Shown: piece by piece, positions 1 to 64,000 of the stretch | Position numbering within the stretch: the stretch's first letter is position 1 | How the letters are laid out: each line of letters opens with the position of its first letter | Source: Oscillospiraceae bacterium | GTDB lineage: Bacteria > Bacillota > Clostridia > Oscillospirales > Acutalibacteraceae | NCBI GenBank assembly: GCA_003538135.1 | Contig: DPOR01000005.1 | Location: 111,470 to 175,469 of the forward strand | Direction of reading: 5' to 3' | DNA: 64,000 bases | Translations under genes and position numbers: made by a program | Notes under the pieces: generated by a model | What the model was told of the DNA's origin: nothing | Seen by the model: only the letters and a program-made list of their open reading frames with translations | Database searches by the model: none

Positions 1-558
1 GCCGCAGCGCGGGCAGTAGGGCACTATCTTGAAGCCCTTATAGAGCAGGCCCTTGTCCCAAATCTGCTTGAGTGCCCACCACTCGGACTCGATAAAGGTG
101 TTGTCATAGGTGACGTAGGGGTGCTTCATATCGGCCCAGAAGCCGACCTTGCCGGAGAAATCCTCCCACATACCCTTGTATTTCCATACGCTCTCCTTGC
201 ACTTCTTGATAAAGGGCTCGAGACCGTATTCCTCTATCCCCTGCTTGCCCTCGATGCCGAGCAGCTTCTCGACCTCTATCTCAACGGGCAGACCGTGGGT
301 ATCCCAGCCGGCCTTTCGGGGCACCATATAGCCCTTCATGGTCTTGTAGCGCGGGATCATATCCTTTATAACTCTCGTCAGCACATGGCCGATATGCGGC
401 TTGCCGTTTGCCGTCGGCGGGCCGTCATAGAAAGTGAAAGTCTCCGCATTTTTGCGCGAGTCGATGCTCTTCTCGAAGATGTGGTTCTCGTTCCAGAAAT
501 CGAGCACCTTTTTCTCGCGGTTGACGAACTCGAAATTCGTCGATACCTTGTCGTACAT
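1..558 (-). CDS. ileS: Isoleucyl-tRNA synthetase, N-terminal part (gene continues past window start)
   Basis: Reverse-strand translation from the ATG at 558 gives [11 protein letters not shown]...[20 protein letters not shown] (class I HIGH motif)...WDTHGLPVE, typical IleRS. Not in the ORF track because it runs off the window edge. Confidence 0.85.
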
Positions 559-905
559 AACAGCTATCCATCCTTTCAGGGAATCGCGGACGGAAACAAA
601 AAAGGCCTCTGCCCATAACAGGACAAAGACCCGGCTTTGCAACCACCCACTACATTCAATTAAATGCCGCCCGGTAACGGTGGGACGCGCCGTCGGAATC
701 TACTCGGCTTTCGCCTTTCGTCCCGCTGCTCGGGAGTGATGTTCGCTCCTGCGCCGAGTACCGACTTTCCACTGCCGCCGGCTCACTTTGTCTCTTTGCG
801 CAAGGCTACTGTCTCCGTCATAGCCTTTCAGATATGCTCATTTAGTGTTGCACCCGACAGGTACAACATTAAGGTGATTATAATACTTTTGGATTTATTC
901 GTCAA
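559..905 (-). promoter_or_regulatory. T-box leader (Ile specifier AUC) with sigma-A promoter and intrinsic terminator, upstream of ileS
   Basis: Reverse strand: TTGACG-17-TATAAT promoter (about 877-905). Stem I carries an AGAGA motif. Specifier-loop-like GAACAUCAC has codon AUC (Ile) followed by a purine (about 738-740). T-box-like GUGGGUGGUUG (about 641-652). An 11-bp terminator hairpin plus U6 (about 596-631) lies just 5' of the ileS ATG. Confidence 0.7.
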
Positions 906-925
906 TAGGTTTGAGCCGACTATTT

Positions 926-1096
926 TCAGTCGGTATCGGTATTCATGATCAACTCATAAGCCCTCATGCATTCGTCGGCGGTCAATCCCGTCTCGTTCTG
1001 CATAAACGCCACGGCCTCCTCCGATTTCTCGAATTTCTCCAAAACATCCTTTGCCTCGGAAAATCTTTTTACCGCTTTTTCGAATTCATTACCCAT
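926..1096 (-). CDS. Small hypothetical protein (56 aa), last gene of the HydS-like operon
   Basis: ORF-track ORF trimmed to the internal ATG at 1096, which has a GAGGAGAAAAGTT RBS. Begins MGNEFEKAVKRFSE... No recognisable family. Confidence 0.45.
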   Translation of the reverse strand: MGNEFEKAVKRFSEAKDVLEKFEKSEEAVAFMQNETGLTADECMRAYELIMNTDTD

Positions 1097-1145
1097 AACT
1101 TTTCTCCTCTCAAGGTGCCGCACCGACGGGTGAAGCAGGTTTAGT

Positions 1146-1478
1146 TTATATAAGCCCCGACAGGCTGACTGCTGTTTCATAGGCGTTCTTCGCGGTCTGA
1201 TATACCGCAACGCCGTTTTGCTCTGCGCGGATACGCGCGTCCTCATCGAGGGGCGCGGACTCCGTTAAAATAATGCAGGCTATGTCCGCGAGCGCCGCCA
1301 CGCCTATGGCGTTGACATTGCCCATGACGGTCATCCACGCGTCCCCCGCCGTTGCGCGGGACATGACCCAGCTCAAAAGGTCGCCGCAGTAGCCGCCAGT
1401 GACCTCGCGCGAAAGCGATTCCTCGCTCTCGCACAGAGCTTTAAGCTCAAGCCTTTCTTTTATATCCCCTACGGTCAC
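1146..1478 (-). CDS. DRTGG domain protein
   Basis: ORF-track protein contains TGGYCGDLLSWVMSRA...AIGVAALADIACIILTE. GTG start with a strong AAAGGAGGAG RBS. Overlaps the stop of the upstream gene. Confidence 0.7.
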   Translation of the reverse strand: MTVGDIKERLELKALCESEESLSREVTGGYCGDLLSWVMSRATAGDAWMTVMGNVNAIGVAALADIACIILTESAPLDEDARIRAEQNGVAVYQTAKNAYETAVSLSGLI

Positions 1479-2785
1479 TTCGTCTCCTCCTTTTTGCCCG
1501 TGCTCCTGAACGGCGCGGGAATATACTCCTGCATATCCGTGCCCGCGAGCTCGTCGCGCATGGCGAAAACGCAGTCGTGGAGCGTCGCGCTGCCCCTGAC
1601 TATATCCTCGGCAAGGGCGCGGCAGGTGGGCGCGCCGCAGGTGCCGCAGTCAAGTCCCGGCAGGCGTGCTATTATTTCGGTCATCTTCGACATCATCGCC
1701 ATGGCGTCGGAGACGTTGTCTGCGAGCTTCAGCACGGACGAGCCCTCGAGCGGACACTGCCACTCCATGCTGTCGGGCACGTCGCCGTCCTCCAGATGAT
1801 TCGCCGCAACGGGCAGATATCTTCTGAGCTGCTGGATGCGCGCCTTTGCGACATACGGATTTTCCGCAGTCAGCGAGCCGCCGACGCAGCCGCCCGAGCA
1901 GGCGTTCAGTTCGACGAAATCGAGCCTGTCAAGCTTTTCGTCCTCTATCTCCTCAAGCACTTTTATGACATTCTCTATGCCGTCCGCGGCCAGATATTTG
2001 TCCTTGAGCAGAGCGGCAGATTCGCCGCCGCTCGACGCCCAGCTGACTCCCATGAGCCCCGACTCGCAGGCGTCCTCCGGCGCTCCGAGGTGGTTCATCT
2101 GCTTTAAAAGCACAGGGTATATATCTTTCATCGCTATCGCCGCGTCAACGTTTGACTCCGGCAGGCAGATTGGCTGCTTGACGGCGGTTATCTTCGCGGG
2201 GCAGGGCGTGATAAAAAATATGCCTATCTCCGAAGAATCGAGTCCCGTCTTGGCCTGCGCCTCTTTGTGCGCTATCATGGCGGCGGTCTCCATGGGAGAG
2301 TTGAGCGGCAGAACGTGGGGAATAAGATTCGGGAAGCAGACCCTTATCAGCCGGCACACGGCGGGGCACGCCGAGGATATGACGGGCTTGGGGATATCGT
2401 GCTCCGCGATATATTTTCGCGTAGCGTCGCTTATCAGTTCGGCGCCCCTTGCCACCTCGAAAACCTCATCGAAGCCGAGCCTTTTCAGAGCCGTTATGAC
2501 ATAGCCGATATCGTCAAGGTGGTTAAACTGCCCGTAGAGCGAGGGCGCGGGCAGAGCTACTCTGTATTTGAACTCGATTATTCTGTTCATCGAGTCGCGG
2601 TGCGAATATTTTGCATGGTGCGGGCAGACGCGGATGCACTCGCCGCAGTCGATGCAGCGTTCGGAGATAATATGCGCCTTGCCGTTTCGCACGCGGATAG
2701 CCTGCGTGGGACATCGCTTTATGCAGTTGGTGCAGCCCATGCACTTCTCCTCGTCGAGCCGCACCGAATGGAAATACGTGTTCAT
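1475..2785 (-). CDS. [FeFe]-hydrogenase-family protein, HydS-like putative sensory type (2x[4Fe-4S] ferredoxin N-term, H-cluster domain, C-terminal Cys4 domain)
   Basis: N-term CMGCTNCIKRCP...CIDCGECIRVCP. H-cluster motifs L1 SSACPAV (the proton-relay Cys of the TSCCP motif is replaced by Ala), L2 TPCPAK, L3 ELNACSGGCVGG. C-terminal DCGTCGAPTCRAL. Start set at MNTYF (2785) with a GGGAGGG RBS. Confidence 0.85.
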   Translation of the reverse strand: MNTYFHSVRLDEEKCMGCTNCIKRCPTQAIRVRNGKAHIISERCIDCGECIRVCPHHAKYSHRDSMNRIIEFKYRVALPAPSLYGQFNHLDDIGYVITALKRLGFDEVFEVARGAELISDATRKYIAEHDIPKPVISSACPAVCRLIRVCFPNLIPHVLPLNSPMETAAMIAHKEAQAKTGLDSSEIGIFFITPCPAKITAVKQPICLPESNVDAAIAMKDIYPVLLKQMNHLGAPEDACESGLMGVSWASSGGESAALLKDKYLAADGIENVIKVLEEIEDEKLDRLDFVELNACSGGCVGGSLTAENPYVAKARIQQLRRYLPVAANHLEDGDVPDSMEWQCPLEGSSVLKLADNVSDAMAMMSKMTEIIARLPGLDCGTCGAPTCRALAEDIVRGSATLHDCVFAMRDELAGTDMQEYIPAPFRSTGKKEETK

Positions 2786-2838
2786 ATGGAAAACCCTCCC
2801 GGCGCCCGCGGACACGGGCGCTCAGTCAGCAATCGTTA

Positions 2839-3264
2839 TTATATACTGTTATACACTTTGAGCCTGATAGTCGTTCCGACATCCTTTTCCGTCTCTATGT
2901 TCATCTCATCGGTATACTTCTTTATATTGGGCAAACCCATGCCCGCTCCGAAGCCGAGGGCGCGCACCTTATCGGGCGCGGTCGAATAGCCCTCCTGCAT
3001 GGCGAGCTCGACATTCTCTATGCCGGGGCCGTGGTCGGTGAGCACCATGGAAATGCACTCGGGCGATATCTCGACGTCTATCTCGCCGCCGCCCGCATGA
3101 ATGACCATATTTATCTCGCCCTCATACATGGCTATCGAGACGTTTCTTATCACGTTGGCGTCGAAGCCGAGCCCCTTGAGCACGCGCTTGGTCTCGCCGG
3201 ACGCCTCGCCCGCGCGGGTAAAATCCTCTCCGTCAACGTCAAAGTGGAGCTTCATATTATCCAT
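2839..3264 (-). CDS. HATPase_c serine-protein kinase, anti-sigma-factor (RsbW/SpoIIAB)-like
   Basis: 141 aa; ...HAGGGEIDVEI...DHGPGIENVELAMQEGYST...GFGAGMGLPNI, a GHKL ATPase fold of the partner-switching kinase type. Confidence 0.75.
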   Translation of the reverse strand: MDNMKLHFDVDGEDFTRAGEASGETKRVLKGLGFDANVIRNVSIAMYEGEINMVIHAGGGEIDVEISPECISMVLTDHGPGIENVELAMQEGYSTAPDKVRALGFGAGMGLPNIKKYTDEMNIETEKDVGTTIRLKVYNSI

Positions 3265-3613
3265 TTGCCGCCCGTCCTCCTCTCAGCCCTGCCTGATAGA
3301 GCTTTCCGCAGGAGGTAAACATTTCGAGCTCGGTTTTGAGCACGACTATATCAAGCTCACGTGCAAGGTCGAGTATCGCGTCACCCGGCACCTTGCCGCG
3401 CACGAACACTATGACCTTCATATCCATCATTTCGGCGGTACGCACGACCTGAGGATTGACAAGCCCCGTGAGCAAAACAGCCTGCTCCTTGACAAACGCG
3501 AGCACGTCGCTCATCATGTCGCTTCCGCAGGCGGTATGCACCTCTCTGTCCAGATGATCGCCGCCGCAAAGCAGTTCGGCCGAAAGAATTTCTTTAAGCT
3601 GTAAAACAGTCAT
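3257..3613 (-). CDS. DRTGG domain protein (first gene of operon)
   Basis: Trimmed to MTVLQLKEIL at 3613 (AGAGGGTGGAG RBS). Contains GDHLDREVHTACGSDMMSDVLAF...VLLTGLVNPQVVRTAEMMD. Confidence 0.7.
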   Translation of the reverse strand: MTVLQLKEILSAELLCGGDHLDREVHTACGSDMMSDVLAFVKEQAVLLTGLVNPQVVRTAEMMDMKVIVFVRGKVPGDAILDLARELDIVVLKTELEMFTSCGKLYQAGLRGGRAANG

Positions 3614-3674
3614 TATACTCCACCCTCTTAGCAAAGTTCTCAACTTTTTCGGAGTTTTCCTCCGACTTATGTTG

Positions 3675-3703
3675 ATTATAACATGACAGTGCGGTCTTTT
3701 CAA
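3675..3703 (-). promoter_or_regulatory. Sigma-A promoter of the DRTGG-kinase-HydS-like operon
   Basis: Reverse strand TTGAAA-17-TGtTATAAT (extended -10) about 60 nt upstream of the 3613 start. Confidence 0.5.
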
Positions 3704-3744
3704 CCTCGGGGAAATAAAAACGGGCGGTATTTATCCCGCTGATC

Positions 3745-3866
3745 CCTTCGCAATCTGCTTGCAGGGTCGAGCTTTGCTCGCCTGCTGTAGTTGCTTCATA
3801 AACCGCGGGCGGATAATATCCGCCCCTACACGGTTGCGATATACGCAAGCTGCTGTAATTTTGCGG
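3745..3866 (+). repeat. Intergenic repeat module A, copy 1 (122 bp)
   Basis: About 95% identical to 4215-4336 (offset 470 bp). Contains the hairpin GGCGGATaatATCCGCC and the string cccctacacggtt. Confidence 0.85.
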
Positions 3867-3877
3867 CTATTCACTCT

Positions 3878-3912
3878 GCAGGGTGCGGCGACTCGACGCA
3901 CCGCTGCCGCCG
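3878..3912 (+). repeat. Palindromic unit B (GGGTGCGGCGACTCGACGCACCGC type)
   Basis: Hairpin GGTGCG-gcgactcga-CGCACC followed by tgccgcc. Same unit at 4071-4106, and in inverse orientation at 62613-62660 and 61958-61990. Confidence 0.8.
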
Positions 3913-3967
3913 TCAAAAGCCCAAGTACAGACAATGAAGCCGGGATTTGCGGGAGATAAGCAATTAC

Positions 3968-4023
3968 GGCTCCCCTGCAGGGGAGCTGGCTCGGCGAAGC
4001 CGAGACTGAGGGGTTATTGCACG
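3968..4023 (+). repeat. Repeat module C (double hairpin GGCTCCCCTGCAGGGGAGC / CTCGGCgaaGCCGAG)
   Basis: Near-identical inverted copy at 61830-61884. Confidence 0.8.
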
Positions 4024-4070
4024 GATTCGCCCGATTTTTTCACGGCTGTTTAATTCTTCAATGTCCTTTT

Positions 4071-4106
4071 GTAGGGTGCGGCGACTCAACGCACCGCTGC
4101 CGCCGC
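4071..4106 (+). repeat. Palindromic unit B
   Basis: cttttgtagggtgcggcgactcaacgcaccgctgccgccgcagg; reverse complement nearly identical to 62613-62660. Confidence 0.8.
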
Positions 4107-4188
4107 AGGCGGCACAGAGGGCAAGCCGCAAGCAGAAAGCGTATTGCACAACGCGGATGAATAAATAGATTTTCGGTGACGCTAATGC

Positions 4189-4220
4189 GTCAAAGGGTCG
4201 TCGAGTCGCCGACCCCTACG
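4189..4220 (-). repeat. Palindromic unit B, variant (GGGTCGGCGACTCGACGACCC)
   Basis: caaagggtcgtcgagtcgccgacccctac; same variant at 54585-54617 and 62511-62546. Confidence 0.75.
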
Positions 4221-4336
4221 CAAGCTGCTTGCAGGGTCGAGCTTTGCTCGCCTGCTGTAGTTGCTTCATAAACCGCTGGCGGATGATATCCGCCCCTACA
4301 CGGTTGTGATATACGCAAGCTGCCGTAATTTTGCGG
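4215..4336 (+). repeat. Intergenic repeat module A, copy 2
   Basis: Direct repeat of 3745-3866. Confidence 0.85.
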
Positions 4337-4350
4337 ACGAACAAATTTTG

Positions 4351-4395
4351 CCCCTACGGTGTACCGCTTGCAATTGCGCCGCAACTCCCGATTTA
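4351..4395 (+). repeat. Repeat module D (cccctacggtgtaccgcttgcaattgcgccgcaactcccgattta)
   Basis: Related copies at 55134-55178, and fragments at 36583-36604 (inverted) and 36675-36706. Confidence 0.6.
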
Positions 4396-4481
4396 TCAAT
4401 CTCTTTAATCATCTCATAAAGCTTCAGCGCATACAGCAAAAATCGCCGGGAAATATTCCCCGGCGATCGAATCGACTGAAA

Positions 4482-5192
4482 TCATTGCCAATTGAAAACT
4501 ACTGTATATCCGTTTATGGCTTCTCCGAAGAGAGCTTTCAGTGTTTCTTCTGCGCTCTTTTGAGCGGTCTCAATTATTCCTTTTTCCTTGGCATCGTTTA
4601 TCAACTTTTTCTCAAGCTCGGATTGGGCGGCAGTGAAGTCGCCTATTGTGAGCTGATTAAAAATGTTTTTGGTCTGCTTGGCATCCTTTATTGATGACGG
4701 GTCGATATAGACATTTGTTATGCTTATCTTTATGTTGTCTATAGTTATGACATTGGTCTTCGAATTGACATTGATATTTGCGTCTGCAAGGTTCTCTATT
4801 CCGGCCTCAACATATCCCGTAAAAGTAAACGACATGGACTTGCCGTTCATTTTCAGCTTTTCGGAAAGCTTGTTGGCATACATTTTTCCGGAATCATATG
4901 TTGCAACCTGCTTATAGATACCTGTGTTCAGCTTCGCCTGCTCTTTCAGCGTCTCTTCGAGGATTTTCGTTGTAGATGCGGAGTAGGAATTCGGGAACAG
5001 CTTGAACATTATGTCATCCCAGTGCCGTCCGCAGACTACGCCCGCTCCGAGACCTATCGCAAGAGTCAGGATAACCGCAACAATAATCTGGAAAACCTGC
5101 TTTGCGCCCTTCTTCTTGATGCCCTTGAGCTCGCCCTGAATGTTGTCGAGTGCTGCCATCAGTTCCTGATTTTCTGTTCTTTCTTCAACCAT
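4482..5192 (-). CDS. DUF4230-like membrane-anchored protein
   Basis: Trimmed to MVEERTENQ (AGAGGAATCGTT RBS). N-terminal TM helix; ...GYVEAGIENL...ITIDNIKISITNVYIDP pattern. The gene is noticeably AT-richer than its surroundings. Confidence 0.55.
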   Translation of the reverse strand: MVEERTENQELMAALDNIQGELKGIKKKGAKQVFQIIVAVILTLAIGLGAGVVCGRHWDDIMFKLFPNSYSASTTKILEETLKEQAKLNTGIYKQVATYDSGKMYANKLSEKLKMNGKSMSFTFTGYVEAGIENLADANINVNSKTNVITIDNIKISITNVYIDPSSIKDAKQTKNIFNQLTIGDFTAAQSELEKKLINDAKEKGIIETAQKSAEETLKALFGEAINGYTVVFNWQ

Positions 5193-5231
5193 AACGATTC
5201 CTCTTTCACAAGATATTTCTGTATCGCGCAT

Positions 5232-5263
5232 TTTGATTATATCAAATCAAAATCATATAATCA
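5232..5263 (-). promoter_or_regulatory. Sigma-A promoter embedded in a 10-bp-arm perfect inverted repeat (putative operator)
   Basis: TTGATTATAT-12nt-ATATAATCAA. Read on the minus strand it gives TTGATT-17-TATAAT about 40 nt upstream of the 5192 start. Confidence 0.5.
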
Positions 5264-5322
5264 ACACATATTGACAAAATGCGCGCGTCTGTCCGTTTTA
5301 TCAGACAGACGCGGCTCCGCTT

Positions 5323-6147
5323 TTAGTCTCTCAGTTCTGTTAAATTCGCTACGATCTCTGCCTCAAGCTTCTTTTGCTGGCTTGCAGTTAAACGATCCGA
5401 GGTTCTTACCAAAACAGTTCCGACTACCCGATGCGAACCGGAGGCCAGACGCGAGCCGTCAAACTGAGCCAGATATTCGCATCTTTTTTCTGCATCTTCC
5501 CTGGTAACATATACTTCTATCGAACCCCCGCCGTCGGTTCCGTTATCAATAATCGTACCGTCAAGCCATCCTCTGTCTTCTGCTTTGATCTGACTTGACG
5601 CAAAATAGACTGTTGATGTATATCCGCCCGGCTTGTTCAGGTTGCCGTTGGGGTCATTATCCTCAGTTACACCCGCATATCCGGTTATAGTATCAATGTC
5701 CCTGATTCTTTCAATAATAAATGCCTCCGACGGATTTGTAAGTTGTTTCATTATCCTGATGCTGTTTTCAAGATTTGTCTTTGCCGTGGCCAGCATTTCT
5801 TTTGTTTCAACATAGCTGATTTTCTTCAGCTTTTCATTTACAAGCTCATTGATTTCTTTCGCATTGCCTCTTTTTTTGGGTATTTCAACAATCGCCGCCC
5901 TTGAGTCGGCAACTGCGGTTTCAAGAGTTGTTACCGTTGTTTTATCATACGGCTCCTCATGTGAATCAATGAGTTTCTGACTTTCTGCTATCACCTTTTC
6001 GAGGTCGTCGCGTTCCGCATTTATCCTTGTGCATTCCCTATCATAGTTCGCAACCGCCTGCTTGCGTTCTTCACTGCAGCCCGAAAGCAGAAGCACGACA
6101 GACAATATAATCGCTATCACAGATACAAAGCGTAAACTTCTTTTCAT
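5323..6147 (-). CDS. Lipoprotein, function unknown (coiled-coil N-term, Gly/Thr-rich C-terminal domain)
   Basis: MKRSLRFVSVIAIILSVVLLLSGC lipobox. Downstream hairpin plus T-tract terminator at about 5270-5320. Confidence 0.6.
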   Translation of the reverse strand: MKRSLRFVSVIAIILSVVLLLSGCSEERKQAVANYDRECTRINAERDDLEKVIAESQKLIDSHEEPYDKTTVTTLETAVADSRAAIVEIPKKRGNAKEINELVNEKLKKISYVETKEMLATAKTNLENSIRIMKQLTNPSEAFIIERIRDIDTITGYAGVTEDNDPNGNLNKPGGYTSTVYFASSQIKAEDRGWLDGTIIDNGTDGGGSIEVYVTREDAEKRCEYLAQFDGSRLASGSHRVVGTVLVRTSDRLTASQQKKLEAEIVANLTELRD

Positions 6148-6161
6148 GTTTATACATCCTT

Positions 6162-6446
6162 TCATTTTTTACCGTCATTGACGATTTTTCTGACCCATTT
6201 TTCGCTGTAGCCGTATTTTGTGGCGAGCTGCTTTATGTTGCTTCCGTCATACTCGGCCGCAATACGGCTTGATATGAATTCGTTCGAAAAAAAGTTTACC
6301 GGAAAATTGATCTGCTGGCCGCGGAATTCGGAATGCAGAGTCACGGCGGCTTCGATGCCGAGAAGATCGGAAATTTCGCTGTACACACCGTTCAGGTATT
6401 CACTTTTGATATCCTTTGAATCCATATCGGTAAAGACCTCTTTCAT
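6162..6446 (-). CDS. Mor-family-like small HTH regulator
   Basis: 94 aa; C-terminal ...IKQLATKYGYSEKWVRKIVND HTH resembling the Mor/C transcription-activator family. AGAAAGGAG RBS. Confidence 0.5.
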   Translation of the reverse strand: MKEVFTDMDSKDIKSEYLNGVYSEISDLLGIEAAVTLHSEFRGQQINFPVNFFSNEFISSRIAAEYDGSNIKQLATKYGYSEKWVRKIVNDGKK

Positions 6447-6645
6447 TTTTGCTCCTTTCTATTATGACTTGTCCAAACGGACTTTCATAGAGCGGCAGTT
6501 CCCGCGAACTGTTCATCGGAACAATTCAACGGGAACTTCTTTCGCTCTCATAACAGAAAATGTTTTTTTCGCGAGGTTACGATATGAGTCATGTTTATTG
6601 ATTTTTAAGATTAATCAAATTCCGCAGATGTTTTGTACAAAATAA

Positions 6646-6672
6646 AAAAGCAGCCCCGCTTTTGCGGGACTG
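6646..6672. terminator. Hairpin terminator (bidirectional-looking)
   Basis: aaaaaaGCAGCCCCGCttttGCGGGaCTGCc, downstream of the minus-strand gene ending at 6693. Confidence 0.5.
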
Positions 6673-6692
6673 CCGAACGCCGAATGTCGGAC

Positions 6693-7406
6693 TTATTTCT
6701 TTGCTTTTGCGGCTTTCTTGGCTTTTCGCTCTTCCTTGCTGTCGAGCCAGCCGAACTTGTACATTGCAAACGCGCCGAGGAGCGATGCTATAATGGTGAC
6801 GAAGATAAGCGTTCCGACGCCCATGGTCGAGGCGAAGATGAGGGTTATGACGCCGACCATTATCGGGAATATCGAAATTCTCCAGTGCTTTGCGAAGTAG
6901 GTGGCGGCGAGCGCACCGAAGAGCGCGGGCAGCACCTGCTTGAAGGCGGGGGCGATGTTGGGGTTAGTCGTCAGCATCGGGAGCACCGGACGGAAGGCGA
7001 GCACGCCGACTGCGAGGATTATAGTAGTCGTGATAGCCGAGGACGCTATGGCGATAGTCGAAATGACCTCGCCCTCCTCGGAGTTTGCGCGCACGCCCGC
7101 GTTCTCCATAGCGTTGAGTCCGCAGGGCAGCTTGAGGTTTGTTATGTTGCCGGTGACGAAGCTCAAATATGTTCCGCCCGCGCCGAGCATGGGCGCGTAG
7201 GTGATCACCTCGGCTATGCCGGAGAGCCAGTATACCGGGATAACGACCTTCATTGCGTTGAAGAGATTCGAAGCCTCGGGCCACGCGTTGTAGTGTGCGC
7301 TTATCGCTATCGGCACAAACATGAGGGCGGCAATCGCGGTTATCGAAGAAATTCTGCCCCAGACATGAACTTTTTCGCTGTAGGGCTTTGCGTTCTTTTT
7401 ACTCAT
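6693..7406 (-). CDS. Polytopic membrane protein (paired with 7424-8218), family not recognised
   Basis: Trimmed to MSKKNAK (GGAGGG RBS). Multiple hydrophobic helices. Lys-rich C terminus. Confidence 0.6.
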   Translation of the reverse strand: MSKKNAKPYSEKVHVWGRISSITAIAALMFVPIAISAHYNAWPEASNLFNAMKVVIPVYWLSGIAEVITYAPMLGAGGTYLSFVTGNITNLKLPCGLNAMENAGVRANSEEGEVISTIAIASSAITTTIILAVGVLAFRPVLPMLTTNPNIAPAFKQVLPALFGALAATYFAKHWRISIFPIMVGVITLIFASTMGVGTLIFVTIIASLLGAFAMYKFGWLDSKEERKAKKAAKAKK

Positions 7407-7423
7407 TTGCGTTTCCCTCCTTA

Positions 7424-8218
7424 TCAGCCTCTCCACTCAAGATAAGCAAGTCCCTCGGGGCAGACCTTTGCTATGACAATAGCAATGCCCATCGCGGCGA
7501 ACATACTTATCGGAAGAGCGAAGGTTTCGAGCCACTTTATCTTGAATTTTCTGCAAAGGAAAGTGAGCAGGGTCATGAAAATCATCGACGCGGCGAGCAC
7601 GCACACGGACATAAAGCCCGCGCCGTCGCCGAACTCGTGGCCGTAGAGCGGATTGTTGCCCGCCTTGCCCGCACCCGCAATGGAGCGCGCTACGAACGCG
7701 GCGATAATGCCGATGAACGCGGCGGCGGAAAGAGTGTCGGCAAGCTTCGAGTTCTTGTCGGCGACCTTGCCCATGGTCTTCTGCACCTTCTTCATAACGA
7801 AGATGATGAGAATGAGCGGCAGGATGCAGCCGATAGTCATGACAAAGGCTATCGTCGCAAAAATCTTGGGGTCGGTGACGGGGCTCGAAAGAGTCAGACC
7901 GAAGGTATCGAGCGCTGCCTCCGCGGCGACGCTCTCATAGGCGAGGTTGCCTATGACCGAGAGCCTTATCCACGGCAGGACTATGCCTAAGGAGTTTGCG
8001 AGCACGATGACAGTAGCGAGAATAGAGATGGCGGGAGCGATGGTAAACACCGCGCTCGACATGACCGTATTCTTCAGCTTTTCCGTTGATATTCCGAGTT
8101 TTTTGCCTTGTTTCCATGCCTTGATAAGGAAGAACAGCGACTGCGCTATGACAAAGACGACGATGAAAAGACCGATTCCTATCATAAAGCCGTTTTCCTT
8201 GAAGTTTTCAGGGACCAC
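7424..8218 (-). CDS. Polytopic membrane protein (paired with 6693-7406), family not recognised
   Basis: GTG start with a GGAGG RBS. 264 aa, 6 or more TM helices. Overlaps the downstream gene by 13 nt. Confidence 0.6.
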   Translation of the reverse strand: MVPENFKENGFMIGIGLFIVVFVIAQSLFFLIKAWKQGKKLGISTEKLKNTVMSSAVFTIAPAISILATVIVLANSLGIVLPWIRLSVIGNLAYESVAAEAALDTFGLTLSSPVTDPKIFATIAFVMTIGCILPLILIIFVMKKVQKTMGKVADKNSKLADTLSAAAFIGIIAAFVARSIAGAGKAGNNPLYGHEFGDGAGFMSVCVLAASMIFMTLLTFLCRKFKIKWLETFALPISMFAAMGIAIVIAKVCPEGLAYLEWRG

Positions 8219-8432
8219 AAAAACACCTCCTATAAGTTTTCAGCGTATTAACTCACTAAGAATGATATCATATCGGAACGCTGTTCGTCAAGAAAAGACC
8301 GCATATATTGCAAAAATTTATGCAAAACAGCCATTAGGCGCAAAAATCACTGTCCGATAAATTACCTTTATCTTGTCTCCGCGCCGTGTTATTATATGTA
8401 TGTAAAACAGTCGGACCGTCTCGGGAGGTGTT

Positions 8433-9629
8433 TTGATGAAGTACAAAAAGGACGACGGCAAAAAAGATAATTGGCTCGATGATATTCTTTGGGGTGTCCC
8501 GTTAGGAGACAGCTTTGCCATAAATCTTAAAAGCGGCGAGGTTATTCCGCGCTATCGCATAGGCGACGGGTTCATTCCGGGCGAGAACGGCGACGATGAT
8601 TGGGAGAAGGACGAATTTGCCTTTAACGCCGATGATGATTGGGATAAGGAGGATTGGGAAAAAGACGAATTTGCCTTTGATGACGACGATGATGACGATG
8701 ATGAATACGAATTCGAGCTGTCGTTTGATTTCGGAATCCGCGACGCGTCCGAGTTCAGCCGCCGCGACGCGGACACGACAGAGGAGCAGTATTACGACCC
8801 CGACCGCCGGGTCTACTGCGTGGGCAGGGCGATACGCGACAATTTCAAGGAGATAGCCGACAGCTTTTCCGTAGAGGAGATGTTCTCGCTCGTCCAATGC
8901 ATAAACATCATCTTTTCGAGCAACCAAAAGCTCGCTGTCGACGCGGTGGCGTGGGCTGTTGAAAATTTTCCGAAGTCGCTCGAGGGCGCGACCTGCGAGG
9001 GCTATCGCTGCGGTCTGCCCACCGATCAGTTTTTGTCCGCCTTTACCTATACCGAGCACGGCGAGGACCGCAGCTTCGTCTACGACTATTTGGAGACTCA
9101 CCCGGAGTTTACAAAAGCGGTATTAAACCGTCAGCCGTTTTCGCTTCCGGGCTGGCCGACAAGGAACTATCTGCCGTATCTCGCCGAAAAAGGCGATGTC
9201 GAAAAATTCATCGAGGTATATAAGCTGCATATTGAAAACCCCCGTCTCGACCCCGTGGAATGCAGCAAGTTCAAGCTTATCGACGACCTTATTTTCCGCA
9301 TGAAAGACTGCTGCGACCACATCGACCACAGGATATATTCTTTCCTCAGGTCGGAGACGGAGTCCATGCCTGAGAAGCTCAAGGCGGACTATCTGCTCGG
9401 GCAGTTCGACTATGAGCGCTGCGGCAAGCCGCTGTTTGACAAGCCGCCCGGGCCCGGCAAGGAGAGCGTTTTCGCCCAAATAGAGCAGGCGCGAAGGCGC
9501 ATAAAGGAAATCGAAGAAGAGAGAAGCGGACTTTACCTCCGGATAAACGAGCTGGAAGAGGAGCGCGACCGCCAAGAGGAGCTGCTGAAAGAAATCGAGC
9601 GGCAGTATGCCGGCGAAGACGACATATGA
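8433..9629 (+). CDS. Hypothetical protein with acidic repeats (DDDWEKDEFAF x2, poly-Asp) and C-terminal coiled coil
   Basis: 398 aa; GGGAGGTG RBS. Internal repeat DDWEKDEFAFNADDDWDKEDWEKDEFAFDDDDDDDDE. C-terminal EIEEERSGLYLRINELEEERDRQEELLKEIE. No recognisable family. Confidence 0.6.
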   Translation: MMKYKKDDGKKDNWLDDILWGVPLGDSFAINLKSGEVIPRYRIGDGFIPGENGDDDWEKDEFAFNADDDWDKEDWEKDEFAFDDDDDDDDEYEFELSFDFGIRDASEFSRRDADTTEEQYYDPDRRVYCVGRAIRDNFKEIADSFSVEEMFSLVQCINIIFSSNQKLAVDAVAWAVENFPKSLEGATCEGYRCGLPTDQFLSAFTYTEHGEDRSFVYDYLETHPEFTKAVLNRQPFSLPGWPTRNYLPYLAEKGDVEKFIEVYKLHIENPRLDPVECSKFKLIDDLIFRMKDCCDHIDHRIYSFLRSETESMPEKLKADYLLGQFDYERCGKPLFDKPPGPGKESVFAQIEQARRRIKEIEEERSGLYLRINELEEERDRQEELLKEIERQYAGEDDI

Positions 9630-9636
9630 AATTTGA

Positions 9637-9668
9637 CCCCGCACCGAGATCTACAGGTGCGGGGTCGA
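9637..9668 (+). terminator. Intrinsic terminator (weak U-tract)
   Basis: GACCCCGCACC-gagatctaca-GGTGCGGGGTC. Confidence 0.45.
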
Positions 9669-9804
9669 GTTATATTGTAAATAAAAAATGTCGTAAACAG
9701 TCGATTCCGGTCTCTCTCATTTTGCTTAACTTTTCATTTATCCGCATAATCTCCCTCAAGCGGCAAACAATAGACTTACACAGAAAAGCAAGGGAGTTAA
9801 TATA

Positions 9805-10344
9805 ATGAAAGCAACAGGCATAGTCAGACGAATCGACGACCTCGGCAGGGTCGTTATCCCAAAGGAGATCCGCCGCACGATGCGTATCCGCGAGGGTGAC
9901 CCGCTCGAAATATACACGGATGCGGACGGCGAGGTTATTTTTAAAAAGTATTCGCAGGTGGGCGAGCTGTCGTCTTTAACGGCGCAGTATGCCGAGGTTT
10001 TGCATAAGAGCACGGGGCTGCCCGTGGTGATAACCGACCGCGACAGGGTCATCTCCTGCGCGGGAGTGCCGAAAAAGGAGACAGTCGAGCGCAGGATAAC
10101 GCAGGCGCTCGAAAACGTTATGGAGAGCCGCACCCCGTTTATTTTCGCGCGGGACGGCGAACCCTTTCGCCCGATAGAGGGCGTCGAGCGCGACGCGGCG
10201 GCGGCGTTTCCGATAATCGGCGCGGGAGATGTGTCGGGCGCGGTGGTTCTGCTCGCCGCGGACGGCGCAACGGTGCCGTCGCAGACGGAGATAAAGCTCG
10301 TTCAGGTCGCCGCATCGTTTCTCGGCAAGCAGATGGAGGAATAG
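9805..10344 (+). CDS. spoVT: Stage V sporulation protein T (AbrB-type N-domain plus GAF)
   Basis: MKATGIVRRIDDLGRVVIPKEIRRTMRIREGDPLEIY (SpoVT/AbrB swapped-hairpin domain); 179 aa, matching SpoVT length and domain order. Confidence 0.85.
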   Translation: MKATGIVRRIDDLGRVVIPKEIRRTMRIREGDPLEIYTDADGEVIFKKYSQVGELSSLTAQYAEVLHKSTGLPVVITDRDRVISCAGVPKKETVERRITQALENVMESRTPFIFARDGEPFRPIEGVERDAAAAFPIIGAGDVSGAVVLLAADGATVPSQTEIKLVQVAASFLGKQMEE

Positions 10345-10395
10345 CCTTTTTCCCTTGACAAATGCCGCCCCGCGCTATAAAATAATCGCATATCC

Positions 10396-10583
10396 GAATG
10401 ACGGGTTTGGGAGAGAGCCGGTTTTCCGGCCACCGAAGGGGCGAAACTCTCAGGTAAAAGAACCGAGCCGGGACGGAGCTCTGGAAAGGCATTTGCACCG
10501 ACGAAGCAATCCGCGAAGCGGAGAATCTTTCAGGTAAAAAGACAGAGTACACCATTGTTTCTTATGGTGTACTCTTTTTTGTT
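10396..10583 (+). promoter_or_regulatory. Tandem glycine riboswitch (two aptamers) with terminator expression platform
   Basis: Aptamer 1: GGGAGAG...CACCGAAGGGGCGAA...CUCAGGUAAAAGAAC. Aptamer 2: CUCUGGAAAG...CACCGACGAAGCAAU...CUUUCAGGUAAAAAGACAG. Then hairpin AGAGTACACC-N12-GGTGTACTCT plus T6. Confidence 0.85.
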
Positions 10584-10595
10584 TCGGAGGGGTCT

Positions 10596-11279
10596 ATGGA
10601 TATTCTTATTTTCGTTTTCGAAATCATCGGCACCGTCGCATTCTCCGTCTCGGGCGCTATGACGGGGCTGAAAAAGAACATGGATATTTTCGGCGTTATG
10701 ATACTGGGCGTCATAACGGCCATCGGCGGCGGGGTCATACGCGACCTCGTCCTCGGCATAACGCCGCCCGGCACCTTCGGCAGACCCGTCTACGCGATAG
10801 TCGCAACGGTCACCGCGATAATAACATTTCTGCCCGCCGTGCACCGCCTTATCACGAGAAATCAGCATATCCGCGACTTCGTTCTGCTCGTTCTCGACTC
10901 GTTGGGGCTCGGCGTGTTTACGGTAGTCGGCATACAGACAGCCTACAGAGCCTCGAGCGAAAACAGCATCTTTCTTATATTATTTGTCGGAGTCATAACC
11001 GGTGTCGGCGGCGGAGTCCTGCGCGATGTGCTCGCGGGGGAGAAGCCGTACATATTCGTAAGGCATGTCTATGCCTGCGCCTCTATCGCCGGCGCCGTCG
11101 CCTGCATTATAATCTGGCGCTTCAACAGCACCGCCGCGGTTATTTCGGGCGCCGCGATAATATTTGTCATCCGTATGCTCGCCGCCCATTTCAGATGGAG
11201 TCTGCCAAAGGCGAACGGTCTCGCCCCGTCGGACGAAAAAGAGGCGGCCGAAAACGACGAGAACACGCAGGAAGTATAA
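10596..11279 (+). CDS. UPF0126/Gly_transporter family membrane protein (YicG/TRIC-like, two GGGxxRD repeats)
   Basis: Two-fold repeat with GGGVIRD and GGGVLRD. 227 aa. Located immediately downstream of the glycine riboswitch, as is typical for this family. Confidence 0.8.
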   Translation: MDILIFVFEIIGTVAFSVSGAMTGLKKNMDIFGVMILGVITAIGGGVIRDLVLGITPPGTFGRPVYAIVATVTAIITFLPAVHRLITRNQHIRDFVLLVLDSLGLGVFTVVGIQTAYRASSENSIFLILFVGVITGVGGGVLRDVLAGEKPYIFVRHVYACASIAGAVACIIIWRFNSTAAVISGAAIIFVIRMLAAHFRWSLPKANGLAPSDEKEAAENDENTQEV

Positions 11280-11288
11280 CCCGATTTT

Positions 11289-11498
11289 TTAAATCGGCAT
11301 GGGATCGTTTGAAAGCAGTATGACAATTATAACGGCTATTGCAAATGCCGCTATGCCGATAATAACGGCTGCTTTTTTGCCGAGCTTTTTCTTTGCAGCC
11401 CTGCATATCAGCGCGGCAAGCGCCACGGCGACGGCAGCCGCCGCAAGGGCAATTCCCAACGATTTCCACAGCCACGAAAGCTCGTAAATCTTATTCAT
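11289..11498 (-). CDS. Small hydrophobic protein (69 aa), putative
   Basis: Two predicted TM helices; AAAGGA RBS. Sits directly downstream of the flavodoxin gene. Confidence 0.35.
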   Translation of the reverse strand: MNKIYELSWLWKSLGIALAAAAVAVALAALICRAAKKKLGKKAAVIIGIAAFAIAVIIVILLSNDPMPI

Positions 11499-11525
11499 AG
11501 AGTCGTCCTTTCTGCTTTTAAAGCG

Positions 11526-12023
11526 TCATTTTAAAACCGTTTTCTTCAGTCTTTCCAGATCCTCTGCATCGGGATGCGACAGGGCGCGGTCAAAATTTTC
11601 GATAAGCATATCGAGGTTCGCCGGGGGATTCGGCTGAGCCTTCATGCTCATATATCGCTCTCTCACCGCCTGCGGCATCTTTCCCTGGCACATAAACTCT
11701 CCCGCAACGGTGTTGCTCCCGTCAAGGGCGCTCTCTGCGTTGGCGAGTATTTTTTTGAAATAGTCCTCGCTGCCGCCGAAGCCCGCCGTCCCGAAGAGGA
11801 AAACCTTTTTGTTTTTAAGCCTTTGCAAAAACTCGAGCGCGGTTTTATCCGCGTTTCCCCTGTCCGTCCAAAATCCGACATAGAGCATTTCGGATTCGGG
11901 CACCTCCGGGGTTATCTCGCCGAAATAATCGCGGTTTTCTTTCGGCAGCGCCTCGTCTATTGCATCGGCAAGAAGCTTGGTGTTGCCCGTTGAGCTGCTG
12001 AACACAACAGAATAGCGTTCCAT
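11526..12023 (-). CDS. Flavodoxin-like protein
   Basis: MERYSVVFSSSTGNTK... (flavodoxin FMN-binding T/S-x-T-G-x-T loop); 165 aa. Confidence 0.8.
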   Translation of the reverse strand: MERYSVVFSSSTGNTKLLADAIDEALPKENRDYFGEITPEVPESEMLYVGFWTDRGNADKTALEFLQRLKNKKVFLFGTAGFGGSEDYFKKILANAESALDGSNTVAGEFMCQGKMPQAVRERYMSMKAQPNPPANLDMLIENFDRALSHPDAEDLERLKKTVLK

Positions 12024-12218
12024 GCTGTCGCTCCTTTGTTTGTATATTTTACGCTTCGCTCCCGCACCGACGTGCGGGAGTATTTTTTAAGATATCATAT
12101 ATAAGCTTCCCCGTCTCGTCTATAACATCCTCCGCCCGGGGAAAAACTCCGGTCGCGTTTATATAGCCGTGACCCATGCCGTTACAGACGACAAAATTTG
12201 CCTTCTGTTCCGGACGTG

Positions 12219-13550
12219 TTACGCTTTTGCCGCAAAGGCACAGGTAAAAATACCGCCGCTCTGCTTTGCGGCCACGTGCCCGCCGTACTTTTCGGCGGTC
12301 TCCTCGAGAATCTTCAGCCCGTAGCCGTGCTCGCCTGTGCGCTTCTTTTTCTTCTCCTCATAATCGGGAGCGACTGCGTTTTCGCTGCTTATATAGAGCA
12401 TTCCGTCGTTTTCGTCGACAAAGCTCTTTATCTTTATATATCTGTTGTCCTCGAGCGCCTCCGCCGCGTTTATCGCGTTGTCAAAAATATTGACATACGC
12501 CTTGCAAACGTCGACCTCCTCCATGCCCACGGATTTCGGCACATCGAGATTAAAGTCGTATGCAATGCCGTTTTCGCGGCACTCCTTGGCCTTGTTCGAG
12601 GCTATGGCATTGACGAGCGTGTTGGGGCAGAACTTCTCTATTTTTATATCCTCGACCTGAGTTTTGAGCTGGTCGAGCATTCGCTCCGCCGATTCGCGGT
12701 CAACCTCGGTTCCGCTGTGTACGACCTCATACGCCGTCTCGATTATGTTGGCGAGGTCATGGCGTATTTTTCGCACCTCGCCGCTGCTGTTTTCGAGGTT
12801 TCTGTAATATTCGAGATTGAGAGCGTTCTGGTAGTCCTTTATTCTCAGCTCCTCGCGCAGCTTCTCGTTCTGCGCCGAGCGCGACATGATATAGAACAAA
12901 ACGGCGTCTGAGATTATGCAGAGCACCGCCGCGATGCAGAGCATTATCATCGGCGCGCGGGTCGGGTCCTCAAGAAACGGCAGGCCGGTGTTCTTGTTCC
13001 TGAACCAGCCGTAGTAAGAAATTATCATCATCGCCGCCGCCATAACTATGACCTGGCTCAGAGGGAAGAAGATAAACGTCGCCATCTGCCCGCTTGGCAG
13101 GAGCATATTTTTTTGCCGCTTCATTCTCATATAGGTAAAGCCGGCAAAAAGCAGTATCAAAAGCACGGTATTGGGCAGAGAGACAAGATATGTCATAATG
13201 TCGTCATAGGGGTTCAGTCCGCAGGCGATACCGCCGCTGACGAGAAGCGCCGACACGAGATATGTAAACGACATAAGCACCACGGAAACAAAAAGCCTCG
13301 TTCTGAGCTTATCCTTGAAATAGACCACAGCCGAGAAAAAATAATATGCAAACGCCGGTATTTTAAAAAATACCGACGGCACATCATAAAAATATCGCTG
13401 GGAGAGCGCTATTGCGGCAAAGGGAATGAGTGTCAGAAAAAACACCGCATAGCGATTAAAGCGCGGCGTGAGGTTCATGCAGAGGAACAGCACCACGAGC
13501 GCTATCGAGAAAAAGTTAAAAACATACCAAAAGACATCAAAAAAGGTCAT
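12219..13550 (-). CDS. Sensor histidine kinase, polytopic AgrC/LytS-like (GHKL ATPase), partner of the LytTR regulator
   Basis: About 6 N-terminal TM helices; HDLANII phospho-acceptor region; C-terminal ...TGEHGYGLKILEETAEKYGG ATP lid. Start overlaps the stop of the response regulator (ATGA). Confidence 0.8.
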   Translation of the reverse strand: MTFFDVFWYVFNFFSIALVVLFLCMNLTPRFNRYAVFFLTLIPFAAIALSQRYFYDVPSVFFKIPAFAYYFFSAVVYFKDKLRTRLFVSVVLMSFTYLVSALLVSGGIACGLNPYDDIMTYLVSLPNTVLLILLFAGFTYMRMKRQKNMLLPSGQMATFIFFPLSQVIVMAAAMMIISYYGWFRNKNTGLPFLEDPTRAPMIMLCIAAVLCIISDAVLFYIMSRSAQNEKLREELRIKDYQNALNLEYYRNLENSSGEVRKIRHDLANIIETAYEVVHSGTEVDRESAERMLDQLKTQVEDIKIEKFCPNTLVNAIASNKAKECRENGIAYDFNLDVPKSVGMEEVDVCKAYVNIFDNAINAAEALEDNRYIKIKSFVDENDGMLYISSENAVAPDYEEKKKKRTGEHGYGLKILEETAEKYGGHVAAKQSGGIFTCAFAAKA

Positions 13551-14263
13551 TTTACCGAAGCTCCCTTGAAAAGCACATACTTGTCCGCCGACTCGGTTTT
13601 CTTCGAGCGGCTTATCGGAACGGTTTCTCCGTTCATCAAGACAAAATAAGTCGCCGTATATTTGGCAATATATCTTAAATTCACAAGATAGCTCTTATGG
13701 CAGCGGACAAAATTCGATTTAAGCTGCTCTTCCGCATCGTCCAGCTTGCCGTAGGTTGTGATCTTGTCCCCGTCCACCATATGTATCTCAACGGAATTCC
13801 GCTCGCTCGAGACGTAAAGTATTCTGTCGCTGTCTACTTTACCGGACACGCCGTGGCGGGAATATTCCAAATATTTTTTATTCGATTTGCGGCCGCCGCT
13901 GCGCTCGCGCTCGATATATCCGAGCAGAAGCGTCGGGTCTACGGGCTTATAGATATAGCCGCAGTCGTCGACCTTGACAAACGCCTTGGAGACGAGATCC
14001 TGATTTCCCGAGACAAACACTATTTTGATTCCCGGGCATGCCGCGCCTATGAAGCCGGCGATATCCACGCCGCTCTCGTCCTTGACGGCGATATCGACAA
14101 AGGCGAGGTCAAAGCTTTTGTCGGAGTTCTCCTGCGCAAGCCTTTCGGACAGCTCGGCGGAGCTGTGTACGCCGACAAGCTCTATATCCGGATATGCGCC
14201 TTCGATTATTTCCGATAGCTGTCTGACCATTGAGGGCTCATCGTCGCATATGAGAATACGCAT
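13547..14263 (-). CDS. LytTR-family response regulator
   Basis: Trimmed to MRILICDDEP (receiver domain, DD...D...K). C-terminal LytTR DNA-binding domain (FVRCHKSYLVNLRYI). Confidence 0.85.
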   Translation of the reverse strand: MRILICDDEPSMVRQLSEIIEGAYPDIELVGVHSSAELSERLAQENSDKSFDLAFVDIAVKDESGVDIAGFIGAACPGIKIVFVSGNQDLVSKAFVKVDDCGYIYKPVDPTLLLGYIERERSGGRKSNKKYLEYSRHGVSGKVDSDRILYVSSERNSVEIHMVDGDKITTYGKLDDAEEQLKSNFVRCHKSYLVNLRYIAKYTATYFVLMNGETVPISRSKKTESADKYVLFKGASVK

Positions 14264-14422
14264 AAAAAGTCCTGCCTTTCTTTGAGACTTAATCTTAATC
14301 AGATATATCTCAGTATACCTAAAATACGGACTTTTTGCAAGAAAAAAACCGCAAAATAAAAAATCACGTTCTGCTCTTTTCAAAGAGAAATAATTGTTGT
14401 ATAATTTTGATATATAAGAGTA

Positions 14423-16201
14423 TTGATGAGGGGTGTTCGTTTGTCCGGGGAGTATTCCAGCCGCAACCGCAGGATGCTCAAAAAGCTCCTGCCCTACTAT
14501 AAAAAATATTCGGGGCTCTTTGCCCTTGATATGTTCTGCTCCGCGCTGACTACCGTATGCGAGATAGCTCTCCCGCTGATAGTTCGGCAGATAACCGACC
14601 GCGCGGCGCACGACATTCACGACCTGACGGCGGAGCTGATTATAAAAATCGTCGGCTTCTATATCCTGCTGCGCATTATCGACACCGCCGCCAACTACTA
14701 TACGGCGTCGGGCGGGCATATCATGGGCGCAAGGATAGAGACGGATATGCGAAACGACCTGTTCTCGCATCTTCAGGATATGTCCTACTCTTTCTACGAC
14801 GACACGAAGATAGGCCAACTCATGTCGCGCATAACAAACGACCTGTTTGATATCACGGAGCTCTCTCACCACGGCCCCGAGAATGTGCTGATGACCGTGA
14901 TAAAGATAATCGCGGGCTTCATTATGTTCGCGTCGATGAACATATGGCTTGCGGTCATAGTCTTTTCGCTCTTGCCGCTTATGATGCTCCTGACCTCGCG
15001 CAGCCGCCGCAAGATGCGCGCCGCGTTCAAGCAGCAGAGGCGCGAGATAGGCGAGATAAACGCGCGCACCGAGGATTCTCTGCTCGGCATAAGAGTTGTC
15101 AAGAGCTTTGCAAACGAGGATATCGAGCGCGAAAAATTCAACGAGGGCTCGCGCCGCTTCTTCAAGTCCAAGCAGAACGGCTACAGATACATGGCGATCT
15201 TTCATTGCACCGTCCGGCTCTGCGACGGGCTTATGTATATAGCGATAGTCGGCATAGGCGCGGCGTTCATGATGAAGGGCAAGACTACCGTAGGCGACTT
15301 CTCGGCGAGCCTGCTCATGGTCAGCACCCTGCTCTCGGCGATACGCACGATAGTCGAGTTCAGCGAGCAGTTTAACCGCGGCATGACCGGCATAGAGCGC
15401 TTCACCGAGATAATGGACGAGGTCAGCGACATAAAGGACAGCCCCGACGCAAAGCCCATAGAGAACGTCAGGGGCGATATAGAATTCAGGAACGTCACAT
15501 TTTCATATAAGGGCACGGATAAGAAAATCCTCTCCGACTTCTCCCTGCACATAGCTCCTGGCGAGAATGTCGCTCTGGTAGGGCCCTCCGGCGGCGGCAA
15601 AACTACGCTGTGCAATCTTATCCCCCGCTTCTACGATGTGGATTCGGGCTGCATCTTGCTCGACGGCACGGATATCCGCGACATAACCCTCGCTTCCCTG
15701 CGCTCGAATATAGGCACGGTTCAGCAGGATGTCTATATGTTCTCCGGCACGGTCAGGGAAAATATAGCCTACGGCTGCCCGGGAGCCGAAAACGAAGATA
15801 TCACGGCGGCGGCCATGAGAGCCGGAGCGCATGAGTTTATAGAGGAGCTGCCCGAGGGGTACGACACCTATGTCGGCGAGCGCGGAGTCAAGCTCTCCGG
15901 CGGTCAGAAGCAGCGCATTTCGATAGCGCGCCTGTTTTTGAAGAACCCGCCGATAGTCATTCTCGACGAGGCGACGAGCGCGCTCGACAACGAGAGCGAG
16001 CGCCTTGTTCAGCAGTCGCTCGAAGCGCTCGCAAAGGGGCGCACGGTCATAACCATAGCACATCGTCTGACTACCATAAGAAACGCCTCGGAGATAGTCG
16101 TGCTCACGGAGGACGGCATAGCCGAGCAGGGCAGCCACCGCGAGCTTATGGCAAAAGGCGGCGTATACAGCGAGCTCTACAGCATGTATTCAATCGACTG
16201 A
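14423..16201 (+). CDS. ABC transporter, fused permease/ATPase exporter (MsbA/type-I exporter-like)
   Basis: 6-TM domain plus NBD with Walker A GPSGGGKTT, signature LSGGQKQR and Walker B ILDEATSALD. An alternative start at M18 (14474) is possible. Confidence 0.85.
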   Translation: MMRGVRLSGEYSSRNRRMLKKLLPYYKKYSGLFALDMFCSALTTVCEIALPLIVRQITDRAAHDIHDLTAELIIKIVGFYILLRIIDTAANYYTASGGHIMGARIETDMRNDLFSHLQDMSYSFYDDTKIGQLMSRITNDLFDITELSHHGPENVLMTVIKIIAGFIMFASMNIWLAVIVFSLLPLMMLLTSRSRRKMRAAFKQQRREIGEINARTEDSLLGIRVVKSFANEDIEREKFNEGSRRFFKSKQNGYRYMAIFHCTVRLCDGLMYIAIVGIGAAFMMKGKTTVGDFSASLLMVSTLLSAIRTIVEFSEQFNRGMTGIERFTEIMDEVSDIKDSPDAKPIENVRGDIEFRNVTFSYKGTDKKILSDFSLHIAPGENVALVGPSGGGKTTLCNLIPRFYDVDSGCILLDGTDIRDITLASLRSNIGTVQQDVYMFSGTVRENIAYGCPGAENEDITAAAMRAGAHEFIEELPEGYDTYVGERGVKLSGGQKQRISIARLFLKNPPIVILDEATSALDNESERLVQQSLEALAKGRTVITIAHRLTTIRNASEIVVLTEDGIAEQGSHRELMAKGGVYSELYSMYSID

Positions 16202-16225
16202 TTTTTCCGAAAGGACTGATATAAA

Positions 16226-16648
16226 ATGCTTAAAAATATTTCACCCGTTATCTCCCCCGAACTTCTCAAGATACTCATGGAGATGGGTCACGGCGACGAG
16301 ATAGTTATCGGCGACGGCAACTTCCCGGCGGCGAGCATGGCTCAGCGCCTTGTCCGTCTCGACGGCCACGGAGTGCCCGAGGTGCTCGACGCGGTTCTCA
16401 GGCTCATGCCGCTCGACACCTATGTTGACGCACCCGTTGCGCTCATGGACAACAACGGCGACGGCGACCGCCCGGCTATTTGGGAAAAGTACGAGGAAAC
16501 AGTCAAATCAAACGAGGGCGAGAAAAATATCGAGCTTATGGAGCGCTTCGCCTTCTACGACAGAGCGAAAAAGGCCTACGCCGTCATAGCGACGGGCGAG
16601 ACCGCGATATACGCAAATATCATACTGAAAAAGGGCGTTGTGAAATAA
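16226..16648 (+). CDS. fucU: L-fucose mutarotase (RbsD/FucU family)
   Basis: MLKNISPVISPELLKILMEMGHGDEIVIGDGNFPA...; 140 aa; adjacent to fucI. Confidence 0.8.
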   Translation: MLKNISPVISPELLKILMEMGHGDEIVIGDGNFPAASMAQRLVRLDGHGVPEVLDAVLRLMPLDTYVDAPVALMDNNGDGDRPAIWEKYEETVKSNEGEKNIELMERFAFYDRAKKAYAVIATGETAIYANIILKKGVVK

Positions 16649-16666
16649 GACGGAGGAAAATCAAAA

Positions 16667-18133
16667 ATGGCAAAGAGAGTTTTGGCGTTCGACTTCGGCG
16701 CGTCGAGCGGGCGCGCGATAATCGGACATTTTGACGGGGAGAACATCCGCCTTGAGGAGGTTCACCGCTTCTCGAACGACCCCGTGAGCGTGAACGGCAC
16801 GCTCTACTGGGATGTTCTGCGCCTGTTCTTCGAGATAAAGCAGGGGCTGACAAAGGCGAAGCTCGCCGGCGGCTTCGACAGCATAGGCATAGACACCTGG
16901 GGCGTTGACTTCGGGCTTTTGGATGAGTTCGGCTGCCTGCTCGAAAATCCCGTGCATTACCGCGACGCGCGAACGAAGGGCATGATAGACGAGGTTTTCA
17001 AGACCGTTCCCCGCGAGGAACTCTATTCCCGCACGGGCATTCAGTTCATGGAGCTCAACACACTCTTCCAGCTCTGCTCGCTCAAAAAATACCGTCCGCA
17101 CATTCTCGCCAGGGCGGATAAGCTGCTGTTTATGCCCGACCTTTTCGCCTATATGCTCACGGGCAAAAAGCAGACCGAATATTCCATTGCCACGACCTCG
17201 CAGATGGTCGATATAAAGACAAAAGATTGGGCTTACGATATTCTTGACCGCCTCGGCATACCCACGGGAATACTCACGCCCATTGTTCCGACGGGCACGG
17301 AAAACGGCGTGCTGAGCAAGGAGATCTGTGACGAACTGGGACTCGACCCCGTGAAGGTCGTCAGCGTCTGCGGACACGACACGCAGTCGGCGATAACCGC
17401 CGTTCCGTCGGAGCTTGACAGCTTCGCGTTTTTGAGCAGCGGCACTTGGTCGCTCTTCGGCACGGAGATACCCGCTCCCATAGTAAACGAGACCTCTCTC
17501 TCGATAAACATCACCAATGAGGGCGGCTACGGCGGCATGACCGGGCTGCTCAAGAATATAATCGGTCTCTGGCTCATTCAGGAGAGCCGCAGGCAGTGGA
17601 AGCGCGAGGGCGAGGAATACAGCTACGCCGATCTCGAGCGCATGGCGCTCTCGGCGGAGCCGTTCAAGTGCTTTATCGACCCCGACTCCCCCGAGTTCAC
17701 GCCGCCCGGAGATATACCCGGCCGCGTGCGCGAATTCTGCCGCAGAACGGGTCAGTATGTCCCGCAGACGGTGGGCGAGGTCATGCGCTGCATCTACGAG
17801 AGCCTTGCGATGAAATACCGCAGCACGTTCTCGATGATAAAAGAATGCACCGGCAGAGACTACAAGGACATCCACGTTATCGGCGGCGGCACGAAGGACA
17901 CCCTGCTCTGCCAAATGACCGCAAACGCCTGCGATGTCCCCGTTAAGGCGGGACCGATAGAGGCTACGGTGCTCGGAAATATCGCCGTTCAACTCCTGAG
18001 CTCGGGCGACATTCCGGATATCAAAAAGGCTCGCGAGATAATCTCGCGCAGCGAGGCATTACGCGAATATGCTCCGTGCGACGCCGACGAGTGGGCGCGC
18101 GCATACGGGAGCTTTTTGAAAATAGCAAATTAA
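16667..18133 (+). CDS. FGGY-family sugar kinase, rhamnulokinase-like (probable L-fuculokinase/rhamnulokinase)
   Basis: Strong similarity to RhaB-type kinases ([62 protein letters not shown]). Confidence 0.8.
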
Positions 18134-18150
18134 CCGAAAGGATGATAAGA

Positions 18151-19959
18151 ATGGCAAAAGCAAAGCTCGGAATCAGACCCATCATTGACGGCCGCTGGGG
18201 CGGAGTCAGAGAGAGTCTCGAGGAAAAGACGATGAGCATGGCGCTCGCCGCCAAAAAGCTCATCGAGGAAAACGTGTTCAACTCGGACGGCACTCCTTTT
18301 GAGTGCATCATCTCGCCCTGCACGATAGGAGGAGCCGCGGAGGCCGCGAAGTGCGCCGACTTCTTCTCGACTCAGAACGTCTGCGCCACGCTCTCCGTCA
18401 CACCCTGCTGGTGCTACGGCAGCGAGACTATGGACCTCGATCCCCTGACAGTCAAGGCAGTCTGGGGCTTCAACGGCACCGAGCGCCCCGGCGCGGTCTA
18501 TCTCGCGGCGGTTCTGGCGGCTCACGCGCAGAGAGGTCTGCCCGCGTTCTCCATCTACGGCAAGGATGTTCAGGATGTCACCGACAACTCCATCCCCGAC
18601 GACGTCGCGGAGAAGATACTCCGTTTCGCACGCTGCGCCGCGGCTGTCGGTCAGCTCAGAGGCAAGTCCTATGTCGGCATAGGCGCCGTCGCAATGGGCA
18701 TTGCAGGCTCATACTGCGACGCCGATTTCTGGCAGGAGTATCTCGGCATACGCGCCGAGTGGGTCGACATGGTTGAAGTCACCCGCCGCGTCGAGCTGGG
18801 AATCTACGACCACGAGGAGTACGAGCGCGCTCTCAAGTGGGTAAAAGAGAACTGCCCCGAGGGCTTAGACAAGAACCCCGAAAATATCAGACACACCCCC
18901 GAGCAGAAGGAGAAGGAGTGGGAGTTCGTCGTCAAGATGACCCTCATCTGCCGCGACATCATGCTCGGCAACGATAAGCTCAACTCCGTCCGCCCCGTAG
19001 GCGCGGAGGCGGAGCACTCCGGCCCGAAGGACGGCTGGCACGAGGAGGCTCTCGGCCGCAACGCCATACTCGGCGGCTTCCAGGGTCAGCGCCAGTGGAC
19101 GGACTTCATGCCCAACGGCGACTTCACCGAGGCTATTCTCAACACTACCTTTGACTGGAACGGCAAGAAAGAGCCGCTCACCTTCGCCACCGAGAACGAC
19201 GGCCTCAACGGTCTGTCCATGCTCCTCGGAAAGCTCGTCACCGGCAGAGCGAGCCTGTTCGCCGACGTGCGCACATATTGGAGCCCCGACGCGGTTGAAA
19301 GAGTCTGCGGTATGCGCCCCGAGGGCGTTGCCAAGGACGGCTTCATCCATCTCATCAACTCCGGCGCCGCCGCGCTCGACGCCACGGGCGTCTGCAAGGA
19401 CAAGGACGGCAATGCCGTCATGAAGGAGTGGTGGAACGTCACCGACGAGGACATCAGCGCTATGCTCAAGGCTACCGACTGGTGCCCCGCAGACCTCGGA
19501 TATTTCAGAGGCGGCGGATACTCCTCGCACTTCAAGACTCAGGCCGTCATGCCCATGACGATGATAAGAGTCAACATCATCAAGGGTCTCGGCCCGGTGC
19601 TTCAGATAGCCGAGGGCTACACCGCCACCCTGCCCGACGAGATACACAACAAGCTCGACAAGCGCACCGACCCGACCTGGCCGACCACCTGGTTTGCTCC
19701 GAGACTCACCGGCAAGGGCGCGTTCAGGGATGTCTACTCCGTCATGGCAAACTGGGGCGCGAACCACGGCGCCATCAGCTACGGCCACATCGGCAAGGAT
19801 CTTATCACGTTGGCGAGTATGCTCAGAATCCCCGTTGCGATGCACAACGTCGCCGACGAGGACATCTACCGCCCGCACGCCTGGTCCGCATTCGGCACGA
19901 AGGATCTCGAGAGCGCGGACTACAGAGCCTGCGCCGCCTACGGCCCGCTGTATAAGTAA
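18151..19959 (+). CDS. fucI: L-fucose isomerase
   Basis: Near-colinear match to E. coli FucI ([68 protein letters not shown]). Start at MAKAK with an AAAGGA RBS. Confidence 0.9.
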
Positions 19960-19974
19960 GATGAAAATAAAAAG

Positions 19975-20005
19975 TTCCGTCCGGGAGACCGGGCGGAATT
20001 TTTTG
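19975..20005 (+). terminator. Intrinsic terminator after fucI
   Basis: TCCGTCCGGgagaCCGGGCGGA plus ATTTTTTGTG. Confidence 0.7.
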
Positions 20006-20040
20006 TGTTATCCTTAAAAACCGTGTCAAGGCCTTGCGTG

Positions 20041-20126
20041 CTCAGGGTTCGAATCCCTTGAAAATAAAAAGAACGGAAGCAACACCTGCAGTATCGCTTC
20101 CGTTCTTGGCGCGCTGCAAGGGATAC
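20041..20126. repeat. Tandem repeat copy 1 (T-arm-like hairpin, terminator hairpin, 18-nt tRNA-Arg 3'-end fragment)
   Basis: ctcagggttcgaatcccttgaaaataaaaagaacggaagcaacacctgcagtatcgcttccgttcttggcgcgctgcaaggga is about 95% identical to 20236-20325 (period 195 bp). Confidence 0.8.
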
Positions 20127-20235
20127 AGTCGGCTGCGCCGCCTTGCGTGCTCGGCGACCGCTGCTGCGCAGCAGTACCCGCCTCACACTTCGCGGCTAAA
20201 AACAGTCCGCCGGACTGTTTTCTCAACGCCGCTCA

Positions 20236-20325
20236 CCCTCTCAGGGTTCGAATCCCTTGAAAATAAAAAAAGAACGGAAGCAACACCTGCGGTATTGCTT
20301 CCGTTCTTGGCGCGCTGCAAGGGAT
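20236..20325. repeat. Tandem repeat copy 2 (includes the genuine tRNA-Arg 3' end and its terminator)
   Basis: See copy 1. On the minus strand, GAACGGAAGC-N15-GCTTCCGTTC plus T7ATTTT forms the terminator (about 20253-20300) immediately 3' of tRNA-Arg. Confidence 0.8.
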
Positions 20326-20384
20326 TCGAACCCCTGACCTTTTGGTTCGTAGCCAAACACTCTATCCAACTGAGCTAGCAGCGC
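20308..20384 (-). tRNA. tRNA-Arg (anticodon ACG), CCA encoded
   Basis: GCGCTGCTAGCTCAGTTGGATAGAGTGTTTGGCTACGAACCAAAAGGTCAGGGGTTCGAATCCCTTGCAGCGCGCCA has cloverleaf-compatible arms and anticodon loop CUACGAA. Confidence 0.9.
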
Positions 20385-20638
20385 ATCTGATTGCCATAGT
20401 ATATTAGCACAACGCGGCGCAAAAATCAACCGTTATTTTAAAAAATTTTTATTTTTCTCTTTCGTCGGCCGTCTCCCGCGCGGGACAAAAAATTGCGCCC
20501 GTTTTCCGCCTCTGTTTTTTGAATTTTTTTTAGCTATTACATTGTAATCGCTAAATTTTTGCTATATAATTAAGTGGATAGACAGATTGGGGCTTTGTTT
20601 GCATTTGTTTGCAAAAGCCGCGAAGGGAGATTATTATA

Positions 20639-22240
20639 ATGCGAGACAGAACATACGTTTTATCATACGACATAGGCACAACGGGCGTCAAAACCTGCCT
20701 TTTCGAGGTCGAGGACGAGATTACTCTGGTAGCCGCGGAGATGGAGGGCTATTCCCTGACCGTCTATCCGGACGGAGGCGCGGAGCAGGATCCCGATGAG
20801 TGGTGGAGCGCGATGTGCAACACCACAAAGAGGCTCATGAACTCAACGAGCGTCAGCACCTCGGAGATAGCCGGCATTTCCTTCTGCTCCCAGATGCAGG
20901 GGCTTGTGCTCGTCGACAAAGACGGCGTTCCCGTCCGCATGGCGATGAGCTACATGGATCAGCGCGCCAAAAAGCAGATAAAGGAGCTCATGGCCTACGG
21001 TCCGCAGATAGCGGGCGCCAATATTCCCAAGCTGCTCAAATCTCTTCAGATAACCGGCGCGGTGTCCGCGAGCGTCAAGGACCCCGTCTACAAATATAAA
21101 TGGGTCGAGGAGAACGAGCCCGAGAACTTCGCCCGTACCTATAAGTGGCTCGACGTCAAGGAATACGTCATTTGCCGCATGACCGGCAAGTTTATCATGA
21201 CCCGCGACTCGGCCTTCGGCACTCTGCTCTACGATGTCCGCAAGGGCAGAGAGGGCTGGAGCTCCGAGATGCTCAAGATGTTCAACGTCAAGCCCGAGCA
21301 CATGGCTGACATAATCGACTCCACCGCCCTCGTCGGCGGACTGACCGAAAGAGCGGCGGGCGAGCTCGGACTTTGCGAGGGCACTCCCGTATTCGGCGGC
21401 GGCGGCGACGCCTCTCTCATAGGCGTAGGCGCGGGCGCGGTCGGCCTGGGCGACACGCATATATATTGCGGCACCTCCGGCTGGGTCAACACAGTCGTTG
21501 ACAAGAACATCGTCGACACAAACGCCATGATAGCCGCCATAGTCGGCGCGCAGAACGGCAGACTCAACTACTTCGCCGAGCTCGAGACTGCGGGCAAATG
21601 CCTCGAGTGGGTCAAGGATCACCTCGTGCTCGACGAAATTGACATCTTCCTGGAAAAGACCGACGTCGCCTCCTCGAAGGAGTCCATATACACGAGCCTC
21701 TACGACTATATGTCCCATGTCATAAACAAAATCCCCGCAGGCAGCGGCGGAGTTATCTTCACCCCGTGGCTGCACGGCAACCGCTGTCCGTTCGAGGACC
21801 CGAACGCGCGCGGAATGTTCTTCAATATCAGCCTCGAGACAAGCAAGACTGAGCTTCTCCGCTCCGTTGTCGAGGGCACCTGTATGCACCTGCGCTGGTT
21901 CCTCGAGACTCAGGACAAGAAGGTAAAGACCTCCGACACCATCCGCTTTGTCGGCGGCGGCGCTCTCTCGGACGTCACCAGCCAGATTCTCGCGGACTGC
22001 ACGGGCAGAACGATAGAGGTCGTGGCGAGCCCGCAGAACGTCGGCTCGGTCGGCGCGGCGGTCATCTCCGCGGTGGGTCTCGGCAGAATAGGCAGCATAG
22101 AGGAAGCAAAGAAGCTCATTCCCGCGAAGAAAACCTTTATCCCGAACCCCGCCAACAAGCCCGCATACGACAAGAACTTTGCCGTCTTTAAGAACCTCTA
22201 CAAGAACAACAAGGATAATTTTGCGGCGCTCAACGGCTGA
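20639..22240 (+). CDS. FGGY-family carbohydrate kinase (xylulo/ribulokinase-like)
   Basis: Trimmed to MRDRTYVLSYDIGTTGVKT (GAAGGGAG RBS). FGGY N- and C-domains (GGGALSDV...). Upstream TTGTAA-17-TATAAT promoter with an extended TG. Confidence 0.8.
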   Translation: MRDRTYVLSYDIGTTGVKTCLFEVEDEITLVAAEMEGYSLTVYPDGGAEQDPDEWWSAMCNTTKRLMNSTSVSTSEIAGISFCSQMQGLVLVDKDGVPVRMAMSYMDQRAKKQIKELMAYGPQIAGANIPKLLKSLQITGAVSASVKDPVYKYKWVEENEPENFARTYKWLDVKEYVICRMTGKFIMTRDSAFGTLLYDVRKGREGWSSEMLKMFNVKPEHMADIIDSTALVGGLTERAAGELGLCEGTPVFGGGGDASLIGVGAGAVGLGDTHIYCGTSGWVNTVVDKNIVDTNAMIAAIVGAQNGRLNYFAELETAGKCLEWVKDHLVLDEIDIFLEKTDVASSKESIYTSLYDYMSHVINKIPAGSGGVIFTPWLHGNRCPFEDPNARGMFFNISLETSKTELLRSVVEGTCMHLRWFLETQDKKVKTSDTIRFVGGGALSDVTSQILADCTGRTIEVVASPQNVGSVGAAVISAVGLGRIGSIEEAKKLIPAKKTFIPNPANKPAYDKNFAVFKNLYKNNKDNFAALNG

Positions 22241-22373
22241 CGGACGGTTCAACCCGACTTTTTGTGTCAATCATATCTTTCGATTCCGCTCTTGAAAAAG
22301 TGCAGCACCCTGTGTTATACTGAAATGTGTGTAACGATTCCGGTCGACTGAGACGAAAGGAAGGTCTTAAAAA

Positions 22374-23042
22374 ATGAAGAAAATTATCACGGCTCTGCTT
22401 ATCTGTATGCTCGCGGCAGTCTGCCTCTTCACCGGCTGCTCGAAGGCCAAGGGACTCAAGGTAAAAGACAGCAGCGGAAACGACCGCGTGCTCGTGACCG
22501 ACGAAAACGGCGGCCCCATTTATGACGAAGCGGGCAACATAGTCATAGTCGAAACCGACGAAAAGGGCAATGCGAAGAAGGACGAAAAGGGCGAACAGGT
22601 CACAAACGCCGTCTCGCTCAAGAACCTTCTCGTTTCGGGCGACAAGGCCTATTGCAAATATTTTACTTTCACAAAACCCTCCGGCTACGAGATGACGGTT
22701 GTCGGCTCTTCGATAACCCTCGTAAAAGGCAAAGAGACTATTGATATAATCTACGACACGGAAAAGAGCGTCGATGACAAGCTCTCCGACATCAGCGATG
22801 TCATAATCGCTCTCAAGGAGCAGGGCTTCAATCCCGAGGTCAAGGATGAGGTCAAGACTCTCTGCGGCCAGGAAGCAAAAGTTACCGAGATAAAGATTTC
22901 CGGAAACGGCAACGAGGCGTTTATCGCCTCCGCCGTCTTTGAGAGAAACGGCGTAACTTACGCCTGCACCTACAAAACCTCCAAGGTCGGTGCAAGCACC
23001 GGAGAGTTTGAATCAATTGTCAACTCTATTTCGTTTAGATAA
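22374..23042 (+). CDS. Lipoprotein, function unknown
   Basis: MKKIITALLICMLAAVCLFTGC lipobox. Upstream TTGAAA-17-TGtTATACT promoter (about 22292-22322). Confidence 0.65.
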   Translation: MKKIITALLICMLAAVCLFTGCSKAKGLKVKDSSGNDRVLVTDENGGPIYDEAGNIVIVETDEKGNAKKDEKGEQVTNAVSLKNLLVSGDKAYCKYFTFTKPSGYEMTVVGSSITLVKGKETIDIIYDTEKSVDDKLSDISDVIIALKEQGFNPEVKDEVKTLCGQEAKVTEIKISGNGNEAFIASAVFERNGVTYACTYKTSKVGASTGEFESIVNSISFR

Positions 23043-23084
23043 AGGCAATAATTAAAGTATTCTGACTGTTGAAAGGAGAACAGT

Positions 23085-24077
23085 ATGTTATTTTCACTTG
23101 ATATCGGTATCGATTTGGGTACCGCCAACACTCTTGTTTTCGTAAAGGGCAAGGGCATCGTCATCAGAGAGCCCTCCGTTGTTGCGGTCGACCAGAAGTA
23201 CAACCCGCCCAGAGTTGTCGCCGTAGGCACGGAGGCTAAAGAGATGATCGGCAGAACTCCCGGCTCCATAACCGCAGTCCGTCCCCTCAAGGACGGCGTT
23301 ATCGCCGACTTCGACATCACGGCGGATATGCTCAAGGCTTTCATAAAGAAGGTCGCAAAAAACGCTCCGCTTGCAAAGGTCCGCGTTATGATCTGCATCC
23401 CCTCGGGCGTTACGGGCGTTGAGAGAAACGCCGTCAACGACGCTGCGAGAAGCGCGGGCGCGAAATATGTCAGCCTCATAGAGGAGCCCATGGCGGCGGC
23501 CATCGGCGCGGGTCTCCCCGTCTCCGAGCCCACCGGAAGCATGGTCGTCGATATCGGCGGCGGCACGAGCGAGGTTGCCGTTATCTCCCTGGGCGACGTC
23601 GTTACCTCGAACTCCGCAAGAGTCGCGGGCGATAACTTCGATGAGTCCATAATCAGCTATATCAAGAAAAAATATAACCTGCTTATCGGCGAGAGAACCG
23701 CCGAGGATATCAAGATAAAAATCGGCTCCGCCTATCCCTATGAGGGCGAGGGCGCGATGAACATCAAGGGCCGCAACCTCATGGACGGCCTGCCGAAGAA
23801 TATCGAGATTTCCGCGGAGGAGATAAGAGAGGCTCTCTCCGACTCCGTCAATCAGATTCTCGACGTCATCAAGGCAACCCTTGAAAAGACTCCCCCCGAG
23901 CTCGCCGCCGATATTATCGACCACGGCATCATGCTCACCGGCGGCGGCGCTCTGCTCAGAGGGCTTGACAAGCTCATCGCCGCCGAGACCCGCATCCCTG
24001 TGCTTGTCGCGGAGAGCCCGCTCGACTGCGTTGTTGACGGAACAGGCATCTGCCTTGAGCATCCGCTCAATAAATAA
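23085..24077 (+). CDS. mreB: Rod shape-determining protein MreB
   Basis: [29 protein letters not shown]..., an actin-like ATPase, 330 aa. Confidence 0.9.
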
Positions 24078-24285
24078 AAGCCTTTCGCGGGTCGCTCTGC
24101 TCTCCGCAGACGGCCCGCGTTCTCGCAGGCTTACAAAAACTATGTGGCGCAGCGTTTTTCTGCTTTTCTGCATATTTTTTGCAAGTCCGCGGGATTTTTT
24201 GCGTTGTACAGAGGTGCTTTTATGCCGCGTTTAAACGCAAAAATCAATATCCCCCACCCTTCTTCCATGCAAAGGAGAGACGAAA

Positions 24286-25137
24286 TTGAAGTTTTATAAA
24301 TCAAAAGCATTTAAAATATTCGTCGGCGTGCTCGTCGTGCTGATAATCGGAGTTATAGCGGCCGCCGCCATGCATTCGGGCTCCTCGCCCGCCAACTCCG
24401 TGATAAGCACGGTGTTTTCCCCGCTCCAGCGCGCGTCCTCATATCTCGCAGAGAAGTTTTCCGCGTTTTCGATTAACTTCAAGTCCTCCGCCACGCTCTC
24501 AAAGCAGGTTGATGAGCTCAACAAAGAGATAGAGGATCTGCAGAGCCGGCTTGTCGACTACGAGCAGCTCAAGAGCCAGAATGCGCTCTACAAGGAGTTC
24601 CTTGAGCTCAAGGAGGAGCACAAGGACTACAAGTTCTGCGAGGCGGCGGTAATCGGCAGAGACTCGGCAAACCCGCTCTCCGCCTTTGTGCTAAACCGCG
24701 GCAGCACCGACGGCATCGAGGTAAACGACCCCGTTATCTACGGCAAGTATTTAGTCGGCGTAGTTACCTCCGTGACGCTCACGCAGTGCACGATAAAGAC
24801 TATACTCAACCCCGAAGTCAACCCCAGCGCGTATGAGATACGCACGCGCGACCTCGGCTTCGTCACAACGACGGCGAGCTACGCCGCGGACGGGCTGTGC
24901 ACCATGCCGGGACTCTCAAGCTCAACGGCAGTCTCCCCCGGCGGAATCGTCTGCACCTCGGGCGTCGGCGGAATCTATCCGCGCGACCTCATTATAGGCA
25001 CGGTGACAAAGGTCGAGGACTCCGGGACGGACATCTCCGCAACCGCGGTGATAAAGCCCGGCGCGGACATAGCCTCGATAACCGACGTCTTTATAATAAC
25101 CGAGTTCGAGGGTCAGGGGTCGAGCGTCACAAAGTAA
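24286..25137 (+). CDS. mreC: Rod shape-determining protein MreC
   Basis: TTG start with an AAAGGAGAG RBS. N-terminal TM, coiled coil, C-terminal beta domains (VIYGKYLVGVVTSV...). Confidence 0.8.
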   Translation: MKFYKSKAFKIFVGVLVVLIIGVIAAAAMHSGSSPANSVISTVFSPLQRASSYLAEKFSAFSINFKSSATLSKQVDELNKEIEDLQSRLVDYEQLKSQNALYKEFLELKEEHKDYKFCEAAVIGRDSANPLSAFVLNRGSTDGIEVNDPVIYGKYLVGVVTSVTLTQCTIKTILNPEVNPSAYEIRTRDLGFVTTTASYAADGLCTMPGLSSSTAVSPGGIVCTSGVGGIYPRDLIIGTVTKVEDSGTDISATAVIKPGADIASITDVFIITEFEGQGSSVTK

Positions 25138-25162
25138 GAAATCTACCGAAAGGGACTTGTCT

Positions 25163-25687
25163 ATGGGTCTCACAGCCGAAAAGAAAAGACTTATAATCCG
25201 ACGCGTGATATTCGCTCTTCTGCTTATCATCTGCGCCGTTATCCAGAACACCCCGAGACTTCTGCCCGAGCCGTTCGGCGCGCGTCAGCTCGGAGTGACG
25301 GTCATGGTCGTCTGCATAGCAATGTTCGAGCGCGAAACCGCGGGAATGCTCCTCGGTCTGCTCGCGGGCATCGTGCTCGATGTAACGGGCGGCACTCAGG
25401 GCATAAACGCCATTTTGCTGACCGCGTTCGGCCTTGCGTGCGGAATGCTCGTCAACAACATGATAAGAAATAATGTAGTCACCGCGCTGATTTTTTCCGC
25501 GTCGGCGCTGCTTATTCATACGTTCGTCTATTGGATAGTGTTCGTCGCCGCGGCGGGTGTCTCCGGCGGCAGACTTCTGCTCACCTTCTGCCTGCCGAGC
25601 GTGCTCTATTCGGTAATTTTTACGCCTCTTTGGTTCCTGATAATAAGAGGCATAAGCAGAGCTCTTCCGAGCGAAGTCAGAAGATAA
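25163..25687 (+). CDS. mreD: Rod shape-determining protein MreD
   Basis: Small polytopic membrane protein immediately after mreC. ATG at 25163 (AAAGGGA RBS). Confidence 0.75.
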   Translation: MGLTAEKKRLIIRRVIFALLLIICAVIQNTPRLLPEPFGARQLGVTVMVVCIAMFERETAGMLLGLLAGIVLDVTGGTQGINAILLTAFGLACGMLVNNMIRNNVVTALIFSASALLIHTFVYWIVFVAAAGVSGGRLLLTFCLPSVLYSVIFTPLWFLIIRGISRALPSEVRR

Positions 25688-25705
25688 GAGAAAGGAGGGA
25701 GCCCT

Positions 25706-27769
25706 TTGGATTCGAAAAAGCTTGCGATAAGGCGCATTATACTGCCCTGCATACTGCTCGCATTCATACTTGTTTTTGTCGGCGTGCTCGTCAAGGTTCA
25801 GCTTATAGACGGAGAGGAATACGCGAGCGCCGTCAACACCGCAAAGCAGTCTACCGTCAAAATTCACGCGGCACGCGGCGAGATAGTTGACCGCAACGGC
25901 AAGCCCATAGTCGAGAACCGCCAGGGCTACTCCATAGTTTTCAACTATTCGTATTTCCCGTCCAAGAAAGAAAACAGCGAGAGAAACTCGATAATAATAT
26001 CATTGATCAGGCTCTTCGAGGCAAACGACGCCGAGTGGGACAACAGCCTGCCTATAGTCATCGACTCGTCGGGCGGGCTCGTCTATAAGACTGACAGCGA
26101 AAAGGAAATCGAGGTTATGAAGGGCAAGGACTATCTTAACCTCAACTCCTACGCCACGGCGCAAAACTGCTACGACGCCATGGTCGAGATGTTTGAAATC
26201 GACCCGGGCTACTCCCTCAAGGACGGGCTTAAAATCGCGGCGGTGCGCTATCAGATGCTCTTAAACGGCTTCGGAGCCAGCAACGCCTACACCTTCGCGC
26301 AGGATGTCAGCGACGTGCTCGTTGCCAAGGTCAAGGAGAACAGCGCGACCTTTAAGGGCGTTGACGTGGAGGTAGTTCCCTACAGAAGAATAGTCGACGG
26401 CACTCTCGCCGCCCACATAATCGGCACGGTGGGCAAGATAAACGCCGAGGAATACGCCGAGCTCAAGGACAAGGGCTACGGCATGAACGACACGCTCGGA
26501 AAGAGCGGAATAGAATACGCCATGGAGGAGTATCTGCGCGGCACGGACGGCGAAAAGGTCGTCACCGTAGACCCGGACGGCAACGTCTCCGAGACGGTTA
26601 CGAAAGAGCCCGTTCAGGGCGCGACGGTCGTGCTCACCATTGACGCCGATATGCAGAAATTGGCGCAGGACACCTTTGCGAAATGGACGGAAAACTACGC
26701 AAAATCCTCAAAGAATAAATACGGCGTTCCCGCAGCTGGTGCGCTCGTTGTCAACGACCCGAACACGGGCGAAATACTGACCATGCTCAGCTATCCGACC
26801 TACGACCTCAACACCTACAGCGAAAAATATTCGGAGCTCAGCAAGGACAGCCGCACGCCGCTTTGGAACAGGGCACTGCGCAGCACCTACGCCATAGGCT
26901 CGACCTCGAAGCCCTCCGTCGCAATAGCGGCAATAGAAGAAGGGCTGACAAGCCGAGACAGAGTCATCCGCTGCACAAGGGAGTTCAAATACCTCGACCA
27001 CACCTTCTACTGCAACATCAACCACCGCGACAGAAACCTGACTCTTCGAACCGCGCTTCAGGATTCATGCAACATATATTTCTACACCTGCGGCGAGGAG
27101 CTCGGAATAAGCAGGCTCAACGAATACCGCTCCATGCTCGGGCTCGGAGTGAAAACGGGCATAGAGCTCACCGAGGCCGAGGGCATAGAGGACAGCCCCG
27201 AATACCGCGAAAGCATAGGTCAGACCTGGCTGCCCGGCTACCTCATACTCTCGTCCATAGGCGAAGGCGGTACGCGCTTTACACCCATACAGCTCGCAAA
27301 CTACACCGCCACGATAGCAAACGGCGGCACGAGATACGAGCAGCACATAATAAAATCGATAAAGAGCGCCGACTACTCCAAGACGCTCGTTGAAAAGACT
27401 CCCAAGGTCGCGCTCGAAACGGGCATATCCAAATATGCCATCGACTGCGTCACCGAGGGCATGGAGTACGTTGTCAACAACAACCGTATTATACAGTCGG
27501 CTCTCAAGGGGCTCGACGTTCAGACTGCCGCAAAGACAGGTACCTCCGAAGAAAACAGGAAGATAAACGGCGTCAGCCAGGTTATCAACAACGGTCTTTA
27601 TATCACCTTTGCGCCGAGCAAAAACGCCGAGATATCCATAGCGTTCATCTGCGAGGGCGTCTACGGCTCGTCCTCATTGGCGCAGATAGCAAAGCCGATA
27701 TACGACTACTACTTCAACAGCTCGCAGACGGCCGCCGCGCCGCAGGGTGAGAATACGCTTCTGGGGTGA
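25706..27769 (+). CDS. mrdA: Penicillin-binding protein 2 / peptidoglycan D,D-transpeptidase (elongasome)
   Basis: TTG start with a GGAGGGAG RBS. Transpeptidase motifs STSKP, SCN... and KTGTSE. 687 aa. Confidence 0.85.
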   Translation: MDSKKLAIRRIILPCILLAFILVFVGVLVKVQLIDGEEYASAVNTAKQSTVKIHAARGEIVDRNGKPIVENRQGYSIVFNYSYFPSKKENSERNSIIISLIRLFEANDAEWDNSLPIVIDSSGGLVYKTDSEKEIEVMKGKDYLNLNSYATAQNCYDAMVEMFEIDPGYSLKDGLKIAAVRYQMLLNGFGASNAYTFAQDVSDVLVAKVKENSATFKGVDVEVVPYRRIVDGTLAAHIIGTVGKINAEEYAELKDKGYGMNDTLGKSGIEYAMEEYLRGTDGEKVVTVDPDGNVSETVTKEPVQGATVVLTIDADMQKLAQDTFAKWTENYAKSSKNKYGVPAAGALVVNDPNTGEILTMLSYPTYDLNTYSEKYSELSKDSRTPLWNRALRSTYAIGSTSKPSVAIAAIEEGLTSRDRVIRCTREFKYLDHTFYCNINHRDRNLTLRTALQDSCNIYFYTCGEELGISRLNEYRSMLGLGVKTGIELTEAEGIEDSPEYRESIGQTWLPGYLILSSIGEGGTRFTPIQLANYTATIANGGTRYEQHIIKSIKSADYSKTLVEKTPKVALETGISKYAIDCVTEGMEYVVNNNRIIQSALKGLDVQTAAKTGTSEENRKINGVSQVINNGLYITFAPSKNAEISIAFICEGVYGSSSLAQIAKPIYDYYFNSSQTAAAPQGENTLLG

Positions 27770-27773
27770 TTAT

Positions 27774-28496
27774 ATGGCTGAGAAAATAGTTATCGCCTCC
27801 GGCAAGGGCGGCGTCGGCAAATCGTCGCTGACCGCAGGACTTGCGCGCGCGCTGAGCAATTCCGGCAAGCGGGTGCTCATGCTCGACATGGACATAGGGC
27901 TGCGCAGCCTCGACCTCATCTTCGGCACTCAAAAGGAGCTTCTCTTTGACTGGGGAAATGTACTCGACGGCGGCTGCGAGCCGAATCAGGCGGCTATCGC
28001 CGCGGGCGGGCCGATGCTGATGACTGCGCCCATGCATATGTCCGACTCCTTCACCGCCGAGAGCATAAAGGAGCTTGCGGACAGGCTCTCAAAAGATTAC
28101 GACTATATATTTTTCGACGCTCCGGCAGGGCTCTCCGACGGGTTCGAGCTCGCCTGCGCCGCCTCCGACAGGGGCATTGTTGTCTCCACCGCCGATGCGG
28201 TATGCGTCAGAAGCGTCAATATAACCGCGGGCGCCATGCGCTCCCTCGGTCTTGAGGACATAAGACTCGTTATCAACCGCTTCGACGAAAAGGCGGTCTG
28301 CAAAAAGAAGCTTTTAAACATCGACGACGTTATTGACGCTGTATGCGTTCAGCTCATCGGCATAGTTCCCGAGGACGCGGCGGTGTCGCACTGCGCGGTG
28401 CGCGGCGAACCGCTCCCGGCATCGAGCGCGGCGGCAAAGGCGTTTTCGCGCATAGCAAAGAGAATCGACGGCGGCGTTTCGCCGCTGCTGGGGTGA
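27774..28496 (+). CDS. minD: MinD/ParA-family septum-site-determining ATPase (MinD-like)
   Basis: MAEKIVIASGKGGVGKSS (deviant Walker A). No minC or minE neighbour in the window. Confidence 0.7.
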   Translation: MAEKIVIASGKGGVGKSSLTAGLARALSNSGKRVLMLDMDIGLRSLDLIFGTQKELLFDWGNVLDGGCEPNQAAIAAGGPMLMTAPMHMSDSFTAESIKELADRLSKDYDYIFFDAPAGLSDGFELACAASDRGIVVSTADAVCVRSVNITAGAMRSLGLEDIRLVINRFDEKAVCKKKLLNIDDVIDAVCVQLIGIVPEDAAVSHCAVRGEPLPASSAAAKAFSRIAKRIDGGVSPLLG

Positions 28497-28582
28497 AATA
28501 TAACCTATATCCCCGCGGCAGCCGCGACATTGCAAATTACCGCCCATCGTTTTCAGGGTGCTTATGATATCCGCTTGCGGTT

Positions 28583-28652
28583 TTTGCAGTAACTTGCGGC
28601 TATTCATTTTGTAGGGGGCGGCGACTCGACACATCAACGGCGGCAATGCCGC
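28583..28652 (+). repeat. Palindromic unit B with conserved 5' flank (aacttgcggctattcattttgtagggggcggcgactcgac...)
   Basis: Shares ttgcggctattca...gtaggg.gcggcgactcgac with 3850-3912. Confidence 0.75.
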
Positions 28653-28713
28653 AACATCCACCCTCCGTCTCACTGCCTGCCGCATATAAATCAACTCTTT
28701 CAGGAGAAACGCC

Positions 28714-29400
28714 ATGAAAAAACCGCGTTCCAAGAAAAAAACAATAATTTCCGTCCTCTGCGTGCTGCTTGCGCTCGCCGTATTGACCCCGTGCGCGATA
28801 AACGCCGCCGTGATGATAAGCGCGAGCAAGTATATCATCAGCGCGGACGAGGCGGCCGGGCGCGAGACGGACTGCGTATTGGTGCTCGGCGCAAGGGTAA
28901 ACTCCAACGGCACCCTGAGCCATATGCTCGAGGACAGAATGAGCACGGGCGTTGACCTGTATCAAGCCGGCGCGGGCAAAAAGATACTCGCCAGCGGCGA
29001 CCACGGCAGGGACTCCTACGACGAGGTCAACCATATGAAGCAGTACGCCGTCGGCAGGGGCGTTGACCCCGACGATGTGTTTCTCGACCATGCGGGCTTC
29101 TCGACCTATGAGTCGATGTACCGCGCCCGCGCCGTGTTCGAGGTCAAGAGCACGATAGTCGTCACTCAGAAATACCACCTCTACCGCGCGGTCTACAATG
29201 CGCGCCGCCTGGGTATCGACGCCTACGGCGTTGCGGCGGACAAGCGCGTCTACGGCAAGCCCGTATATAATTTTGTGCGCGAGAGCCTCGCCCGGTGCAA
29301 GGACTTCTTTATGTGCATTTTCAAGCCCGAGCCGACTTATCTCGGCGAGGTTATCCCGATAAGCGGCAGCGCGTCGCTCTCGGACGACACCGAATACTGA
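28714..29400 (+). CDS. sanA: SanA/YdcF (DUF218) family protein
   Basis: N-terminal TM; DCVLVLGARVNSNGTLSHML...ILASGDHG..., typical of DUF218. Confidence 0.75.
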   Translation: MKKPRSKKKTIISVLCVLLALAVLTPCAINAAVMISASKYIISADEAAGRETDCVLVLGARVNSNGTLSHMLEDRMSTGVDLYQAGAGKKILASGDHGRDSYDEVNHMKQYAVGRGVDPDDVFLDHAGFSTYESMYRARAVFEVKSTIVVTQKYHLYRAVYNARRLGIDAYGVAADKRVYGKPVYNFVRESLARCKDFFMCIFKPEPTYLGEVIPISGSASLSDDTEY

Positions 29401-29421
29401 CAGTTTCAAGGAGAAAGATAT

Positions 29422-30012
29422 ATGCGACTTGGCATTTTTGGCGGCACCTTCAATCCGCCGCACATGGGGCACATAAGGCTTGTTACCGCTATCGCGGACA
29501 AGCTGCAGCTCGACCATGTTCTCATTATTCCGGCGTCGGTTCCGCCGCACAAGCACGTCTTGAACCTTGCTCGCAGCAGGGACAGATTCGAGATGTGCCG
29601 CCTGAGCTTTGAGGGCGACCGTCGGTTTTCGGTCTCCGATACGGAGCTGCTCCGCGTGGGTAAGAGCTACACCTATGACACCCTCTGCGAGATAAAAAAG
29701 AAATATCCCGACGCAGAGCTGTTTTTGATAGTCGGTTCTGATATGCTCGCCACCTTTGACGAGTGGTACCGCTATCACGACATACTCATGATGTGCACCC
29801 TCTGCGCCGCCTCGCGCAAGCCGGGCTTCGTGCCCGAGCTCGAGGGCAAGTTCACGCCGGAGGAGATAGAAAAGATAAAATTCATCGAGATACCCGTTTT
29901 CGAGGTCAGCTCGACGCTTATCCGCCGCAGGCTCTCCGAGCGCGAGAGCACTCAGGGGCTTATATCCGACAAGGTGCGCGACTATATAGAACAAAAGGGG
30001 CTTTACACTTGA
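29422..30012 (+). CDS. nadD: Nicotinate-nucleotide adenylyltransferase
   Basis: MRLGIFGGTFNPPHMGHIRL (HxGH nucleotidyltransferase motif). Confidence 0.9.
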   Translation: MRLGIFGGTFNPPHMGHIRLVTAIADKLQLDHVLIIPASVPPHKHVLNLARSRDRFEMCRLSFEGDRRFSVSDTELLRVGKSYTYDTLCEIKKKYPDAELFLIVGSDMLATFDEWYRYHDILMMCTLCAASRKPGFVPELEGKFTPEEIEKIKFIEIPVFEVSSTLIRRRLSERESTQGLISDKVRDYIEQKGLYT

Positions 30013-30596
30013 ACGTACCCGAGAAATACAGAGAATATGACGAGCTTTTGAAATCCAAGCTCGACGAATACAGATACATTCACTCGCTCGGCGTTGCAAA
30101 GAGCGCAAGACACTTAGCCGAGCTCTACGGCTCCGACCCCGAAAAGGCCTATTTTGCGGGGCTTATGCACGACGTTATGAAGAACGCCGCGCCCGAGGAG
30201 CAGTTGCAAATGATAAAAAAAGCTGATATAATATTATCTTCATCCGAGCGCCTGAACCGCAAGCTCTGGCACGCGATTGCCGGGGCGGCTTTTTTGAAGC
30301 TGGAGCTTCATATCACCGACCCCGATATAATCGGCGCGGTGCGCTGGCACACGACGGGCAAGGCGGGCATGACGAAGCTCGAAAAGATAGTCTATCTCGC
30401 GGATTTCATAAGCGCGGACAGAAAATATCCCGATGTTGATAAGGTGCGCGAGCTCGCAGAGCACTCTTTGGAGGGCGCGATGCTCTACACCCAGAGATAC
30501 TGCATATCAAAGCTCCTCGCCGACGGAATGATAATCGACCCGTCGAGCGTGGACTGCTACAATGAACTTATAACCGAGAGGAGTTCAGAAGAATGA
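30009..30596 (+). CDS. yqeK: HD-domain bis(5'-nucleosyl)-tetraphosphatase YqeK
   Basis: TTG start overlapping the nadD stop (cTTGAa). HSLGVAKSARHLA...GLMHDVMK HD motif. The nadD-yqeK-rsfS order is conserved in Firmicutes. Confidence 0.75.
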   Translation: MNVPEKYREYDELLKSKLDEYRYIHSLGVAKSARHLAELYGSDPEKAYFAGLMHDVMKNAAPEEQLQMIKKADIILSSSERLNRKLWHAIAGAAFLKLELHITDPDIIGAVRWHTTGKAGMTKLEKIVYLADFISADRKYPDVDKVRELAEHSLEGAMLYTQRYCISKLLADGMIIDPSSVDCYNELITERSSEE

Positions 30597-30946
30597 CCCC
30601 GAAAGAGCTGACAAACGAAACAGTAAAAATACTCGACAAGAAAAAGGCAATCGATATCACGGCGATAAAGACCGACGAGCTGACGATAGTCTCCGACTAC
30701 TTCGTTATTGCGACCGGTACCTCTAACACCCACGTCAAGAGCCTCGCCGACGACCTCGAATACGAGATGGGCAAGTTCGGCGTTGCGCCCGAGCACATAG
30801 AGGGACGCGCGACGGGCTGGATTCTGCTCGACTTCGGCAGCGTACTCGTCCACATATTCCAAAAAGAACAGCGCGAATACTACAACCTCGAGCGTCTTTG
30901 GAACGACGCGCAGCGGCTTGACATAAGCGATCTGCTGACCGACTGA
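30593..30946 (+). CDS. rsfS: Ribosomal silencing factor RsfS (Iojap)
   Basis: 117 aa; DITAIKTDELTIVSDYFVIATGTSNTHVKSLAD. Confidence 0.85.
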   Translation: MTPKELTNETVKILDKKKAIDITAIKTDELTIVSDYFVIATGTSNTHVKSLADDLEYEMGKFGVAPEHIEGRATGWILLDFGSVLVHIFQKEQREYYNLERLWNDAQRLDISDLLTD

Positions 30947-30977
30947 GAGAGAACATCCGAAAGGAATGACATAAATT

Positions 30978-33389
30978 ATGGCAAACTACGATTTTAAATC
31001 CATTGAAAAGAAGTGGCAGGACCGCTGGGAAAAAGAGGGCACGTTTAAAGCTGTAGACGACTTCTCTCTGCCCAAGTTCTACGGACTCATAGAGTTCCCC
31101 TATCCGAGCGGCGCAGGTATGCACGTCGGCCACATCAAGGCATATTCCGGCATGGAGGTCATCTGCCGCAAGCGCAGGATGCAGGGCTACAACGTCCTGT
31201 TCCCGATAGGCTTCGACGCCTTCGGTCTGCCCGCCGAGAACTATGCGATAAAGACCGGCACTCATCCCCGCATTGTCACCGACCGCAATATCCATAACTT
31301 CACCGGTCAGCTAAAGCGAGTCGGCTTCGCGTTCGATTGGAGCCGCGTTGTCGATACGACCGATACCGACTACTATAAGTGGACTCAGTGGATCTTCCTC
31401 AAGATGTTCGAGCACGGACTCGTTTTCCGCGACAAGGCGTTCGTCAACTACTGCCCGAGCTGCAAATGCGTGCTCTCCAACGAGGACTCGCAGGGCGGCA
31501 AGTGCGATATCTGCCACAGCGACGTTGTTCAAAAGTCAAAGGACGTCTGGTTTTTGCGCATAACCGAATACGCCGACAAGCTCCTCGACGGGCTCAAGCA
31601 CGTCGATTTCCCCGCCAATATCAAGGCTCAGCAGGAGAATTGGATAGGCCGCTCGACCGGCGCGTTCGTCAACTTCACCCTCTCGGGAACTGATGAGACC
31701 ATGCGCATATACACCACCCGCCCCGACACCCTTTTCGGAGTCACCTTTATGGTCATGGCTCCCGAGCATCCGCTCATCGATAAATATTCCGAGCGCATCT
31801 CGAATATGGATGAGGTCGAAAAATACCGCACCGAATGCGGTAAAAAGACCGAGTTCGAGCGCACTCAGCTCGTCAAGGACAAGACAGGCGTCAAGCTCGA
31901 CGGTCTCACCGCGATTAACCCCGTCAACGGCAAGGAGATCCCGATTTTCATCTCCGACTATGTCATGATGGGCTACGGCACGGGCGCTATTATGGCGGTT
32001 CCCGCCCACGATCAGCGCGACTGGGATTTTGCAAAGACCTTCGGCATAGACATCGTTCAGGTCATCAAGGGCGGCGACATTGAAAAAGAGGCCTATGCCG
32101 GCGACGGCGAGATGATAAACTCCGATTTCCTCAACGGAACGGACAACAAAAAGGAATCCATAGAGAAGATGCTTGTGTTCCTCAAGGAGCGCGGCATAGG
32201 CGAAAAGGGCGTTCAGTATAAGATGAAGGACTGGGCGTTCAACCGTCAGCGCTATTGGGGCGAGCCGATTCCGATTATCCACTGCCCGAACTGCGGCATG
32301 GTAGCAGTGCCCGAAAACGAGCTTCCGCTCAAGCTCCCCGAGGTCGAGAACTTCGAGCCCGGCGAGGGCGGCGAGAGCCCGCTTGCAAAGATAGATTCCT
32401 TTGTCAACTGCACCTGCCCGAAGTGCGGCGCACCCGCCAAGCGCGAGACGGACACCATGCCCCAGTGGGCAGGCTCGTCATGGTACTTCCTGCGCTACAT
32501 CGACCCGCACAACGACAAGTGCTTCGCCGACAAGGATAAGCTCAAATATTGGCTTCCCGTCGACTGGTACAACGGCGGCATGGAGCACGTCACGCGCCAC
32601 CTCATCTATTCGCGCTTCTGGCACCGCTTCCTCTATGATATCGGCGAGGTTCCCGTTCCGGAGCCGTATGCAAAGCGCTCGGGATTAGGACTCGTGCTCG
32701 GCGCGGACGGCGTGAAGATGTCGAAGTCGCGCGGCAACGTCGTCGACCCCGACGATGTTATCAAGAAATACGGCGCGGACACCCTGCGCACATATATAAT
32801 GTTCATGAGCGACTACTCGGCCTCCGCCCCGTGGAAAGAGAGCGGCGTCAAGGGCTGCAAGCGCTTCCTCGAGAGAGTCGCGTCACTCGCGGATATCGCA
32901 AGCGGCAGCGGCACGACCGGGAAGCTCGAGTCGATAATGAACAAGACGGTCAAAAAAGTCTCGCAGGATATCGAGGATATGAAGTTCAACACCGCTATCG
33001 CAGCGATGATGACCTGCCTCAACGAGATAAACGAGGTCGGCTCGCTGACTAAAGACGAGCTGTCCGTATTCCTCCGCCTGCTCTGCCCGTTTGCCCCGCA
33101 CCTGTGCGAGGAGATGTGGGAGCAGCTCGGCGGCGAGGGACTTTGCTCAACGGCGCAGTGGCCCGACTATGACGAGAGCAAGTGCGTTGACGACGAGATA
33201 GAGATAGCCGTTCAGGTAAACGGCAGAGTCCGCGACCGATTCACCGTCCCCGCCGATATAGACGCCGCGGGCGCAATAGCCGGAGCGAAAGCGCTCGACA
33301 AGGTGAAGGAATTCACCGACGGCATGGTGTTCGTCAAGGAGCTGTATGTTCCCGGCAAGCTCGTCAACCTCGTTGTTAAGCCGCAGTAA
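30978..33389 (+). CDS. leuS: Leucyl-tRNA synthetase
   Basis: 803 aa; [16 protein letters not shown] (HIGH), KMSKS present (VKMSKSRGN). Confidence 0.95.
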
Positions 33390-33421
33390 AATAATCAAAA
33401 AATAAAAAATCCTCCAAGCGG

Positions 33422-33450
33422 TTGACAATAAAATTCACCTGTTGTATAAT
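33422..33450 (+). promoter_or_regulatory. Strong sigma-A promoter (TTGACA-17-TATAAT) for rpsU
   Basis: Perfect consensus hexamers with a 17-nt spacer, about 55 nt upstream of rpsU. Confidence 0.7.
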
Positions 33451-33507
33451 TAAGAGCAAGCTTATGCTTATTAGCCCTTGCAATTGCAGCGGAGGGAGGG
33501 AATATTA

Positions 33508-33684
33508 ATGAGTCAGGTCAAAGTTAAAGAGAACGAATCTCTCGAGAGCGCACTCAAGCGTTTCAAGAGACAGACTTCCAGAGACGGAGTTATCCAGGAG
33601 GTCCGCAAGAGAGAGCACTATGAGAAGCCTTCGGTCAAGAGAAAGAAGAAGTCTGAGGCAGCTCGCAAACGCAAGTACAAATAA
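33508..33684 (+). CDS. rpsU: 30S ribosomal protein S21
   Basis: [42 protein letters not shown]...; GGAGGGAGGG RBS. Confidence 0.9.
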
Positions 33685-33771
33685 GTACCTGCACTGTACA
33701 ATTGTACATTTAAAGGCGGTGGGAATGGTTTCTCGCCGCTTTTTTCGGAGTTTTTAAAGGAGGAATAAGTC

Positions 33772-34842
33772 ATGATTTTCGAAAAGTTTCTTTCGCTTTT
33801 GCCGCCCGAGCTCGACGGTGCGCTGGTAATGTCCGAGGAGAACAGACGTTATTTCACCTCATTCCCGTCATCGGACGGCGCACTGCTCATTTCGAGAAAC
33901 GGCACTGTGTTTCTCACCGACTCGCGCTATGTCGAGGCGGCACAGAAGAAGATAACCGTCTGCCCGGTGAGACTCTCAAAGAACTTGAGCACCGAGCTGC
34001 CGCAGCTTATGAGCGAATTTAAAATAAATAACCTCGCCGTTGAGACGACAAGGCTCACCGTCGCTCAGTTCGAGGATTTCACAAAGTGGATGCCCGACAC
34101 CGGAATCTGCACCGAGAACTACGCCGACCGCGCAATAGACGCTTTGAGAATGGTCAAGTCCGATGAGGAAGTGGCCCTCGTCTGCGAGGCTCAGGCGATA
34201 GCCGAGCGCGCCTTTGACCACATTCTCGGCTTCATAAAGCCCGGCGTGACAGAGCGCGATATTCAGCTTGAGCTCGACTACTATATGCTCAGAAACGGCG
34301 CAGAGGCTCTCTCGTTCGAGACGATAGCCGTCAGCGGAGTCAACTCCTCCATGCCGCACGGCGTGCCCTCGGACAAGAAAGTCGAAAGCGGCGAGTTCAT
34401 TACCATGGACTACGGCGCGGTCGTCGGCGGCTACCACAGCGACATGACGAGAACCGTCGCCGTCGGCTCTGTGAGCGCGGAGCAGAAAAAGATTTACAAC
34501 ACCGTGCTCGAGGCGCAGCTCGCCTCTATGGAGAAGATGGCGCCCGGAGTTTCCTGCTTCGACGCAGACAAGGCGGCGCGTGACGTCATAACCGAGGCGG
34601 GCTACGGCGAATTCTTCGGCCACGGCACGGGTCACGGCGTAGGCGTGGAGATTCACGAGCAGCCGCGCGTCTCGCCCCACGCGAAGAAGGACGAGCTTCT
34701 CGCCCCCGGACATCTTGTCACCGCAGAGCCCGGCATCTACCTGCCCGGCCTCTTCGGAGTCAGGATAGAGGATATGGTGCTCATCACCGAGACGGGCAGC
34801 CGCGGACTCACCCACTCGCCCAAGGAGCTTATCATACTTTAA
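33772..34842 (+). CDS. M24-family Xaa-Pro aminopeptidase
   Basis: 356 aa; creatinase-like N-domain plus pita-bread catalytic domain (HGTGHGVGVEIHE, metal ligands D/D/H/E/E). Confidence 0.85.
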   Translation: MIFEKFLSLLPPELDGALVMSEENRRYFTSFPSSDGALLISRNGTVFLTDSRYVEAAQKKITVCPVRLSKNLSTELPQLMSEFKINNLAVETTRLTVAQFEDFTKWMPDTGICTENYADRAIDALRMVKSDEEVALVCEAQAIAERAFDHILGFIKPGVTERDIQLELDYYMLRNGAEALSFETIAVSGVNSSMPHGVPSDKKVESGEFITMDYGAVVGGYHSDMTRTVAVGSVSAEQKKIYNTVLEAQLASMEKMAPGVSCFDADKAARDVITEAGYGEFFGHGTGHGVGVEIHEQPRVSPHAKKDELLAPGHLVTAEPGIYLPGLFGVRIEDMVLITETGSRGLTHSPKELIIL

Positions 34843-34966
34843 AAATTTGCCCCGTATGTACCTTGCATACGGGGATTTTTTTGCTCAAAATTTTTGCGTG
34901 CATTCTTTATATTTTTTGTTGACCTTTTATATTTCTTTTGCTAAACTTGTGATAGGAGGGATACAT

Positions 34967-36475
34967 ATGGAAAAACTGCGAAAAACCCTATATGACGTTC
35001 TTATATTCATCGTCTCGCTCTGTATCACGGGGTCTATCTCCGTCTCAAACGTAAAAACCAAGGACACGAGCCACATCAATCTAACCGTTGACGAGACCGC
35101 CCGGCAGCAGGAGATTCTGGGCTGGGGCACCGCCGGAGCCTGGTGGCCGCAGGTCGCGGGCGCGAGTGATAACGCCGAGGAAATTGCCAAGCTGCTCTTC
35201 AGCAAGGATGGTCTCGGGCTCAATATTTACCGCTTCAACGTCGGCTCCGGTTCAAAGCAGAATCCCAATTCGCGCCTTGACCCCGACTCTTGGAAGAGCA
35301 CCGTGAGCTTCCTTGTCTATAACGAAAAGACGGGCAAGTATGAGTACGACTGGTCGCAGGACGCCGCATCGATGAAAATGCTCGACCTCGCCATGAGCTA
35401 CGGCTGCGTGGATTCCGTCGTCCTCTTCTCGAACTCCCCCCACTTTTCAATGACAATCACCGGTCAGGCGAGCGGCGGCTTCAAAAAGCATCAGAACAAC
35501 TTAAAGCCCGAATGCTATCAGGAATATGTCGATTATTTCCTTGACATAACCGAGCACTTTATCGAGCTCGGCTATCCTATCAAGTATATCAGCCCCGTCA
35601 ATGAGCCGCAGGTGTCCTGGGGCGGCGACGACGTCTATCAGGAGGGCTGCCACTATGATACCGAGGAGCTTTTCAAGCTCTACCGATTGTTTGCAAAATC
35701 CATAAAAGCGCGCGGACTCAACGTCAAGATGTCAATATGCGAGGTTTCAAAAATAACCAGCAAGACATTCGATTATCTCACTTATATCTATAATGATCCG
35801 GAGCTGCGCGAGGTTCTCGGCACCTATGCTTATCACGCCTATTGGTCAGATTACAATTATTATCTCAAGACTCTTTGGGGCAATTCCGCAAAAAAGCATC
35901 CCGGAATTATCTACGATATGTCCGAATGGTGCGAGCTGCCGACGAGGTTTAAAAATCAGGATATCAGAAACGCCCTGCGAATGGGTCAGGTCATAGCGAT
36001 GGATATGACCCTGTCTCATCCCTCCATGTGGTCATCATGGGTAGCCGTCAGCGAGGGCGACGATTACGGCGACGGACTGATAATCGCAAACCACGATTGC
36101 AGCGAGTTTCGTCTTGCCAGACGCTATTATGCGACGGCTCACTTCTCGAAGTTCGTTCCCGTCGGCAGTCATCTTATCTCCTGCACGAAGGATGTCAATG
36201 ACCGCTACGGAACAAGAAAAAAGAAAAAACTCGAATGCTTTTTCGCTTTCCGCTCGAACATCGCCGCATACCTCACTCCGGAGGGAAAAGTGGTCGTCGT
36301 AATAGTCAATAACGACAAGGAGCGCACCATAACCTTCAACGGCATCGACGGCAGAGACTCTCTCAAGCTCTATACAACAGACAGCAAGCGAAGTCTGGAG
36401 CTCACCTATGACGGAGACTACCGGCAGACAGTGACCGTCCCCGCCTACAGCATCACCACGGCAATATTCGAATAA
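34967..36475 (+). CDS. Secreted glycoside hydrolase, GH30-like (tentative family)
   Basis: Trimmed to MEKLRK (GGAGGGA RBS). Signal/TM segment. (beta/alpha)8-like core plus C-terminal beta-sandwich pattern. Family assignment is tentative. Confidence 0.55.
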   Translation: MEKLRKTLYDVLIFIVSLCITGSISVSNVKTKDTSHINLTVDETARQQEILGWGTAGAWWPQVAGASDNAEEIAKLLFSKDGLGLNIYRFNVGSGSKQNPNSRLDPDSWKSTVSFLVYNEKTGKYEYDWSQDAASMKMLDLAMSYGCVDSVVLFSNSPHFSMTITGQASGGFKKHQNNLKPECYQEYVDYFLDITEHFIELGYPIKYISPVNEPQVSWGGDDVYQEGCHYDTEELFKLYRLFAKSIKARGLNVKMSICEVSKITSKTFDYLTYIYNDPELREVLGTYAYHAYWSDYNYYLKTLWGNSAKKHPGIIYDMSEWCELPTRFKNQDIRNALRMGQVIAMDMTLSHPSMWSSWVAVSEGDDYGDGLIIANHDCSEFRLARRYYATAHFSKFVPVGSHLISCTKDVNDRYGTRKKKKLECFFAFRSNIAAYLTPEGKVVVVIVNNDKERTITFNGIDGRDSLKLYTTDSKRSLELTYDGDYRQTVTVPAYSITTAIFE

Positions 36476-36509
36476 CCGCGCACTCCGCAAAAGTGTTTAC
36501 AAAACGGCA

Positions 36510-36559
36510 AATCCTGCCCGAGGGATTCCTTGGGTAGGATTTTTTGTGTATACGGCGCG
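36510..36559 (+). terminator. Terminator-containing repeat module E (hairpin + T6 + gtgtatacggc)
   Basis: AATCCTGCCCgagggattccttGGGTAGGATTTTTT; near-identical module at 54464-54513. Confidence 0.7.
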
Positions 36560-36582
36560 AAAAACGGGAATTGCGGGGGAGT

Positions 36583-36706
36583 TATAAGCGGTACACCGTA
36601 GGGGTGAACTTCGTTTGCCCGCAGAAACCACAGCGGCTAATCCGTGCAACACCCCCTCTGCCTCGCCTCCCCCATAATTGCAGCTGCGTCGCAACTCCCG
36701 CTTTAA
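36583..36706. repeat. Fragments of repeat module D
   Basis: tataagcggtacaccgtagggg (reverse complement of the module D 5' part) and taattgcagctgcgtcgcaactcccgcttta. Confidence 0.5.
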
Positions 36707-36774
36707 CACCGTCTTTACCGCCCTATATCCCGCCGCTCCGAATGCTGCTCTCCCGTTCATCCCTCCAAACAAAA

Positions 36775-36815
36775 AAGGCCTCCGTATGCTGTCACACGGA
36801 GGCTTCGTTTTCTGT
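36775..36815. terminator. Bidirectional hairpin terminator
   Basis: aaaaaaGGCCTCCGTatgctgtcacACGGAGGCttcgttttctg; serves the convergent minus-strand HAD gene. Confidence 0.6.
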
Positions 36816-36821
36816 TCTGTT

Positions 36822-37391
36822 TTACTTTACCTGCTTTATCTTGTTTCCGGAGACGAGGAATGCGTGCTCGGAAATCTCCATCATCGGGGTGTCGTTGACG
36901 GAATCGGTATAGAAATTGTCGATTGTCGTGTCGGGATACATCTCCTTGAAGCGGTCAACCTTTTTCGCGCGGAAGCAGAGGTCGACTATGTGCGCGTTGC
37001 CGTCGGTGCGCGAGCAGATGTAGTTCTTGATGTTGAGTCTGTGCATGACCTCGTCGAGCAGCATCTCGGGGCTCGCGGAGATTATCACGTCATCATCCTG
37101 CCTCTGGCGGAAATAGAAGGGCTTTATCTTGTGGATATTCGTATCCCAGAACTCGGTCACGAGCGCATCGAAATCCTCTATGCCCTTGTAGTACTCGGTG
37201 ACGACATCGGAATACTGCTCAAGCGCTTCCTCGGCGTTTATCGTGCCCTTTGTGTATTTGTAGAGTCCGCTGAAAACGTCGGGAATGTACTTGACGAGCG
37301 AGGGGTCTTTCTTGAAAAGAAAGACAAACAGGTCAAAAAAGCTTTCGCCGTCGTAGATCGTGTTGTCAAAATCGTAAACATTCATTTTCAT
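36822..37391 (-). CDS. HAD-superfamily (subfamily IB-like) phosphatase
   Basis: MKMNVYDFDNTIYDG (DxDxT motif I). Upstream TTTACA-17-TATTAT promoter (about 37441-37470, reverse strand). Confidence 0.7.
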   Translation of the reverse strand: MKMNVYDFDNTIYDGESFFDLFVFLFKKDPSLVKYIPDVFSGLYKYTKGTINAEEALEQYSDVVTEYYKGIEDFDALVTEFWDTNIHKIKPFYFRQRQDDDVIISASPEMLLDEVMHRLNIKNYICSRTDGNAHIVDLCFRAKKVDRFKEMYPDTTIDNFYTDSVNDTPMMEISEHAFLVSGNKIKQVK

Positions 37392-37558
37392 TTTCTCCTT
37401 GTTCGGGAAGTTCTGCACACATCCCAAAGTTATTTTCTCCTCTAAATAATACCATATTTTTAACTGTTTGTAAAGACGCCCTGTGCGATTGACTAAACGG
37501 GATTTAATTGGTATAATGATATGAGGTATGTACGAAAATAAGAAAGGACTGAAAAACG

Positions 37559-38221
37559 ATGATGAAAATAGCTCCTTCAATGCTCGCAGGCGACTTCTCC
37601 CGCATGGGCGAACAGGCCGCAATGATAGAAAAAGCAGGCGCCGATTGGCTTCATTTAGACGTTATGGACGGGCATTTCGTGCCCAATATAACCTTCGGCG
37701 CGCCGATTATAAAAAGCATACGCGACAAGAGCTCTCTTGTCTTTGACGTTCACCTGATGATAAGCGACCCGCTCAAATATGTTCCCGACTTTGTAAAGGC
37801 GGGCGCGGACGTTATCACGTTCCATATTGAGTCGGATTCCCCTGTCGACGAGACTGTTGACCTCATCCGCTCGTCGGGCTGCAAGGCGGCTCTCTCCGTC
37901 AAGCCCGGCACTCCCGTCGAGAGCGTTTTCCCCTATCTCGACAAGCTCGACATGGTACTCATTATGACCGTTGAGCCCGGCTTCGGCGGTCAGAAGTTCA
38001 TGGCGGATATGATGCCCAAGATAACCGCCCTGCGCGAGGAGTGCGAAAGGCGTTCGCTCGATATTGAGATTCAGGTCGACGGCGGCATATCCGCAAAGAC
38101 CATTGAGGAGCCCGCGCGCCGCGGTGCCACTGTCTTTGTCGCGGGAAGCGCCGTGTTCGGAGCGGACGACCCCGCTCAGGCGATAGCTCAGATGAAATCC
38201 ATTGCCGCAGGCTGCAAATAA
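37559..38221 (+). CDS. rpe: Ribulose-phosphate 3-epimerase
   Basis: IAPSMLAGDFSRMGEQ...HLDVMDGHFVPNITFG...VDGGI. Confidence 0.9.
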   Translation: MMKIAPSMLAGDFSRMGEQAAMIEKAGADWLHLDVMDGHFVPNITFGAPIIKSIRDKSSLVFDVHLMISDPLKYVPDFVKAGADVITFHIESDSPVDETVDLIRSSGCKAALSVKPGTPVESVFPYLDKLDMVLIMTVEPGFGGQKFMADMMPKITALREECERRSLDIEIQVDGGISAKTIEEPARRGATVFVAGSAVFGADDPAQAIAQMKSIAAGCK

Positions 38222-38776
38222 TCAGCCGCCGAAAAGCCTTTTCAACGCATCTCTCTCCGATATGCACCTCCAGTGCTCGCGGGTATGCGATGCCGAGAAG
38301 GGCGAGTCTATCGGCGTGCCGAACTCGCTTAATATGTGCTCGGGCGCGTCGGTCGGGCTTTCGCCCATAAGCAGGCGGTATCTGCCCTCCGACTCGTAGA
38401 GCCCGCCGCTTTCGCAGCGTCCGCCGAGCGCGTGCGCCGCGTCCATGACGGCGTCGAGCGAACAAAACTCGTATACGGCGGTATTTTCCCCCTTCTTTAT
38501 CGACGGGGTGCGGACCGCACGCGAGCCGTCGGCGCAGAGGGTGAACTTCAAAATGCACCCGCCCCTGCCTGCAGGTACGGCCTCGATTATCATCCGCCCG
38601 CTCGGGTCGATGTCGCGTTTTAATTCGTGACCCGCTCGGTCGAGCAGGGTCCAGACCACGCGGCGCGTCTCGATATTCGAGTAGTCCATCTGCTCGTATG
38701 TAATGTTGAGCGCGTCCATGTCGCGCGCCGAGAGCTCGATGGTTATCCTGTTTTCCGCCGGCGCAAGTATCTTCAA
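38222..38776 (-). CDS. mecA: Adaptor protein MecA-like
   Basis: MKILAPAENRITIELSARDMDALNITYEQMDY... N-domain and C-terminal ...YEFCSLDAVMDAAHAL...GGLYESEGRYRLLM...EHILSEFG resemble MecA. Confidence 0.6.
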   Translation of the reverse strand: MKILAPAENRITIELSARDMDALNITYEQMDYSNIETRRVVWTLLDRAGHELKRDIDPSGRMIIEAVPAGRGGCILKFTLCADGSRAVRTPSIKKGENTAVYEFCSLDAVMDAAHALGGRCESGGLYESEGRYRLLMGESPTDAPEHILSEFGTPIDSPFSASHTREHWRCISERDALKRLFGG

Positions 38777-38894
38777 GCGCTTCCCCTCCTTATAAATCAG
38801 AAAGTCTCTGCCTTATATAATATTACGCGCCCCCTCGGCGTGCAATGCAAAATTTTTGCCAGCTGAAAAAAAGGCAAAAAGAAAGGTTGATTTT

Positions 38895-39902
38895 ATGGCA
38901 AAATTCAAACGCATAAAAACGCCTAAAAGTCCCTACATGAGCTATCTGCTCATGCTCGCCGCTCCCGCGATAGTCGCCTGGTATTACTACGGCGCGTTCG
39001 CGTTCAGGGCGATACTTACGGGAGTAGTCAGCGCGGCAGCCGTTGAGGCCGTCGCTCTGCTGATAATGAAAAGGAATCTGAGTCTCCTGTCCGATATGCA
39101 CGCGGTGTTTACGGGACTTGCCGTAGCCATGCTCCTGCCCGCCACGGCTCCCGTCTGGCTGATAGCCTCGGGCGCCGTCTTTGCCGTTCTCGTTGCAAAG
39201 ATACCGTTCGGCACCGCGCATAAGGCTCCGTTCGTGCCTGCCGCGGCGGGAATTGCGTTTTTGACGGTCTGCTTCCCGGACGAGGTTTTCAAATATCCCG
39301 CCATTGACTCCGCGTCGTTCGACGTCTTTGAGGCGGGCTCCTCCCTCGCCGCTCAGCTGAGCGCGGGCGGAATACAGCACGTAAACTCAGTCGGCATAAT
39401 GTCGATAATCTCCGGCAACGTAGCAGGCGCTCTGGGCACCTGCTGTTCCGTAGCGCTGCTCGGCTCCTGCGCCCTGCTCGCCGTCGGAAAACCCAAGAGG
39501 CTCATAAACGTCCTCGGCTTTCTCACCGTGTGCTCCCTGCTTGCGGTAATTTTCCCGCGCGGCTCGTTTTCAAGACCGGTGTCCCTGCTCACGGAGCTCT
39601 GCGCCGGCAGCCTGCTCTTCTCCTGCATTTTCTTCGTCACCGACCCCGGCACAAGCCCGAAGCCCCCGCTGACAAGATTTATCTACGGCGCGTTCGCCGG
39701 ACTTATATGCATGATCCTGCGTTACTTCGGCACGTTTGAGGACGGCACCTGCTTCGGCATACTGCTCACAAACGCCTTTTGGCCGCTGGTCGAAAGCGCG
39801 CTGAGAAAGATAGGCTACAACAGGCTCATTGAAAAATCCATGAAAAAAAGCGCGGAAAAGAAAAAGCGGAAAGCAGCGTTAAAGGGAGGTGAGCCGGCAT
39901 GA
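38895..39902 (+). CDS. RnfD/NqrB-family polytopic membrane protein, divergent (FMN-attachment Thr motif not conserved)
   Basis: Trimmed to MAKFKRIKTP (GAAAGG RBS). RnfD-like helix pattern. At the position of the SGAT flavinylation motif it reads EAGSSLAA. Confidence 0.7.
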   Translation: MAKFKRIKTPKSPYMSYLLMLAAPAIVAWYYYGAFAFRAILTGVVSAAAVEAVALLIMKRNLSLLSDMHAVFTGLAVAMLLPATAPVWLIASGAVFAVLVAKIPFGTAHKAPFVPAAAGIAFLTVCFPDEVFKYPAIDSASFDVFEAGSSLAAQLSAGGIQHVNSVGIMSIISGNVAGALGTCCSVALLGSCALLAVGKPKRLINVLGFLTVCSLLAVIFPRGSFSRPVSLLTELCAGSLLFSCIFFVTDPGTSPKPPLTRFIYGAFAGLICMILRYFGTFEDGTCFGILLTNAFWPLVESALRKIGYNRLIEKSMKKSAEKKKRKAALKGGEPA

Positions 39903-40879
39903 AGTCAGGCAAAAAGTATTCATTCTCCGACGCGCTGTTCAGCAGCACGCTCATTCATAACCCCGTGCTCATTCAGGCTGCGGGCCTCTGCGCGATAGTC
40001 GCGGTCGCAACGACCCTCAAGACGGCCGTTTTGCTCGCGGCGGCGTTCTTCCCCGTGCTTATAATCACGCAGTTTTTCGCCTGTTTGGCTCTCAAGCGCG
40101 TGCCGAGATGGATAAGAGTTGCGATATATCTGCTCCTCGGCACGGCAATAATCTCCGGTATAATCTACGCCATTGATATCTTTGTGCCGGAAATCCGACT
40201 GGGCGCGGGAATATATCTCGCCCTGACGGCGGCGAACTCGATAATCGCACTGCACTGCGAGAAGCTCGCGGTCAAGACCGACCTGCGCCACGCATTTTTT
40301 GACTCCGTGGCAACCGCGCTCGGCTATGCGGCGGTCATTATTCCCGTCGGCGCTCTGCGCGAGATAATAGGCTCGTCCACAATATGGGGCGTAAACATCA
40401 GAATCCCCGTTATATATCCGGCGGTGCTCATGCCGTTCGGCGGATTTATATTTATCGCATTCTTCGCCGCCGCGCTCAAGGCGCTGATAAACAAGCGCTT
40501 CCCAGAGCAGTCGGCAGAGACCGAGATGAAGATAAAGAAAACCTCGGTTATAGTCAGCAAGAAGAATCTTCCCGAAAATGCGGCTCCCGCCAAGGCGGAG
40601 GAGACTCCCGACGCAGAGGAGAGCGTTGAAAGCGAAGAAAGAACCGAGCCCGAGGAGACGGCAGAGACCGTCGAGGTTATTGAAACCGTTGAGGTCACGG
40701 AGGAAGAACCGGATGACCTGTCCCACTTCGAGCCGCTCGACGGCGACAACAGCTTTGATTTGGCGGATATCTTTGCCGACGACGAAAACGACGGCAAGGA
40801 CTACGGCTCGGCGTTCAACCGCCTCTTTGACGAGGCAGAAGATTTTAACTCCGACGAAAAGAAGGAGGGAGACAAATGA
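39899..40879 (+). CDS. RnfE/NqrD-family membrane protein with ~130-aa acidic C-terminal extension
   Basis: NPVLIQAAGLCAIVAV (LGLCP-like). The second conserved motif TNCIILG reads AANSIIAL (Cys to Ser). Tail EETPDAEESVESEERTEPEETAETVEV...DDENDGKDY. Confidence 0.75.
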   Translation: MKSGKKYSFSDALFSSTLIHNPVLIQAAGLCAIVAVATTLKTAVLLAAAFFPVLIITQFFACLALKRVPRWIRVAIYLLLGTAIISGIIYAIDIFVPEIRLGAGIYLALTAANSIIALHCEKLAVKTDLRHAFFDSVATALGYAAVIIPVGALREIIGSSTIWGVNIRIPVIYPAVLMPFGGFIFIAFFAAALKALINKRFPEQSAETEMKIKKTSVIVSKKNLPENAAPAKAEETPDAEESVESEERTEPEETAETVEVIETVEVTEEEPDDLSHFEPLDGDNSFDLADIFADDENDGKDYGSAFNRLFDEAEDFNSDEKKEGDK

Positions 40880-41475
40880 ACATGACCTGGTTTTTTGATC
40901 TGCTCTCCACCGCGCTCTACACCGTGTTCATTCAGAACCTCGTCTTTAACGGCGGCTATGCGGCGAGCGAGGCGCTCATGCTCGCAAAGAAGCCGCGCAG
41001 GCTCTGGATGTTCTCGGCGATGATAGCATTCTTCTCGACCGTTACGGCTCTCGCCTGCCGCGCACTCGAGCTTGTCCCGCAGCACGCCAATCTGCCTGCG
41101 GCTCTGCATTTTGCGATGTACAGCGCCGTGCTAATAGTTGTGTTCCTGATAACGGGTCTTATTCTCAAGCTCGCCCTCGGCGCTACCGAGAAGTTCCTCG
41201 GCACGCTCGGCATGGCGGCGCTCAACACCCTTGTGCTCGCAACGCCCCTGCTCAACCGCAGCGCGGCCTACACCGTTCCCGAGAGCATCGGCTCCGGCAT
41301 AGGCGCGGGTCTTGCGTTCATCCTTGCGGCAACGCTCATATGCAAGGGACTTCACATAATCTCGCAGAATCAGGATATTCCCAAGGCCTTCCGCGGCACC
41401 CCGGCGGCGTTTATCTATGTCGCCCTGCTCTCGCTCGCGTTCTCCGGCTTCTCGGGAAGCTCCCTGTTCTCATAA
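40876..41475 (+). CDS. RnfA/NqrE-family membrane protein, both conserved Cys absent
   Basis: C-terminal IPKAFRGTPAAFIYVALLSLAFSGFSG matches the RnfA [27 protein letters not shown]. The LGLCP and TNCAVLG Cys positions read NGGYAAS and ALNTLVLA. Confidence 0.75.
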   Translation: MNMTWFFDLLSTALYTVFIQNLVFNGGYAASEALMLAKKPRRLWMFSAMIAFFSTVTALACRALELVPQHANLPAALHFAMYSAVLIVVFLITGLILKLALGATEKFLGTLGMAALNTLVLATPLLNRSAAYTVPESIGSGIGAGLAFILAATLICKGLHIISQNQDIPKAFRGTPAAFIYVALLSLAFSGFSGSSLFS

Positions 41476-41535
41476 ATAAATTTTACGCCGCAGGCGGTCT
41501 GTCATACCGGCACGCGGCGCAAAGGATGATGAAAA

Positions 41536-42648
41536 ATGGCAAAGCGCAGCAAATATGATAAGTATTTTTCACCCGGCACTCACAGGAGCATAACCGAATT
41601 CAGCAAGAATGCTGCCGGCGGCTCGAAGCGCCGCAAAAGCTACTCCGAGCGCAGGCGCAACAGAACAGTGGGCATAGTCCTCGCGTGTATTTTAGGCGCG
41701 GCTGCTGTATTCACTGCGGCATTTTTTGTCACCGACACGCTCCTGGGCATCTCCGACTCCGAGGTTAAAACCACCGTCGCCCCCGGCAAGAGTGATAAGG
41801 GCAACAAGGGCGGCTCAAACGACACCACCGCGCCCGCCGCAAACCCGCAGAGCTCCGGCGAGCTGAAGGCTCGCGTCGGCAATGTCTCCCTGCTCGCGGG
41901 CGGAAGCGGACTCGACAGCTATATAGCCTCTCTCAAAAGCGCAGGTCAAAATGCCGTTGTTATAGACTTCAAGGACGCGTCCGGCTACCTCTCTTATCCC
42001 TCGTCGATAGCGGCGGTCAAGGACAAGACCCCCTCGTCAAAGGCTCAGGCCAATGCCGCTCAGAGCATAAAGAAGCTTCAGCAGTCCGGCATAAAGGTCG
42101 TTGCGCGAATATACTGCTTCAAGGATTCGCAGATGCCGCGCGTTGACCGAACCACGGCCGTTCACTACAACAAGACACAGACTATCTGGCTCGACAATGA
42201 GGCGTCCAAGGGCGGCAAGCCGTGGCTCAATCCCTATTCCGAGGCGGCTCGTAATTATCTTCTCGAAGTCGTAAAGGAAGTGAAGAACCTGGGCGTCGAC
42301 GTGATATTGCTCGACGGCGTGCAGTTCCCCGACCTCAACTCAAAAATAGCGACGTTTGACGGCGAGGGCTCGGTATCGAGAAACGCCGTGCTCATAAACT
42401 TCGTCAACTCCTGCGTCTCCGCGTGCTCGGGCACGCCCGTTATCTGCGCGATGAAGGGCGAGGCTGCGGCAGGCGGCAGCAGCGAGATATATAACGGCTC
42501 TCTCTGGAGCGCGAACGCCTACGCCTTTGCGGTAGACCTCAGCTCCCTCAAGGCGGACTTTAAACGCAGCTTCCCCGCCTCAAAGAAAGTAATCGAAATC
42601 AAAGCCTCGGCCTCAAATGCCGACAGCACATATATTTTAACAAAGTAA
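41536..42648 (+). CDS. Membrane-anchored DUF4015-type putative glycoside-hydrolase-like TIM-barrel protein
   Basis: N-terminal TM; AVVIDFKDASGYLSYPS, VVARIYCFKDSQMPR, PWLNPYSEAARNYLLEVVKEVKNLGVDVILLDGVQFPD match the DUF4015/GHL pattern. Confidence 0.6.
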   Translation: MAKRSKYDKYFSPGTHRSITEFSKNAAGGSKRRKSYSERRRNRTVGIVLACILGAAAVFTAAFFVTDTLLGISDSEVKTTVAPGKSDKGNKGGSNDTTAPAANPQSSGELKARVGNVSLLAGGSGLDSYIASLKSAGQNAVVIDFKDASGYLSYPSSIAAVKDKTPSSKAQANAAQSIKKLQQSGIKVVARIYCFKDSQMPRVDRTTAVHYNKTQTIWLDNEASKGGKPWLNPYSEAARNYLLEVVKEVKNLGVDVILLDGVQFPDLNSKIATFDGEGSVSRNAVLINFVNSCVSACSGTPVICAMKGEAAAGGSSEIYNGSLWSANAYAFAVDLSSLKADFKRSFPASKKVIEIKASASNADSTYILTK

Positions 42649-42664
42649 ACAAAGGCCGATAAAA

Positions 42665-44521
42665 ATGCATTTTATTCCCTACAATTCAAGAAAAAAATAT
42701 CACCTCTCGCCCGGCGCGGCAGTGCGCTCGGGTGAGAAAATGACCTTCAGAATAGTCCTGCCCCGCTCGGAGCAGTGCAGCGCGGTTCGCCTTGTGCTTG
42801 AGCCGGACTGCGGCGGCAGAGAGGATATCTCTTTCTCCTGGGAGAGAATGCAGGGCGAGGACGAGGAATGGTGGCGGCTCGAGACCGCCGCGCCCGAAAA
42901 AGAGGGCCTTGTCCGATACCATTTTGAATATGACACTCCGTGGGGTGAGAGGGAGATATCTCTTGAAAGCGGCGGCATCGCCGTAATGGGCGAGGGCGAG
43001 CGCTGGCGGCTGACGGTTTGCGGCGAAAACAGCGACACTCCCCTGTGGCTGCGCGGCGGAGTTATGTATCAGATTTTCCCGGACAGATTCCGTCGCTCCG
43101 GCAAAACTCCCCTTCCCAAGGACAAGCCCGCGGCAGTCTACCACTCCGAGTGGGGCGAGGAGCCCGACTGGGAGCCCGACTCCGACGGCATGATAGACAA
43201 ATACGACTTTTTCGGCGGCGACCTCAGAGGCATAGAGGAAAAGCTCGACTATCTCGAGAGTCTCGGCGTCACCTGCATATATTTGAACCCGATATTCTCC
43301 GCCCGCTCGAACCACCGCTACGACACGGGCGACTACATGAAAATCGACCCGATGCTCGGCACGGAAAAGGATTTCAGAAGTCTTTGCAGAGCGGCCGCTA
43401 AGCGCGGAATAAAAATTTTGCTCGACGGCGTGTTCAGTCACACCGGCGCAGACAGCAAATATTTTGACAAATTTTCAACTTACGGCGGCAAGGGCGCATA
43501 TTGCGACAAAAATTCGCCCTACCGTTCGTGGTATAATTTTCGAAGCTGGCCGGACGATTACGCCTGCTGGTGGGGCGTTGACATTCTGCCGGAGCTCAAC
43601 GAGACCGATCCCGGCGTGTTGGATTTCCTGACAGGCAGACACGGCGTTGCGCGGCATTGGCTCCGCCTCGGCGCATCTGGCTGGCGGCTCGACGTCGCAG
43701 ACGAGCTGCCCGACGAATTTCTCGACCGCTTCCACGACGCAGTCAGAAAAGAGAAAAAAGACGCGTTCATCTACGGCGAGGTCTGGGAGGACGCGACCGA
43801 TAAGATAAGCTACGGCCACCGCCGCAGATACCTTGAGGGCGGCGAGCTGGACAGCGTGATGAACTACCCGTTTGCAAACGCTGTTATAGACTTCGTGCGC
43901 ACGGCGAATGCCGAAAATCTGCGCGAATGCGTGGAGAATATAGTCGAGCACTATCCCCGCGCTTCGCTCGACACGCTGATGAACCATATCGGCACTCACG
44001 ACACCGTGCGCGCCCTGACCCGACTCGGACGAGGAGATGTCCCCCGCCCCGAAAACGGGCGCGACAGGGGCATTATGACCGACGAGCAATATAAAAAGGG
44101 AGTTGAGCTTTTGATGCTCGCCTCCGTTTTGCAGTTCACCCTCCCCGGCGTTCCCTGCGTCTATTACGGCGACGAGGCGGGACTCTCGGGCGGCGAGGAT
44201 CCGTTCAACCGCGCCTGCTTCCCGTGGGGGCATGAGAACAAAGAGCTGCTCGAGCACTATAAAACGCTCGGCAGGATAAGAAAGCTCTGCCCCGCGTTTG
44301 TCGACGGCGAGTTCAACTGCATATCGGCGGTTCTCGGCTGCATCGCCTACGAGCGTATCTCGGACACGGGCTGCGCGCTGATAATCGCAAACGCAAACGA
44401 CCGCGATATAGAATACCGCGTCCCCGAGTGCTGGCGAAACGCGCCCGCTCTTTTCGGCAAGGCGGCATACGGGCGCTCCGTCTCGGTAGGCGCACATTCG
44501 GCAGTAATTTTGCATAGATAA
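42665..44521 (+). CDS. GH13 alpha-glucosidase family enzyme, neopullulanase/cyclomaltodextrinase-like
   Basis: N-terminal CBM34-like domain; YQIFPDRF; GIKILLDGVFSHTG; GWRLDVADE; EVWE; NHIGTHDT (GH13 regions I-IV). Confidence 0.85.
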   Translation: MHFIPYNSRKKYHLSPGAAVRSGEKMTFRIVLPRSEQCSAVRLVLEPDCGGREDISFSWERMQGEDEEWWRLETAAPEKEGLVRYHFEYDTPWGEREISLESGGIAVMGEGERWRLTVCGENSDTPLWLRGGVMYQIFPDRFRRSGKTPLPKDKPAAVYHSEWGEEPDWEPDSDGMIDKYDFFGGDLRGIEEKLDYLESLGVTCIYLNPIFSARSNHRYDTGDYMKIDPMLGTEKDFRSLCRAAAKRGIKILLDGVFSHTGADSKYFDKFSTYGGKGAYCDKNSPYRSWYNFRSWPDDYACWWGVDILPELNETDPGVLDFLTGRHGVARHWLRLGASGWRLDVADELPDEFLDRFHDAVRKEKKDAFIYGEVWEDATDKISYGHRRRYLEGGELDSVMNYPFANAVIDFVRTANAENLRECVENIVEHYPRASLDTLMNHIGTHDTVRALTRLGRGDVPRPENGRDRGIMTDEQYKKGVELLMLASVLQFTLPGVPCVYYGDEAGLSGGEDPFNRACFPWGHENKELLEHYKTLGRIRKLCPAFVDGEFNCISAVLGCIAYERISDTGCALIIANANDRDIEYRVPECWRNAPALFGKAAYGRSVSVGAHSAVILHR

Positions 44522-44542
44522 CACAAAGACCGAGGTGATCGA

Positions 44543-45430
44543 ATGTCAAAGAAAAAGGGAATGAGATTTCGCACGACGCAGGAGAAAAAGACGAGGCAGT
44601 TTCGCCTCTTTTTCCTGGGCTTTATCGCCTTCCTGCTCGTTTTCGCGCTTATCTCCGTAGCCTATATGTTTAAATCGCATCATCTCTCGATAAAGGACCT
44701 TCTGCCCGAAAAGACGAGCGACTCGACCGACGAAAGCACGGATGAGGCTCTTGTGCCCTTAGACGGCAGCGCGACCTTCATGCTCGCGTGCGTCTCGGAC
44801 GACGGGGACGACTTGTACTTAGTCGCCGCGGTGAACGCGGAGTTAAGCTCCGGCGAGGTGCGCGTATGCGCCTTTGATCCGAACACCCGGGTTGACGTCT
44901 CCGGAAATAAGAATTCCCTCAAGGGGCACTATTCGGAGGGCGGCACAAAGGCACTCAAAAGCGCGGTAGACGCGCTGTGCGGCTTCACCGCAGAGCGGTA
45001 TGCCGTCTCGACCGCGAGCCAATTCAAAAATGCCGTAAACGTGCTTGACGGCGCGCAGATAACCGTGCCCGAGCGCGTGAGCTACAAGACAAAGGAGCTC
45101 TCTCTTTCGCTCATGCCCGGCAATCAGACAATAAAGGGCGAGACGCTGCTGAAATATTTCCGCTATTTCCTGACCCCGTCGGGCGGCGGAGCCATAAAGC
45201 AGAGTGAGCTGCTCTGCGTGATGTTTTCGCAGTATATCAACAAGACCTATCTCGCCTCCGGGCGCAACTACTTCTCGCAGATAGTGAATTCTTTGGACAC
45301 CGACATATCCATCGTCGATTTCTCGCGCTGCGAAAGCACGCTCTCGGCTATGGCGGCGAGAGATATAGATTATTCCGCCGTGTCATCTGTTGACGAGCTG
45401 AATGCCGCTCCCGACAGGCGCGGAAAATAA
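44543..45430 (+). CDS. LytR-CpsA-Psr (LCP) family protein
   Basis: N-terminal TM; TFMLACVSDDGDD..YLVAAVN...VRVCAFDPNTRVDV resembles the LCP core. Confidence 0.55.
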   Translation: MSKKKGMRFRTTQEKKTRQFRLFFLGFIAFLLVFALISVAYMFKSHHLSIKDLLPEKTSDSTDESTDEALVPLDGSATFMLACVSDDGDDLYLVAAVNAELSSGEVRVCAFDPNTRVDVSGNKNSLKGHYSEGGTKALKSAVDALCGFTAERYAVSTASQFKNAVNVLDGAQITVPERVSYKTKELSLSLMPGNQTIKGETLLKYFRYFLTPSGGGAIKQSELLCVMFSQYINKTYLASGRNYFSQIVNSLDTDISIVDFSRCESTLSAMAARDIDYSAVSSVDELNAAPDRRGK

Positions 45431-45463
45431 ACCGTTCGGACTTAAAACAAGGGGGTAGGCAAA

Positions 45464-46591
45464 TTGACAAAAAAGCTTCTGCGACTTGCGTCGCTTTTGC
45501 TCGCGCTTATACTTATCTTCTCAGGCTGTTCGCTGCTTGAAGAAGAAGATACCGTTCCCCCGTCCGAAGAATCGGCCGCCTTCGGCAGCTTCAAGCACTA
45601 CTTCGCAAAGCTAAACGAGGACGAGAAGCGCGCCTACAATGCCGTTTTGCGCGACATTGAATCGTTCCCCGAGGAGATTGAAATACCCGAGCTTGATAAC
45701 GGCGAGCTTGAAAACGTCTGGCTCGCCCTGATGTACGACAATCCGGAGCTGATGATGCTCGGGCGCGAGTGCGTGCTCGTCGCAAGAGGGCGAAAGTACT
45801 TCTTCAGCTGCGAATATTCCATGACGAAAGAGGAATATGAGCAGAAAAAGGCCGAGCTTAAATTGAAGGCAGATGAGCTCGGAGCTAAAATAGAAAAAGA
45901 GACTTCTGATTTTGACAAGGAGCTGCTTATCCACGACGCAATAATCGACTCGTGCAGCTACGCGGACTCCGGTCAGCTCATAGCGAGCTCCGCCTACGGC
46001 GTGCTCGTCGAGGGCTCTGCCTCATGCGAAGGCTACGCAAAGGCCGCAAAGCTCCTGCTCGACAGAGCCGGGATAGATAACTACGTCATAACCGGCACCG
46101 CAACGCGCGACGACGGCGAGAGCGAGGGTCATATGTGGAACGTCGTCTTTCTCGACGGTCAGCCCTATAACTTAGACCTCACCTGGGATGACCCTATAGG
46201 CGAGGGCGCGGAGCAGAACAAGCGCTATGCCTATTTCAACATCACCGACGAAGAGCTTCTGAAAACTCACACGTTTTTTGACGAGGCTCCCTGCTGCACG
46301 GCAACGGACTTCAACTATTTTATAAAGCTCGGCAGACAGTTTGACAGCTACAACGCGGAGACGAAATCCGCGCTCTCGAAGCTGTTCGGGGGGCTCAAAT
46401 CAGGCGGCAAGCTCGATATCAGGTTCTCGTCGGATAAGGCTTACAGAGCCGCCCTCAACGGGCTGATAAAGAAAGAGGAAATCTACCGAATTCTGAGCGT
46501 CGCCGACGCGGGCAGGCGCGGCTTTTCAACGACGCAGATAAACTATATCACCGACGACACCCACCGTGTCATCGAATTTATTCTCGTATAA
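45464..46591 (+). CDS. Transglutaminase-like superfamily lipoprotein
   Basis: [11 protein letters not shown] lipobox. Catalytic-triad-like [15 protein letters not shown]...GHMWNVV...DLTWDD. Confidence 0.65.
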
Positions 46592-46604
46592 CCGGGGTGA
46601 AACA

Positions 46605-47162
46605 ATGGACAAAAAGAGAATCGAGGCGGCTGTGCGCGAGATACTTGCGGCGGTCGGCGAGGACCCGGACAGGGAGGGTCTTGTCGAGACACCCGAGCGC
46701 GTCGCCCGAATGTACGAAGAGATTTTCTCGGGGCTTGAGGACGACCCCAAGCGCCACGTCAAGCTCTTCAACGAGGAAAAAAACGAGGAACTGGTCATTG
46801 TGCGCGACATACCGATGTATTCCATGTGCGAGCACCATCTTCTGCCGTTTATCGGCAGGGCGCATATTGCATATATCCCGCGCGACGGAAGAGTCATAGG
46901 GCTCTCGAAGCTCTCGAGAGTCGTTGACAGCTTTGCTCGCCGTCCCCAGCTTCAGGAGCGGCTGACCTCGCAGATAGCGGACTTTCTCGATGAACAGCTC
47001 GACCCGCTCGGCGTGGCCGTCGTTATCGAGGCAGAGCACCTGTGCATGACGATGCGCGGGGCGCGTGCTTCGGGGGCGCAGACGAGAACCTCCGCCCTGC
47101 GCGGCACAATGCGCTCGGACGCACGGGCGCGCGCCGAGGCAATATCACTTCTCACAAAATAA
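46605..47162 (+). CDS. folE: GTP cyclohydrolase I
   Basis: Trimmed to [14 protein letters not shown]. ...MCEHHLLPF...GLSKLSR... FolE signature. Confidence 0.9.
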
Positions 47163-47171
47163 GGCGATACC

Positions 47172-48008
47172 ATGGAAAATTTTATTTTTGATACCTCATC
47201 CCACACGCTTGTGTGCGGAATACTCAACATAACCCCCGACTCCTTTTCGGACGGCGGCAAATGGGACGAGCCGCAGAAGGCTCTTGAACACGCGCTCGAG
47301 ATGCAGTCGCTCGGCGCCGATATTATAGACGTCGGCGCGCAGTCGACCCGCCCCGGCTCGACAAGGCTCTCCGTCGAGGAGGAGAACGCAAGGCTCATTC
47401 CGGTGCTCGACCTTTTAAAGGGCAAAATAACCGTCCCGATAAGCGTCGACACCTTCTATCCCGAGTGCGCGCGCACGGCGCTCACGCACGGGGCTAAAAT
47501 AATCAACGACGTCAGCGGCGAGGCGAGCGACGAAATGGCAAGGGTCGTCGGCGAATACCGTGCGGGCTGGATAATAATGCACAACCCCGCAGGTGCGGAT
47601 GCCGTACCCGTCTACGAAGGCGGCGTCTCCGGCGATGTGCTCGACTTTTTTATAAAAGCCGCAAAGACCGCACGGGCGCACGGGATTCCCGCGGGCAGCC
47701 TCTGCTTTGACCCGGGCATCGGCTTTGCAAAGAGCTATGAGGACAATCTGCGCCTGATAAGGGATATCGGCAAGCTGAAGCTCAACGGCAGCGCGCTTAT
47801 GTCCGCAGCGTCGAGAAAGCGCGTTATAGGCACGGCCTCCGGCGAGACGGATGCCTCAAGACGCGACCCCGGCACGGTGGCACTGCACACGGCGAGCATA
47901 TTAAACGGCGCAGATATTATCCGCGCCCACGACGTGTTCTCTGCCGTCCAGTCGGCGCGTGTCGCGGACGCCTTAAAAAAGATATGCGGGGAGGAGAACG
48001 GTGGATAA
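47172..48008 (+). CDS. folP: Dihydropteroate synthase
   Basis: CGILNITPDSFSDGG...DIIDVGAQSTRPG... Confidence 0.9.
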   Translation: MENFIFDTSSHTLVCGILNITPDSFSDGGKWDEPQKALEHALEMQSLGADIIDVGAQSTRPGSTRLSVEEENARLIPVLDLLKGKITVPISVDTFYPECARTALTHGAKIINDVSGEASDEMARVVGEYRAGWIIMHNPAGADAVPVYEGGVSGDVLDFFIKAAKTARAHGIPAGSLCFDPGIGFAKSYEDNLRLIRDIGKLKLNGSALMSAASRKRVIGTASGETDASRRDPGTVALHTASILNGADIIRAHDVFSAVQSARVADALKKICGEENGG

Positions 48009-48363
48009 GATAATTATAGATTCGCTGCGCATCTTCGCGTATCACGGAGTAAATCCCGAGGAGCAGGAGGACGGGCAGTTCTTCATTCTCGACATCGAGG
48101 CGGATATGCCTCTTTCAAAGGCCGGAGAGAGCGACGATATAGACGACACCGTCAGCTACGCGCAGATGATAAAATGCGCGCGCAGGGTGTTCACCGCACA
48201 GAAAGACAGGCTCATTGAGCGTGCGGCGCGGCGGGTTGCCGACGCACTGCTCGAGGAATTTCCGCCCCTTTCGGGCGTAAGAGTGACCTGCAAAAAGCCG
48301 GATGCGCCGATGAAGGCGGATTTCGCATTTGCCGCGGTCAGCATTTACAGGGAAAGACAGTAA
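48001..48363 (+). CDS. folB: Dihydroneopterin aldolase
   Basis: MDKIIIDSLRIFAYHGVNPEEQEDGQFF; 120 aa. Confidence 0.85.
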   Translation: MDKIIIDSLRIFAYHGVNPEEQEDGQFFILDIEADMPLSKAGESDDIDDTVSYAQMIKCARRVFTAQKDRLIERAARRVADALLEEFPPLSGVRVTCKKPDAPMKADFAFAAVSIYRERQ

Positions 48364-48412
48364 AAAAATATAGAACGGGCAAGATTTATCAATCGAAAGG
48401 ACTTGTTATTTT

Positions 48413-48919
48413 ATGGCAAACTGTATGCAGGCAGTTATAGGTATCGGTTCAAACATGGGGGACAGATTGAAGAACATAAACGGCGCCGTGCGCTCTCTGT
48501 CCCGCCTTCCAAAGACAAAAATAACGGCGTGCTCCCACGTCTACGAAACAAAGCCCATGGGCTACGAGGATCAGTCGATGTTTTATAACGCCGCGGTAAC
48601 TGTGGAGACGGAGCTCTCCGCGCAGATGCTGCTCGGCGCGTGCCTCGGCATCGAGGGCGCTTACGGGCGCATAAGGACGATAAAGGACGGGCCGCGCGTG
48701 CTCGACCTCGATCTGCTGCTCTATGAGGGCATGAAGAGCGAGAGCTTTCTGCTCACCCTGCCGCATCCGAGAATATTCGAGCGCGCTTTCGTGATGGTTC
48801 CGCTGCTCGACCTGTTCCCGTCCGGCAGAGCTCCCGGACTCTTCTTCCTGCCCGCTCTTCACGAGACAGGCTCGGACGGCGTTGAAAAAATAAACGAAGA
48901 GATAACTCTTCCCGAATAA
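48413..48919 (+). CDS. folK: 2-amino-4-hydroxy-6-hydroxymethyldihydropteridine pyrophosphokinase
   Basis: AVIGIGSNMGDR...PRVLDLDLLLY...LPHPRIFERAFV. Confidence 0.85.
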   Translation: MANCMQAVIGIGSNMGDRLKNINGAVRSLSRLPKTKITACSHVYETKPMGYEDQSMFYNAAVTVETELSAQMLLGACLGIEGAYGRIRTIKDGPRVLDLDLLLYEGMKSESFLLTLPHPRIFERAFVMVPLLDLFPSGRAPGLFFLPALHETGSDGVEKINEEITLPE

Positions 48920-48935
48920 AGAACGAGGTGTACAA

Positions 48936-50339
48936 ATGAAATACGACGTAGTTATCATCGGCGCGGGCCCTGCCGGAATATTCACGGCTATCGAGCTTAT
49001 CCGCAAGGGCGCGAACAAGAAAATAATGATGGTCGAAAAGGGTCAGCCGATCGAAAAGCGCCGCTGCCCCAAATCGAAAACAAACAAGTGCGTCAACTGC
49101 AAGCCCTATTGTCATATCACCACGGGCTTCTCCGGCGCGGGCGCGTTCTCGGACGGCAAGCTGTCGCTGAGCCCCGAGGTCGGCGGTCAGCTCCCTGAGC
49201 TCATAGGCTATGAGACCGCTCAGGAGACAATAGAATATGCCGACAGCATCTACCTCGAGTTCGGTGCGGACACCCATGTTGAGGGCGTCGGCCGCGAGGA
49301 GGAGGTCAAGGAGATAAGAAAGCGCGCCATAAAAGCGGGTCTTCGCCTTGTCGACTGCCCGATACGCCATCTCGGCACGGAGAAGGCGCAGGATATCTAC
49401 TACGCCATCGAGCAGTATCTCATAGAAAACGGCGTCGATATGCTCTTCGGCTACGAGTGCGACAATATAATCCTCGACGGCGACCGCTGCAAGGGCGTCT
49501 ATGTCCGCAAGGGCGAGGAGAACATAGAGATATTCGCGGAGCACACCGTAATAGCGACAGGGCGCCGCGGCGCGGACTGGCTCGAAAAGCTCTGCGCTCA
49601 GCATGATATCTCCCATCAGCCCGGCACAGTCGATATCGGCGTGCGCGTCGAGATAAGAAACGAGATCATGGAGAAGGTCAACGACGTTCTCTACGAGTCG
49701 AAGCTCATCGGCTATCCCAAGCCGTTCAAGAACAAGGTTCGCACGTTCTGCCAGAATCCCGGCGGCTTCGTCAGCCAGGAGAACTACGACAACGACCTCG
49801 CCGTCGTCAACGGACACTCCTACAAGGAGCTCAAGAGCAACAACACGAACCTCGCCATACTCTGCTCCCACAATTTCAATCAGCCGTTCAATCAGCCCAT
49901 TGAATACGCGCAGAAGGTCGGCGAGCTGACAAATATGCTCGGCGCGGGACACATTCTCGTCCAGCGCTACGGCGATATCCTCGACGGCAAGCGCACATGG
50001 CAGAAGGAGCTCGACCGCTCGAACGTCAGACCGACGCTCCCCGATGCCGTCGCGGGCGACATAACCGCCGCCATGCCCTACCGCGCCATGCTCAACATAA
50101 TCAACTTCATCCAGGCCGTGGACTACGTCGTGCCCGGCTTCGCCGCCGAGGAGACGCTGCTCTACTCCCCCGAGCTCAAGTTCTACTCCAACCGCATCAA
50201 GATGGACGAAAACTTCGACACGAACGTCAAGGGACTCCACTGCCTCGGCGATTCGAGCGGCTGGACAAGAGGTCTTATGATGGCCTCCGTCATGGGCGTG
50301 CTCATGGGCAGAAGCATAGCGGACAGATACAAAAAGTAA
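48936..50339 (+). CDS. FAD-dependent protein (COG2509-type NAD(FAD)-utilising dehydrogenase)
   Basis: MKYDVVIIGAGPAGIF (Rossmann GxGxxG); 467 aa. Downstream terminator ACCCCCGGAGA-N9-TCTCCGGGGGT (about 50362-50392). Confidence 0.7.
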   Translation: MKYDVVIIGAGPAGIFTAIELIRKGANKKIMMVEKGQPIEKRRCPKSKTNKCVNCKPYCHITTGFSGAGAFSDGKLSLSPEVGGQLPELIGYETAQETIEYADSIYLEFGADTHVEGVGREEEVKEIRKRAIKAGLRLVDCPIRHLGTEKAQDIYYAIEQYLIENGVDMLFGYECDNIILDGDRCKGVYVRKGEENIEIFAEHTVIATGRRGADWLEKLCAQHDISHQPGTVDIGVRVEIRNEIMEKVNDVLYESKLIGYPKPFKNKVRTFCQNPGGFVSQENYDNDLAVVNGHSYKELKSNNTNLAILCSHNFNQPFNQPIEYAQKVGELTNMLGAGHILVQRYGDILDGKRTWQKELDRSNVRPTLPDAVAGDITAAMPYRAMLNIINFIQAVDYVVPGFAAEETLLYSPELKFYSNRIKMDENFDTNVKGLHCLGDSSGWTRGLMMASVMGVLMGRSIADRYKK

Positions 50340-50508
50340 AGCATATTCATATAAAAAATTACCCCCGGAGATTTTTTCAAGTCTCCGGGGGTTAATTATA
50401 AAAAGCGAAGAGAAAAAACGATTTCTGCCGCTCACGGCAAAGCTGTTTCTTTCGCCCGCATAAAAAACCGCATTGAAAAAGGCACTTGCAACCGCAAGTG
50501 CCTTTTTC

Positions 50509-50593
50509 TGGTGGAAGAGGGTGGATTCGAACCACCGAAGTCGACGACAACAGATTTACAGTCTGCCCCCTTTGGCCACTCGGGAACTCTTCC
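50509..50593 (-). tRNA. tRNA-Tyr (GTA), long variable arm, CCA encoded
   Basis: GGAAGAGTTCCCGAGTGGCCAAAGGGGGCAGACTGTAAATCTGTTGTCGTCGACTTCGGTGGTTCGAATCCACCCTCTTCCACCA. Confidence 0.9.
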
Positions 50594-50622
50594 GTATTCA
50601 CTTCGTTGAGATTGGAAAAAAC

Positions 50623-50698
50623 TGGAGCTGGTGGACGGATTCGAACCCCCGACCTGCTGATTACAAATCAGCTGCTCTACCAGCTGAGCTACACCAGC
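50623..50698 (-). tRNA. tRNA-Thr (TGT), CCA encoded
   Basis: GCTGGTGTAGCTCAGCTGGTAGAGCAGCTGATTTGTAATCAGCAGGTCGGGGGTTCGAATCCGTCCACCAGCTCCA. Confidence 0.9.
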
Positions 50699-50707
50699 GT
50701 CTCAACG

Positions 50708-50738
50708 CTCGACTAATATATCACAAATCGGGCGTTGA
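50708..50738 (-). promoter_or_regulatory. Sigma-A promoter for the tRNA-Thr/tRNA-Tyr operon
   Basis: Reverse strand TTGACT-17-TATATT ending about 8 nt before the tRNA-Thr 5' end. The operon ends at the bidirectional terminator at about 50471-50507. Confidence 0.55.
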
Positions 50739-50774
50739 GTCAAGAGTAAAATCAAAAAAAGTCAAAAAAGTCTG

Positions 50775-51467
50775 TTAATTTCCGCTTCTGAGCAACTCCG
50801 TTAGAACCGCAGCCGAATTCTTTGCGGCAAGGGCGATAAAATTTGAATAATCCATGAAAGATGAGCCGTCCGCCGCATCGGATATGGCGCGGATAACGCA
50901 GAACGGGACTTTGTTCACATAGCAAACCTGACCTATCGCCGCGCCCTCCATTTCGCAGGCTAAGGCGCCGAAGGTCTCCGAAATATATTTCTTCTTCTCT
51001 GCGCTGTTTACAAAGCAGTCGCCCGAGGCAATTTTGCCCTTGACGCATCTGATGCCGCCGACACCCTCGGCTGCGGTGCAGATTTTATCGGCAAGCTCGC
51101 CGTCGGCGGGGATATCGACTATATTTATGCCCGATATCATGCCCACAGGGTCGCCGAGCGGACTCGTGTCCATGTCGTGCTCAACGACATAATCGCTGAC
51201 TACTATATCGCCTATATTGAGGCTCGTGCTCAGGCTTCCGGCGACGCCTGTGTTTATTATCCTGTCGGGAGAATAGAGCAAGATCATAGTCTGAGCGCAC
51301 ATCGCCGCGAACACCTTGCCTATTCCGCAAACAGCGGTAACTACCTCGCGCCCGCAGAGCGTGCCGCTCGTGAACTCGATGCCGCTGACTGTCCTTGTCT
51401 GCCTGTTCTCCATCTGCGCGTTGAGCGCCTCTATCTCGATTTTCATCGCTCCGATTATTCCGGTCAT
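50775..51467 (-). CDS. mtnN: 5'-methylthioadenosine/S-adenosylhomocysteine nucleosidase
   Basis: Trimmed to MTGIIGAMKIEIEAL (AAAGGAGA RBS). PNP/UDP-phosphorylase fold; ...CEMEGAAIGQV. Confidence 0.85.
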   Translation of the reverse strand: MTGIIGAMKIEIEALNAQMENRQTRTVSGIEFTSGTLCGREVVTAVCGIGKVFAAMCAQTMILLYSPDRIINTGVAGSLSTSLNIGDIVVSDYVVEHDMDTSPLGDPVGMISGINIVDIPADGELADKICTAAEGVGGIRCVKGKIASGDCFVNSAEKKKYISETFGALACEMEGAAIGQVCYVNKVPFCVIRAISDAADGSSFMDYSNFIALAAKNSAAVLTELLRSGN

Positions 51468-51480
51468 GGCTGTCTCCTTT

Positions 51481-51936
51481 TTACTCCGTGGGATATTTGA
51501 AATCCTGCTCGCGGCTCTCGAGCTCTTTGAGATAACGTGCCGCCTCTTTGTGCGCCGCCTCGATGCTGAGCTCCTTATAGTTGCCGCACTCCTTGCGCGA
51601 TGCACCGAACATCTCCGGTGCGTCAATAGTCTTTCTCAGCGCCTCTTTGACTTTTTCGAGCGCGCGCTCATGGTTCTGCGTGCGCATGAGCAGATAAAAT
51701 CCCGTGCGGCAGCCCATGGGGCCGAAGTATATGACATCTTCCGCCGCGTCCGAATTGCGCAGGAACGTTGCGAGCATATGCTCCATAGAATGCATGGTGA
51801 CATTGTCCATATAGTCGCCGCAGTTCGGCTTGCGGGTGCGAAGATCGTATGTCGTTATGTCGCCGTCGATACGCGAGACGTACATCCCCGGAACTATATA
51901 GTCGTGGTCGACGGAAAAGCTGGTTATTCGCTGCAT
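51481..51936 (-). CDS. luxS: S-ribosylhomocysteine lyase
   Basis: HSMEHMLATF (HxxEH metal motif); 151 aa. Upstream TTGAAT-17-TGgTATAAT promoter (about 51969-51997). Confidence 0.9.
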   Translation of the reverse strand: MQRITSFSVDHDYIVPGMYVSRIDGDITTYDLRTRKPNCGDYMDNVTMHSMEHMLATFLRNSDAAEDVIYFGPMGCRTGFYLLMRTQNHERALEKVKEALRKTIDAPEMFGASRKECGNYKELSIEAAHKEAARYLKELESREQDFKYPTE

Positions 51937-52295
51937 AAAAAAGGGCCTCCTTTTCTCAGGCAGATGAAATTATACCACACGTTGCCCGTATATTCAATGT
52001 ATATAATCGCCCGGAGCGGTAAAAATAAGTCTAAAGTAGGGCTTTAAACGGGAATCTTCTTTTTTGAGGACATCGCGGCCGGGCTTATCGCAAAAAGACT
52101 CGAAATTTTTACCAAACGATATTTTTCTGTTGACTCTTGACGCACATTCGTGTAGAATGATGGAGCAGTATATTTTACACAGATTTTACAATAGAACTCT
52201 GAAAAGAGTTGTTTATTTCCGCGAAAGCTTGAGAAGCTCCGCCCTGCCCTTTTCCCGGGGCAAAAAAGGAGCGGCTTTCCCTGTTCGGGTGAACC

Positions 52296-53126
52296 ATGAA
52301 AAGAAACGATAAAATAACAGTTATAACCTGCGCGGCGGCATTCGCTCTGAATGTCGCTCTGTTTTCCGTTAAGCTCTATGTCGGTCTGAGCGCAAACAGC
52401 ATCAGCATATATTCGGACGCCGTGAACAATATGTTCGACAGCCTGTCGGGACTCGCGGCGTTTATTTGCTTTGCCGCCCTGCTGAGCTCGACGAGCGAGG
52501 CTGCGCGCGCGATAATCAAAAAGTCCGAGCAGTTTTTCTCGTTCGTGATGTCGGTGATAATACTTCTTACCGGCCTTTATTTCGCATATAATTCGCTCGA
52601 GAGACTGTTCTATCCCACACCTATATCATATCTCACGCACTATCTCGTGCTGCTGATGATAACAGTCGCAGTGAAGCTCATTATGTTCTTCGCCTACCGC
52701 GGCGTTTACCGCGTCACGGGCTCGCCGATAATAAAAGTCATGGCGGCGGACAGCCTACTCGACTGCTTCATTACCCTCGCCACCGTAATGAGCCTCACCG
52801 TGTCGCAGTATGCCGAGTTCGCTATAGACGCGGTGTTCGGCATAGTTATAAGCATAGCGCTCATTATCTCCGCGCTGAAGCTCGCCAAGAAGTCCGGCGC
52901 CGTCATGCTCGACTTTGTCGGGAGCGAAAAGCGCGAGGAAACAGAGGAAATATTTTCGTCGCTCGGCGTTGAGGTCGAATATATCACCTACCGCCGCACG
53001 GGGACGGAGACCGAGGCATTTGTAAAGCCCGTATTCCCCGAAAACTCGGACGAGGACAAAATAACGCAAACGCTCGTCACTGCCTGCAAAGAAAAAGGCG
53101 TGACCCTGCACATATTAAAGATCTGA
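52296..53126 (+). CDS. Cation-diffusion-facilitator-like membrane protein (metal-ligand His not conserved)
   Basis: 6 TM plus C-terminal cytoplasmic domain. CDF TM2/TM5 motifs read SDAVNNMFD and ADSLLDCF (no His). Confidence 0.6.
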   Translation: MKRNDKITVITCAAAFALNVALFSVKLYVGLSANSISIYSDAVNNMFDSLSGLAAFICFAALLSSTSEAARAIIKKSEQFFSFVMSVIILLTGLYFAYNSLERLFYPTPISYLTHYLVLLMITVAVKLIMFFAYRGVYRVTGSPIIKVMAADSLLDCFITLATVMSLTVSQYAEFAIDAVFGIVISIALIISALKLAKKSGAVMLDFVGSEKREETEEIFSSLGVEVEYITYRRTGTETEAFVKPVFPENSDEDKITQTLVTACKEKGVTLHILKI

Positions 53127-53148
53127 GGAGTCATGAAAGGAGAAAAAA

Positions 53149-54429
53149 ATGAAAGAAAAGAAGCAAAAAGACCCCGGGAAGAAAAAAACAGCCCGCATCG
53201 TCGTAGGCTCGATATTCGGCGTTTTCGCGCTGTTCGTGCTGACCGTCGTTATGATAACGGTTATCGGCAACAAGGCGCTTATCAAGCGCGCAAAGAGCTA
53301 TGACCCCGCGGTAATCGAGAATCAGCTCGTGCCCGAAAAGGACGAAAACGGCTACTGGACCTTCACCACCGACAGAGACCTCAAGGTCATGCAGCTGACC
53401 GACATACATATCGGCGGCGGCTGGCTCTCTCTCAAGCAGGACTCGCAGGCGCTCAACGCGGTAGCCACGATGATCCAGGCGGAGAAGCCCGACCTCGTAG
53501 TTGTTACGGGCGACATGGCGTTCCCTGTTTTCTTCAAGGCAGGCACATTCAATAATCTCTTGTCCGCCAAGGAGTTCGCCGCGCTCATGGAGAGACTCGG
53601 CGTATATTGGACGGTCGCCTTCGGCAACCACGATTCCGAGATCTACAGCTACTACTCCCGCGAGAAGGTCGCAGACTTCTACGGCAGCCCGGAATTCAAA
53701 TACTGCCTGTTCCAAAAGGGACCCGACGACGTTGACGGCTACGGCAACCAGATAATAAACGTCAAGAACTCCAAGGGACTGCTCACTCAGTCGATTTACA
53801 TATTCGACAGCCACTCCTACACCGACGGCGACTACTTCGGAATAATGTGGAAGTACGACAACATCCACGACAATCAGATAGAGTGGTACAGAGACAACGT
53901 AAATCTTATGAACAAGCAGAACAACGCGCGTCTCAAGGAGCTGGGTATGCCCGAGGATTCGGATGTCAAGTCCATAGCCTTCCTCCACATTCCGCTCCCG
54001 GAGCTGCGCACCGCGTGGTACGAATACATGGCTAACGGCTTTAAGGATACCGAGGATGTCAAGTATGTCTACGGCAAGGCCGGTGAGGGCAAGAAGATAA
54101 TCTACTGCGGTCAGCGCCAGGACAATCTGTTCAAGACCATGCAGGAGCTCGGCTCGACAAAGGGCATCTTCTACGGACACGACCATGACAACAACTTCTC
54201 CATTTACTACAAGGGCATTCGAATGACCTACAGCTACAGCGTCGACTACCTCGCCTACTCGGGAATCAACAAGCGCGGCTCACAGCGCGGCTGCACGATA
54301 ATAACCCTTTCCCCCGACGGCACCTTCGACTGCAAGGCCGAGAACTACTATCAGGATAAGTATCAGAGTCAGTTCGGAAAAGAAGAGGTCACCATGCAGG
54401 AGGTCACCGAGGCTTCGACCCACCTTTAA
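53149..54429 (+). CDS. Membrane-anchored metallophosphoesterase (calcineurin-like)
   Basis: N-terminal TM; GDMAF, GNHD, GHDHDN metallophosphatase motifs. Confidence 0.8.
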   Translation: MKEKKQKDPGKKKTARIVVGSIFGVFALFVLTVVMITVIGNKALIKRAKSYDPAVIENQLVPEKDENGYWTFTTDRDLKVMQLTDIHIGGGWLSLKQDSQALNAVATMIQAEKPDLVVVTGDMAFPVFFKAGTFNNLLSAKEFAALMERLGVYWTVAFGNHDSEIYSYYSREKVADFYGSPEFKYCLFQKGPDDVDGYGNQIINVKNSKGLLTQSIYIFDSHSYTDGDYFGIMWKYDNIHDNQIEWYRDNVNLMNKQNNARLKELGMPEDSDVKSIAFLHIPLPELRTAWYEYMANGFKDTEDVKYVYGKAGEGKKIIYCGQRQDNLFKTMQELGSTKGIFYGHDHDNNFSIYYKGIRMTYSYSVDYLAYSGINKRGSQRGCTIITLSPDGTFDCKAENYYQDKYQSQFGKEEVTMQEVTEASTHL

Positions 54430-54463
54430 TATACCGCCCGCAGGCCTATAAGCATAAAAAAGC

Positions 54464-54513
54464 AATCCTACCCGAGGAACATCCCTTGGGTAGGATTTTT
54501 GTGTATACGGCAC
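54464..54513 (+). terminator. Terminator-containing repeat module E, second copy
   Basis: AATCCTACCCgaggaacatcccttGGGTAGGATTTTTgtgtatacggc. Confidence 0.7.
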
Positions 54514-54584
54514 GGCGAAGCGGAGATTTAGGGTTGTTGTCCGGGGTTGCCGATTTTTCCTTGTTTTTTTATTTTTAGATGTCC

Positions 54585-54993
54585 TTTTGTAGGGGTCGGC
54601 GACTCGACGACCCTTTGACGCGCCAGCGGCACGATGTTAGACTATAAAATTTTTACCCTCTGCCTTCGCTACCTACCTTAACTAAATATTTTATCTCTTA
54701 CAGCGTTTCGGCATTTTCTTTTTATTTGAAAAAGAAAACGCCTGCAAAAGAAAAGCAAACTCAGGGCTTCGCCCCGAGACCCCGCGAACGCCGCGCCGCA
54801 GTACATAGGTTTCTCTTCTCAGTAGGCAGCTCGGCACATTCGCCCGCAAACGCGCTGGAGCTTGAACGAGTGCGGGCTCGTGCGGCTTGCGTTGCAAGCC
54901 GTCCCCTCGCGTCCTCAGTTAGCTTGTTCCACTGCGACGCGGCTATTGGTGGCTTGTTCCTCATAATTTATCAAGTCGCTTGCTTTACCTTTT
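54585..54993 (+). repeat. Large inverted repeat, copy 1 (unit B variant plus ~370-bp GC-rich body)
   Basis: Aligns base-for-base (with a ~140-bp indel) to the reverse complement of 62026-62546: ttttgtaggggtcggcgactcgacgaccctttg...cggcacgatgtta...ctcagggcttcgccccgagaccccgcgaacgccgcgccgcagtacata...tttatcaagtcgcttgctttacctttt. Confidence 0.85.
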
Positions 54994-55133
54994 GCGAATC
55001 TCCTCATTAGTATTTTTCGTGTTCTACGGATTTAGAATAGCCGTAAATACCGCATAAACCGCAAGCGGATGATATTTCCCCTACACGGTTAAATATACAT
55101 CAGCCTCTGTATTTTCTGTAGCCGAACAAAGTT

Positions 55134-55178
55134 CACCCTGCGGTATACCTCTTGCAGCTGCGCTGTATCTTCCGATTT
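55134..55178 (+). repeat. Repeat module D-like copy
   Basis: caccctgcggtatacctcttgcagctgcgctgtatcttccgattt vs cccctacggtgtaccgcttgcaattgcgccgcaactcccgattt. Confidence 0.5.
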
Positions 55179-55202
55179 GTCCCCCTCTTTCCCGCACCGC
55201 AC

Positions 55203-55242
55203 ATAAAAATCCTGCCCGACAACGCCGCGGACAGGATTCTGT
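55203..55242 (-). terminator. Intrinsic terminator of the 2-hydroxyacid dehydrogenase gene
   Basis: Reverse strand ATCCTGTCCGCGGCGTTGTCGGGCAGGAT plus TTTTTATGTG. Confidence 0.6.
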
Positions 55243-55271
55243 TCTTCCGAAACCACGGGGCGTGTTCTCTT

Positions 55272-56213
55272 TCAGTAGCCTCGGACGAAATCTATTTCAT
55301 TGATTATCTCCTCGCCCGAGATGTAGCGGCGCAGGTTTTCGAGACAGATGTCCCATATCTTTCTCTCGGTCGCCGGGTCGTGACCGAAGCCGCGCCCTGA
55401 TATGTGCGGCGTTATCAGCACATTCGGCATACTCCACAGCGGGGAATCCGCCGCGAGCGGCTCTTTTTCGAGCACGTCCAATACCGCGCCCGCTATCCGC
55501 CTCTCCTCAAGTGCACGCGTGAGCGCGGGAGTGTCGATGAGGCTTCCTCTGCCGACGTTTATAAGCAGCGCGTCACTTTTCATCAGGGCGAATTTTTTGC
55601 CGTCCAAAATATGTCCCGTCTCTTTAGTGTTCGGCAGGCAGCCTATTATCAAATCCGCTTGCGGCAGCAGGCTGTCGAGGTTCGAGAGGGTGTGTATCTC
55701 TTCAAAATATTGCGCGGGAGCGCCCGTTCTGCGAACGCCGATATTTTTTGTCCCGAACGCGGATAAGCGCTTTGCGACGTTCGAGCCTATGTCGCCCGTG
55801 CCGAGAATGAGCGCAGTCTTGCCCTCGAGAGTGCGCTCCGCTCCCGCATCGCGCCAGAGCGCCGAGCGCTGATTTTCGATATATTCGGGAAACCGCCTGT
55901 ACAGGCAAAGCACAGCGCCGACAACATATTCGGAAATGACTCCGCCGAACGCACCGGACGCAGTCGCGAGCCTTATCCCCTGCGGAAAAGCGCCGTCGCA
56001 GGTGTATATATCCGCGCCCGCCCAGGTCATCTGAATAAATTTCAGGCTTTTCGCCTGTCGTATTTTTTCCGTGCGCGGCTCGCCTATAACCGCTTCGGCG
56101 TCGCCTATATCGCTTTTTCTGTCTCCAAAAGAAAATACGCAGCTGTTTTCAAACTCCCTTAGCCGCCGTTTAACTTCGTCGCTGCACGGTGCGGTTATCA
56201 GAACCTCTGTCAT
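55272..56213 (-). CDS. D-isomer-specific 2-hydroxyacid dehydrogenase family protein
   Basis: NAD-binding GTGDIGSNVAKRL; catalytic region ...ITPHISG... Confidence 0.8.
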   Translation of the reverse strand: MTEVLITAPCSDEVKRRLREFENSCVFSFGDRKSDIGDAEAVIGEPRTEKIRQAKSLKFIQMTWAGADIYTCDGAFPQGIRLATASGAFGGVISEYVVGAVLCLYRRFPEYIENQRSALWRDAGAERTLEGKTALILGTGDIGSNVAKRLSAFGTKNIGVRRTGAPAQYFEEIHTLSNLDSLLPQADLIIGCLPNTKETGHILDGKKFALMKSDALLINVGRGSLIDTPALTRALEERRIAGAVLDVLEKEPLAADSPLWSMPNVLITPHISGRGFGHDPATERKIWDICLENLRRYISGEEIINEIDFVRGY

Positions 56214-56282
56214 GCGATCACCTCATTGAATTTTATGCATGCCGATAAAATTTATCCCCCCGCGGTGCGGAGGGATTTTTTA

Positions 56283-57152
56283 TCAGTCGCCCAGGCTCTT
56301 GAGCGCGTCTGCCAGGCGGGACAGATCCTCTTTGTCGAAGAAATCTATCTCGAGCACTCCGCTCTCCTTGCCGGGCTTCGTGCCGACCTTGACCTTTCTT
56401 CCGAGGAAGTCGGTCAGGGCGAGTTCTACTTCATCGTAGTAGCTCGCACGGCGGGTGGCGGGCTTCTCCGCCTTGGGCTCTTTATTTCTTTTTTTGACTA
56501 ATTTTTCAACATCGCGGACGGTCAGTCCCTTTTCGATGACTATATCCGCCGTCTCGATTATGTCCTGCTCATCCCTGAAGCCGAGCAGGGCGCGGGCGTG
56601 ACCGGGCGAGAGCTTGCCGTCCGAGACGAGCGCAATGACGCTGTCCGGAAGCTTTAACAGTCTCAGCGCGTTCGCTATCGCGGGGCGGGACTTGCCTACG
56701 CGCTCCGCCGCCTCATCCTGAGTTAAGGAGAGCGTGTCCATGAGCGCTTTTATGCCCTGCGCCTCTTCAATCGCGTTGAGGTCCTCGCGCTGGAGATTTT
56801 CAATCAGGGCGAGAGCCATAGCCTCGTCGTCGCTGAGCTCTTTTATAACGACGGGAACCTCCGTCAGCCCCGCCATGCGCGAGGCGCGCCAGCGGCGTTC
56901 GCCGGCGACGAGCTGATAGCTGCCGTCGGGCATCGGGCGCACAAGAAGCGGCTGAATGACTCCGTGCTTCGCTATGCTGTCCGCAAGCTCGGCGAGCGCA
57001 TCCTCGTCGAAAACTTTTCTCGGCTGGTCGCGGTTGGGCTCGATGTCCATAGTCTTGAGCTTGACCGCTCCGGTCGAAGATATCTCTTCAATTGAGTTGT
57101 CGGCAAACAGGGCGTCAAGCCCGCGGCCGAGTCCGCCTTTTTTTGCTGCCAT
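56283..57152 (-). CDS. spo0J: Chromosome partitioning protein ParB/Spo0J
   Basis: GLGRGLDALF...IQPLLVRP...GERRWRAS (ParB box); HTH; trimmed to MAAKKGG. Confidence 0.9.
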   Translation of the reverse strand: MAAKKGGLGRGLDALFADNSIEEISSTGAVKLKTMDIEPNRDQPRKVFDEDALAELADSIAKHGVIQPLLVRPMPDGSYQLVAGERRWRASRMAGLTEVPVVIKELSDDEAMALALIENLQREDLNAIEEAQGIKALMDTLSLTQDEAAERVGKSRPAIANALRLLKLPDSVIALVSDGKLSPGHARALLGFRDEQDIIETADIVIEKGLTVRDVEKLVKKRNKEPKAEKPATRRASYYDEVELALTDFLGRKVKVGTKPGKESGVLEIDFFDKEDLSRLADALKSLGD

Positions 57153-57171
57153 TTGTGTCCTCCCCTTTCGC

Positions 57172-57948
57172 TCAGTCAGCATTCTTTCCGTTGAGTCTCA
57201 GGAACTCGTCGGCAAAGTCGTTATATGCGCTCGTGCCCTTGGAGCTCCTGTCATAGTACATTATCGGCTGCCCGAAGCTCGGCGCCTCTGAGAGTCTGAC
57301 GTTTCTCGGAATGACAGAGGAATAGACCTTCTTGGGGAAGAAGCGCTTGACCTCGTCCACGACCTGCTGAGTGAGATTGAGTCTGCCGTCGTACATCGTG
57401 AGCAGAACGCCCTCTATCTCTATCATCGGGTTATATAATCTCTTTACCTGCCTGACTGTCGACATAAGCTGTGACAGACCCTCGAGCGCGTAGTATTCAC
57501 ACTGGATAGGCACCATGACAGTGTCCGACGCGCACAGGGCATTGAGGGTAATAAGTCCGAGCGAGGGCGGGCAGTCGAAGAATATAAAGTCGAAATCCGC
57601 CTTAACGGGAGCTATTGCCGTTTTGAGTCTGCTCTCGCGGCGATCCATGTCAACGAGCTCAAGCTCCGCGCCGGCGAGCGCCATGTTTGACGGCAGCACC
57701 CAGACGTTATCGTATTCGCTCTCTATGATAACATCTTTGGCAGGGACGGAGTTTATCATCACATCGTAAGCCGACTGATCGAGAGCGCGCTTGTTTATGC
57801 CCAGTCCGCTTGTCGCGTTGCCCTGCGGGTCAATGTCCGCAAGGAGAACCTTATACCCTTTGTCGCCGACGGCAGCCGCGAGGTTGACCGCCGAGGTCGT
57901 CTTGCCGACGCCGCCCTTCTGATTGACTATTGCAATAACCTTTCCCAA
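57172..57948 (-). CDS. soj: Chromosome partitioning ATPase ParA/Soj
   Basis: TTG start (GGAG RBS) giving (M)GKVIAIVNQKGGVGKTTSAVNLAAA. The long ORF-track N-extension is rejected because it runs through the parS site. Confidence 0.85.
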   Translation of the reverse strand: MGKVIAIVNQKGGVGKTTSAVNLAAAVGDKGYKVLLADIDPQGNATSGLGINKRALDQSAYDVMINSVPAKDVIIESEYDNVWVLPSNMALAGAELELVDMDRRESRLKTAIAPVKADFDFIFFDCPPSLGLITLNALCASDTVMVPIQCEYYALEGLSQLMSTVRQVKRLYNPMIEIEGVLLTMYDGRLNLTQQVVDEVKRFFPKKVYSSVIPRNVRLSEAPSFGQPIMYYDRSSKGTSAYNDFADEFLRLNGKNAD

Positions 57949-58039
57949 AACGAAGACTCCTTTGCCTTTTTCGGCCAAAAATACTGCAAAAATTATACCA
58001 CAACGCCCCGAAAAGGTCAATCGGAATATTGTACAGCGA

Positions 58040-58055
58040 TGTTTCACGTGAAACA
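58040..58055. promoter_or_regulatory. parS centromere-like site (TGTTTCACGTGAAACA)
   Basis: Perfect 16-bp palindrome matching the Firmicute parS consensus tGTTNCACGTGAAACa, between noc and soj. Confidence 0.8.
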
Positions 58056-58159
58056 TTGAAACAGCAAAGCGGCAGGTTTTATATAAAAACCTGCCGCCCT
58101 GCCGTGATGTGGGGTGTGAAAGAGAAAGATATGGTAATGGGAGATTGTCTGTTTTATGC

Positions 58160-58969
58160 TCAGCCCGCGCTTTGGCAGGCAAATTCCTTGGGGATTCGCA
58201 CCGTGAACTCTATGCTGTCCTGCGTCTCCGTGCGCAGAGCCTCGGCCTTTATCCCCGCCTCGCGCATGGTGTCCACCGCATGGTTTATTGTATTGACGAA
58301 GATGCGTACATCTTTAAAAAGCTTTATAACCCGCGGCTTCTGCGCGGTCTCGTCCTCCAGAATCGCGTTGACGAGCCTCTCGGTCTGCGCGACGTTGAGA
58401 GATCGCTTTATCACCGTGTCTGCGGCGGCGTGCAGCTTGTCCTCATTTTCGATTCTCAGCAGGGCTCGGGCGTGGCGTTCCGTCAGCTCGGCCGCGATTA
58501 TCTTCTCGCGCACCTCCTCCGGCAGGCGCAGAAGGCGCAGCTTGTTTGACACGGTGGACGGAGCTTTTCCGAGCTTCTCGGATATCTGCGCCCTGTCGAG
58601 CCCGAATTTTTCGCCGAGTGACTCAATGGCAAGCGCCTCCTCGAAGAAGTTCAGATCGCGCCGCTGCAAATTCTCTATCACCGAGTAGACGGCCGCCTGT
58701 GCCGAGTCCGCATTGATAACAATGCACGGCACGCGGTCAAAGCCCGATTCCGCGGCGGCTCGGAGTCTCCGCTCCCCCGCTATCAGCTCATAGCTGCCGT
58801 CCGCGTCCTGTGCGCGCACGGAGAGCGGCTGCAAAATCCCGTTGCGGCGTATGCTCTCGCCGAGAGACGCGAGCTCGGCGGAGTCGAAGTGTTTTCGCGG
58901 CTGATTCGGATTTGTTTTTATTCTGTCTACGGGTATCAGCAGAACCGCTCCGGCTTTTTTAACGTCCAT
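58160..58969 (-). CDS. noc: ParB-like nucleoid occlusion protein
   Basis: Trimmed to MDVKKAGAV. ParB N-domain (GERRLRAA) and HTH. Position between rsmG and soj is canonical for noc. Confidence 0.75.
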   Translation of the reverse strand: MDVKKAGAVLLIPVDRIKTNPNQPRKHFDSAELASLGESIRRNGILQPLSVRAQDADGSYELIAGERRLRAAAESGFDRVPCIVINADSAQAAVYSVIENLQRRDLNFFEEALAIESLGEKFGLDRAQISEKLGKAPSTVSNKLRLLRLPEEVREKIIAAELTERHARALLRIENEDKLHAAADTVIKRSLNVAQTERLVNAILEDETAQKPRVIKLFKDVRIFVNTINHAVDTMREAGIKAEALRTETQDSIEFTVRIPKEFACQSAG

Positions 58970-59094
58970 GGCACTTGTCCTTTCCGAGAATAGAAGAACC
59001 GCCGTTCCTCTGTGATAAAAGCATATCACCGGGAATGGCGGTTGTCCACTGTTTTCGGTCGGGCAAAAACGAGCCGTTCGGAAGCGTTTCTTCT

Positions 59095-59805
59095 TTATAT
59101 GAGCGGCTTTTTTGAAATCTGTGCCGAAGGGCGCGGATATTTTGTCGCAGTATGCGATATCTTTTTTACGTTTATCAGAACTCTCTCTCCGCCGTCGGGC
59201 AGGATAAAAGACTCTGTCTTTTCTGTCTCGCCGCCGAGCACGGCAATTGCTTTTTCGGCGCAGCCGAGCTCCTCGCTGCCCTTTGCGCCCTTCATCGCGC
59301 AGAATGTTCCGCCGACCTTCACGAACGGCAGGCAGTATTCGCACAGCACGTTCATCGCCGCGACCGCGCGCGAGACCGCAAAATCGAAGCTCTCGCGCAG
59401 CTCGCCCCGACCCGCCTCCTCGGCGCGCGCATGGACTACATTGGCGGAAAGTCCGAGCTCTTCAACGCTCTGCGAGACGAACGCGAGCTTTTTGCCGGTC
59501 GAGTCGAGCATGGTGAGCTCTATCTCGGGACGGGCTATCAGCAGCGGAATTCCCGGAAAGCCGCCGCCCGTGCCAACGTCTATGACCCTGTCCCCCGCGT
59601 TGAGCTCGATCATGCGAAGCGCAGTGAGGCTGTCCGCAAAGTGCTTTACGGCTATCCCCTCGGGGTCGGTTATGGCGGTGAGATTGAGCACCTTGTTTTT
59701 TTCGACGAGCAGCGACGCAAAAAGCTCGAATCTTTCGAGCGCCTGCGCGTCTAAGTCAACGCCGATATCGGCGCAGATATTTTTAAGCCTGTCCTTATTT
59801 ATCAT
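59095..59805 (-). CDS. rsmG: 16S rRNA (guanine527-N7)-methyltransferase RsmG (GidB)
   Basis: VIDVGTGGGFPGIPLLI SAM motif; 236 aa. Confidence 0.9.
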   Translation of the reverse strand: MINKDRLKNICADIGVDLDAQALERFELFASLLVEKNKVLNLTAITDPEGIAVKHFADSLTALRMIELNAGDRVIDVGTGGGFPGIPLLIARPEIELTMLDSTGKKLAFVSQSVEELGLSANVVHARAEEAGRGELRESFDFAVSRAVAAMNVLCEYCLPFVKVGGTFCAMKGAKGSEELGCAEKAIAVLGGETEKTESFILPDGGERVLINVKKISHTATKYPRPSAQISKKPLI

Positions 59806-61675
59806 GTTTTCTGTTCTCCCTCTCCAGATGAATCAGCAGCACCGAAATGTCCGCAGGGCTGACTCCCGATATTCTCGACGCCTGGCCGACGTTCTCGGGG
59901 CGTATCTTTGAGAGCTTCTCGACTGCCTCAAGTCTCAGCCCGCCGAGCGCGGCATAGTCTATATCCCGCGGGATTTTTTTGACCTCCAAACGGCGCATCT
60001 CGTCAACCTGCGCCTGCTGGCGCTTTATGTAGCCCTCATATTTGATATCTATTTCAACCTGCTCGAACACCTCTTTGGGATAATTCGGGCGTGTCGGGTC
60101 AAACGGTGCGAGCAGCTTATAGTCGGCCTGCGGACGGCGCAGCAGCTCCGAGAGCCTTATTCCGCCGTCTATGGGCGATGTTTCACGTGAAACAAGCAGG
60201 TCGTTTAATTCCTTGCAGGCGTGGATAGTCGTGCTTTCCGCGCGGCGCTTCTCCTCGTCTATGAGCTCAAGCTTGCGGCAAAACGCATCGTAGCGCTCCT
60301 GCGAGATAAGTCCCAACTTGTAGCCCGTGGGAGTTAAGCGGCGGTCTGCGTTGTCCTGGCGGAGCAAAAGTCTGTATTCCGAGCGCGAGGTCATCATTCT
60401 GTACGGGTCGGAGCAGCCCTTTGTGACGAGGTCGTCTATGAGCGTTCCGATATACGATCCGGCGCGGTCGAGCTCGAGCGCGGGCTTGCCCTGAACTTTA
60501 AGCGCCGCGTTGATTCCCGCAACAAGACCCTGCGCGGCGGCCTCCTCATAGCCGCTGGAGCCGTTGAACTGACCCGCGCCGAAGAGCCCGTCGAAGTCGA
60601 TGAACTCAAGGCTGCGTTTGAGCGCAAGCGGGTCTATGCAGTCATACTCTATCGCATAGGCGGTGCGCATGACTTCGCAGTGCTCGAGTCCGGGAATCGT
60701 ATGCAGGAACTTCAGCTGCACATCCTCGGGCAGTGAGGACGAAAGTCCCTGAAGATACATCTCCAGAGTCTCTGCGCCGCAGGGCTCTATGAATATCTGA
60801 TGCCGCTCCTTCTCTGAAAAGCGGACTATTTTATCCTCTATGCTCGGGCAGTAGCGCGGCCCTACTCCGTCTATCTTGCCCGAAAAAAGCGGCGAGCGGT
60901 GGAGATTCGAGAGAATGACTTTCTTAGTCTCCTCCCCCGTATAAGTCACATAGCACTCGCTCTTGTTCTTCACCTCGTACTTGCCCGTGAACGAGAACGG
61001 CACTATATCCTCATCGCCGAACTGCGGCTCGAGCTTTTCGGTGTCAACGCTTCTGCGGTTGACTCGCGCGGGCGTGCCCGTCTTAAAGCGGCGCAGCGGG
61101 AGTCCGAGAGCCTTGAGCGATTTCGAAAGCTCCGTTGCCGGGAACATCCCGTCCGGACCGCTCTCATATGAGACGTCGCCGATATAGACTCTGCCGCCGA
61201 GGAATGTGCCCGTTGCGAGCACCACACACTTCGCGCGGTAGACGGCCTCGAGTCTGGTGGTAAGCACCCACTCGCCGGAGTCATAATAAATATCGACTAT
61301 TTCAGCCTGTCTGAGCGTCAGATTCTCCTGCTCCTCAAGCGTTCTTTTCATATATGCGCTGTATGCGCGTCTGTCAATCTGCGCGCGCGGGCTGTGAACC
61401 GCGGGGCCTTTGCCGAGATTGAGCATACGCATTTGAAGCGTATTCGCGTCTGCCGCAAGACCCATCTCGCCGCCGAGCGCGTCTATCTCGCGCACGAGGT
61501 GTCCTTTTGAAGTTCCGCCTATCGACGGGTTGCACGGCATATTGCCGACCCAATCGAGGTTGACGGTAAACACCTCCGTCCTGCAGCCGAGACGCGCCGA
61601 AGCAAGCCCCGCCTCGATTCCCGCGTGACCCGCGCCTATGACGGCAACATCTATTCTACCCGCATCGTATTTCAT
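59795..61675 (-). CDS. mnmG: tRNA uridine 5-carboxymethylaminomethyl modification enzyme MnmG (GidA)
   Basis: Trimmed to MKYDAGRIDVAVIGAGHAGIEA (FAD GxGxxG); 626 aa. Contains an internal parS copy at 60179-60194. Confidence 0.9.
   Translation of the reverse strand: MKYDAGRIDVAVIGAGHAGIEAGLASARLGCRTEVFTVNLDWVGNMPCNPSIGGTSKGHLVREIDALGGEMGLAADANTLQMRMLNLGKGPAVHSPRAQIDRRAYSAYMKRTLEEQENLTLRQAEIVDIYYDSGEWVLTTRLEAVYRAKCVVLATGTFLGGRVYIGDVSYESGPDGMFPATELSKSLKALGLPLRRFKTGTPARVNRRSVDTEKLEPQFGDEDIVPFSFTGKYEVKNKSECYVTYTGEETKKVILSNLHRSPLFSGKIDGVGPRYCPSIEDKIVRFSEKERHQIFIEPCGAETLEMYLQGLSSSLPEDVQLKFLHTIPGLEHCEVMRTAYAIEYDCIDPLALKRSLEFIDFDGLFGAGQFNGSSGYEEAAAQGLVAGINAALKVQGKPALELDRAGSYIGTLIDDLVTKGCSDPYRMMTSRSEYRLLLRQDNADRRLTPTGYKLGLISQERYDAFCRKLELIDEEKRRAESTTIHACKELNDLLVSRETSPIDGGIRLSELLRRPQADYKLLAPFDPTRPNYPKEVFEQVEIDIKYEGYIKRQQAQVDEMRRLEVKKIPRDIDYAALGGLRLEAVEKLSKIRPENVGQASRISGVSPADISVLLIHLERENRKHDK
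60179..60194. promoter_or_regulatory. parS site inside mnmG coding sequence
   Basis: TGTTTCACGTGAAACA; an identical perfect palindrome lies at 58040-58055. Confidence 0.75.
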
Positions 61676-61829
61676 TCGGTCAGTACCTCTATTCTCAACA
61701 GTATATCGCGCCGAACGCAAAGAGCGCGGCGCGGAAAATTTATAATCAGTCGGTGTCGTTGCGACGAGCAGACGCACCCTACAAAGGGACTTTGAAAAAT
61801 TAAACGGTCGGAGCAAAGCGGGCAACTGC

Positions 61830-61884
61830 GTGCAATAACCCCTCAGTCTCGGCTTCGCCGAGTCGGCTCCCCTGCAGGGGAGCC
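61830..61884 (-). repeat. Repeat module C, inverted copy
   Basis: Reverse complement of 3968-4023. Confidence 0.8.
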
Positions 61885-61957
61885 GACGAAACTTTTCTTT
61901 GTAATATCAAAAACCGCTTTCAAAGTTGGTCGAAATAAACATCCTGTGCCGCTATCG

Positions 61958-61990
61958 CGTCAGCGGTGCGTCGAGTCGCCGCACCCTACG
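61958..61990 (-). repeat. Palindromic unit B
   Basis: gcggtgcgtcgagtcgccgcaccctac. Confidence 0.75.
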
Positions 61991-62025
61991 GTCTGTGTTT
62001 AACATTGTAAATCATGCAAGCTCCA

Positions 62026-62546
62026 AAAAGGTAAAGCAAGCGACTTGATAAAAACCGATGAGCAAGTTTCCAATAGCCGTGCCGCAGTGTAACAGGCTAT
62101 CTGAGAACGCGGGCAACGTCGCCGAAGCGCCGCCGGTGGCGGATAAAGCGAGGCGATGTTGGCGAAAAACAAGGAGCATAGCGCCCGCTCCAAGGGCGAT
62201 AGGCGACTATGTTTTGAGAGGGCTGAACGGCTTGCGCAGCAAGCCGCACGAGCCCGCACTCGTCCAAGCTCCAGCGCGTTTGCGGGCGAATGTGCCGAGC
62301 TACCTACTGAGTAGCACAAGCTATGTACTGCGGCGCGGCGTTCGCGGGGTCTCGGGGCGAAGCCCTGAGTTTGCTTTTCTTTTGCAGGCGTTTTCTTTTT
62401 CAAATAAAAAGAAAATGCCGAAACGCTGTAGAAGATAAAATATTTAGCTAAGGTAGGTAGCGAAGGTGGTGGGTAAAAAATTTATAGTATAACATCGTGC
62501 CGCTGTCACAGCAAAGGGTCGTCGAGTCGCCGACCCCTACAAAGTC
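62026..62546 (-). repeat. Large inverted repeat, copy 2 (includes ~140-bp insertion relative to copy 1)
   Basis: Reverse complement aligns with 54585-54993. Ends with unit B variant caaagggtcgtcgagtcgccgacccctacaaa. Confidence 0.85.
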
Positions 62547-62612
62547 ACTGAAAATCTATTTATTACCGCCCGTGTCTTGTAATACACTCTCTGCTTGAGG
62601 TTTGACCTCTGT

Positions 62613-62660
62613 GCCGCCTGCGGCGGCAGCGGTGCGTCGAGTCGCCGCACCCTACAAAAA
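62613..62660 (-). repeat. Palindromic unit B
   Basis: cctgcggcggcagcggtgcgtcgagtcgccgcaccctacaaaaag, the reverse complement of 4063-4110. Confidence 0.8.
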
Positions 62661-62699
62661 GCCCGTTTATTTTACACAACTCGCAACACCTGTCGCAAA

Positions 62700-64000
62700 T
62701 CACTTTCCGACGCAGAACTGCGAAAACACTTCGCTGACTACCGCCTCGCTTGCGCGTTCGCCGGTCAGCTCGAGCAGGGCGTCAACGGCGCAGTCGGCGC
62801 AAACGTTGACCGCGTCGAGCGTGACTCCGTTTTCGAGCGCCGAGAGCGCGTCCTTTATGCTGTCTAAGGCGCGGACGCAGCAGCTTCGCTGGCGTTCGCT
62901 CGTCAGCGCGGCGGCAGAGGGATCGAAGTCCGAAGTGCCGAGCAGGTCGGACAGCGCCTTTTCAAGCTCGCCGCCGCCCTCCGCCGTCTTTGCGGAAATT
63001 TCGACATAGGCGCCGAAGCGGTTCTTTATATATTCAGTGTCGCAGACAAAGCCGAGGTCGCTCTTGTTGACGACCGCGAGACTGCGCCTGCCGGAGCAGA
63101 AATCCACTATCTCCCTGTCCTCGTCGGTGAGCTCCTGTGCGCCGTCAAAGACGGCAATGACCAGCTCGGCGCGGGAGAGACGCTTTTTCGCAAGCTCAAC
63201 GCCGATGCTCTCGACCTCGTTGTCCGTGTCGCGTATTCCGGCGGTGTCCGCAAGGCGCAGCAGATTCTCGCCGACCCTGACGGTCTGCTCCACCACGTCG
63301 CGCGTCGTGCCGGGAACGTCGGTAACTATCGACCGCTCGCAGCCGCTCAGGAGGTTCATAAGCGTGGATTTTCCGACATTCGGTCTGCCGACTATAACCG
63401 TATCCACGCCCTGCGTTATCGCCCTTCCGTTTTCAAAACCGCGTATGAGCGCTTCAAGCTCAAGCTTTGCCGATGTAAATGTTTTTTCGAGCTCGTCCGC
63501 TGAGAGCTCTTCTATATCCTCGTCGGGATAATCGACCCACGCGCTCAAATGGGCGCAGACGTTTATAATGCTGTGGGCAACCTCTTCTATTTTTCCGCTG
63601 AGTCTGCCCTCGAGGGTATTGAACGCCGCGCTCGCCGCCTGTTCGCCCTGCGCGGAGATGAGCGACATGACGCTCTCCGCCTTGGCAAGGTCTATGCGGC
63701 CGTTTAAAAATGCGCGTTTCGTGAACTCGCCGGGTCCCGCGGGCTGAGCGCCCGCACCGAGCACCGCACGCAGAACGCGGCGGACTATATACACTCCGCC
63801 GTGGCACGACAGCTCGACCGTATCCTCGCCCGTGTAGCTTTTGGGTGCGCGAAAAACCAAGGCTATCGCCTCGTCTATCGGCTTTCCGTCAAGGTTTACC
63901 GTGCCGAAGTGCGCGGTATATCCTGCCGCCTCGCTCAGCGGCTTTCCGGAAACCGCCGAAAAGACCTTATCCGCAACGGCTATTGCGTCGCCGCCCGAAA
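62700..64000 (-). CDS. mnmE: tRNA modification GTPase MnmE (TrmE), C-terminal ~430 aa; N-terminus beyond window
   Basis: G-domain GRPNVGKSTL, DTAGIR; C-terminal ...VFSQFCVGK (MnmE C-terminal CxGK motif). Confidence 0.9.
   Translation of the reverse strand, partial: SGGDAIAVADKVFSAVSGKPLSEAAGYTAHFGTVNLDGKPIDEAIALVFRAPKSYTGEDTVELSCHGGVYIVRRVLRAVLGAGAQPAGPGEFTKRAFLNGRIDLAKAESVMSLISAQGEQAASAAFNTLEGRLSGKIEEVAHSIINVCAHLSAWVDYPDEDIEELSADELEKTFTSAKLELEALIRGFENGRAITQGVDTVIVGRPNVGKSTLMNLLSGCERSIVTDVPGTTRDVVEQTVRVGENLLRLADTAGIRDTDNEVESIGVELAKKRLSRAELVIAVFDGAQELTDEDREIVDFCSGRRSLAVVNKSDLGFVCDTEYIKNRFGAYVEISAKTAEGGGELEKALSDLLGTSDFDPSAAALTSERQRSCCVRALDSIKDALSALENGVTLDAVNVCADCAVDALLELTGERASEAVVSEVFSQFCVGK

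Follow-up and report, generated by a model that had tools for sequence, protein, structure and literature searches.

The operon analysed here lies on the minus strand of a 64-kb stretch of DNA (the window) from a common gut bacterium of the Acutalibacteraceae. It combines a protein of the [FeFe]-hydrogenase family (HydS) with a GHKL ATPase and two DRTGG proteins, and it raises the question of whether such a hydrogenase senses H2 and, if so, by which route the signal would be passed on. The original prediction had proposed a sensory-type hydrogenase coupled to a module resembling partner switching. We examined the genes, the residues of HydS and the related loci.

A translationally coupled operon with its own promoter

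The five minus-strand open reading frames of the original prediction were all present where it had placed them (Table 1), and Pfam searches matched every expected domain (DRTGG twice, HATPase_c, Fe_hyd_lg_C, FeS PF04060 and two Fer4 motifs). Translation starts at ATG 3613, ATG 3264, ATG 2785, GTG 1478 and ATG 1096, and the public gene calls of 118, 141, 436, 110 and 56 aa use the same starts. The GHKL gene overlaps the 3′ end of the DRTGG-1 gene by 8 nt and the GTG start of DRTGG-2 overlaps the hydS stop codon (GTGA); HydS, the GHKL protein and both DRTGG proteins are encoded by one translationally coupled operon. A scan of positions 600–4500 returned seven promoter-like sites against 2.6 expected, and the site at 3703–3675 scored highest, with 11 of 12 matches plus the TG extension. 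The conserved block shared with three relatives (L001, L086 and L087) begins exactly at its −35 hexamer, upstream of which three unlike sequences were found among the relatives aligned, and a 3-kb insertion lies just upstream of the cassette. The promoter that had been proposed for the operon is thus supported both by the scan and by the point at which conservation starts.

Table 1. Features of the hydS operon, in window coordinates.
Feature	Position	Strand	Basis
Five-gene operon with promoter	926–3703	minus	
Promoter: TTGAAA, 17-nt spacer, TG-extended TATAAT	3675–3703	minus	Scan and alignment with relatives
5′ leader: conserved AAAAGTTGAGAACTTTGCT block and ribosome-binding site AGAGGGTGGAG	3614–3674	minus	Alignment with 3 relatives; sequence read
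DRTGG-1, 118 aa	3257–3613	minus	Pfam DRTGG, E 3.9e-8
Minimal GHKL ATPase/putative Ser-Thr kinase, 141 aa, RsbT/RsbW/SpoIIAB-like	2839–3264	minus	HATPase_c_2/HATPase_c, E 7e-10
HydS, 436 aa, [FeFe]-hydrogenase-family protein assigned to group D (M2e)	1475–2785	minus	Pfam, alignment, residue mapping
DRTGG-2, 110 aa, paralogue of DRTGG-1	1146–1478	minus	Pfam DRTGG, E 5.5e-7
56-aa ORF, good ribosome-binding site GAGAGGAG	926–1096	minus	No Pfam or NCBIfam match

Assignment of HydS to group D of the [FeFe] hydrogenases

HydS matched Fe_hyd_lg_C (PF02906, E 1.6e-33, residues 85–313) and FeS (PF04060, E 3.9e-14), and it aligned to the solved group A enzymes DdH, CpI and HDCR HydA2 with E values of about 1e-24. 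Its L1 motif, S137-S138-A139-C140-P141, aligned to TSCCP of HDCR HydA2; L2 reads T193-P-C195-P-A-K198 and L3 reads E292-L-N-A-C296-S-G-G-C300. The H-cluster ligands C140, C195, C296 and C300, together with K198, are therefore present (CpI C300, C355, C499, C503 and K358), indicating that HydS is an [FeFe]-hydrogenase-family protein with a complete ligand set. As had been predicted, the cluster-ligating cysteine of L1 is kept and the proton-relay cysteine (CpI C299) is replaced by alanine, A139; T193 and N294 occupy the positions of M353 and M497. The eight ferredoxin cysteines form two N-terminal [4Fe-4S] motifs (C15/18/21/25 and C44/47/50/54), and the extra C-terminal Cys4 site is a Cx2Cx4Cx16C motif (D379-C380-x2-C383-x4-C388-x16-C405). 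The four H-cluster cysteines, K198, A139, E255, D268, E292 and the C-terminal cysteines C380, C383, C388 and C405 were invariant in 81 sequences, in which the T193 position was always Thr or Ser.

These features are the published hallmarks of the "putative sensory" group D/M2e class described for TamHydS (PMC8163306, PMC10407848), which is defined by two N-terminal [4Fe-4S] motifs plus a C-terminal Cx2Cx4Cx16C motif (PMC8163306, PMC10407848, PMC13104023). The residues E255, E292, S252 and D268 correspond, at a constant offset of +3, to E252, E289, S249 and D265 of the alternative proton path of TamHydS; the Glu and Asp positions were 100% conserved in the 81 sequences and the remaining one was Ser or Thr in 91%. 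Over the whole protein, the published TamHydS residues A137, E252, E289, S249, D265, C379 and C404 were matched at offsets of +1 to +3, as were the charged residues R30, R32, K35, K58, D378, E392, D393 and D403, whose counterparts in HydS (R31, R33, K36, K59, D379, E393, D394 and D404) form the conserved surroundings of its accessory clusters. The local sequences GGE and DF(F/V)E also agree with the primer-derived sequences of TamHydS. No PAS domain was found in HydS with Pfam or NCBIfam, and the chain stops 31 residues past the last cysteine. Because the H-cluster, ferredoxin and C-terminal cysteines are kept, PAS is absent, the Ala and Thr substitutions are present and the proton path is of the TamHydS type, HydS is assigned, via the published TamHydS residue positions, to group D (M2e). 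A prototypical catalytic hydrogenase of group A is ruled out by SSACP in place of TSCCP, by T193 and by N294, and the NCBIfam models for groups A and B1 scored 106 and 150, far under their cut-offs of 406 and 450. The sensory hydrogenases of group C/M2f (TmHydS, HfsB) are ruled out by the lack of a PAS domain after the Cys4 site.

In a comparison that covered full-length relatives and the solved group A structures, the relatives matched with E values of 1e-70 to 1e-163 and the structures with 1e-24. The family comprises 570 clusters at 50% identity (E ≤ 1e-30) and occurs in at least 597 species genomes. The locus is a new, and ordinary, member of a class that has already been characterised biochemically, here in an Acutalibacteraceae gut bacterium. 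The view of the module as unexplored has to be given up, since the literature already describes both the class and the "histidine kinase-like ATPase" encoded next to it, and HydDB lists a "histidine kinase-linked" group C1. The sensory-type signature itself holds, in that A139 and the C-terminal Cys4 site are hallmarks of the published class; a sensory role is still a hypothesis, for the type enzyme TamHydS as well.

The cassette in related genomes and in the window lineage

Among the 78 relatives at species level that were informative, 75 showed the gene order DRTGG-1 > GHKL > HydS > DRTGG-2 > PHP, with DRTGG-1 as the first cassette gene in 75 of the 78 loci, and the same cassette recurred in a locus at 35% identity (L089). 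Natural fusions joined the GHKL protein to HydS (P0268), a DRTGG domain of the DRTGG-1 type to the N-terminus of HydS (P0269 and P0314) and one of the DRTGG-2 type to its C-terminus (P0252, P0258, P0360, P0387 and P0325), so that gene order and paralogue type were preserved alike. A HydABC-type bifurcating hydrogenase operon adjoined the cassette in 43 of 80 loci; the 11 loci closest at species level (L006–L016) all lacked one nearby. The nearest kin of the relatives' PHP protein were nucleotide phosphoesterases (TrpH/YciV, RNase AM) and not protein phosphatases. The near-constancy of these partner genes suggests a route for the H2 signal.

The prediction of a five-gene operon stood as far as the five ORFs are concerned, but the conserved unit is a four-gene core plus a PHP gene, and the latter has been lost here: it was found neither in the cassette nor elsewhere in the window. 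The place of the PHP gene is taken by the 56-aa ORF, a lineage-specific fifth gene that occurred only in the window lineage (L001, L002 and L086–L088). This exact protein sequence is present on at least 1000 public contigs, where it is annotated as "hypothetical protein", and its DNA was 97% invariant, compared with 89% for the operon genes. The window contained no other hydrogenase, a HydABC operon included, so the cassette stands alone; no maturase-like gene was found among the scanned ORFs. Neither a sigma factor nor a STAS gene occurred among them, in agreement with the prediction that the output is not encoded here.

The DRTGG proteins and the GHKL ATPase

DRTGG-1 carries the motif A28-C-G-S31-D32-M-M-S35-D-V-L-A39, invariant in 79 sequences, and DRTGG-2 carries D33-L-L-S36. 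When the two families were compared with hhalign (probability 98%, E 6e-14), D-M-M-S aligned with D-L-L-S, giving a family-specific motif, (S/C)-D-(L/M)-(L/M)-S, common to both paralogues. The PDB profile matches of the DRTGG family were DRTGG domains (3L2B, 3L31 and 2IOJ; weak, E about 1e-3), with no STAS structure among them, and the predicted structure of DRTGG-1 (pLDDT 55) was too poor for use.

Among solved and curated proteins, the GHKL protein was closest to SpoIIAB, RsbW and RsbT, with SpoIIAB as its only PDB relatives (E 1.6e-5), which is consistent with the predicted likeness to RsbW-type kinases. Its NCBIfam scores were 54.5 bits for SpoIIAB (cut-off 135) and 23.9 for RsbW (cut-off 145). 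The N-box (E48/E50/N52), G1 (D77-x-G79-x-G81) and G2 (G104–G110) showed conservation of 90% or more across 79 sequences. A two-component histidine kinase was rejected: the 141-aa protein is a catalytic ATP-binding domain only, with no HisKA/DHp, and the cassette has no response regulator. A LytTR regulator/kinase pair at 12.2–15.2 kb in the window is a separate system.

A probable H2-signalling cassette and its alternatives

Taken together, we think it probable that the locus is a group D (TamHydS-type) [FeFe]-hydrogenase signalling cassette. The hallmark residues constant in all 81 sequences, the conserved gene order, the fusions, the start/stop overlaps, the GHKL ATP-binding motifs, the Asp/Ser motif common to both DRTGG paralogues and the adjacency to HydABC support this reading, as do the published sensory hypothesis and the H2-induced structural change of TamHydS (PMC8163306, PMC10407848, PMC13104023). 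HydS would be the H2-binding input within a hetero-oligomer that also contains both DRTGG proteins and the GHKL protein; the change that follows this input may then switch the latter's ATP-dependent activity. Most plausibly, the GHKL protein would phosphorylate the invariant Ser in D-(L/M)-(L/M)-S of the DRTGG proteins, a step that we infer, or else the kinase would be sequestered and released. The PHP phosphoesterase of relatives may reset the state. As the physiological target, the electron-bifurcating HydABC enzyme is the most likely; its operon is adjacent in about half of the related genomes and not here. Several observations count against signalling: TamHydS turnover is reversible and its C-terminal cluster does not respond to H2; the kin of PHP are not protein phosphatases; the GHKL scores lie far below the SpoIIAB and RsbW cut-offs; the window has neither a PHP gene nor a neighbouring HydABC operon; and no recurrent output protein (transcription factor, sigma factor or STAS protein) was found here or near the relatives in 80 loci.

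HydS could instead be a working hydrogenase of low rate, serving for example as an alternative module for making or consuming H2 or as an additional HydABC subunit, with the DRTGG, GHKL and PHP proteins as assembly or accessory factors. The strict conservation of the alternative proton path suggests that turnover matters, the cassette often adjoins HydABC genes, and TamHydS does catalyse H2 turnover, reversibly (PMC8163306, PMC10407848, PMC13104023). However, the published turnover is slow and accompanied by stabilised reduced H-cluster states (Hred) (PMC8163306, PMC10407848, PMC13104023), GHKL ATPases and phosphoesterases usually belong to signalling systems and are not redox partners, the cassette itself has no NuoE/NuoF-like or ferredoxin partner, and in the window it lies far from any hydrogenase gene; we regard a catalytic role as unlikely. 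The three accessory [4Fe-4S] clusters might also serve to sense, rather than H2, the redox state of the cell as set by its reduced ferredoxin or NADH, with the H-cluster as only an electron sink, which would fit the conserved charged surroundings of these clusters and the C-terminal cluster of TamHydS, which requires a reductant stronger than H2 (PMC8163306, PMC10407848, PMC13104023). Against it, the H-cluster ligands and proton path are invariant and would be superfluous in a pure ferredoxin-type sensor, and TamHydS combines high H2 affinity with a secondary structure that is altered upon H2 exposure (PMC8163306, PMC10407848, PMC13104023), making this reading quite improbable.

That the cassette is a canonical partner-switching module, in which the GHKL protein, as an anti-sigma factor kinase, would hold an alternative sigma factor from elsewhere in the genome and the DRTGG proteins would be its antagonists, is very unlikely, despite the kinship with SpoIIAB, RsbW and RsbT and the two small partners with an invariant Ser. 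Three of its four defining parts (STAS antagonist, PP2C phosphatase and sigma factor) are missing, among the scanned window ORFs and as recurrent families in 80 related loci; the PDB matches of the DRTGG family are not STAS domains, the SpoIIAB score is below its cut-off, and relatives carry a PHP-family phosphoesterase rather than PP2C. This part of the original prediction was not supported. Finally, the missing PHP gene, the lack of nearby HydABC genes in the 11 closest loci and the insertion upstream could mark a lineage-specific remnant, decaying or rewired, that has lost its PHP gene and HydABC link. Yet the four core genes are intact, the promoter is conserved, the functional residues are all kept, the differences from relatives are mostly synonymous (12–19 synonymous versus 5–8 non-synonymous codons in DRTGG-2) and the exact proteins are present on at least 1000 contigs, and we regard such a remnant as highly improbable.

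Group D [FeFe] hydrogenases occur widely among gut and fermentative Clostridia, and H2, which they are believed to sense, determines the redox balance in fermentation and in cross-feeding within the gut. According to the groups that characterised TamHydS, neither how it signals nor which proteins are its native partners is known (PMC8163306, PMC10407848, PMC13104023). The near-invariant cassette, the natural fusions and the frequent HydABC adjacency name concrete candidates, and no published link of DRTGG or PHP proteins to group D hydrogenases was found in the literature searched, the TamHydS papers included. Going beyond the signalling cassette that we favour, one may tentatively speculate that DRTGG-1, the GHKL protein, HydS, DRTGG-2 and, in most species, PHP make up an H2 signal-transduction machine that has not been described before. 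DRTGG domains would there replace PAS/STAS, an ATP-dependent Ser mark erased by PHP would control the bifurcating hydrogenase, and the window lineage would represent a "phosphatase-less" variant. If true, such control would bear on the fermentation balance of abundant gut Clostridia.

Comparison with known systems

The closest counterpart is TamHydS of Thermoanaerobacter mathranii, which has the same two [4Fe-4S] motifs, H-domain and C-terminal Cx2Cx4Cx16C motif without PAS, Ala at the C299 position, Ser/Thr at the M353 position, the same alternative proton path and an adjoining GHKL "histidine kinase-like ATPase" gene. Unlike TamHydS, HydS comes from a mesophilic gut host and has Asn instead of Leu at the M497 position, and its cassette is not upstream of HydABC and has no AraC neighbour. 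Group C enzymes (TmHydS, HfsB) share the N-terminal clusters, the C-terminal Cys4 site and the loss of the proton-relay cysteine, and their operons also contain Ser/Thr kinase or phosphatase genes; when hfsB is deleted, adhE expression changes, which is genetic evidence of a regulatory role. By contrast, group C combines a C-terminal PAS domain with PP2C-type phosphatase/kinase proteins, whereas the partner genes here encode DRTGG proteins and a minimal GHKL protein that stands by itself.

The proposed logic resembles that of the [NiFe] HoxBC/HoxJ/HoxA system of Ralstonia/Cupriavidus, where the H2 receptor is a hydrogenase that works slowly, tolerates inhibitors and controls hydrogenase expression by way of a kinase. 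The metal site and fold are unrelated, however, and HoxJ is a genuine histidine kinase, with a PAS domain and a partner response regulator, whereas the cassette contains neither a HisKA domain nor a cognate response regulator. The SpoIIAB/SpoIIAA/SpoIIE/σF, RsbW/RsbV/RsbU/σB and RsbT/RsbR/RsbS stressosome systems have a GHKL Ser kinase that is about 140 aa long and shares its N, G1 and G2 boxes with the GHKL protein described here, as well as small partners bearing an invariant Ser; they differ from the present locus in their STAS, PP2C and sigma factor components, in place of which we found DRTGG-fold partners and, in relatives, a PHP-type phosphoesterase. Lastly, the DRTGG proteins belong to the same Pfam family as the domains of CBS-pyrophosphatases (3L2B/3L31), phosphotransacetylase and the stand-alone AF_1212 (2IOJ), but here they are stand-alone or fused to the hydrogenase, without CBS, and carry a Ser motif specific to their own family.

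Operon organization and flanking sequences

The hydS genes are organized as a translationally coupled operon with a promoter that is conserved. The original prediction had placed five minus-strand ORFs at 926-3703, and all of them were located there, encoding DRTGG-1 (118 aa), a 141-aa SpoIIAB/RsbT-like ATPase (hereafter the GHKL protein), HydS, DRTGG-2 (110 aa) and a 56-aa product. Domain searches matched each family that had been proposed, namely DRTGG (twice), HATPase_c, Fe_hyd_lg_C, PF04060 and the ferredoxin motifs. The genes are tightly packed: the GHKL start lies within the end of DRTGG-1, with an 8-nt overlap, and DRTGG-2 begins at a GTG that overlaps the stop codon of hydS. The promoter that had been called ahead of DRTGG-1 was likewise recovered as the best site in a scan that returned 7 sites, against 2.6 expected by chance. 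When the region was aligned with three relatives whose upstream sequences are unrelated to one another, conservation began exactly at the −35 hexamer, which provides good comparative support for this promoter. Rfam searches at the gathering threshold yielded no match inside the operon. Because no terminator-like site was found between the last operon stop codon (926) and the next promoter (905-877), read-through from the hydS operon into ileS is possible. The ileS region has its own promoter and T-box leader and extends past the window start.

Features of the hydS region and of the remainder of the window
Feature	Position	Strand	Evidence or remark
ileS region	1-905	-	own promoter and T-box leader
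T-box leader	616-830	-	56 bits, E 1.7e-11; under the Rfam gathering score of 93
ileS promoter	905-877	-	TTGACG-17-TATAAT; drives T-box leader and ileS
56-aa ORF	926-1096	-	no Pfam or NCBIfam family
DRTGG-2	1146-1478	-	Pfam DRTGG E 5.5e-7
HydS, 436 aa	1475-2785	-	Fe_hyd_lg_C E 1.6e-33; PF04060 'FeS' E 3.9e-14; two ferredoxin motifs
GHKL protein	2839-3264	-	Pfam HATPase_c_2/HATPase_c E 7e-10
DRTGG-1	3257-3613	-	Pfam DRTGG E 3.9e-8
Operon promoter	3703-3675	-	TTGAAA-17-TGtTATAAT; top site in scan of 600-4500; 11/12 positions match
130-nt direct repeats	3737-3866 and 4207-4336		94% identical; inside the insert
36-nt repeats	within 3707-6692		inside the insert
DUF4230 gene	4482-5231	-	inside the insert
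280-aa protein	5323-6165	-	no assigned family; inside the insert
Mor-family activator-like gene	6162-6446	-	inside the insert
398-aa ORF	8433-9629	+	long acidic D/E-rich stretches, C-terminal coiled-coil-like segment; no Pfam match
SpoVT-like regulator	9805-10344		
Tandem glycine riboswitch	10398-10547	+	56.9 and 41.4 bits
Gly_transporter-family gene	10596-11279		downstream of the riboswitch
GHKL_5 histidine kinase	12219-13550	-	
ORF containing LytTR response regulator	13547-15205	-	regulator called at 239 aa in relatives
tRNA genes	20311-20384, 50512-50593, 50626-50698		
RnfD-like protein and two Rnf-Nqr membrane subunits	38856-41475	+	one subunit unusually long, 326 aa
parB-like, parA, second parB-like, mnmG (gidA), mnmE	55272-63860	-	

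Compared with the close relatives L086-L088, the window has an insertion of about 3 kb (3707-6692) immediately upstream of the operon promoter, which is undisturbed. Another related locus, L001, carries a GmrSD/HNH gene at the insertion site, and this difference in gene content indicates that the site is a variable spot.

Identity of HydS

HydS has a complete H-cluster site but lacks the proton relay of group A enzymes. In an alignment to solved group A enzymes, its SSACP motif lies opposite TSCCP, with A139 in place of the proton-relay Cys (C299 of the group A enzyme CpI) and C140 at the position of the cluster ligand (CpI C300). The remaining ligands, C195, C296 and C300, are present together with K198, and the C-terminal region contains the motif C380-x2-C383-x4-C388-x16-C405. 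The original prediction thus held on the replacement of the relay Cys by Ala with retention of the ligand Cys, on the presence of the H-cluster ligands and on the extra C-terminal Cys4 domain.

The M2e (group D) enzymes have been defined by two N-terminal clusters, a Cx2Cx4Cx16C motif, no PAS domain, loss of C299 and replacement of M353 by Ser/Thr (PMC8163306). HydS shows every one of these features, with T193 at the M353 position. A group-D-specific alternative proton path has been described in TamHydS, the enzyme of Thermoanaerobacter mathranii (E252, E289, S249 and D265; PMC10407848); judged from the residue numbers and primer sequences in the literature, the same path is found in HydS as E255, E292, S252 and D268, at a constant offset of +3. 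The charged residues around the accessory clusters that were highlighted in a 2026 paper (PMC13104023) are also present (R31, R33, K36, K59, D379, E393, D394 and D404). Across 81 sequences (the window protein and 80 species-level relatives), Ala139, all cluster Cys residues, E255, D268 and E292 were 100% conserved. In a broader 30-sequence alignment of the window protein with 29 diverse group D representatives, the lost proton-relay position was occupied by A, S, F, T, L, N, K or Y and never by Cys, and in 5 of these sequences the first ferredoxin motif had His, Ser, Arg or Lys at its second Cys position (C18 in the window protein). We conclude that HydS is very probably a group D enzyme, a further member of a class that was known and biochemically characterized before.

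The family is large. All 8000 of the 8000 scored candidates in 90% clusters passed E 1e-10; 570 clusters at 50% identity had E <= 1e-30, and the genomes of at least 597 species encode a relative of HydS. Identical copies of the window proteins occur in public records, on hundreds to more than 1000 contigs, in Acutalibacteraceae or 'Ruminococcus sp.' gut MAGs, under the annotations 'iron only hydrogenase large subunit-like', 'anti-sigma regulatory factor / RsbT', 'DRTGG domain-containing' and 'hypothetical'.

A conserved five-gene cassette

We surveyed the best 80 species-level loci from the at least 597 genomes (hydrogenase identity 53-70%) by calling ORFs and searching them with the window proteins. 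Two loci were interrupted by contig ends, and 75 of the 78 informative loci had the order DRTGG-1, GHKL, HydS, DRTGG-2 and PHP, the last being a phosphoesterase gene (for example at 9652-10365 of locus L004; relatives with PHP occur among L003-L085). The three variants were L006, where PHP is relocated 2.3 kb upstream of DRTGG-1, L047, without DRTGG-2 and PHP, and L069, without DRTGG-1 and GHKL. At about 35% identity, locus L089 keeps HydS-DRTGG-PHP, followed by genes of the HydABC type (bifurcating hydrogenase).

DRTGG-1 and DRTGG-2 are paralogous (hhalign probability 98%, E 6e-14), and their alignment pairs the invariant D32-M-M-S35 of DRTGG-1 with D33-L-L-S36 of DRTGG-2. An AlphaFold2 model of DRTGG-1, computed from 28 sequences of at least 81% identity, was unusable for a fold search (pLDDT 55, pTM 0.33). 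The GHKL protein is better conserved than HydS, with 70-95% identity in the 120 best-listed 90%-identity clusters. It keeps the N (E48, E50, N52), G1 (D77-x-G-x-G81) and G2 (G104-G110) boxes, and SpoIIAB structures are its sole solved relatives (E 1.6e-5). The PHP protein of the relatives retains all metal-binding His/Asp/Glu motifs and a conserved HSCLSPCG segment; among characterized proteins, RNase AM and nucleotide phosphoesterases of the TrpH/YciV type are nearest to it.

Members longer than 500 aa among the best 150 representatives were examined for fusions by Pfam and sequence inspection. One protein joins GHKL to HydS (P0268), two join a DRTGG-1-type domain to HydS (P0269, P0314), and five join HydS to a DRTGG-2-type domain (P0252, P0258, P0360, P0387, P0325). 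The fusions follow the cassette in gene order and paralogue type and retain the (S/C)-D-(L/M)-(L/M)-S motif. Inspection of the contigs confirmed three of them, and P0252 was found in two independent sources. These fusions provide Rosetta-stone evidence for joint, physical action of the four core proteins.

The window has no PHP gene, either in the cassette or elsewhere, and the 56-aa ORF lies in the cassette position of PHP. A six-frame search of the window for a PHP remnant or for NuoE/NuoF-like genes returned only ferredoxin-motif cross-matches to HydS itself. The 56-aa ORF has a good ribosome-binding site and is confined by phmmer to the lineage of the window. Across five genomes, this ORF and the preceding 49-nt spacer are 97-98% invariant, compared with about 89% for the four operon genes; the changes in the ORF comprise 1 non-synonymous and 1-4 synonymous substitutions. 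The segment 926-1145 (minus strand) has an RNA fold z-score of −2.56. The ORF may be a protein, an RNA element or a hitchhiker with the very conserved ileS leader.

Genomic neighborhood

Clustering of all flanking ORFs across the 80 loci revealed a single recurrent neighbor set, encoding a NuoE-like protein, a GHKL protein of ~185 aa, a 2Fe-2S thioredoxin-like ferredoxin and a NuoF-like protein. This set is a HydABC-type electron-bifurcating hydrogenase operon. Scored on these four proteins, it was present in 43 of the 80 loci, in about half of them directly downstream on the same strand and in the other half directly upstream and divergent, in agreement with the reported location of TamHydS upstream of a trimeric bifurcating hydrogenase (PMC8163306). 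A 601-aa neighbor considered as 'HydA-like' was rejected, being NuoF-like HydB. The second GHKL protein of these operons (~170-205 aa, HATPase_c/HATPase_c_3) is encoded between the NuoE-like and 2Fe-2S genes (L064 814-1371 and L089 2893-3402, for example; further loci among L017-L085) and is a possible signal receiver. No HydABC genes were found near the window cassette or in the 11 closest species-level loci (L006-L016).

Among the main ORFs of the 64-kb window, Pfam searches detected no hydrogenase, radical-SAM maturase, sigma factor or STAS protein; the earlier statement that the output is not encoded here held. The window also contains RnfD-like and Rnf-Nqr genes that possibly belong to a ferredoxin:NAD+ oxidoreductase and would then bear on the redox economy that a sensor might serve; RnfB or RnfC was not recognized among the ORFs scanned. 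The LytTR regulator, the GHKL_5 histidine kinase and a divergently transcribed ABC exporter (together 12219-16201) resemble a peptide-signalling-type system that is separate from the hydS cassette. The parB-like, parA, mnmG and mnmE genes indicate that the window adjoins the chromosomal origin region.

Discussion

We consider it reasonably likely that the cassette works as an H2-responsive signalling device. TamHydS shows slow reversible turnover, high H2 affinity, CO tolerance and a stabilized Hred state, and its secondary structure changes upon H2 addition; its C-terminal cluster is not reduced by H2 (literature including PMC8163306). By this model, H2 would reduce the H-cluster and one N-terminal cluster of HydS, and the resulting conformational change would be sensed by bound DRTGG domains and the GHKL ATPase. 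The latter would then either phosphorylate the motif Ser or be set free like RsbT from the stressosome; PHP would return the system to its starting state, and the output would tune the bifurcating hydrogenase. That the substrate of the kinase is a DRTGG serine is a tentative proposal, and a doubtful one.

Alternatively, HydS might be a low-rate catalytic or accessory hydrogenase, which we regard as unlikely. Sensing of a redox pool rather than of H2 is a still weaker prospect. Conservation of the proton path speaks for a role of H2/H+ chemistry. The earlier partner-switching reading of the GHKL protein fared poorly: no STAS or sigma factor was encoded by the main ORFs of the window, and no transcription factor, sigma factor, STAS or PP2C family was recurrent around the 80 loci. 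Canonical partner switching and two-component signalling were both rejected on tests of membership, and true partner switching that acts on a distant sigma factor is very improbable. Equally hard to sustain, if not more so, is a decaying remnant in the lineage of the window: the PHP gene is missing, but divergence is mostly synonymous and the motifs are intact.

We take group D to correspond to [FeFe] group C1 of HydDB. The HydDB entry for group C1 reads 'histidine kinase-linked (putative)', and the 'histidine kinase' of the cassette is a minimal SpoIIAB/RsbT-like GHKL protein without a His-phosphotransfer domain. Earlier papers have described the class and its interpretation as 'sensory', as well as the Cys-to-Ala signature and a neighboring kinase-like ATPase (PMC8163306, PMC10407848). 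In the searchable literature, we found neither the DRTGG and PHP parts of the cassette, the HydS fusions or the minimal nature of the GHKL protein, nor anything relevant on DRTGG with hydrogenase, HydS with a PHP domain or sensory [FeFe] enzymes with anti-sigma factors. With these parts and fusions, the signalling route and partners of PAS-less group D enzymes become directly testable. Group C enzymes carry a fused PAS domain, whereas in group D DRTGG domains are fused in some members; we infer that the DRTGG domains hold in group D the place that the PAS domain has in group C.

Follow-up and report, generated by a model that had tools for sequence, protein, structure and literature searches.

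What kind of element is it that fills a non-coding spacer of some 660 bp with sequence that returns, rearranged, in other intergenic spacers of a Clostridia genome? The spacer lies near the start of a stretch of 64,000 nucleotides (hereafter the window), and a preliminary description had seen in it palindromic modules of a dispersed, REP- or MITE-like family. REPs are hairpin repeats of bacterial genomes, and an enzyme dedicated to them, the RAYT, copies them from place to place. To our knowledge, work on REP-RAYT systems has been confined almost wholly to Proteobacteria, and such systems are hardly described in gut Clostridia. We conclude with good confidence, and in the absence of biochemical or expression data, that the spacer is a BIME-like cluster in which two GTAG REP families and accessory modules of a gut-Clostridia REP-RAYT system are assembled.

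Modular structure of the spacer

The modules follow one another through the whole of positions 3737-4406, an arrangement with a chance expectation of 0, and the composite nature proposed for the spacer is thereby upheld.

3737-3866, plus strand: module A, copy 1 (94% identity to 4207-4336)
3808-3829, minus strand: type 2 REP in copy 1 of module A, GTAG followed by GGGCGGATA-T-TATCCGCC (pattern match, 0 expected by chance)
3878-3912, plus strand: type 1 REP, stem variant 1 (GGTGCG/CGCACC); its head is GCAG and its second hairpin is truncated
3914-4066, plus strand: module C, a double hairpin (3968-4010) with CTGAGGGGTT and a leader of ~55 nt to the next REP head
4071-4115, plus strand: type 1 REP, variant 1, with TGCCGCC/GGCGGCA as second hairpin and GCAC at the end; it forms the left arm of an inverted doublet
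4116-4175, no strand: doublet spacer, recurring at 62544-62620 (minus strand) and in L017, L077 and L098
4176-4219, minus strand: type 1 REP, variant 2 (GGGTCG/CGACCC); right arm of the doublet
4207-4336, plus strand: module A, copy 2 (match to copy 1)
4278-4299, minus strand: type 2 REP in copy 2 of module A (pattern match)
4329-4406, plus strand: module D, adjoining the low-GC islet (matches 36626-36561, minus strand, and 55120-55190)

The two copies of module A stand at the spacing of 470 previously described and measure 130 nt each rather than 122 bp. Unit B, the palindrome reported from three places in the spacer and five beyond it, has eight matches to GTAGGGNNCGGCGACTCGACGNNCC in the window (up to 2 mismatches), all intergenic, and none in 100 shuffles: 3878 (plus), 4071 (plus), 4195-4219 (minus), 28611 (plus, degenerate), 54589 (plus), 61965-61989 (minus), 62516-62540 (minus) and 62631-62655 (minus). 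When flanks are included, the last five are the same sites as those formerly placed at 28602, 54591, 61958, 62511 and 62613. The other copies in the window are as follows.

28611-28635, plus strand: degenerate type 1 REP (pattern match)
36561-36626, minus strand: copy of module D
54589-54632, plus strand: type 1 REP, variant 2, its tail toward the RNA-like element discussed below
55053-55190, plus strand: degenerate copy of modules A and D (74% identity to 4267-4406)
61750-61782, minus strand: degenerate REP variant with replaced loop (family D3)
61787-61885, minus strand: copy of module C
61946-61989, minus strand: type 1 REP, variant 1
62497-62540, minus strand: type 1 REP, variant 2, tail-first downstream of the RNA-like element
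62611-62655, minus strand: type 1 REP, variant 1

The copy of module C expected near 61830 was recovered as an alignment of 3967-4096 with 61885-61757 on the minus strand (85%), with the double hairpin at 3968-4010 and 61865-61884. The module C core is present in 43 of the REP-selected loci, and its second stem shows compensatory variants. Two of the copies suggested for module D, at 36583 and 55134, correspond to alignments of 4329-4394 with 36626-36561 on the minus strand (79%) and of 4267-4406 with 55053-55190 (74%); the third, at 36675, is only a partial match seen by eye. All repeat copies are intergenic, in the spacers 3704-4481, 28497-28694, 54430-55271 and ~61650-62699. Modules A, C and D recombine with one another and with the doublet spacer and the RNA-like element, which meets the definition of a BIME as REPs combined with other motifs in variable order. 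Searches of all modules and repeat-rich spacers with the covariance models of Rfam 15 gave no match at gathering scores, and at E values up to 10 the repeat-rich spacers gave only miRNA-type matches at chance level. Two matches to the core motif (L041, L072) lie inside a coding gene and were set aside as chance.

Anatomy and covariation of the hairpins

Unit B is a REP, with a GTAG head and a palindrome, and a second type of GTAG REP forms the core of module A. In the type 1 REP (unit B), a 5' GTAG leads into a stem of 6 bp, and beyond a G/A mismatch an inner stem of 2 bp closes an ACT triloop; a second short, covarying hairpin with GCAC at its end follows, and the loop of 9 nt is invariant. 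The type 2 REP has a GTAG head, a 9-bp stem and a loop of 1-3 nt. The type 1 stem exists in three compensated variants (GGTGCG/CGCACC, GGGTCG/CGACCC and GGGGCG/CGCCCC). Among 145 loop-anchored instances 132 carry the GTAG head and 5 carry GCAG. Stem pairs 3 and 4 switch jointly between T-A and G-C (72/59 and 84/47), with a mismatch in only 4 of 133 instances, and the second hairpin covaries likewise. The hairpins had been called stable, and as single-stranded DNA they do fold at -13 to -15.5 kcal/mol (z -2.1 to -5); the type 2 REP at 3808-3829 reaches -13.1 kcal/mol (z -5.05).

Eleven head-out inverted pairs were found, nine of them heterodimers of type 1 and type 2 at a distance of 99-125 nt. 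Such doublets fold as one long hairpin, as does the entire doublet at 4071-4219 (z -4.75). Most of the REP copies sampled are singlets or direct pairs. The REPs at 62516 and 62631 have direct and not inverted orientation, and only the type 1 half and the spacer of this pair match the doublet at 4071-4219.

Dispersal among genomes and variation between strains

The REPs occur at over 104 loci, spread across no fewer than 18 species-level assemblies of Clostridia (Acutalibacteraceae, Oscillospiraceae), and the family is also found in many human-gut metagenomes. Three assemblies contain at least 32, 22 and 17 copies; these are lower bounds from partial samples and not counts of whole genomes. Four matches outside Clostridia (in Streptomyces, Haloechinothrix and Chloroflexota) lack the GTAG form and were treated as chance. 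A dispersed family would have been refuted by confinement to the window, a refutation that fails since the REPs are spread through many genomes. A local duplication, or chance similarity limited to the region, could be suspected from the short distance of 470 bp between the copies of the largest repeat, module A. However, matches were absent from all 100 shuffles, and copies occupy five separate spacers of the window and more than 100 loci elsewhere, so that this explanation is already refuted and can practically be dismissed.

The proposed comparison between strains reveals modules that are present in some and absent in others. These insertions or deletions have flanks with 95-99% identity and no target duplication. 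Positions 3743-3913 are absent from the closest relative (L077), and a clean indel of 177 bp comprising module C and a REP (L003 vs L044) has neither terminal inverted repeats nor target-site duplication. At the intergenic site of the REP at 28611, four related genomes have four different module mosaics. The REP half of the original label thus stands on GTAG head, palindrome, dispersal and strain variation; the MITE half, in the sense of terminal inverted repeats and target duplication, does not, given the structure of the 177-bp indel.

A RAYT-like gene at a syntenic locus

A tblastn search found no Y1 transposase encoded in the 64-kb window. The statement that no transposase accompanies the repeats is therefore correct for the window but not for its relatives, which encode a RAYT-like HUH-Y1 protein of 158 aa at one syntenic locus. 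The gene has the same REPs on both sides in L044, L082, L103 and L225-L232, and arrays of REP doublets flank it. Its neighbours are UDG, MscL, DegV and pyr genes at 8 of the 8 contig places listed (24 contigs were read), and synteny extends to two more species, SVS042 and UBA6855. RAYTs are expected to be single-copy, vertically inherited and fixed in the same extragenic space; here this is met by synteny, not by copy counts in complete genomes. In the closest relative the gene has been deleted and the locus has collapsed to a single REP, and REPs are still present in this relative. The copies in the window may be relics, if the source genome has lost its RAYT in the same way.

The protein belongs to Pfam Y1_Tnp, and REP_Tyr_transpos is the only NCBIfam match in 31 of the 31 family members scanned. 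Three RAYT-like proteins scored individually (56-64 bits) did not reach the cut-off of the NCBIfam equivalog NF047646 (80 bits). The catalytic signature is HIH with Y-x3-NP (class 2), and HIH and YIDTNP align to Y115/N119 of 4ER8, the E. coli TnpA_REP. This structure is the best match in the PDB both by sequence (profile E 7e-8, vs 1e-2 for ISDra2) and by fold (TM 0.64, 2.8 A). Membership in RAYT group 1 or subclass 2.1 was ruled out because those proteins are long and have a C-terminal HTH domain (PMC6006769), and the proteins here have 158-170 aa. Many homologues lie in host operons (ruvA-X-ruvB) with no adjoining REP, which leaves room for a host function of the family that has nothing to do with the spread of REPs.

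The repeats could instead be non-autonomous derivatives (PATE or MITE type) of a self-mobilising IS200/IS605 element, with no domesticated RAYT involved. The protein is indeed a Y1 HUH enzyme, and the REP-RAYT-REP unit, with both flanking REPs in the same orientation, has the IS200-like size of ~660 bp. However, its signature is Y-x3-NP and not Y-x3-Q (PMC6006769), the GTAG head is a hallmark of REPs (PMC3733652), sequence and fold are both nearest TnpA_REP, and the gene occupies, in the 8 contig places listed from the 24 contigs read and in the two other species, one syntenic site rather than many. We regard such an origin as very unlikely.

It is likely that the REP hairpins are the recognition sites of small RAYT-like HUH-Y1 enzymes, with binding and cleavage inferred. 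By analogy with E. coli TnpA_REP, the enzyme would bind the REP as a folded hairpin of single-stranded DNA, cleave at an adjacent dinucleotide and then rejoin the ends. In this way REPs and inverted doublets, along with any cargo attached to them, could be copied or moved with no target duplication, and recombination between copies might then shuffle modules into mosaics. Catalysis on these REPs and their mobilisation by the RAYT remain inferences. Several observations count against a REP-RAYT system: modules C and D, like the RNA-like element, lack a GTAG head, the window has no RAYT, most REPs are singletons, and the NCBIfam score is below its cut-off.

REPs in frame inside RAYT-like genes

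Both types of REP were also found, unexpectedly, in frame within RAYT-like genes, at the DNA level in about 10 of them. The intragenic GTAG hairpin encodes V-G-G-G-x-L-D-A-P, a loop after strand beta1, and an inverted copy, often present, encodes G-x-S-x-A-P-x-P-T after the HUH strand. Pairs of compensatory non-synonymous changes, (G,A)/(D,V)/(I,D)/(V,N) and (T,S)/(P,A)/(A,P)/(S,T), keep the intragenic stems paired, and in-frame tandem expansions occur at exactly the two loops encoded by the hairpins. The type 2 hairpin at 3808-3829 is also in frame in a second RAYT-like gene (a paralogue) of L141, and GGCGGATGATATCCGCCCCTACA, from the type 2 REP in the second copy of module A, shows no difference from the stretch that encodes GRMISAPT in frame in this paralogue. 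The intragenic stem of the closest RAYTs is GGGGCG/CGCCCC, whereas extragenic copies there are mostly GGTGCG or GGGTCG, so that enzyme and REP are not matched one-to-one. A possible kinship of the doublet spacer with the part of the gene that separates the two intragenic hairpins was rejected: there is no homology, and the likeness is limited to the hairpin of ~27 nt. A literature search found no description of REPs in frame inside RAYT-like genes.

The intragenic hairpins bear on a further alternative, in which the repeats are elements selected by the host (terminators, stabilisers of mRNA 3' ends or protein-binding sites) that spread by recombination and lie near a RAYT incidentally. All copies in the window are intergenic, some just past terminator-like hairpins (e.g., 54464-54514 before 54589), a function in RNA would also predict covarying stems, and REPs persist in the relative without a RAYT. 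However, RAYTs of other systems recognise their REPs by the invariant loop and the GTAG head (PMC8266576), an identical hairpin sits within a RAYT reading frame, REP arrays are concentrated at the RAYT locus, and orientation relative to neighbouring genes is mixed. We consider selection by the host unlikely.

Within a REP-RAYT system, we offer only tentatively, and with somewhat more doubt than belief, the hypothesis of a large RAYT-like family that carries its own REP in the reading frame. The intragenic hairpins would be protected master copies or self-targets and the source of the extragenic families (unit B and the module A core), the tandem expansions would be traces of the enzyme's action on its own gene, and the mosaic would also disperse an uncatalogued structured small-RNA gene attached to a REP.

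An RNA-like element in the mosaic

The putative RNA gene occurs twice in the window.

54741-54946, minus strand: RNA-like element, short form, 206 nt, with an intrinsic terminator at its end
62073-62388, plus strand: RNA-like element, long form, 316 nt, with an optional insert of 110 nt and a terminator at 62351-62369

The element looks like a structured small RNA that has not been catalogued; it has no family match in Rfam 15 and no match in viral contigs. Its single-sequence folding energy is no better than that of shuffles (z -0.74), and its support comes from covariation only. The ~400-nt repeat was rejected as a gene, given that an Ala/Arg-rich antisense ORF is common to its two copies only over the first 27 residues, after which the frame shifts. 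A REP-bounded cassette replacing the RAYT was likewise rejected as a general architecture, with REPs on both sides in only 3 of 73 copies.

Comparison with known systems

The system is of a known kind, REP/BIME-RAYT; what is new is the host group and the REPs in frame. The closest counterpart is the REP/BIME-RayT system of E. coli (TnpA_REP, RAYT group 2, 4ER8), which shares the GTAG head and a palindrome with a stem irregularity, doublets that are heterodimers, clusters in which REPs and other motifs form a mosaic, one small HUH-Y1 gene (165 aa vs 158 aa here) flanked by REP pairs, and loss of rayT by deletion in some strains (PMC3733652, PMC6006769). Unlike that of E. coli, the Clostridia host is a Gram-positive anaerobe, the proteins have only ~21% identity, and the Clostridia REP has a second hairpin and the invariant 9-nt loop. 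In E. coli K-12, 6 of 6 REPs lie outside rayT and none inside, whereas the Clostridia gene holds a REP in frame.

The REPIN-RAYT systems (group 3) of Pseudomonas and Stenotrophomonas are alike in their perfect-stem REPs with loop bases that matter, in a RAYT that is vertically inherited, single-copy and fixed in its extragenic space (10.1101/2021.07.10.451892; PMC8266576), and in inverted doublets that form long hairpins. Unlike these REPINs, the Clostridia doublets are heterodimers with long spacers (99-125 nt) and constitute a minority. IS200/IS605 elements and their palindrome-associated derivatives also have a Y1 HUH enzyme acting on subterminal single-stranded hairpins, a guide-like 5' tetranucleotide and no target duplication. 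However, they are Y-x3-Q, dimeric, multicopy and autonomous, in contrast with the Y-x3-NP protein at a single syntenic locus and its fold nearest the monomeric TnpA_REP. In-frame hairpins within coding sequence are known from the intragenic REPs of repair and replication genes (Di Nocera 2013, PMC3733652). Here, unlike those cases, the host gene is the RAYT-like gene itself, and the hairpins lie at two fixed loops across a large family, inverted, with compensatory non-synonymous changes and in-frame tandem expansions.

Significance

The suggestion that the family is unusual and probably unannotated is a fair one, with no Rfam match and no Firmicutes among the hosts of GTAG REPs in a 2013 survey (PMC3733652). 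A complete REP-RAYT system (two families of REPs, their doublets and mosaics, and a RAYT at a syntenic locus) exists unannotated in Clostridia that are abundant in the human gut and poorly cultured, and it probably fragments their metagenome assemblies. The RNA-like element is a candidate for a new family of non-coding RNA in gut Clostridia. Close relatives with and without the RAYT provide a natural test of whether REP populations decay after loss of the enzyme. The REPs in frame allow each family of REPs to be linked with its enzyme on sequence evidence alone, and the covariation at protein level in the intragenic hairpins is explained only by pairing of DNA or RNA. They bear on the origin of REPs and on how enzyme and substrate stay matched.

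Repeat Modules of the Spacer

The interval 3704-4481 is non-coding and is bounded on the left by the promoter of a leftward DRTGG/HATPase/Fe-hydrogenase-like operon (TTGAAA-17-TATAAT at 3703-3675) and on the right by the terminator of a DUF4230 gene (4468-4441). Comparison of repeats within the window upheld, save for slight offsets in coordinates, the preliminary description of 3740-4400 as a mosaic of four recurring palindromic modules.

Repeats of the spacer and their copies in the window
3737-3866 and 4207-4336: module A, 130 nt, copies 94% identical
Three copies in the spacer and five elsewhere in the window: unit B
61757-61885: inverted second copy of module C
36561-36626 and 55120-55190: further copies of module D
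54586-54993 matching 62543-62026: repeat of ~400-520 nt, 93% identity across 317 nt

The eight window matches of unit B compare with none in 100 shuffles, and the pair at 62516 and 62631 is direct, not inverted. In module C, a double-hairpin element without GTAG, GGCTCCCCTGCAGGGGAGC is followed by GGCTCGGC-GAA-GCCGAGAC and then CTGAGGGGTT; 43 loci selected for REPs contain its core, and its second stem displays one compensated pair.

Several other features of the window were recorded. A low-GC islet (approximately 4400-6680), whose left edge adjoins module D, holds three minus-strand genes, encoding a Mor-like late activator, an unknown 280-aa protein and a DUF4230 protein. The mnmE-mnmG spacer (61826-62699), which lies close to the replication origin in many bacteria, is a mosaic of ~870 bp that carries, on the opposite strand, an RNA-like unit; the start at 61825 of the listed 676-aa mnmG reading frame is probably ~58 codons too far upstream. 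A terminator-like module common to 36510-36559 and 54464-54514 (87% identity) sits directly upstream of repeat-rich spacers and recurs in three loci from elsewhere (L015, L017 and L087). A hairpin or terminator-like repeat at 20041-20124 and 20240-20325 (95% identity between copies), which adjoins a tRNA (20311-20384), bears no relation to the REP family. A tandem glycine riboswitch with two aptamers occupies 10398-10547, and a 54-nt tandem repeat within a coding region (8595-8702) encodes an acidic peptide rich in D, E and W.

Structure and Covariation of the REP Hairpins

Loop-anchored instances of unit B in the window and in other fetched loci numbered 145; of these, 132 begin with the GTAG tetranucleotide that, placed ahead of a palindrome, defines the GTAG super-family of REPs (PMC3733652). 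The stem takes compensatory forms, GGTGCG/CGCACC (n=77), GGGTCG/CGACCC (n=48) and GGGGCG/CGCCCC (n=11), and pairs 3 and 4 switch together even when no stem is required, with a mismatch in just 4 of 133 instances. When folded, the nearly invariant 9-nt loop GCGACTCGA contains a G/A mismatch, two inner base pairs and an ACT triloop. Next comes another short hairpin (TGC-stem-loop-stem-GCA-C), whose stem likewise covaries (CCGCC/GGCGG, CCGC/GCGG, TGAC/GTCA). Another GTAG element (type 2, unit B being type 1), GTAG-GGGCGGATA-N-TATCCGCCC, forms the core of module A; it has a stem of 9 bp and a very small loop, and occurs at ~51 GTAG-headed sites among the fetched loci. The unit-B copies at 4071 (+) and 4219 (-) make up an inverted, head-out heterodimer that is predicted to fold into a single long hairpin (z -4.75), and nine similar type-1/type-2 doublets with spacers of 99-125 nt were found in other loci.

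Dispersal and Strain Variation

In a scan of one genome per species, the unit-B pattern was recovered at no fewer than 104 loci. At least 18 assemblies of Clostridia, variously labelled Acutalibacteraceae, Ruminococcaceae, Oscillospiraceae or Candidatus Fimenecus, hold GTAG-headed copies, and partial samples of three of them contain at least 32, 22 and 17; the GTAG form is absent from four hits in Actinobacteria and Chloroflexota, and stem variants vary by lineage. Several loci orthologous to parts of the window (85-92% identity) differ in their modules, indicating that modules were gained or lost. The closest relative, L077, lacks 3743-3913 and the low-GC islet, and the interior of its doublet contains instead a piece of the large element. 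The site at 28.5 kb carries four different mosaics in four genomes, and at 54.6 kb the REP tail '...CGGCAC' is followed by the large element in the window and by doublet spacer and REP in SVS042. A 177-bp unit of module C and REP is present or absent between strains with flanks 95-99% identical, among which no target duplication was seen at the indel. Local duplication, which would confine the repeats to this window, is therefore refuted, and the dispersed family first inferred from the window alone holds in other genomes.

A RAYT-Like Enzyme and Its Locus

The initial statement that no transposase is associated with the repeats stands for the window, where a sequence search of the 64 kb found no encoded Y1 transposase, but fails for related species, three of which encode a 158-aa protein matching Pfam Y1_Tnp directly between unit-B REPs. 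Its sole NCBIfam match is 'REP-associated tyrosine transposase' (RAYT), at 56-64 bits and under the 80-bit cut-off. An ordinary IS200/IS605 element with derivative copies could be envisaged as the source of the repeats, but is disfavoured by catalytic signature, fold and genomic placement. The protein carries HIH and Y-x3-NP, aligning with residues Y115 and N119 of its E. coli counterpart, and HUH with Y-x3-NP is the class-2 (TnpA_REP) signature (PMC6006769). The family profile matches the E. coli TnpA_REP structure 4ER8 at 7e-8 and ISDra2 at 1e-2, and the AlphaFold model (pLDDT 83) superposes best on 4ER8 (TM 0.64, 2.8 A). The gene occupies a single syntenic locus: the identical protein occurs on 24 metagenome contigs, and 8 of the 8 contig places listed share one gene neighbourhood (a 1376-aa protein and UDG-MscL-DegV-pyr genes), with synteny extending to SVS042 and UBA6855.

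With three REP doublets upstream and two downstream, the RAYT-like gene and its flanking REPs constitute a REPtron. The bin closest to the window, H07622, has lost RAYT and REP arrays and retains one solo REP (L003:5770-5820 versus L225:5465-6831); since the locus collapsed there, we infer that the window copies may be orphans. Such collapse is known from many E. coli strains (PMC3733652).

The RAYT-like family comprises 30,761 clusters (E up to 1e-3, representatives clustered at 50% identity). Homologues of ~55% identity reside in host operons that leave no space for flanking REPs (ruvC-ruvA-X-ruvB; nrdDG-X-hflX). Two of them (~53% identity; L235:985-4045 and L237:1199-4132) lie between ruvA and ruvB, a placement suggestive of a host function in recombination or repair.

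REPs inside RAYT-Like Reading Frames

A generic finder of GTAG hairpins returned matches within the reading frames of the operon-located homologues.

In-frame REP hairpins
L225:6115-6140; L235:2624-2649 and 2781-2806; L239:1621-1646 and 1795-1820: hairpins at two fixed loops
L141, near 11900, minus strand: hairpin of a paralogue

The conserved motif V-G-G-G-(A/D)-L-D-A-P is encoded by GTA GGG GGC GGC GAC CTC GAC GCC CC, a sequence equal to unit B plus an additional C in the loop; it was found in 8 of the 9 genes inspected, and some extragenic REPs retain the 10-nt loop. Many members carry a second, inverted copy 171-174 nt downstream that encodes G-x-S-x-A-P-x-P-T; in L239 the two are exact reverse complements. 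The L141 paralogue (39% identity) encodes ...S-G-R-M-I-S-A-P-T... with GGGCGGATGATATCCGCCCCTAC, which is window 4278-4300 base for base. Each of the two spacer REP families consequently has a counterpart in a RAYT-like gene.

The stems of both motifs are maintained by compensatory non-synonymous changes. Codons 3 and 8 of motif 1 specify (G,A) in 103 cases, (D,V) in 4, (I,D) in 1 and (V,N) in 1, through GGC/GCC, GAC/GTC, ATC/GAT and GTT/AAC, respectively. Residues 2 and 7 of motif 2 are (T,S) in 44, (P,A) in 7, (A,P) in 3 and (S,T) in 2, with first codon positions A-T, C-G, G-C and T-A. A check of stem pairing in DNA found 6 of 6 pairs in both L239 and L241. Alignment breakpoints of the family concentrate at exactly the two hairpin loops, and in-frame tandem expansions of the peptides that the hairpins encode (e.g., GTSGAPSPT x4, INRPHDSP x6) occur at these two positions in P0127, P0173, P0130, P0139 and P0269, among other proteins. 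Both encoded segments are loops in the AlphaFold model (residues 40-47 and 90-101). A REP search of the E. coli rayT locus located six REPs, all of them outside the gene, and a limited literature search returned no description of REPs within a RAYT reading frame.

Purely host-selected hairpins are not excluded as regards present-day function. However, host selection leaves unexplained why the units have a GTAG head, why REP arrays occur at the RAYT locus and why copies lie in frame.

An RNA-Like Element

The large repeat contains an RNA-like unit, which exists in forms of 206 and 316 nt.

RNA-like elements of the window, each with promoter-like box, covarying helices and terminator
62073-62388 (316 nt), plus strand
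54741-54946 (206 nt), minus strand

The unit has a closing helix of 13 bp, a pair of hairpins and an intrinsic terminator that exists in three fully compensated versions, and 12-25 nt upstream of it is a conserved box resembling TATAAT or TATAAA. Across 42 non-redundant copies, 98.7% of cells are paired, 6 pairs changed on both sides, and the closing helix shows G-U wobbles. None of 500 shuffles reached the observed percentage of cells paired, cells changed on both sides or covariation score; for the number of pairs changed on both sides, the observed value was reached by 2 of 500, and for that of further pair types by 38 of 500. Single-sequence folding energy was unremarkable. At least 120 human-gut metagenome loci contain the element; none was found in viral contigs, and no Rfam family matched. 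A REP follows it in 32 of 73 copies, tail-first every time and at a fixed distance. In some copies, a 187-nt long-hairpin insert that is absent from the window resides within the terminator loop (L141:1155-1341, L173:3654-3830 and 10 other loci).

Mechanism and Significance

The best-supported reading of the spacer is a REP/BIME-RAYT system, BIMEs being mosaics of REPs with other conserved motifs. On single-stranded DNA, the folded GTAG hairpin would serve as the recognition site of the enzyme, which by analogy may cut and rejoin beside it; such activity has been shown for the enzymes of E. coli, Stenotrophomonas and Marinomonas (PMC8266576). Mosaics would arise from recombination between copies. 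The invariant loop and covarying stems described here fit enzymes that read loop bases (PMC8266576). A junction recurs directly after the GCAC tail and, speculatively, is compatible with CA/CT cleavage.

Systems of the REP-RAYT kind are already known, and it is essentially the host group that is new for abundant GTAG REPs. A 2013 survey of GTAG REPs listed no Firmicutes (PMC3733652), and a 2017 survey noted Group 1 as the sole RAYT group in Clostridia, its flanking repeats being far rarer than those of Groups 2 and 3, both REP-associated (PMC5581495). The known pattern is exceeded in two respects: the REPs in frame within RAYT-like genes and the small-RNA-like cargo.

Follow-up and report, generated by a model that had tools for sequence, protein, structure and literature searches.

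A reduced Rnf-type membrane module, D-E-A-X, of Oscillospirales that has lost iron-sulfur ligands and lacks RnfC, RnfG and RnfB in the window's clade

The described systems closest to the locus analyzed here are Rnf (RnfCDGEAB, the ion-translocating ferredoxin:NAD+ oxidoreductase; PDB 7ZC6, 8AHX, and 9ERI) and Na+-NQR (NqrABCDEF; 7XK3 and 8A1W). In A. woodii, mutation of the cluster Cys residues abolishes Rnf activity, RnfD N123A is inactive (PMC11889175), and mutagenesis has assigned a role in the Na+ pathway to R67, E115, N107, and L103 of RnfE and to N112 of RnfA. Where ions are translocated in Rnf/Nqr, via RnfA/E or via RnfD/NqrB, is openly debated, Kumar et al. arguing that RnfD conducts no Na+ at all. 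Structurally, RnfD/NqrB is akin to Amt/urea channels and the RnfA/E pair to inverted-repeat, alternating-access symporters with broken helices (PMC12174285). A two-subunit Nqr/Rnf-like complex (Meheust et al. 2021, PMC8238504; also Huang et al. 2024) pairs a fusion protein, in which an RnfD-like domain is joined to the NAD-binding domain of NqrF (PF00175), with a flavinylated FMN_bind subunit of RnfG/NqrC type, the genes lying in a flavinylation cluster; it occurs mainly in Actinobacteria and CPR and has no E/A pair. Within the Acutalibacteraceae, BL-4 and CPB6 have full rnfCDGEAB operons. The isolate BL-6 has Ech, no complete Rnf operon, and a C-D-E-A cluster given as "incomplete Rnf" in a supplementary table, in the order exported protein - rnfA - rnfE - rnfD - rnfC - unknown protein and with no rnfG (Liu et al. 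2020, PMC7764203).

The locus lies in a stretch of 64,000 nucleotides (hereafter "the window") from an Oscillospiraceae bacterium and comprises the following features.

38222-38776, minus strand: MecA-like gene (PF05389), divergent from the D-like gene
38777-38894, no strand: intergenic region of 118 bp, common to the MecA-like and D-like genes
38895-39902, plus strand: D-like gene, ATG start (alternative TTG start at 38856), 335 aa, RnfD/NqrB-like polytopic subunit
39899-40879, plus strand: E-like gene, with an RnfE/NqrD-like membrane domain at 39899-40498 (aa 1-200)
40499-40879, plus strand: acidic C-terminal tail of the E-like subunit, low-complexity and D/E-rich
40876-41475, plus strand: A-like gene, RnfA/NqrE-like, 199 aa
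41536-42648, plus strand: X gene, here fused to DUF4015 (PF13200), one transmembrane (TM) helix

The three overlapping plus-strand genes described by an earlier, sequence-only reading are indeed there, with an ATGA stop/start overlap at both junctions. A Pfam scan assigns the D-like protein to PF03116 (191 bits) and the E-like and A-like proteins to PF02508 (102 and 68 bits). Every NCBIfam Rnf/Nqr model scores far under its cutoff (rnfD 138.8 vs. 207, rnfE 75.6 vs. 213, and rnfA 48.1 vs. 229). In public records, the E-like protein is "hypothetical," and the D-like protein goes under the name "RnfABCDGE type electron transport complex subunit D." A TATAAT-like box can be read in the 118-bp intergenic region, an Rfam search upstream of the module gave no credible RNA element and no riboswitch, and the intergenic gaps across 38895-46591 contain no intrinsic-terminator-like site. 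The best explanation of this layout is an Rnf-derived, lineage-specific module of four subunits (D-like, E-like, A-like, and X) that would be co-transcribed.

As for the missing partners, no RnfC, RnfG, or RnfB gene was found in the window, as had been claimed, nor was an FMN_bind or ApbE gene, in a screen combining Pfam annotation of the cluster and of 30 of the larger remaining ORFs with a search of every ORF of the window by RnfC profile. NqrA, NqrC, and NqrF genes were absent from the window ORFs scanned, and six related loci have none of RnfC/G/B, FMN_bind, and ApbE in the 10 kb on either side. Matches to the RnfC-like HMM came only from the relatives L092, L094, and L095, with none in the window or in 91 loci. 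In these three relatives, a truncated RnfC with two intact 4Fe-4S motifs lies directly upstream of D (the layout of L095 is X-A-E-D-C'-MecA), and the cultured Hydrogenoanaerobacterium saccharovorans is among the relatives with a truncated RnfC. The relatives thus form a reduction series, from truncated RnfC plus D-E-A (with or without X) to D-E-A-X, and it is because they carry this remnant upstream that we place the trio at the end of the series. The trio is therefore a D-E-A set without C/G/B, as originally proposed, but it does not stand alone, since it has a fourth protein, X, and, in relatives, a truncated RnfC. Two candidate partners were rejected. An ~800-bp gap between D and E in ~14 loci, considered as a possible RnfG, codes for a lipoprotein in which an S/T/P-rich linker is combined with a CAP/SCP (YkwD-like) domain, and ORFs with ferredoxin motifs in L009 and L031 are short antisense artifacts.

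Alignment to solved Rnf/Nqr chains (PDB) upheld the earlier manual alignment at residue level. The E-like subunit keeps one of the two cluster Cys, as had been noted: C31 is present (70/77 orthologs), and the second is S114 (AANS vs. TNC), a position with Ser in 66 of 77 orthologs and Cys in none. The A-like subunit lacks both, again as noted, with S31 and T118 instead; the first position is Ser in 67/73 orthologs and the second Thr/Ser in 73/73. An exhaustive A-like search (147 representatives at E<=1e-10) recovered no canonical Cys-Pro...Asn-Cys, and the canonical Cys pair occurs in 0 of 111 full-length representatives. Taken across the 73-86 orthologs, Ser, Ser, and Thr stand in for three of the four [2Fe-2S] Cys. 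A near-invariant E32 takes the place of the canonical Pro in the A-like subunit; at this position, next to the former first Cys, the window's clade has Glu and related clades have Arg. The A-like C terminus, which had been called near-identical to that of RnfA, is only similar. Family-specific Cys residues occur in the E-like (C120, invariant) and A-like (C61) subunits. A new metal site built from E-like C31 and C120 and A-like C61 is unlikely, because the topology inferred from that of RnfA/E sets the three apart, predicting them mid-membrane, at the cytoplasmic end, and at the outer end, respectively.

The residues implicated by mutagenesis in Na+ handling by RnfE/A, together with the RnfD channel Phe/Asp, are 85-100% conserved. 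In the E-like subunit, R73-E121 (77/77 and 75/77), N113 (73/77), and L109 (65/77) correspond to R67-E115, N107, and L103 of A. woodii RnfE, and A-like N117 (73/73) corresponds to RnfA N112. The A-like equivalents of RnfA T110 and E88 are not conserved.

These ligand losses bear on whether the trio might consist of paralogs swapped into a canonical Rnf encoded elsewhere, whose RnfC/G/B they would use. BL-4 and CPB6, with their full operons, show that such a host complex exists in this family, but without the [2Fe-2S] cluster electrons could not pass from RnfB to RnfG, the Cys mutants being inactive in A. woodii. The module moreover has X as a partner of its own, accompanied in relatives by an RnfC remnant. 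BL-6 appears to have the C-D-E-A cluster with neither rnfG nor a complete Rnf operon, so dependence on a canonical Rnf is unlikely if that cluster belongs to the same lineage. We consider a role as alternative membrane subunits highly improbable.

The acidic tail of the E-like subunit is real (residues ~200-326, 42 D/E of 133) but is not a defining feature, because its length ranges from 14 to 495 aa (median 140) and it is missing from outgroups. Pooled across the family, the tail is 26% D/E and 22% S/T/P, and it contains a short amphipathic motif. Its predicted location is the cytoplasm, given that RnfE has both termini inside (N-in/C-in).

The D-like subunit is clearly of RnfD type, its family profile matching RnfD (7zc6_D) at E=1.8e-51 and scoring 178 bits for RnfD vs. 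85 bits for NqrB, of which only residues ~159-407 are aligned. The channel residues F242, F246, D250, and E234 are present. F242 (86/86), F246 (82/86), and D/E250 (77/86) are equivalent to NqrB F338, F342, and D346, and the position of A. woodii RnfD D249, a riboflavin ligand besides N123, is Asp in 61 and Glu in 16 of 86 orthologs. The riboflavin Asn (A. woodii RnfD N123) is V114 in the window; it is retained in outgroups and lost in all 86 orthologs of the window's clade, which have Val (67), Ser (17), or Ile (2). The alignments show that the module descends from the Rnf membrane core and has lost [2Fe-2S] ligands and the riboflavin Asn; the gene searches show it to be without RnfC/G/B.

The flavinylation site is less clear-cut. 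As had been reported, EAGSS sits over TTAT/SGAT when the D-like protein is aligned to solved chains. In the HMMER profile register, the acceptor is position 149 (Thr/Ser in 50/86, 58%), whereas in the MAFFT and gapless registers it is S150, aligned with the FMN-Thr and Ser in 84/86. In L090 and L095, the acceptor position is Gly. The ApbE motif D-x-x-[S/T]-G-A-[S/T] is degenerate, its Asp and its -1 Ala not being conserved (the latter is Gly in the HMMER register and Thr/Ser/Val in the other). The sequence-only reading had counted this FMN site among the substituted ones and had suggested a redox-dead module. Motif degeneracy stands, but loss of flavinylation is not proven, because the near-invariant S150 is at or next to the FMN-acceptor position. 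This leads to another explanation, in which the module would be a residual one-way redox conduit: the D-like subunit, flavinylated on Ser150 by ApbE, would pass electrons to an extracytoplasmic acceptor, a cytoplasmic donor would replace the truncated RnfC, and the E/A pair would be structural only. Ser is an acceptable acceptor for ApbE, which also allows G->A and A->V within the motif (PMC12052999), the RnfC remnant of relatives has intact 4Fe-4S motifs directly upstream of D, and two-subunit Nqr/Rnf-like complexes offer a precedent. Against these points stand the loss in the whole clade of the riboflavin Asn, a residue that forms the bridge between FMN and RnfC and that outgroups keep; the absence of an RnfC-like ORF from the window and 91 loci, and of an FMN_bind or ApbE gene nearby; the poorer fit of the HMMER register, with motif Asp and -1 Ala not conserved; and the two loci with Gly as acceptor. 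On balance, we regard such a conduit as quite unlikely.

Downstream of the trio, the DUF4015, GH13, LCP, and transglutaminase-like genes are as first described (Pfam). The DUF4015 gene proves to encode a fourth partner that is conserved, its N-terminal membrane anchor being the part that stays constant. Directly after the A-like gene, 69 loci have an X homolog, of which 43 are short forms (73-182 aa, anchor alone) and 26 are fusions to DUF4015. X has a basic cytoplasmic N terminus (R-S-I-T-E-F-S; 14 K/R in the N-terminal 46 aa), a TM helix at aa ~47-65, a juxtamembrane T-D-x-L-x-x-I-S motif, a disordered linker, and DUF4015 (PF13200 at 98.7 bits vs. a gathering threshold of 27). In an AF2 model of X (pLDDT 78), the (beta/alpha)8 barrel exceeds 90. 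Foldseek with this model returns 4s1a (uncharacterized Cthe_0052) first, followed by GH31, GH20, GH36, and GH114 barrels, and 4s1a is the sole match of DUF4015 in a PDB sequence search. DUF4015 of X is thus modeled as an extracytoplasmic, glycosidase-like domain, a putative glycoside hydrolase. Its association with the module is still seen in H. saccharovorans and where A-like identity is down to ~28%.

The proposed glycan/envelope link survives for DUF4015 only; the GH13, LCP, and transglutaminase-like genes follow in about half of loci (37-40 of ~77) and are absent in L001, L006-L008, and L090. Synteny with rpe and with the divergent MecA-like gene is conserved. The MecA-like protein matches PF05389 (49.4 bits vs. 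22.5) over aa 91-181, a C-terminal ClpC-binding-type domain; it scores 23.7 vs. a cutoff of 224 for the NCBIfam MecA equivalog and has no match in a PDB sequence search. Its gene adjoins D in 74 loci and is also found in the distant L090, L094, and L095. From the shared promoter region and the conserved neighborhood, we infer a functional tie between this gene and the module.

The module is widespread, being carried by at least 285 species in a genome-contig profile search made with a 13-sequence subset of a 26-sequence alignment, and all 80 carriers inspected are Oscillospirales-type Clostridia. In every locus of sufficient length, the D-E-A trio is intact and its genes are translationally coupled. 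The dN/dS is 0.07-0.16 for the module (0.12-0.14 for D-like, 0.10-0.15 for the E-like membrane domain, and 0.07-0.10 for A-like, the lowest of the subunits) and 0.16-0.23 for the tail. The module is thus shown to be subject to strong purifying selection across hundreds of Oscillospirales species. The stepwise loss of subunits and cofactor ligands along L094/L095, L092, L090, and the window might be read as the decay of an rnf operon to a functionless remnant. Intact reading frames and the low dN/dS effectively refute that reading, and many family-specific invariant residues argue against it too.

A more serious alternative is that the D-E-A core no longer transports anything and serves as an inert platform for X/DUF4015, and perhaps for neighboring envelope enzymes, with the tail recruiting cytoplasmic factors. 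The X anchor is kept even where DUF4015 is gone, the long and variable tail has its amphipathic motif, the neighborhood is envelope-related in about half of loci, and the buried Glu or Arg where the cluster used to be could do no more than fill a cavity. However, a passive scaffold would not need conservation close to 100%, as is seen at the ion pair of the gate, at the Asn residues of the half-helices, and at the two constriction Phe of the D-like subunit. The lowest dN/dS (0.07) is in the A-like subunit, and three polytopic proteins with ~22 TM helices make a costly anchor. We judge a mere scaffold unlikely.

Our preferred reading, for which we would claim slightly less than an even chance, is that the module is a redox-independent ion- or solute-translocating core tethered to an extracellular glycan-active domain. 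The E/A pair would retain a pseudo-symmetric, alternating-access fold with its Na+ entry and gating residues (R73-E121, N113, L109, and A-like N117), and its mid-membrane former cluster site would now present Cys/Ser/Ser/Thr and a buried Glu. Since fold and Na+ residues appear to be kept and the cluster site is so altered, we propose that the pair may translocate a cation or a small polar solute with no electron transfer. The D-like subunit could be an associated Amt/urea-type channel or a stabilizing subunit, X would tether the core to the extracytoplasmic glycan-active domain, and the acidic cytoplasmic tail and the MecA-like neighbor may serve regulation or turnover of the complex. The fully specified version, in which the E/A pair has become an alternating-access cation/small-solute transporter with that Cys/Ser/Ser/Thr and Glu site as its substrate site, acting with a flavin-free D-like channel and coupled by X to the glycan-active domain, is speculative and somewhat unlikely as it stands. 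The conserved "Na+" residues could serve folding alone, and the loss of the T110 and E88 equivalents on the A side speaks against transport. That the position following the lost first Cys holds Glu in the window's clade but Arg in related ones is as compatible with a structural plug as with an ion site. FMN may still be attached to S150, which counts against a flavin-free D-like subunit.

If that fully specified version is true, the Rnf/Nqr membrane-core fold would have in this module its first redox-independent member from nature, and a natural "cofactor knockout" that could decide between RnfA/E and RnfD/NqrB as the ion route. A cofactor-free core with Na+-implicated residues would open transport to study apart from electron transfer, and H. 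saccharovorans and probably BL-6 are cultured carriers. The series from full Rnf through truncated RnfC plus D-E-A (with or without X) to D-E-A-X would illustrate the repurposing of a respiratory pump core. For abundant Oscillospirales of gut and rumen, reconstructions of energy metabolism from metagenome-assembled genomes can wrongly infer Rnf, because the D-like protein is named as an Rnf subunit and one genome paper counted such genes as partial Rnf.

A literature search found no description of the D-E-A-X module, the nearest being the different two-subunit Nqr/Rnf-like complex. The sequence-only reading, to which no such described system was known, thus agrees with the literature search, except that the apparently equivalent C-D-E-A cluster of BL-6 had already been listed, though never analyzed. 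Judging from its gene order, which matches that of L095, and from its occurrence in the same bacterial family, that cluster seems to belong to the same lineage; it differs in retaining the RnfC-like gene lost in the window's clade. The two-subunit complex is likewise a reduced Rnf/Nqr derivative with an RnfD-like subunit lacking the conserved flavinylation Thr. In contrast to it, the D-like protein of the module is PF03116 only, with no NAD-binding domain, FMN_bind protein, or ApbE nearby, and the E/A pair is kept. With Na+-NQR, the module shares subunits corresponding to NqrB (D-like) and NqrD/NqrE (E/A) and the equivalents of NqrB F338/F342/D346, but it is without NqrA/C/F, the cluster ligands, and the quinone-site N-terminal helices of NqrB. 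With Rnf, it shares homologous D/E/A subunits, the gene order D..E-A, and the equivalents of RnfE R67-E115, N107, and L103, RnfA N112, and RnfD F245/D249. It differs from Rnf in that RnfG and RnfB are missing from every locus and RnfC from the window's clade, in keeping one of four [2Fe-2S] Cys, no riboflavin Asn, and a degenerate flavinylation motif, and in adding the bitopic/DUF4015 subunit X and a variable acidic tail on E. To Amt/urea channels and alternating-access symporters the likeness is one of functional analogy only, drawn from published structural comparisons, and it is in their manner that a cofactor-free core would work.

The three overlapping genes proposed from the sequence as RnfD-, RnfE- and RnfA-like are borne out, as their coordinates, the ATGA stop/start overlaps at the D-like/E-like and E-like/A-like junctions, and the Pfam families all agree:

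38895-39902 (+), D-like (RnfD/NqrB-like) protein, PF03116, 191 bits (Pfam)
39899-40879 (+), E-like (RnfE/NqrD-like) protein, PF02508, 102 bits (Pfam)
40876-41475 (+), A-like (RnfA/NqrE-like) protein, PF02508, 68 bits (Pfam)

All curated NCBIfam Rnf/Nqr models score far under their cutoffs (e.g., rnfD 138.8 vs. 207, rnfA 48.1 vs. 229), and the trio therefore consists of divergent superfamily members rather than orthologs of characterised subunits. In the public record, the D-like protein is named "RnfABCDGE type electron transport complex subunit D" and the E-like protein "hypothetical protein." At 39860-39902, the conserved D-like C-terminal K-G-G-E overlaps the GGAGG-type ribosome-binding site of the E-like gene, a conservation that is probably nucleotide-level rather than protein-level.

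The D-E-A module recurs across species as a conserved family. When one genome per GTDB species was scanned with a degenerate pattern, at least 285 genomes had a D-like relative; the best 80 of these all carry the label Acutalibacteraceae, Oscillospiraceae, Ruminococcaceae or unclassified Clostridia, the closest being Acutalibacteraceae bacterium SVS042 (JBPPLN01; 89% identity). In our census of these loci, the trio is unbroken on every contig of sufficient length (88 D, 78 E, 77 A); 68 loci have rpe upstream, and in 74 a divergently transcribed MecA-like gene (38222-38776 (-) in the window) adjoins the D-like gene. The GH13, LCP and transglutaminase-like lipoprotein genes found downstream in the window accompany the trio in only 37-40 loci. 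With the A-like protein as query, phmmer searched exhaustively through 1.84 billion representatives and returned only 147 matches at E<=1e-10 (542 at E<=1e-3), and none of the 111 full-length top matches has the canonical Cys-Pro...Asn-Cys pair. In pairwise comparison with three orthologs, dN/dS is 0.16-0.23 for the acidic C-terminal tail of the E-like protein and 0.07-0.16 elsewhere (D-like, A-like, the membrane domain of E-like, and the fourth gene of the cluster). The reading of the module as a decaying remnant is excluded. In one subclade (L038-L040, L048, L049, L059, L062-L065, L070, L078, L086, L088), rpe is no longer upstream, and a gene between D-like and E-like (e.g., L040:10946-11749) encodes a lipoprotein with an S/T/P-rich linker and a CAP/SCP (YkwD-like) domain.

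Alignments to the solved chains 7ZC6, 9ERI, 8AHX and 7XK3 reproduced the manual cofactor-site alignment made from the sequence. In the window, the E-like protein keeps C31 at the first cluster position and has Ser at the second, the A-like protein has Ser and Thr, and DVFEAGSS of the D-like protein aligns over DGVTTAT. The substitution of the cluster cysteines proved family-wide across 77 E-like and 73 A-like orthologs, with only the first E-like Cys kept (70/77). The second is Ser in 66/77 and Cys in 0/77. The first A-like position is Ser in 67/73, followed by Glu in 72/73 in contrast to Pro in canonical RnfA, and the second is Thr (67/73) or Ser (6/73). Since three of the four cluster cysteines are replaced in the family, and mutating the cluster cysteines in the Acetobacterium woodii complex abolishes activity (PMC11889175), the [2Fe-2S] cluster is gone.

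As for the flavins, the riboflavin ligand of A. woodii RnfD is N123, and N123A is inactive (PMC11889175). Its D-like equivalent is Val in 67/86, Ser in 17/86 and Ile in 2/86, while the equivalent of D249 is Asp in 61/86 and Glu in 16/86. The FMN site was claimed to be altered, which holds in that EAGSS lies over the flavinylation motif, but a Ser is present at or beside the acceptor. Three profile-to-structure alignments place the acceptor at position 149 (Thr/Ser in 50/86) with the near-invariant S150 at +1, while a gapless alignment anchored on the downstream [I/L]-L-K, and MAFFT with intermediate sequences, make S150 itself (84/86) the acceptor. The ApbE motif, D-x-x-[S/T]-G-A-[S/T], accepts Ser, and flavinylation falls to about half in its G->A or A->V mutants (PMC12052999). 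The D-like protein may still be flavinylated, but this would be unlikely to support electron transfer because the riboflavin ligand is lost and the partners are absent. A residual flavin-based conduit through the D-like protein is in our judgment quite unlikely.

The absence of neighbouring RnfC/G/B also stood up in the 64-kb window. Pfam scans of the cluster genes and of 30 among the larger remaining ORFs detected no RnfC, RnfG, RnfB, FMN_bind or ApbE, and a profile built from RnfC-like relatives had zero matches in the window. The sole Fe-S protein found there, 36 kb from the module, is [FeFe]-hydrogenase-like. Encoded at 1475-2815 (-), it has N-terminal 4Fe-4S ferredoxin motifs and a C-terminal PF04060 "FeS" domain and, by context, no relation to RnfB/C. 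Other features of the window are:

8433-9629 (+), 23094-24173 (-), 28600-30108 (-) and 48753-50435 (-), four large ORFs (359-560 aa) with no Pfam match at E<=1e-4
9805-10344 (+), SpoVT-type sporulation regulator (SpoVT_C plus AbrB/MazE-like N-terminal domain), suggesting a host that forms spores or once did
10398-10547 (+), tandem glycine riboswitch, two aptamers (56.9 and 41.4 bits)
10596-11279 (+), PF03458 "Gly_transporter" family gene directly downstream of the riboswitch
16667-22240 (+), fucose-utilisation set with two FGGY kinases and L-fucose isomerase
24286-28496 (+), following that set, mreC, mreD, PBP2-type transpeptidase and MinD/ParA-like ATPase
34847-36475 (+), 542-aa ORF between an Xaa-Pro peptidase-like gene and a HAD gene
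56283-63860 (-), ParB-like, ParA and a second ParB/Noc-like gene, then mnmG and mnmE

The last arrangement is one usually seen in the origin-proximal region, which places the module ~20 kb from such a region.

The gene after A-like (the "DUF4015 gene," 41536-42648), whose product we call X, recurs in 69 loci. What stays constant is the N-terminal part of the protein, in which a basic cytoplasmic segment bearing R-[K/E]-S-I-T-E-F-S...S-Y-E-E is followed by one transmembrane (TM) helix and then a T-D-x-L-x-x-I-[S/T]-E-x-P motif. A short form (73-182 aa) occurs in 43 loci and a DUF4015-extended form in 26, including the window, where 14 Lys/Arg among the N-terminal 46 residues indicate that the DUF4015 domain faces outward. 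The AlphaFold2 model of window X (pLDDT 78 overall, barrel >90) shows a (beta/alpha)8 glycosidase-like barrel, with the uncharacterised Cthe_0052 (4s1a) as closest solved relative, followed by generic GH31, GH20, GH36 and GH114 barrels. Of the proposed glycan/envelope link, the DUF4015 part is supported, since TM-anchored DUF4015 accompanies D-E-A even in the very distant L090 (A-like ~28% identical) and L095, but the GH13, LCP and transglutaminase-like lipoprotein genes are missing in L001, L006-L008 and L090.

Four distant loci, at the same chromosomal position as the module, bear on its origin:

L095 (cultured Hydrogenoanaerobacterium saccharovorans, GCA_003814745.1): rpe, MecA-like (opposite strand), RnfC-like of 356 aa (6635-7705), D, E, A, TM-DUF4015
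L094: rpe, MecA-like (opposite strand), RnfC-like of 411 aa (1472-2707), D, E, A
L092: rpe, RnfC-like of 340 aa (5384-6406), D, E, A
L090: rpe, MecA-like (opposite strand), D, E, A, TM-DUF4015

The RnfC-like proteins match RnfC over its C-terminal half only (E=4e-17), keeping both CxxCxxCxxxC motifs and losing the FMN/NADH loop (GMGGATFP to DE[TR]DG...). They recall the cofactor-less NqrA, but still have the Fe-S domain. None of the four loci has RnfG, RnfB or the full set of four cluster Cys, while all keep the riboflavin Asn that is lost in the window's clade. Together the distant loci make up a reduction series, of which D-E-A-X in the window is therefore the most reduced form. In the loci seen, this Rnf-derived lineage never has G or B.

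Residues for Na+ entry and gating in Rnf come from cryo-EM, MD and mutagenesis (Kumar et al.). Those of RnfE are largely kept in the E-like protein: R67 as R73 (77/77), E115 as E121 (75/77), N107 as N113 (73/77) and L103 as L109 (65/77, otherwise Ile/Val). RnfA N112 is A-like N117 (73/73), while the T110 and E88 equivalents show no conservation in A-like proteins. In D-like proteins, the NqrB constriction F338/F342 is F242 (86/86) and F246 (82/86), D346 is D/E250 (77/86), and E234 is invariant. Two invariant or nearly invariant residues are family-specific: E-like C120 (77/77), where G-R-A-E has Ala, and A-like C61 (71/73).

The module is an Rnf-derived core without [2Fe-2S] cluster, riboflavin ligand or redox partners, strongly constrained and with a dedicated bitopic partner. 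The sequence-only interpretation is supported in part, as regards an Rnf derivative with altered cofactor sites and no neighbouring partners, and is extended by X, without which the trio was incomplete. An inert scaffold is to us a minor possibility. RnfA and RnfE pair as inverted repeats with broken helices and alternate between inward- and outward-facing states, and RnfD/NqrB are related to Amt/urea channels (PMC12174285). We tentatively favour the E/A-like pair as a redox-independent alternating-access mover, acting with D-like and X. It would move a cation or small polar solute, using a polar site (Cys/Ser/Ser/Thr plus Glu) where the cluster was. The D-like protein would be an associated channel or stabiliser, and X would tie the core to a glycan-active domain outside the cell. 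The variable acidic E tail (14-495 aa) and the MecA-like neighbour may point to regulation or proteolytic control. Many E-like tails (40700-40876 and orthologs) end in a short amphipathic motif, e.g., DLDEFLRSLGID or SAFNRLFDEAEDF, within acidic low-complexity sequence, possibly a partner-binding element. The module is of interest both for how abundant gut Clostridia are annotated and as an Rnf/Nqr membrane core that is naturally cofactor-free.

In the Acutalibacteraceae isolate BL-6, consecutive genes 3464-3469 encode a conserved exported protein, putative rnfA, rnfE, rnfD and rnfC, and a conserved unknown protein; rnfG is absent, a lone RsxB-like gene lies elsewhere, and the isolate has Ech and no complete Rnf operon (Liu et al., PMC7764203). 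This "incomplete Rnf" and L095 mirror each other in layout, and we infer from gene order and taxonomy that they belong to one lineage with D-E-A. If they do, BL-6 speaks for the module's INDEPENDENCE from a canonical Rnf. Other Acutalibacteraceae, BL-4 and CPB6, have rnfCDGEAB (Liu et al., PMC7764203). Subunit swapping with a canonical Rnf is in our judgment very improbable for the module. It seems to have been noticed once in the literature, as that "incomplete Rnf," and never analysed. The only reduced Rnf/Nqr derivative we found described is a two-subunit complex, mainly of Actinobacteria and CPR, in which an RnfD-like domain fused to the NqrF NAD-binding domain is joined by an RnfG-like flavoprotein. 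It has no E/A pair, so its architecture differs from that of the D-E-A module.
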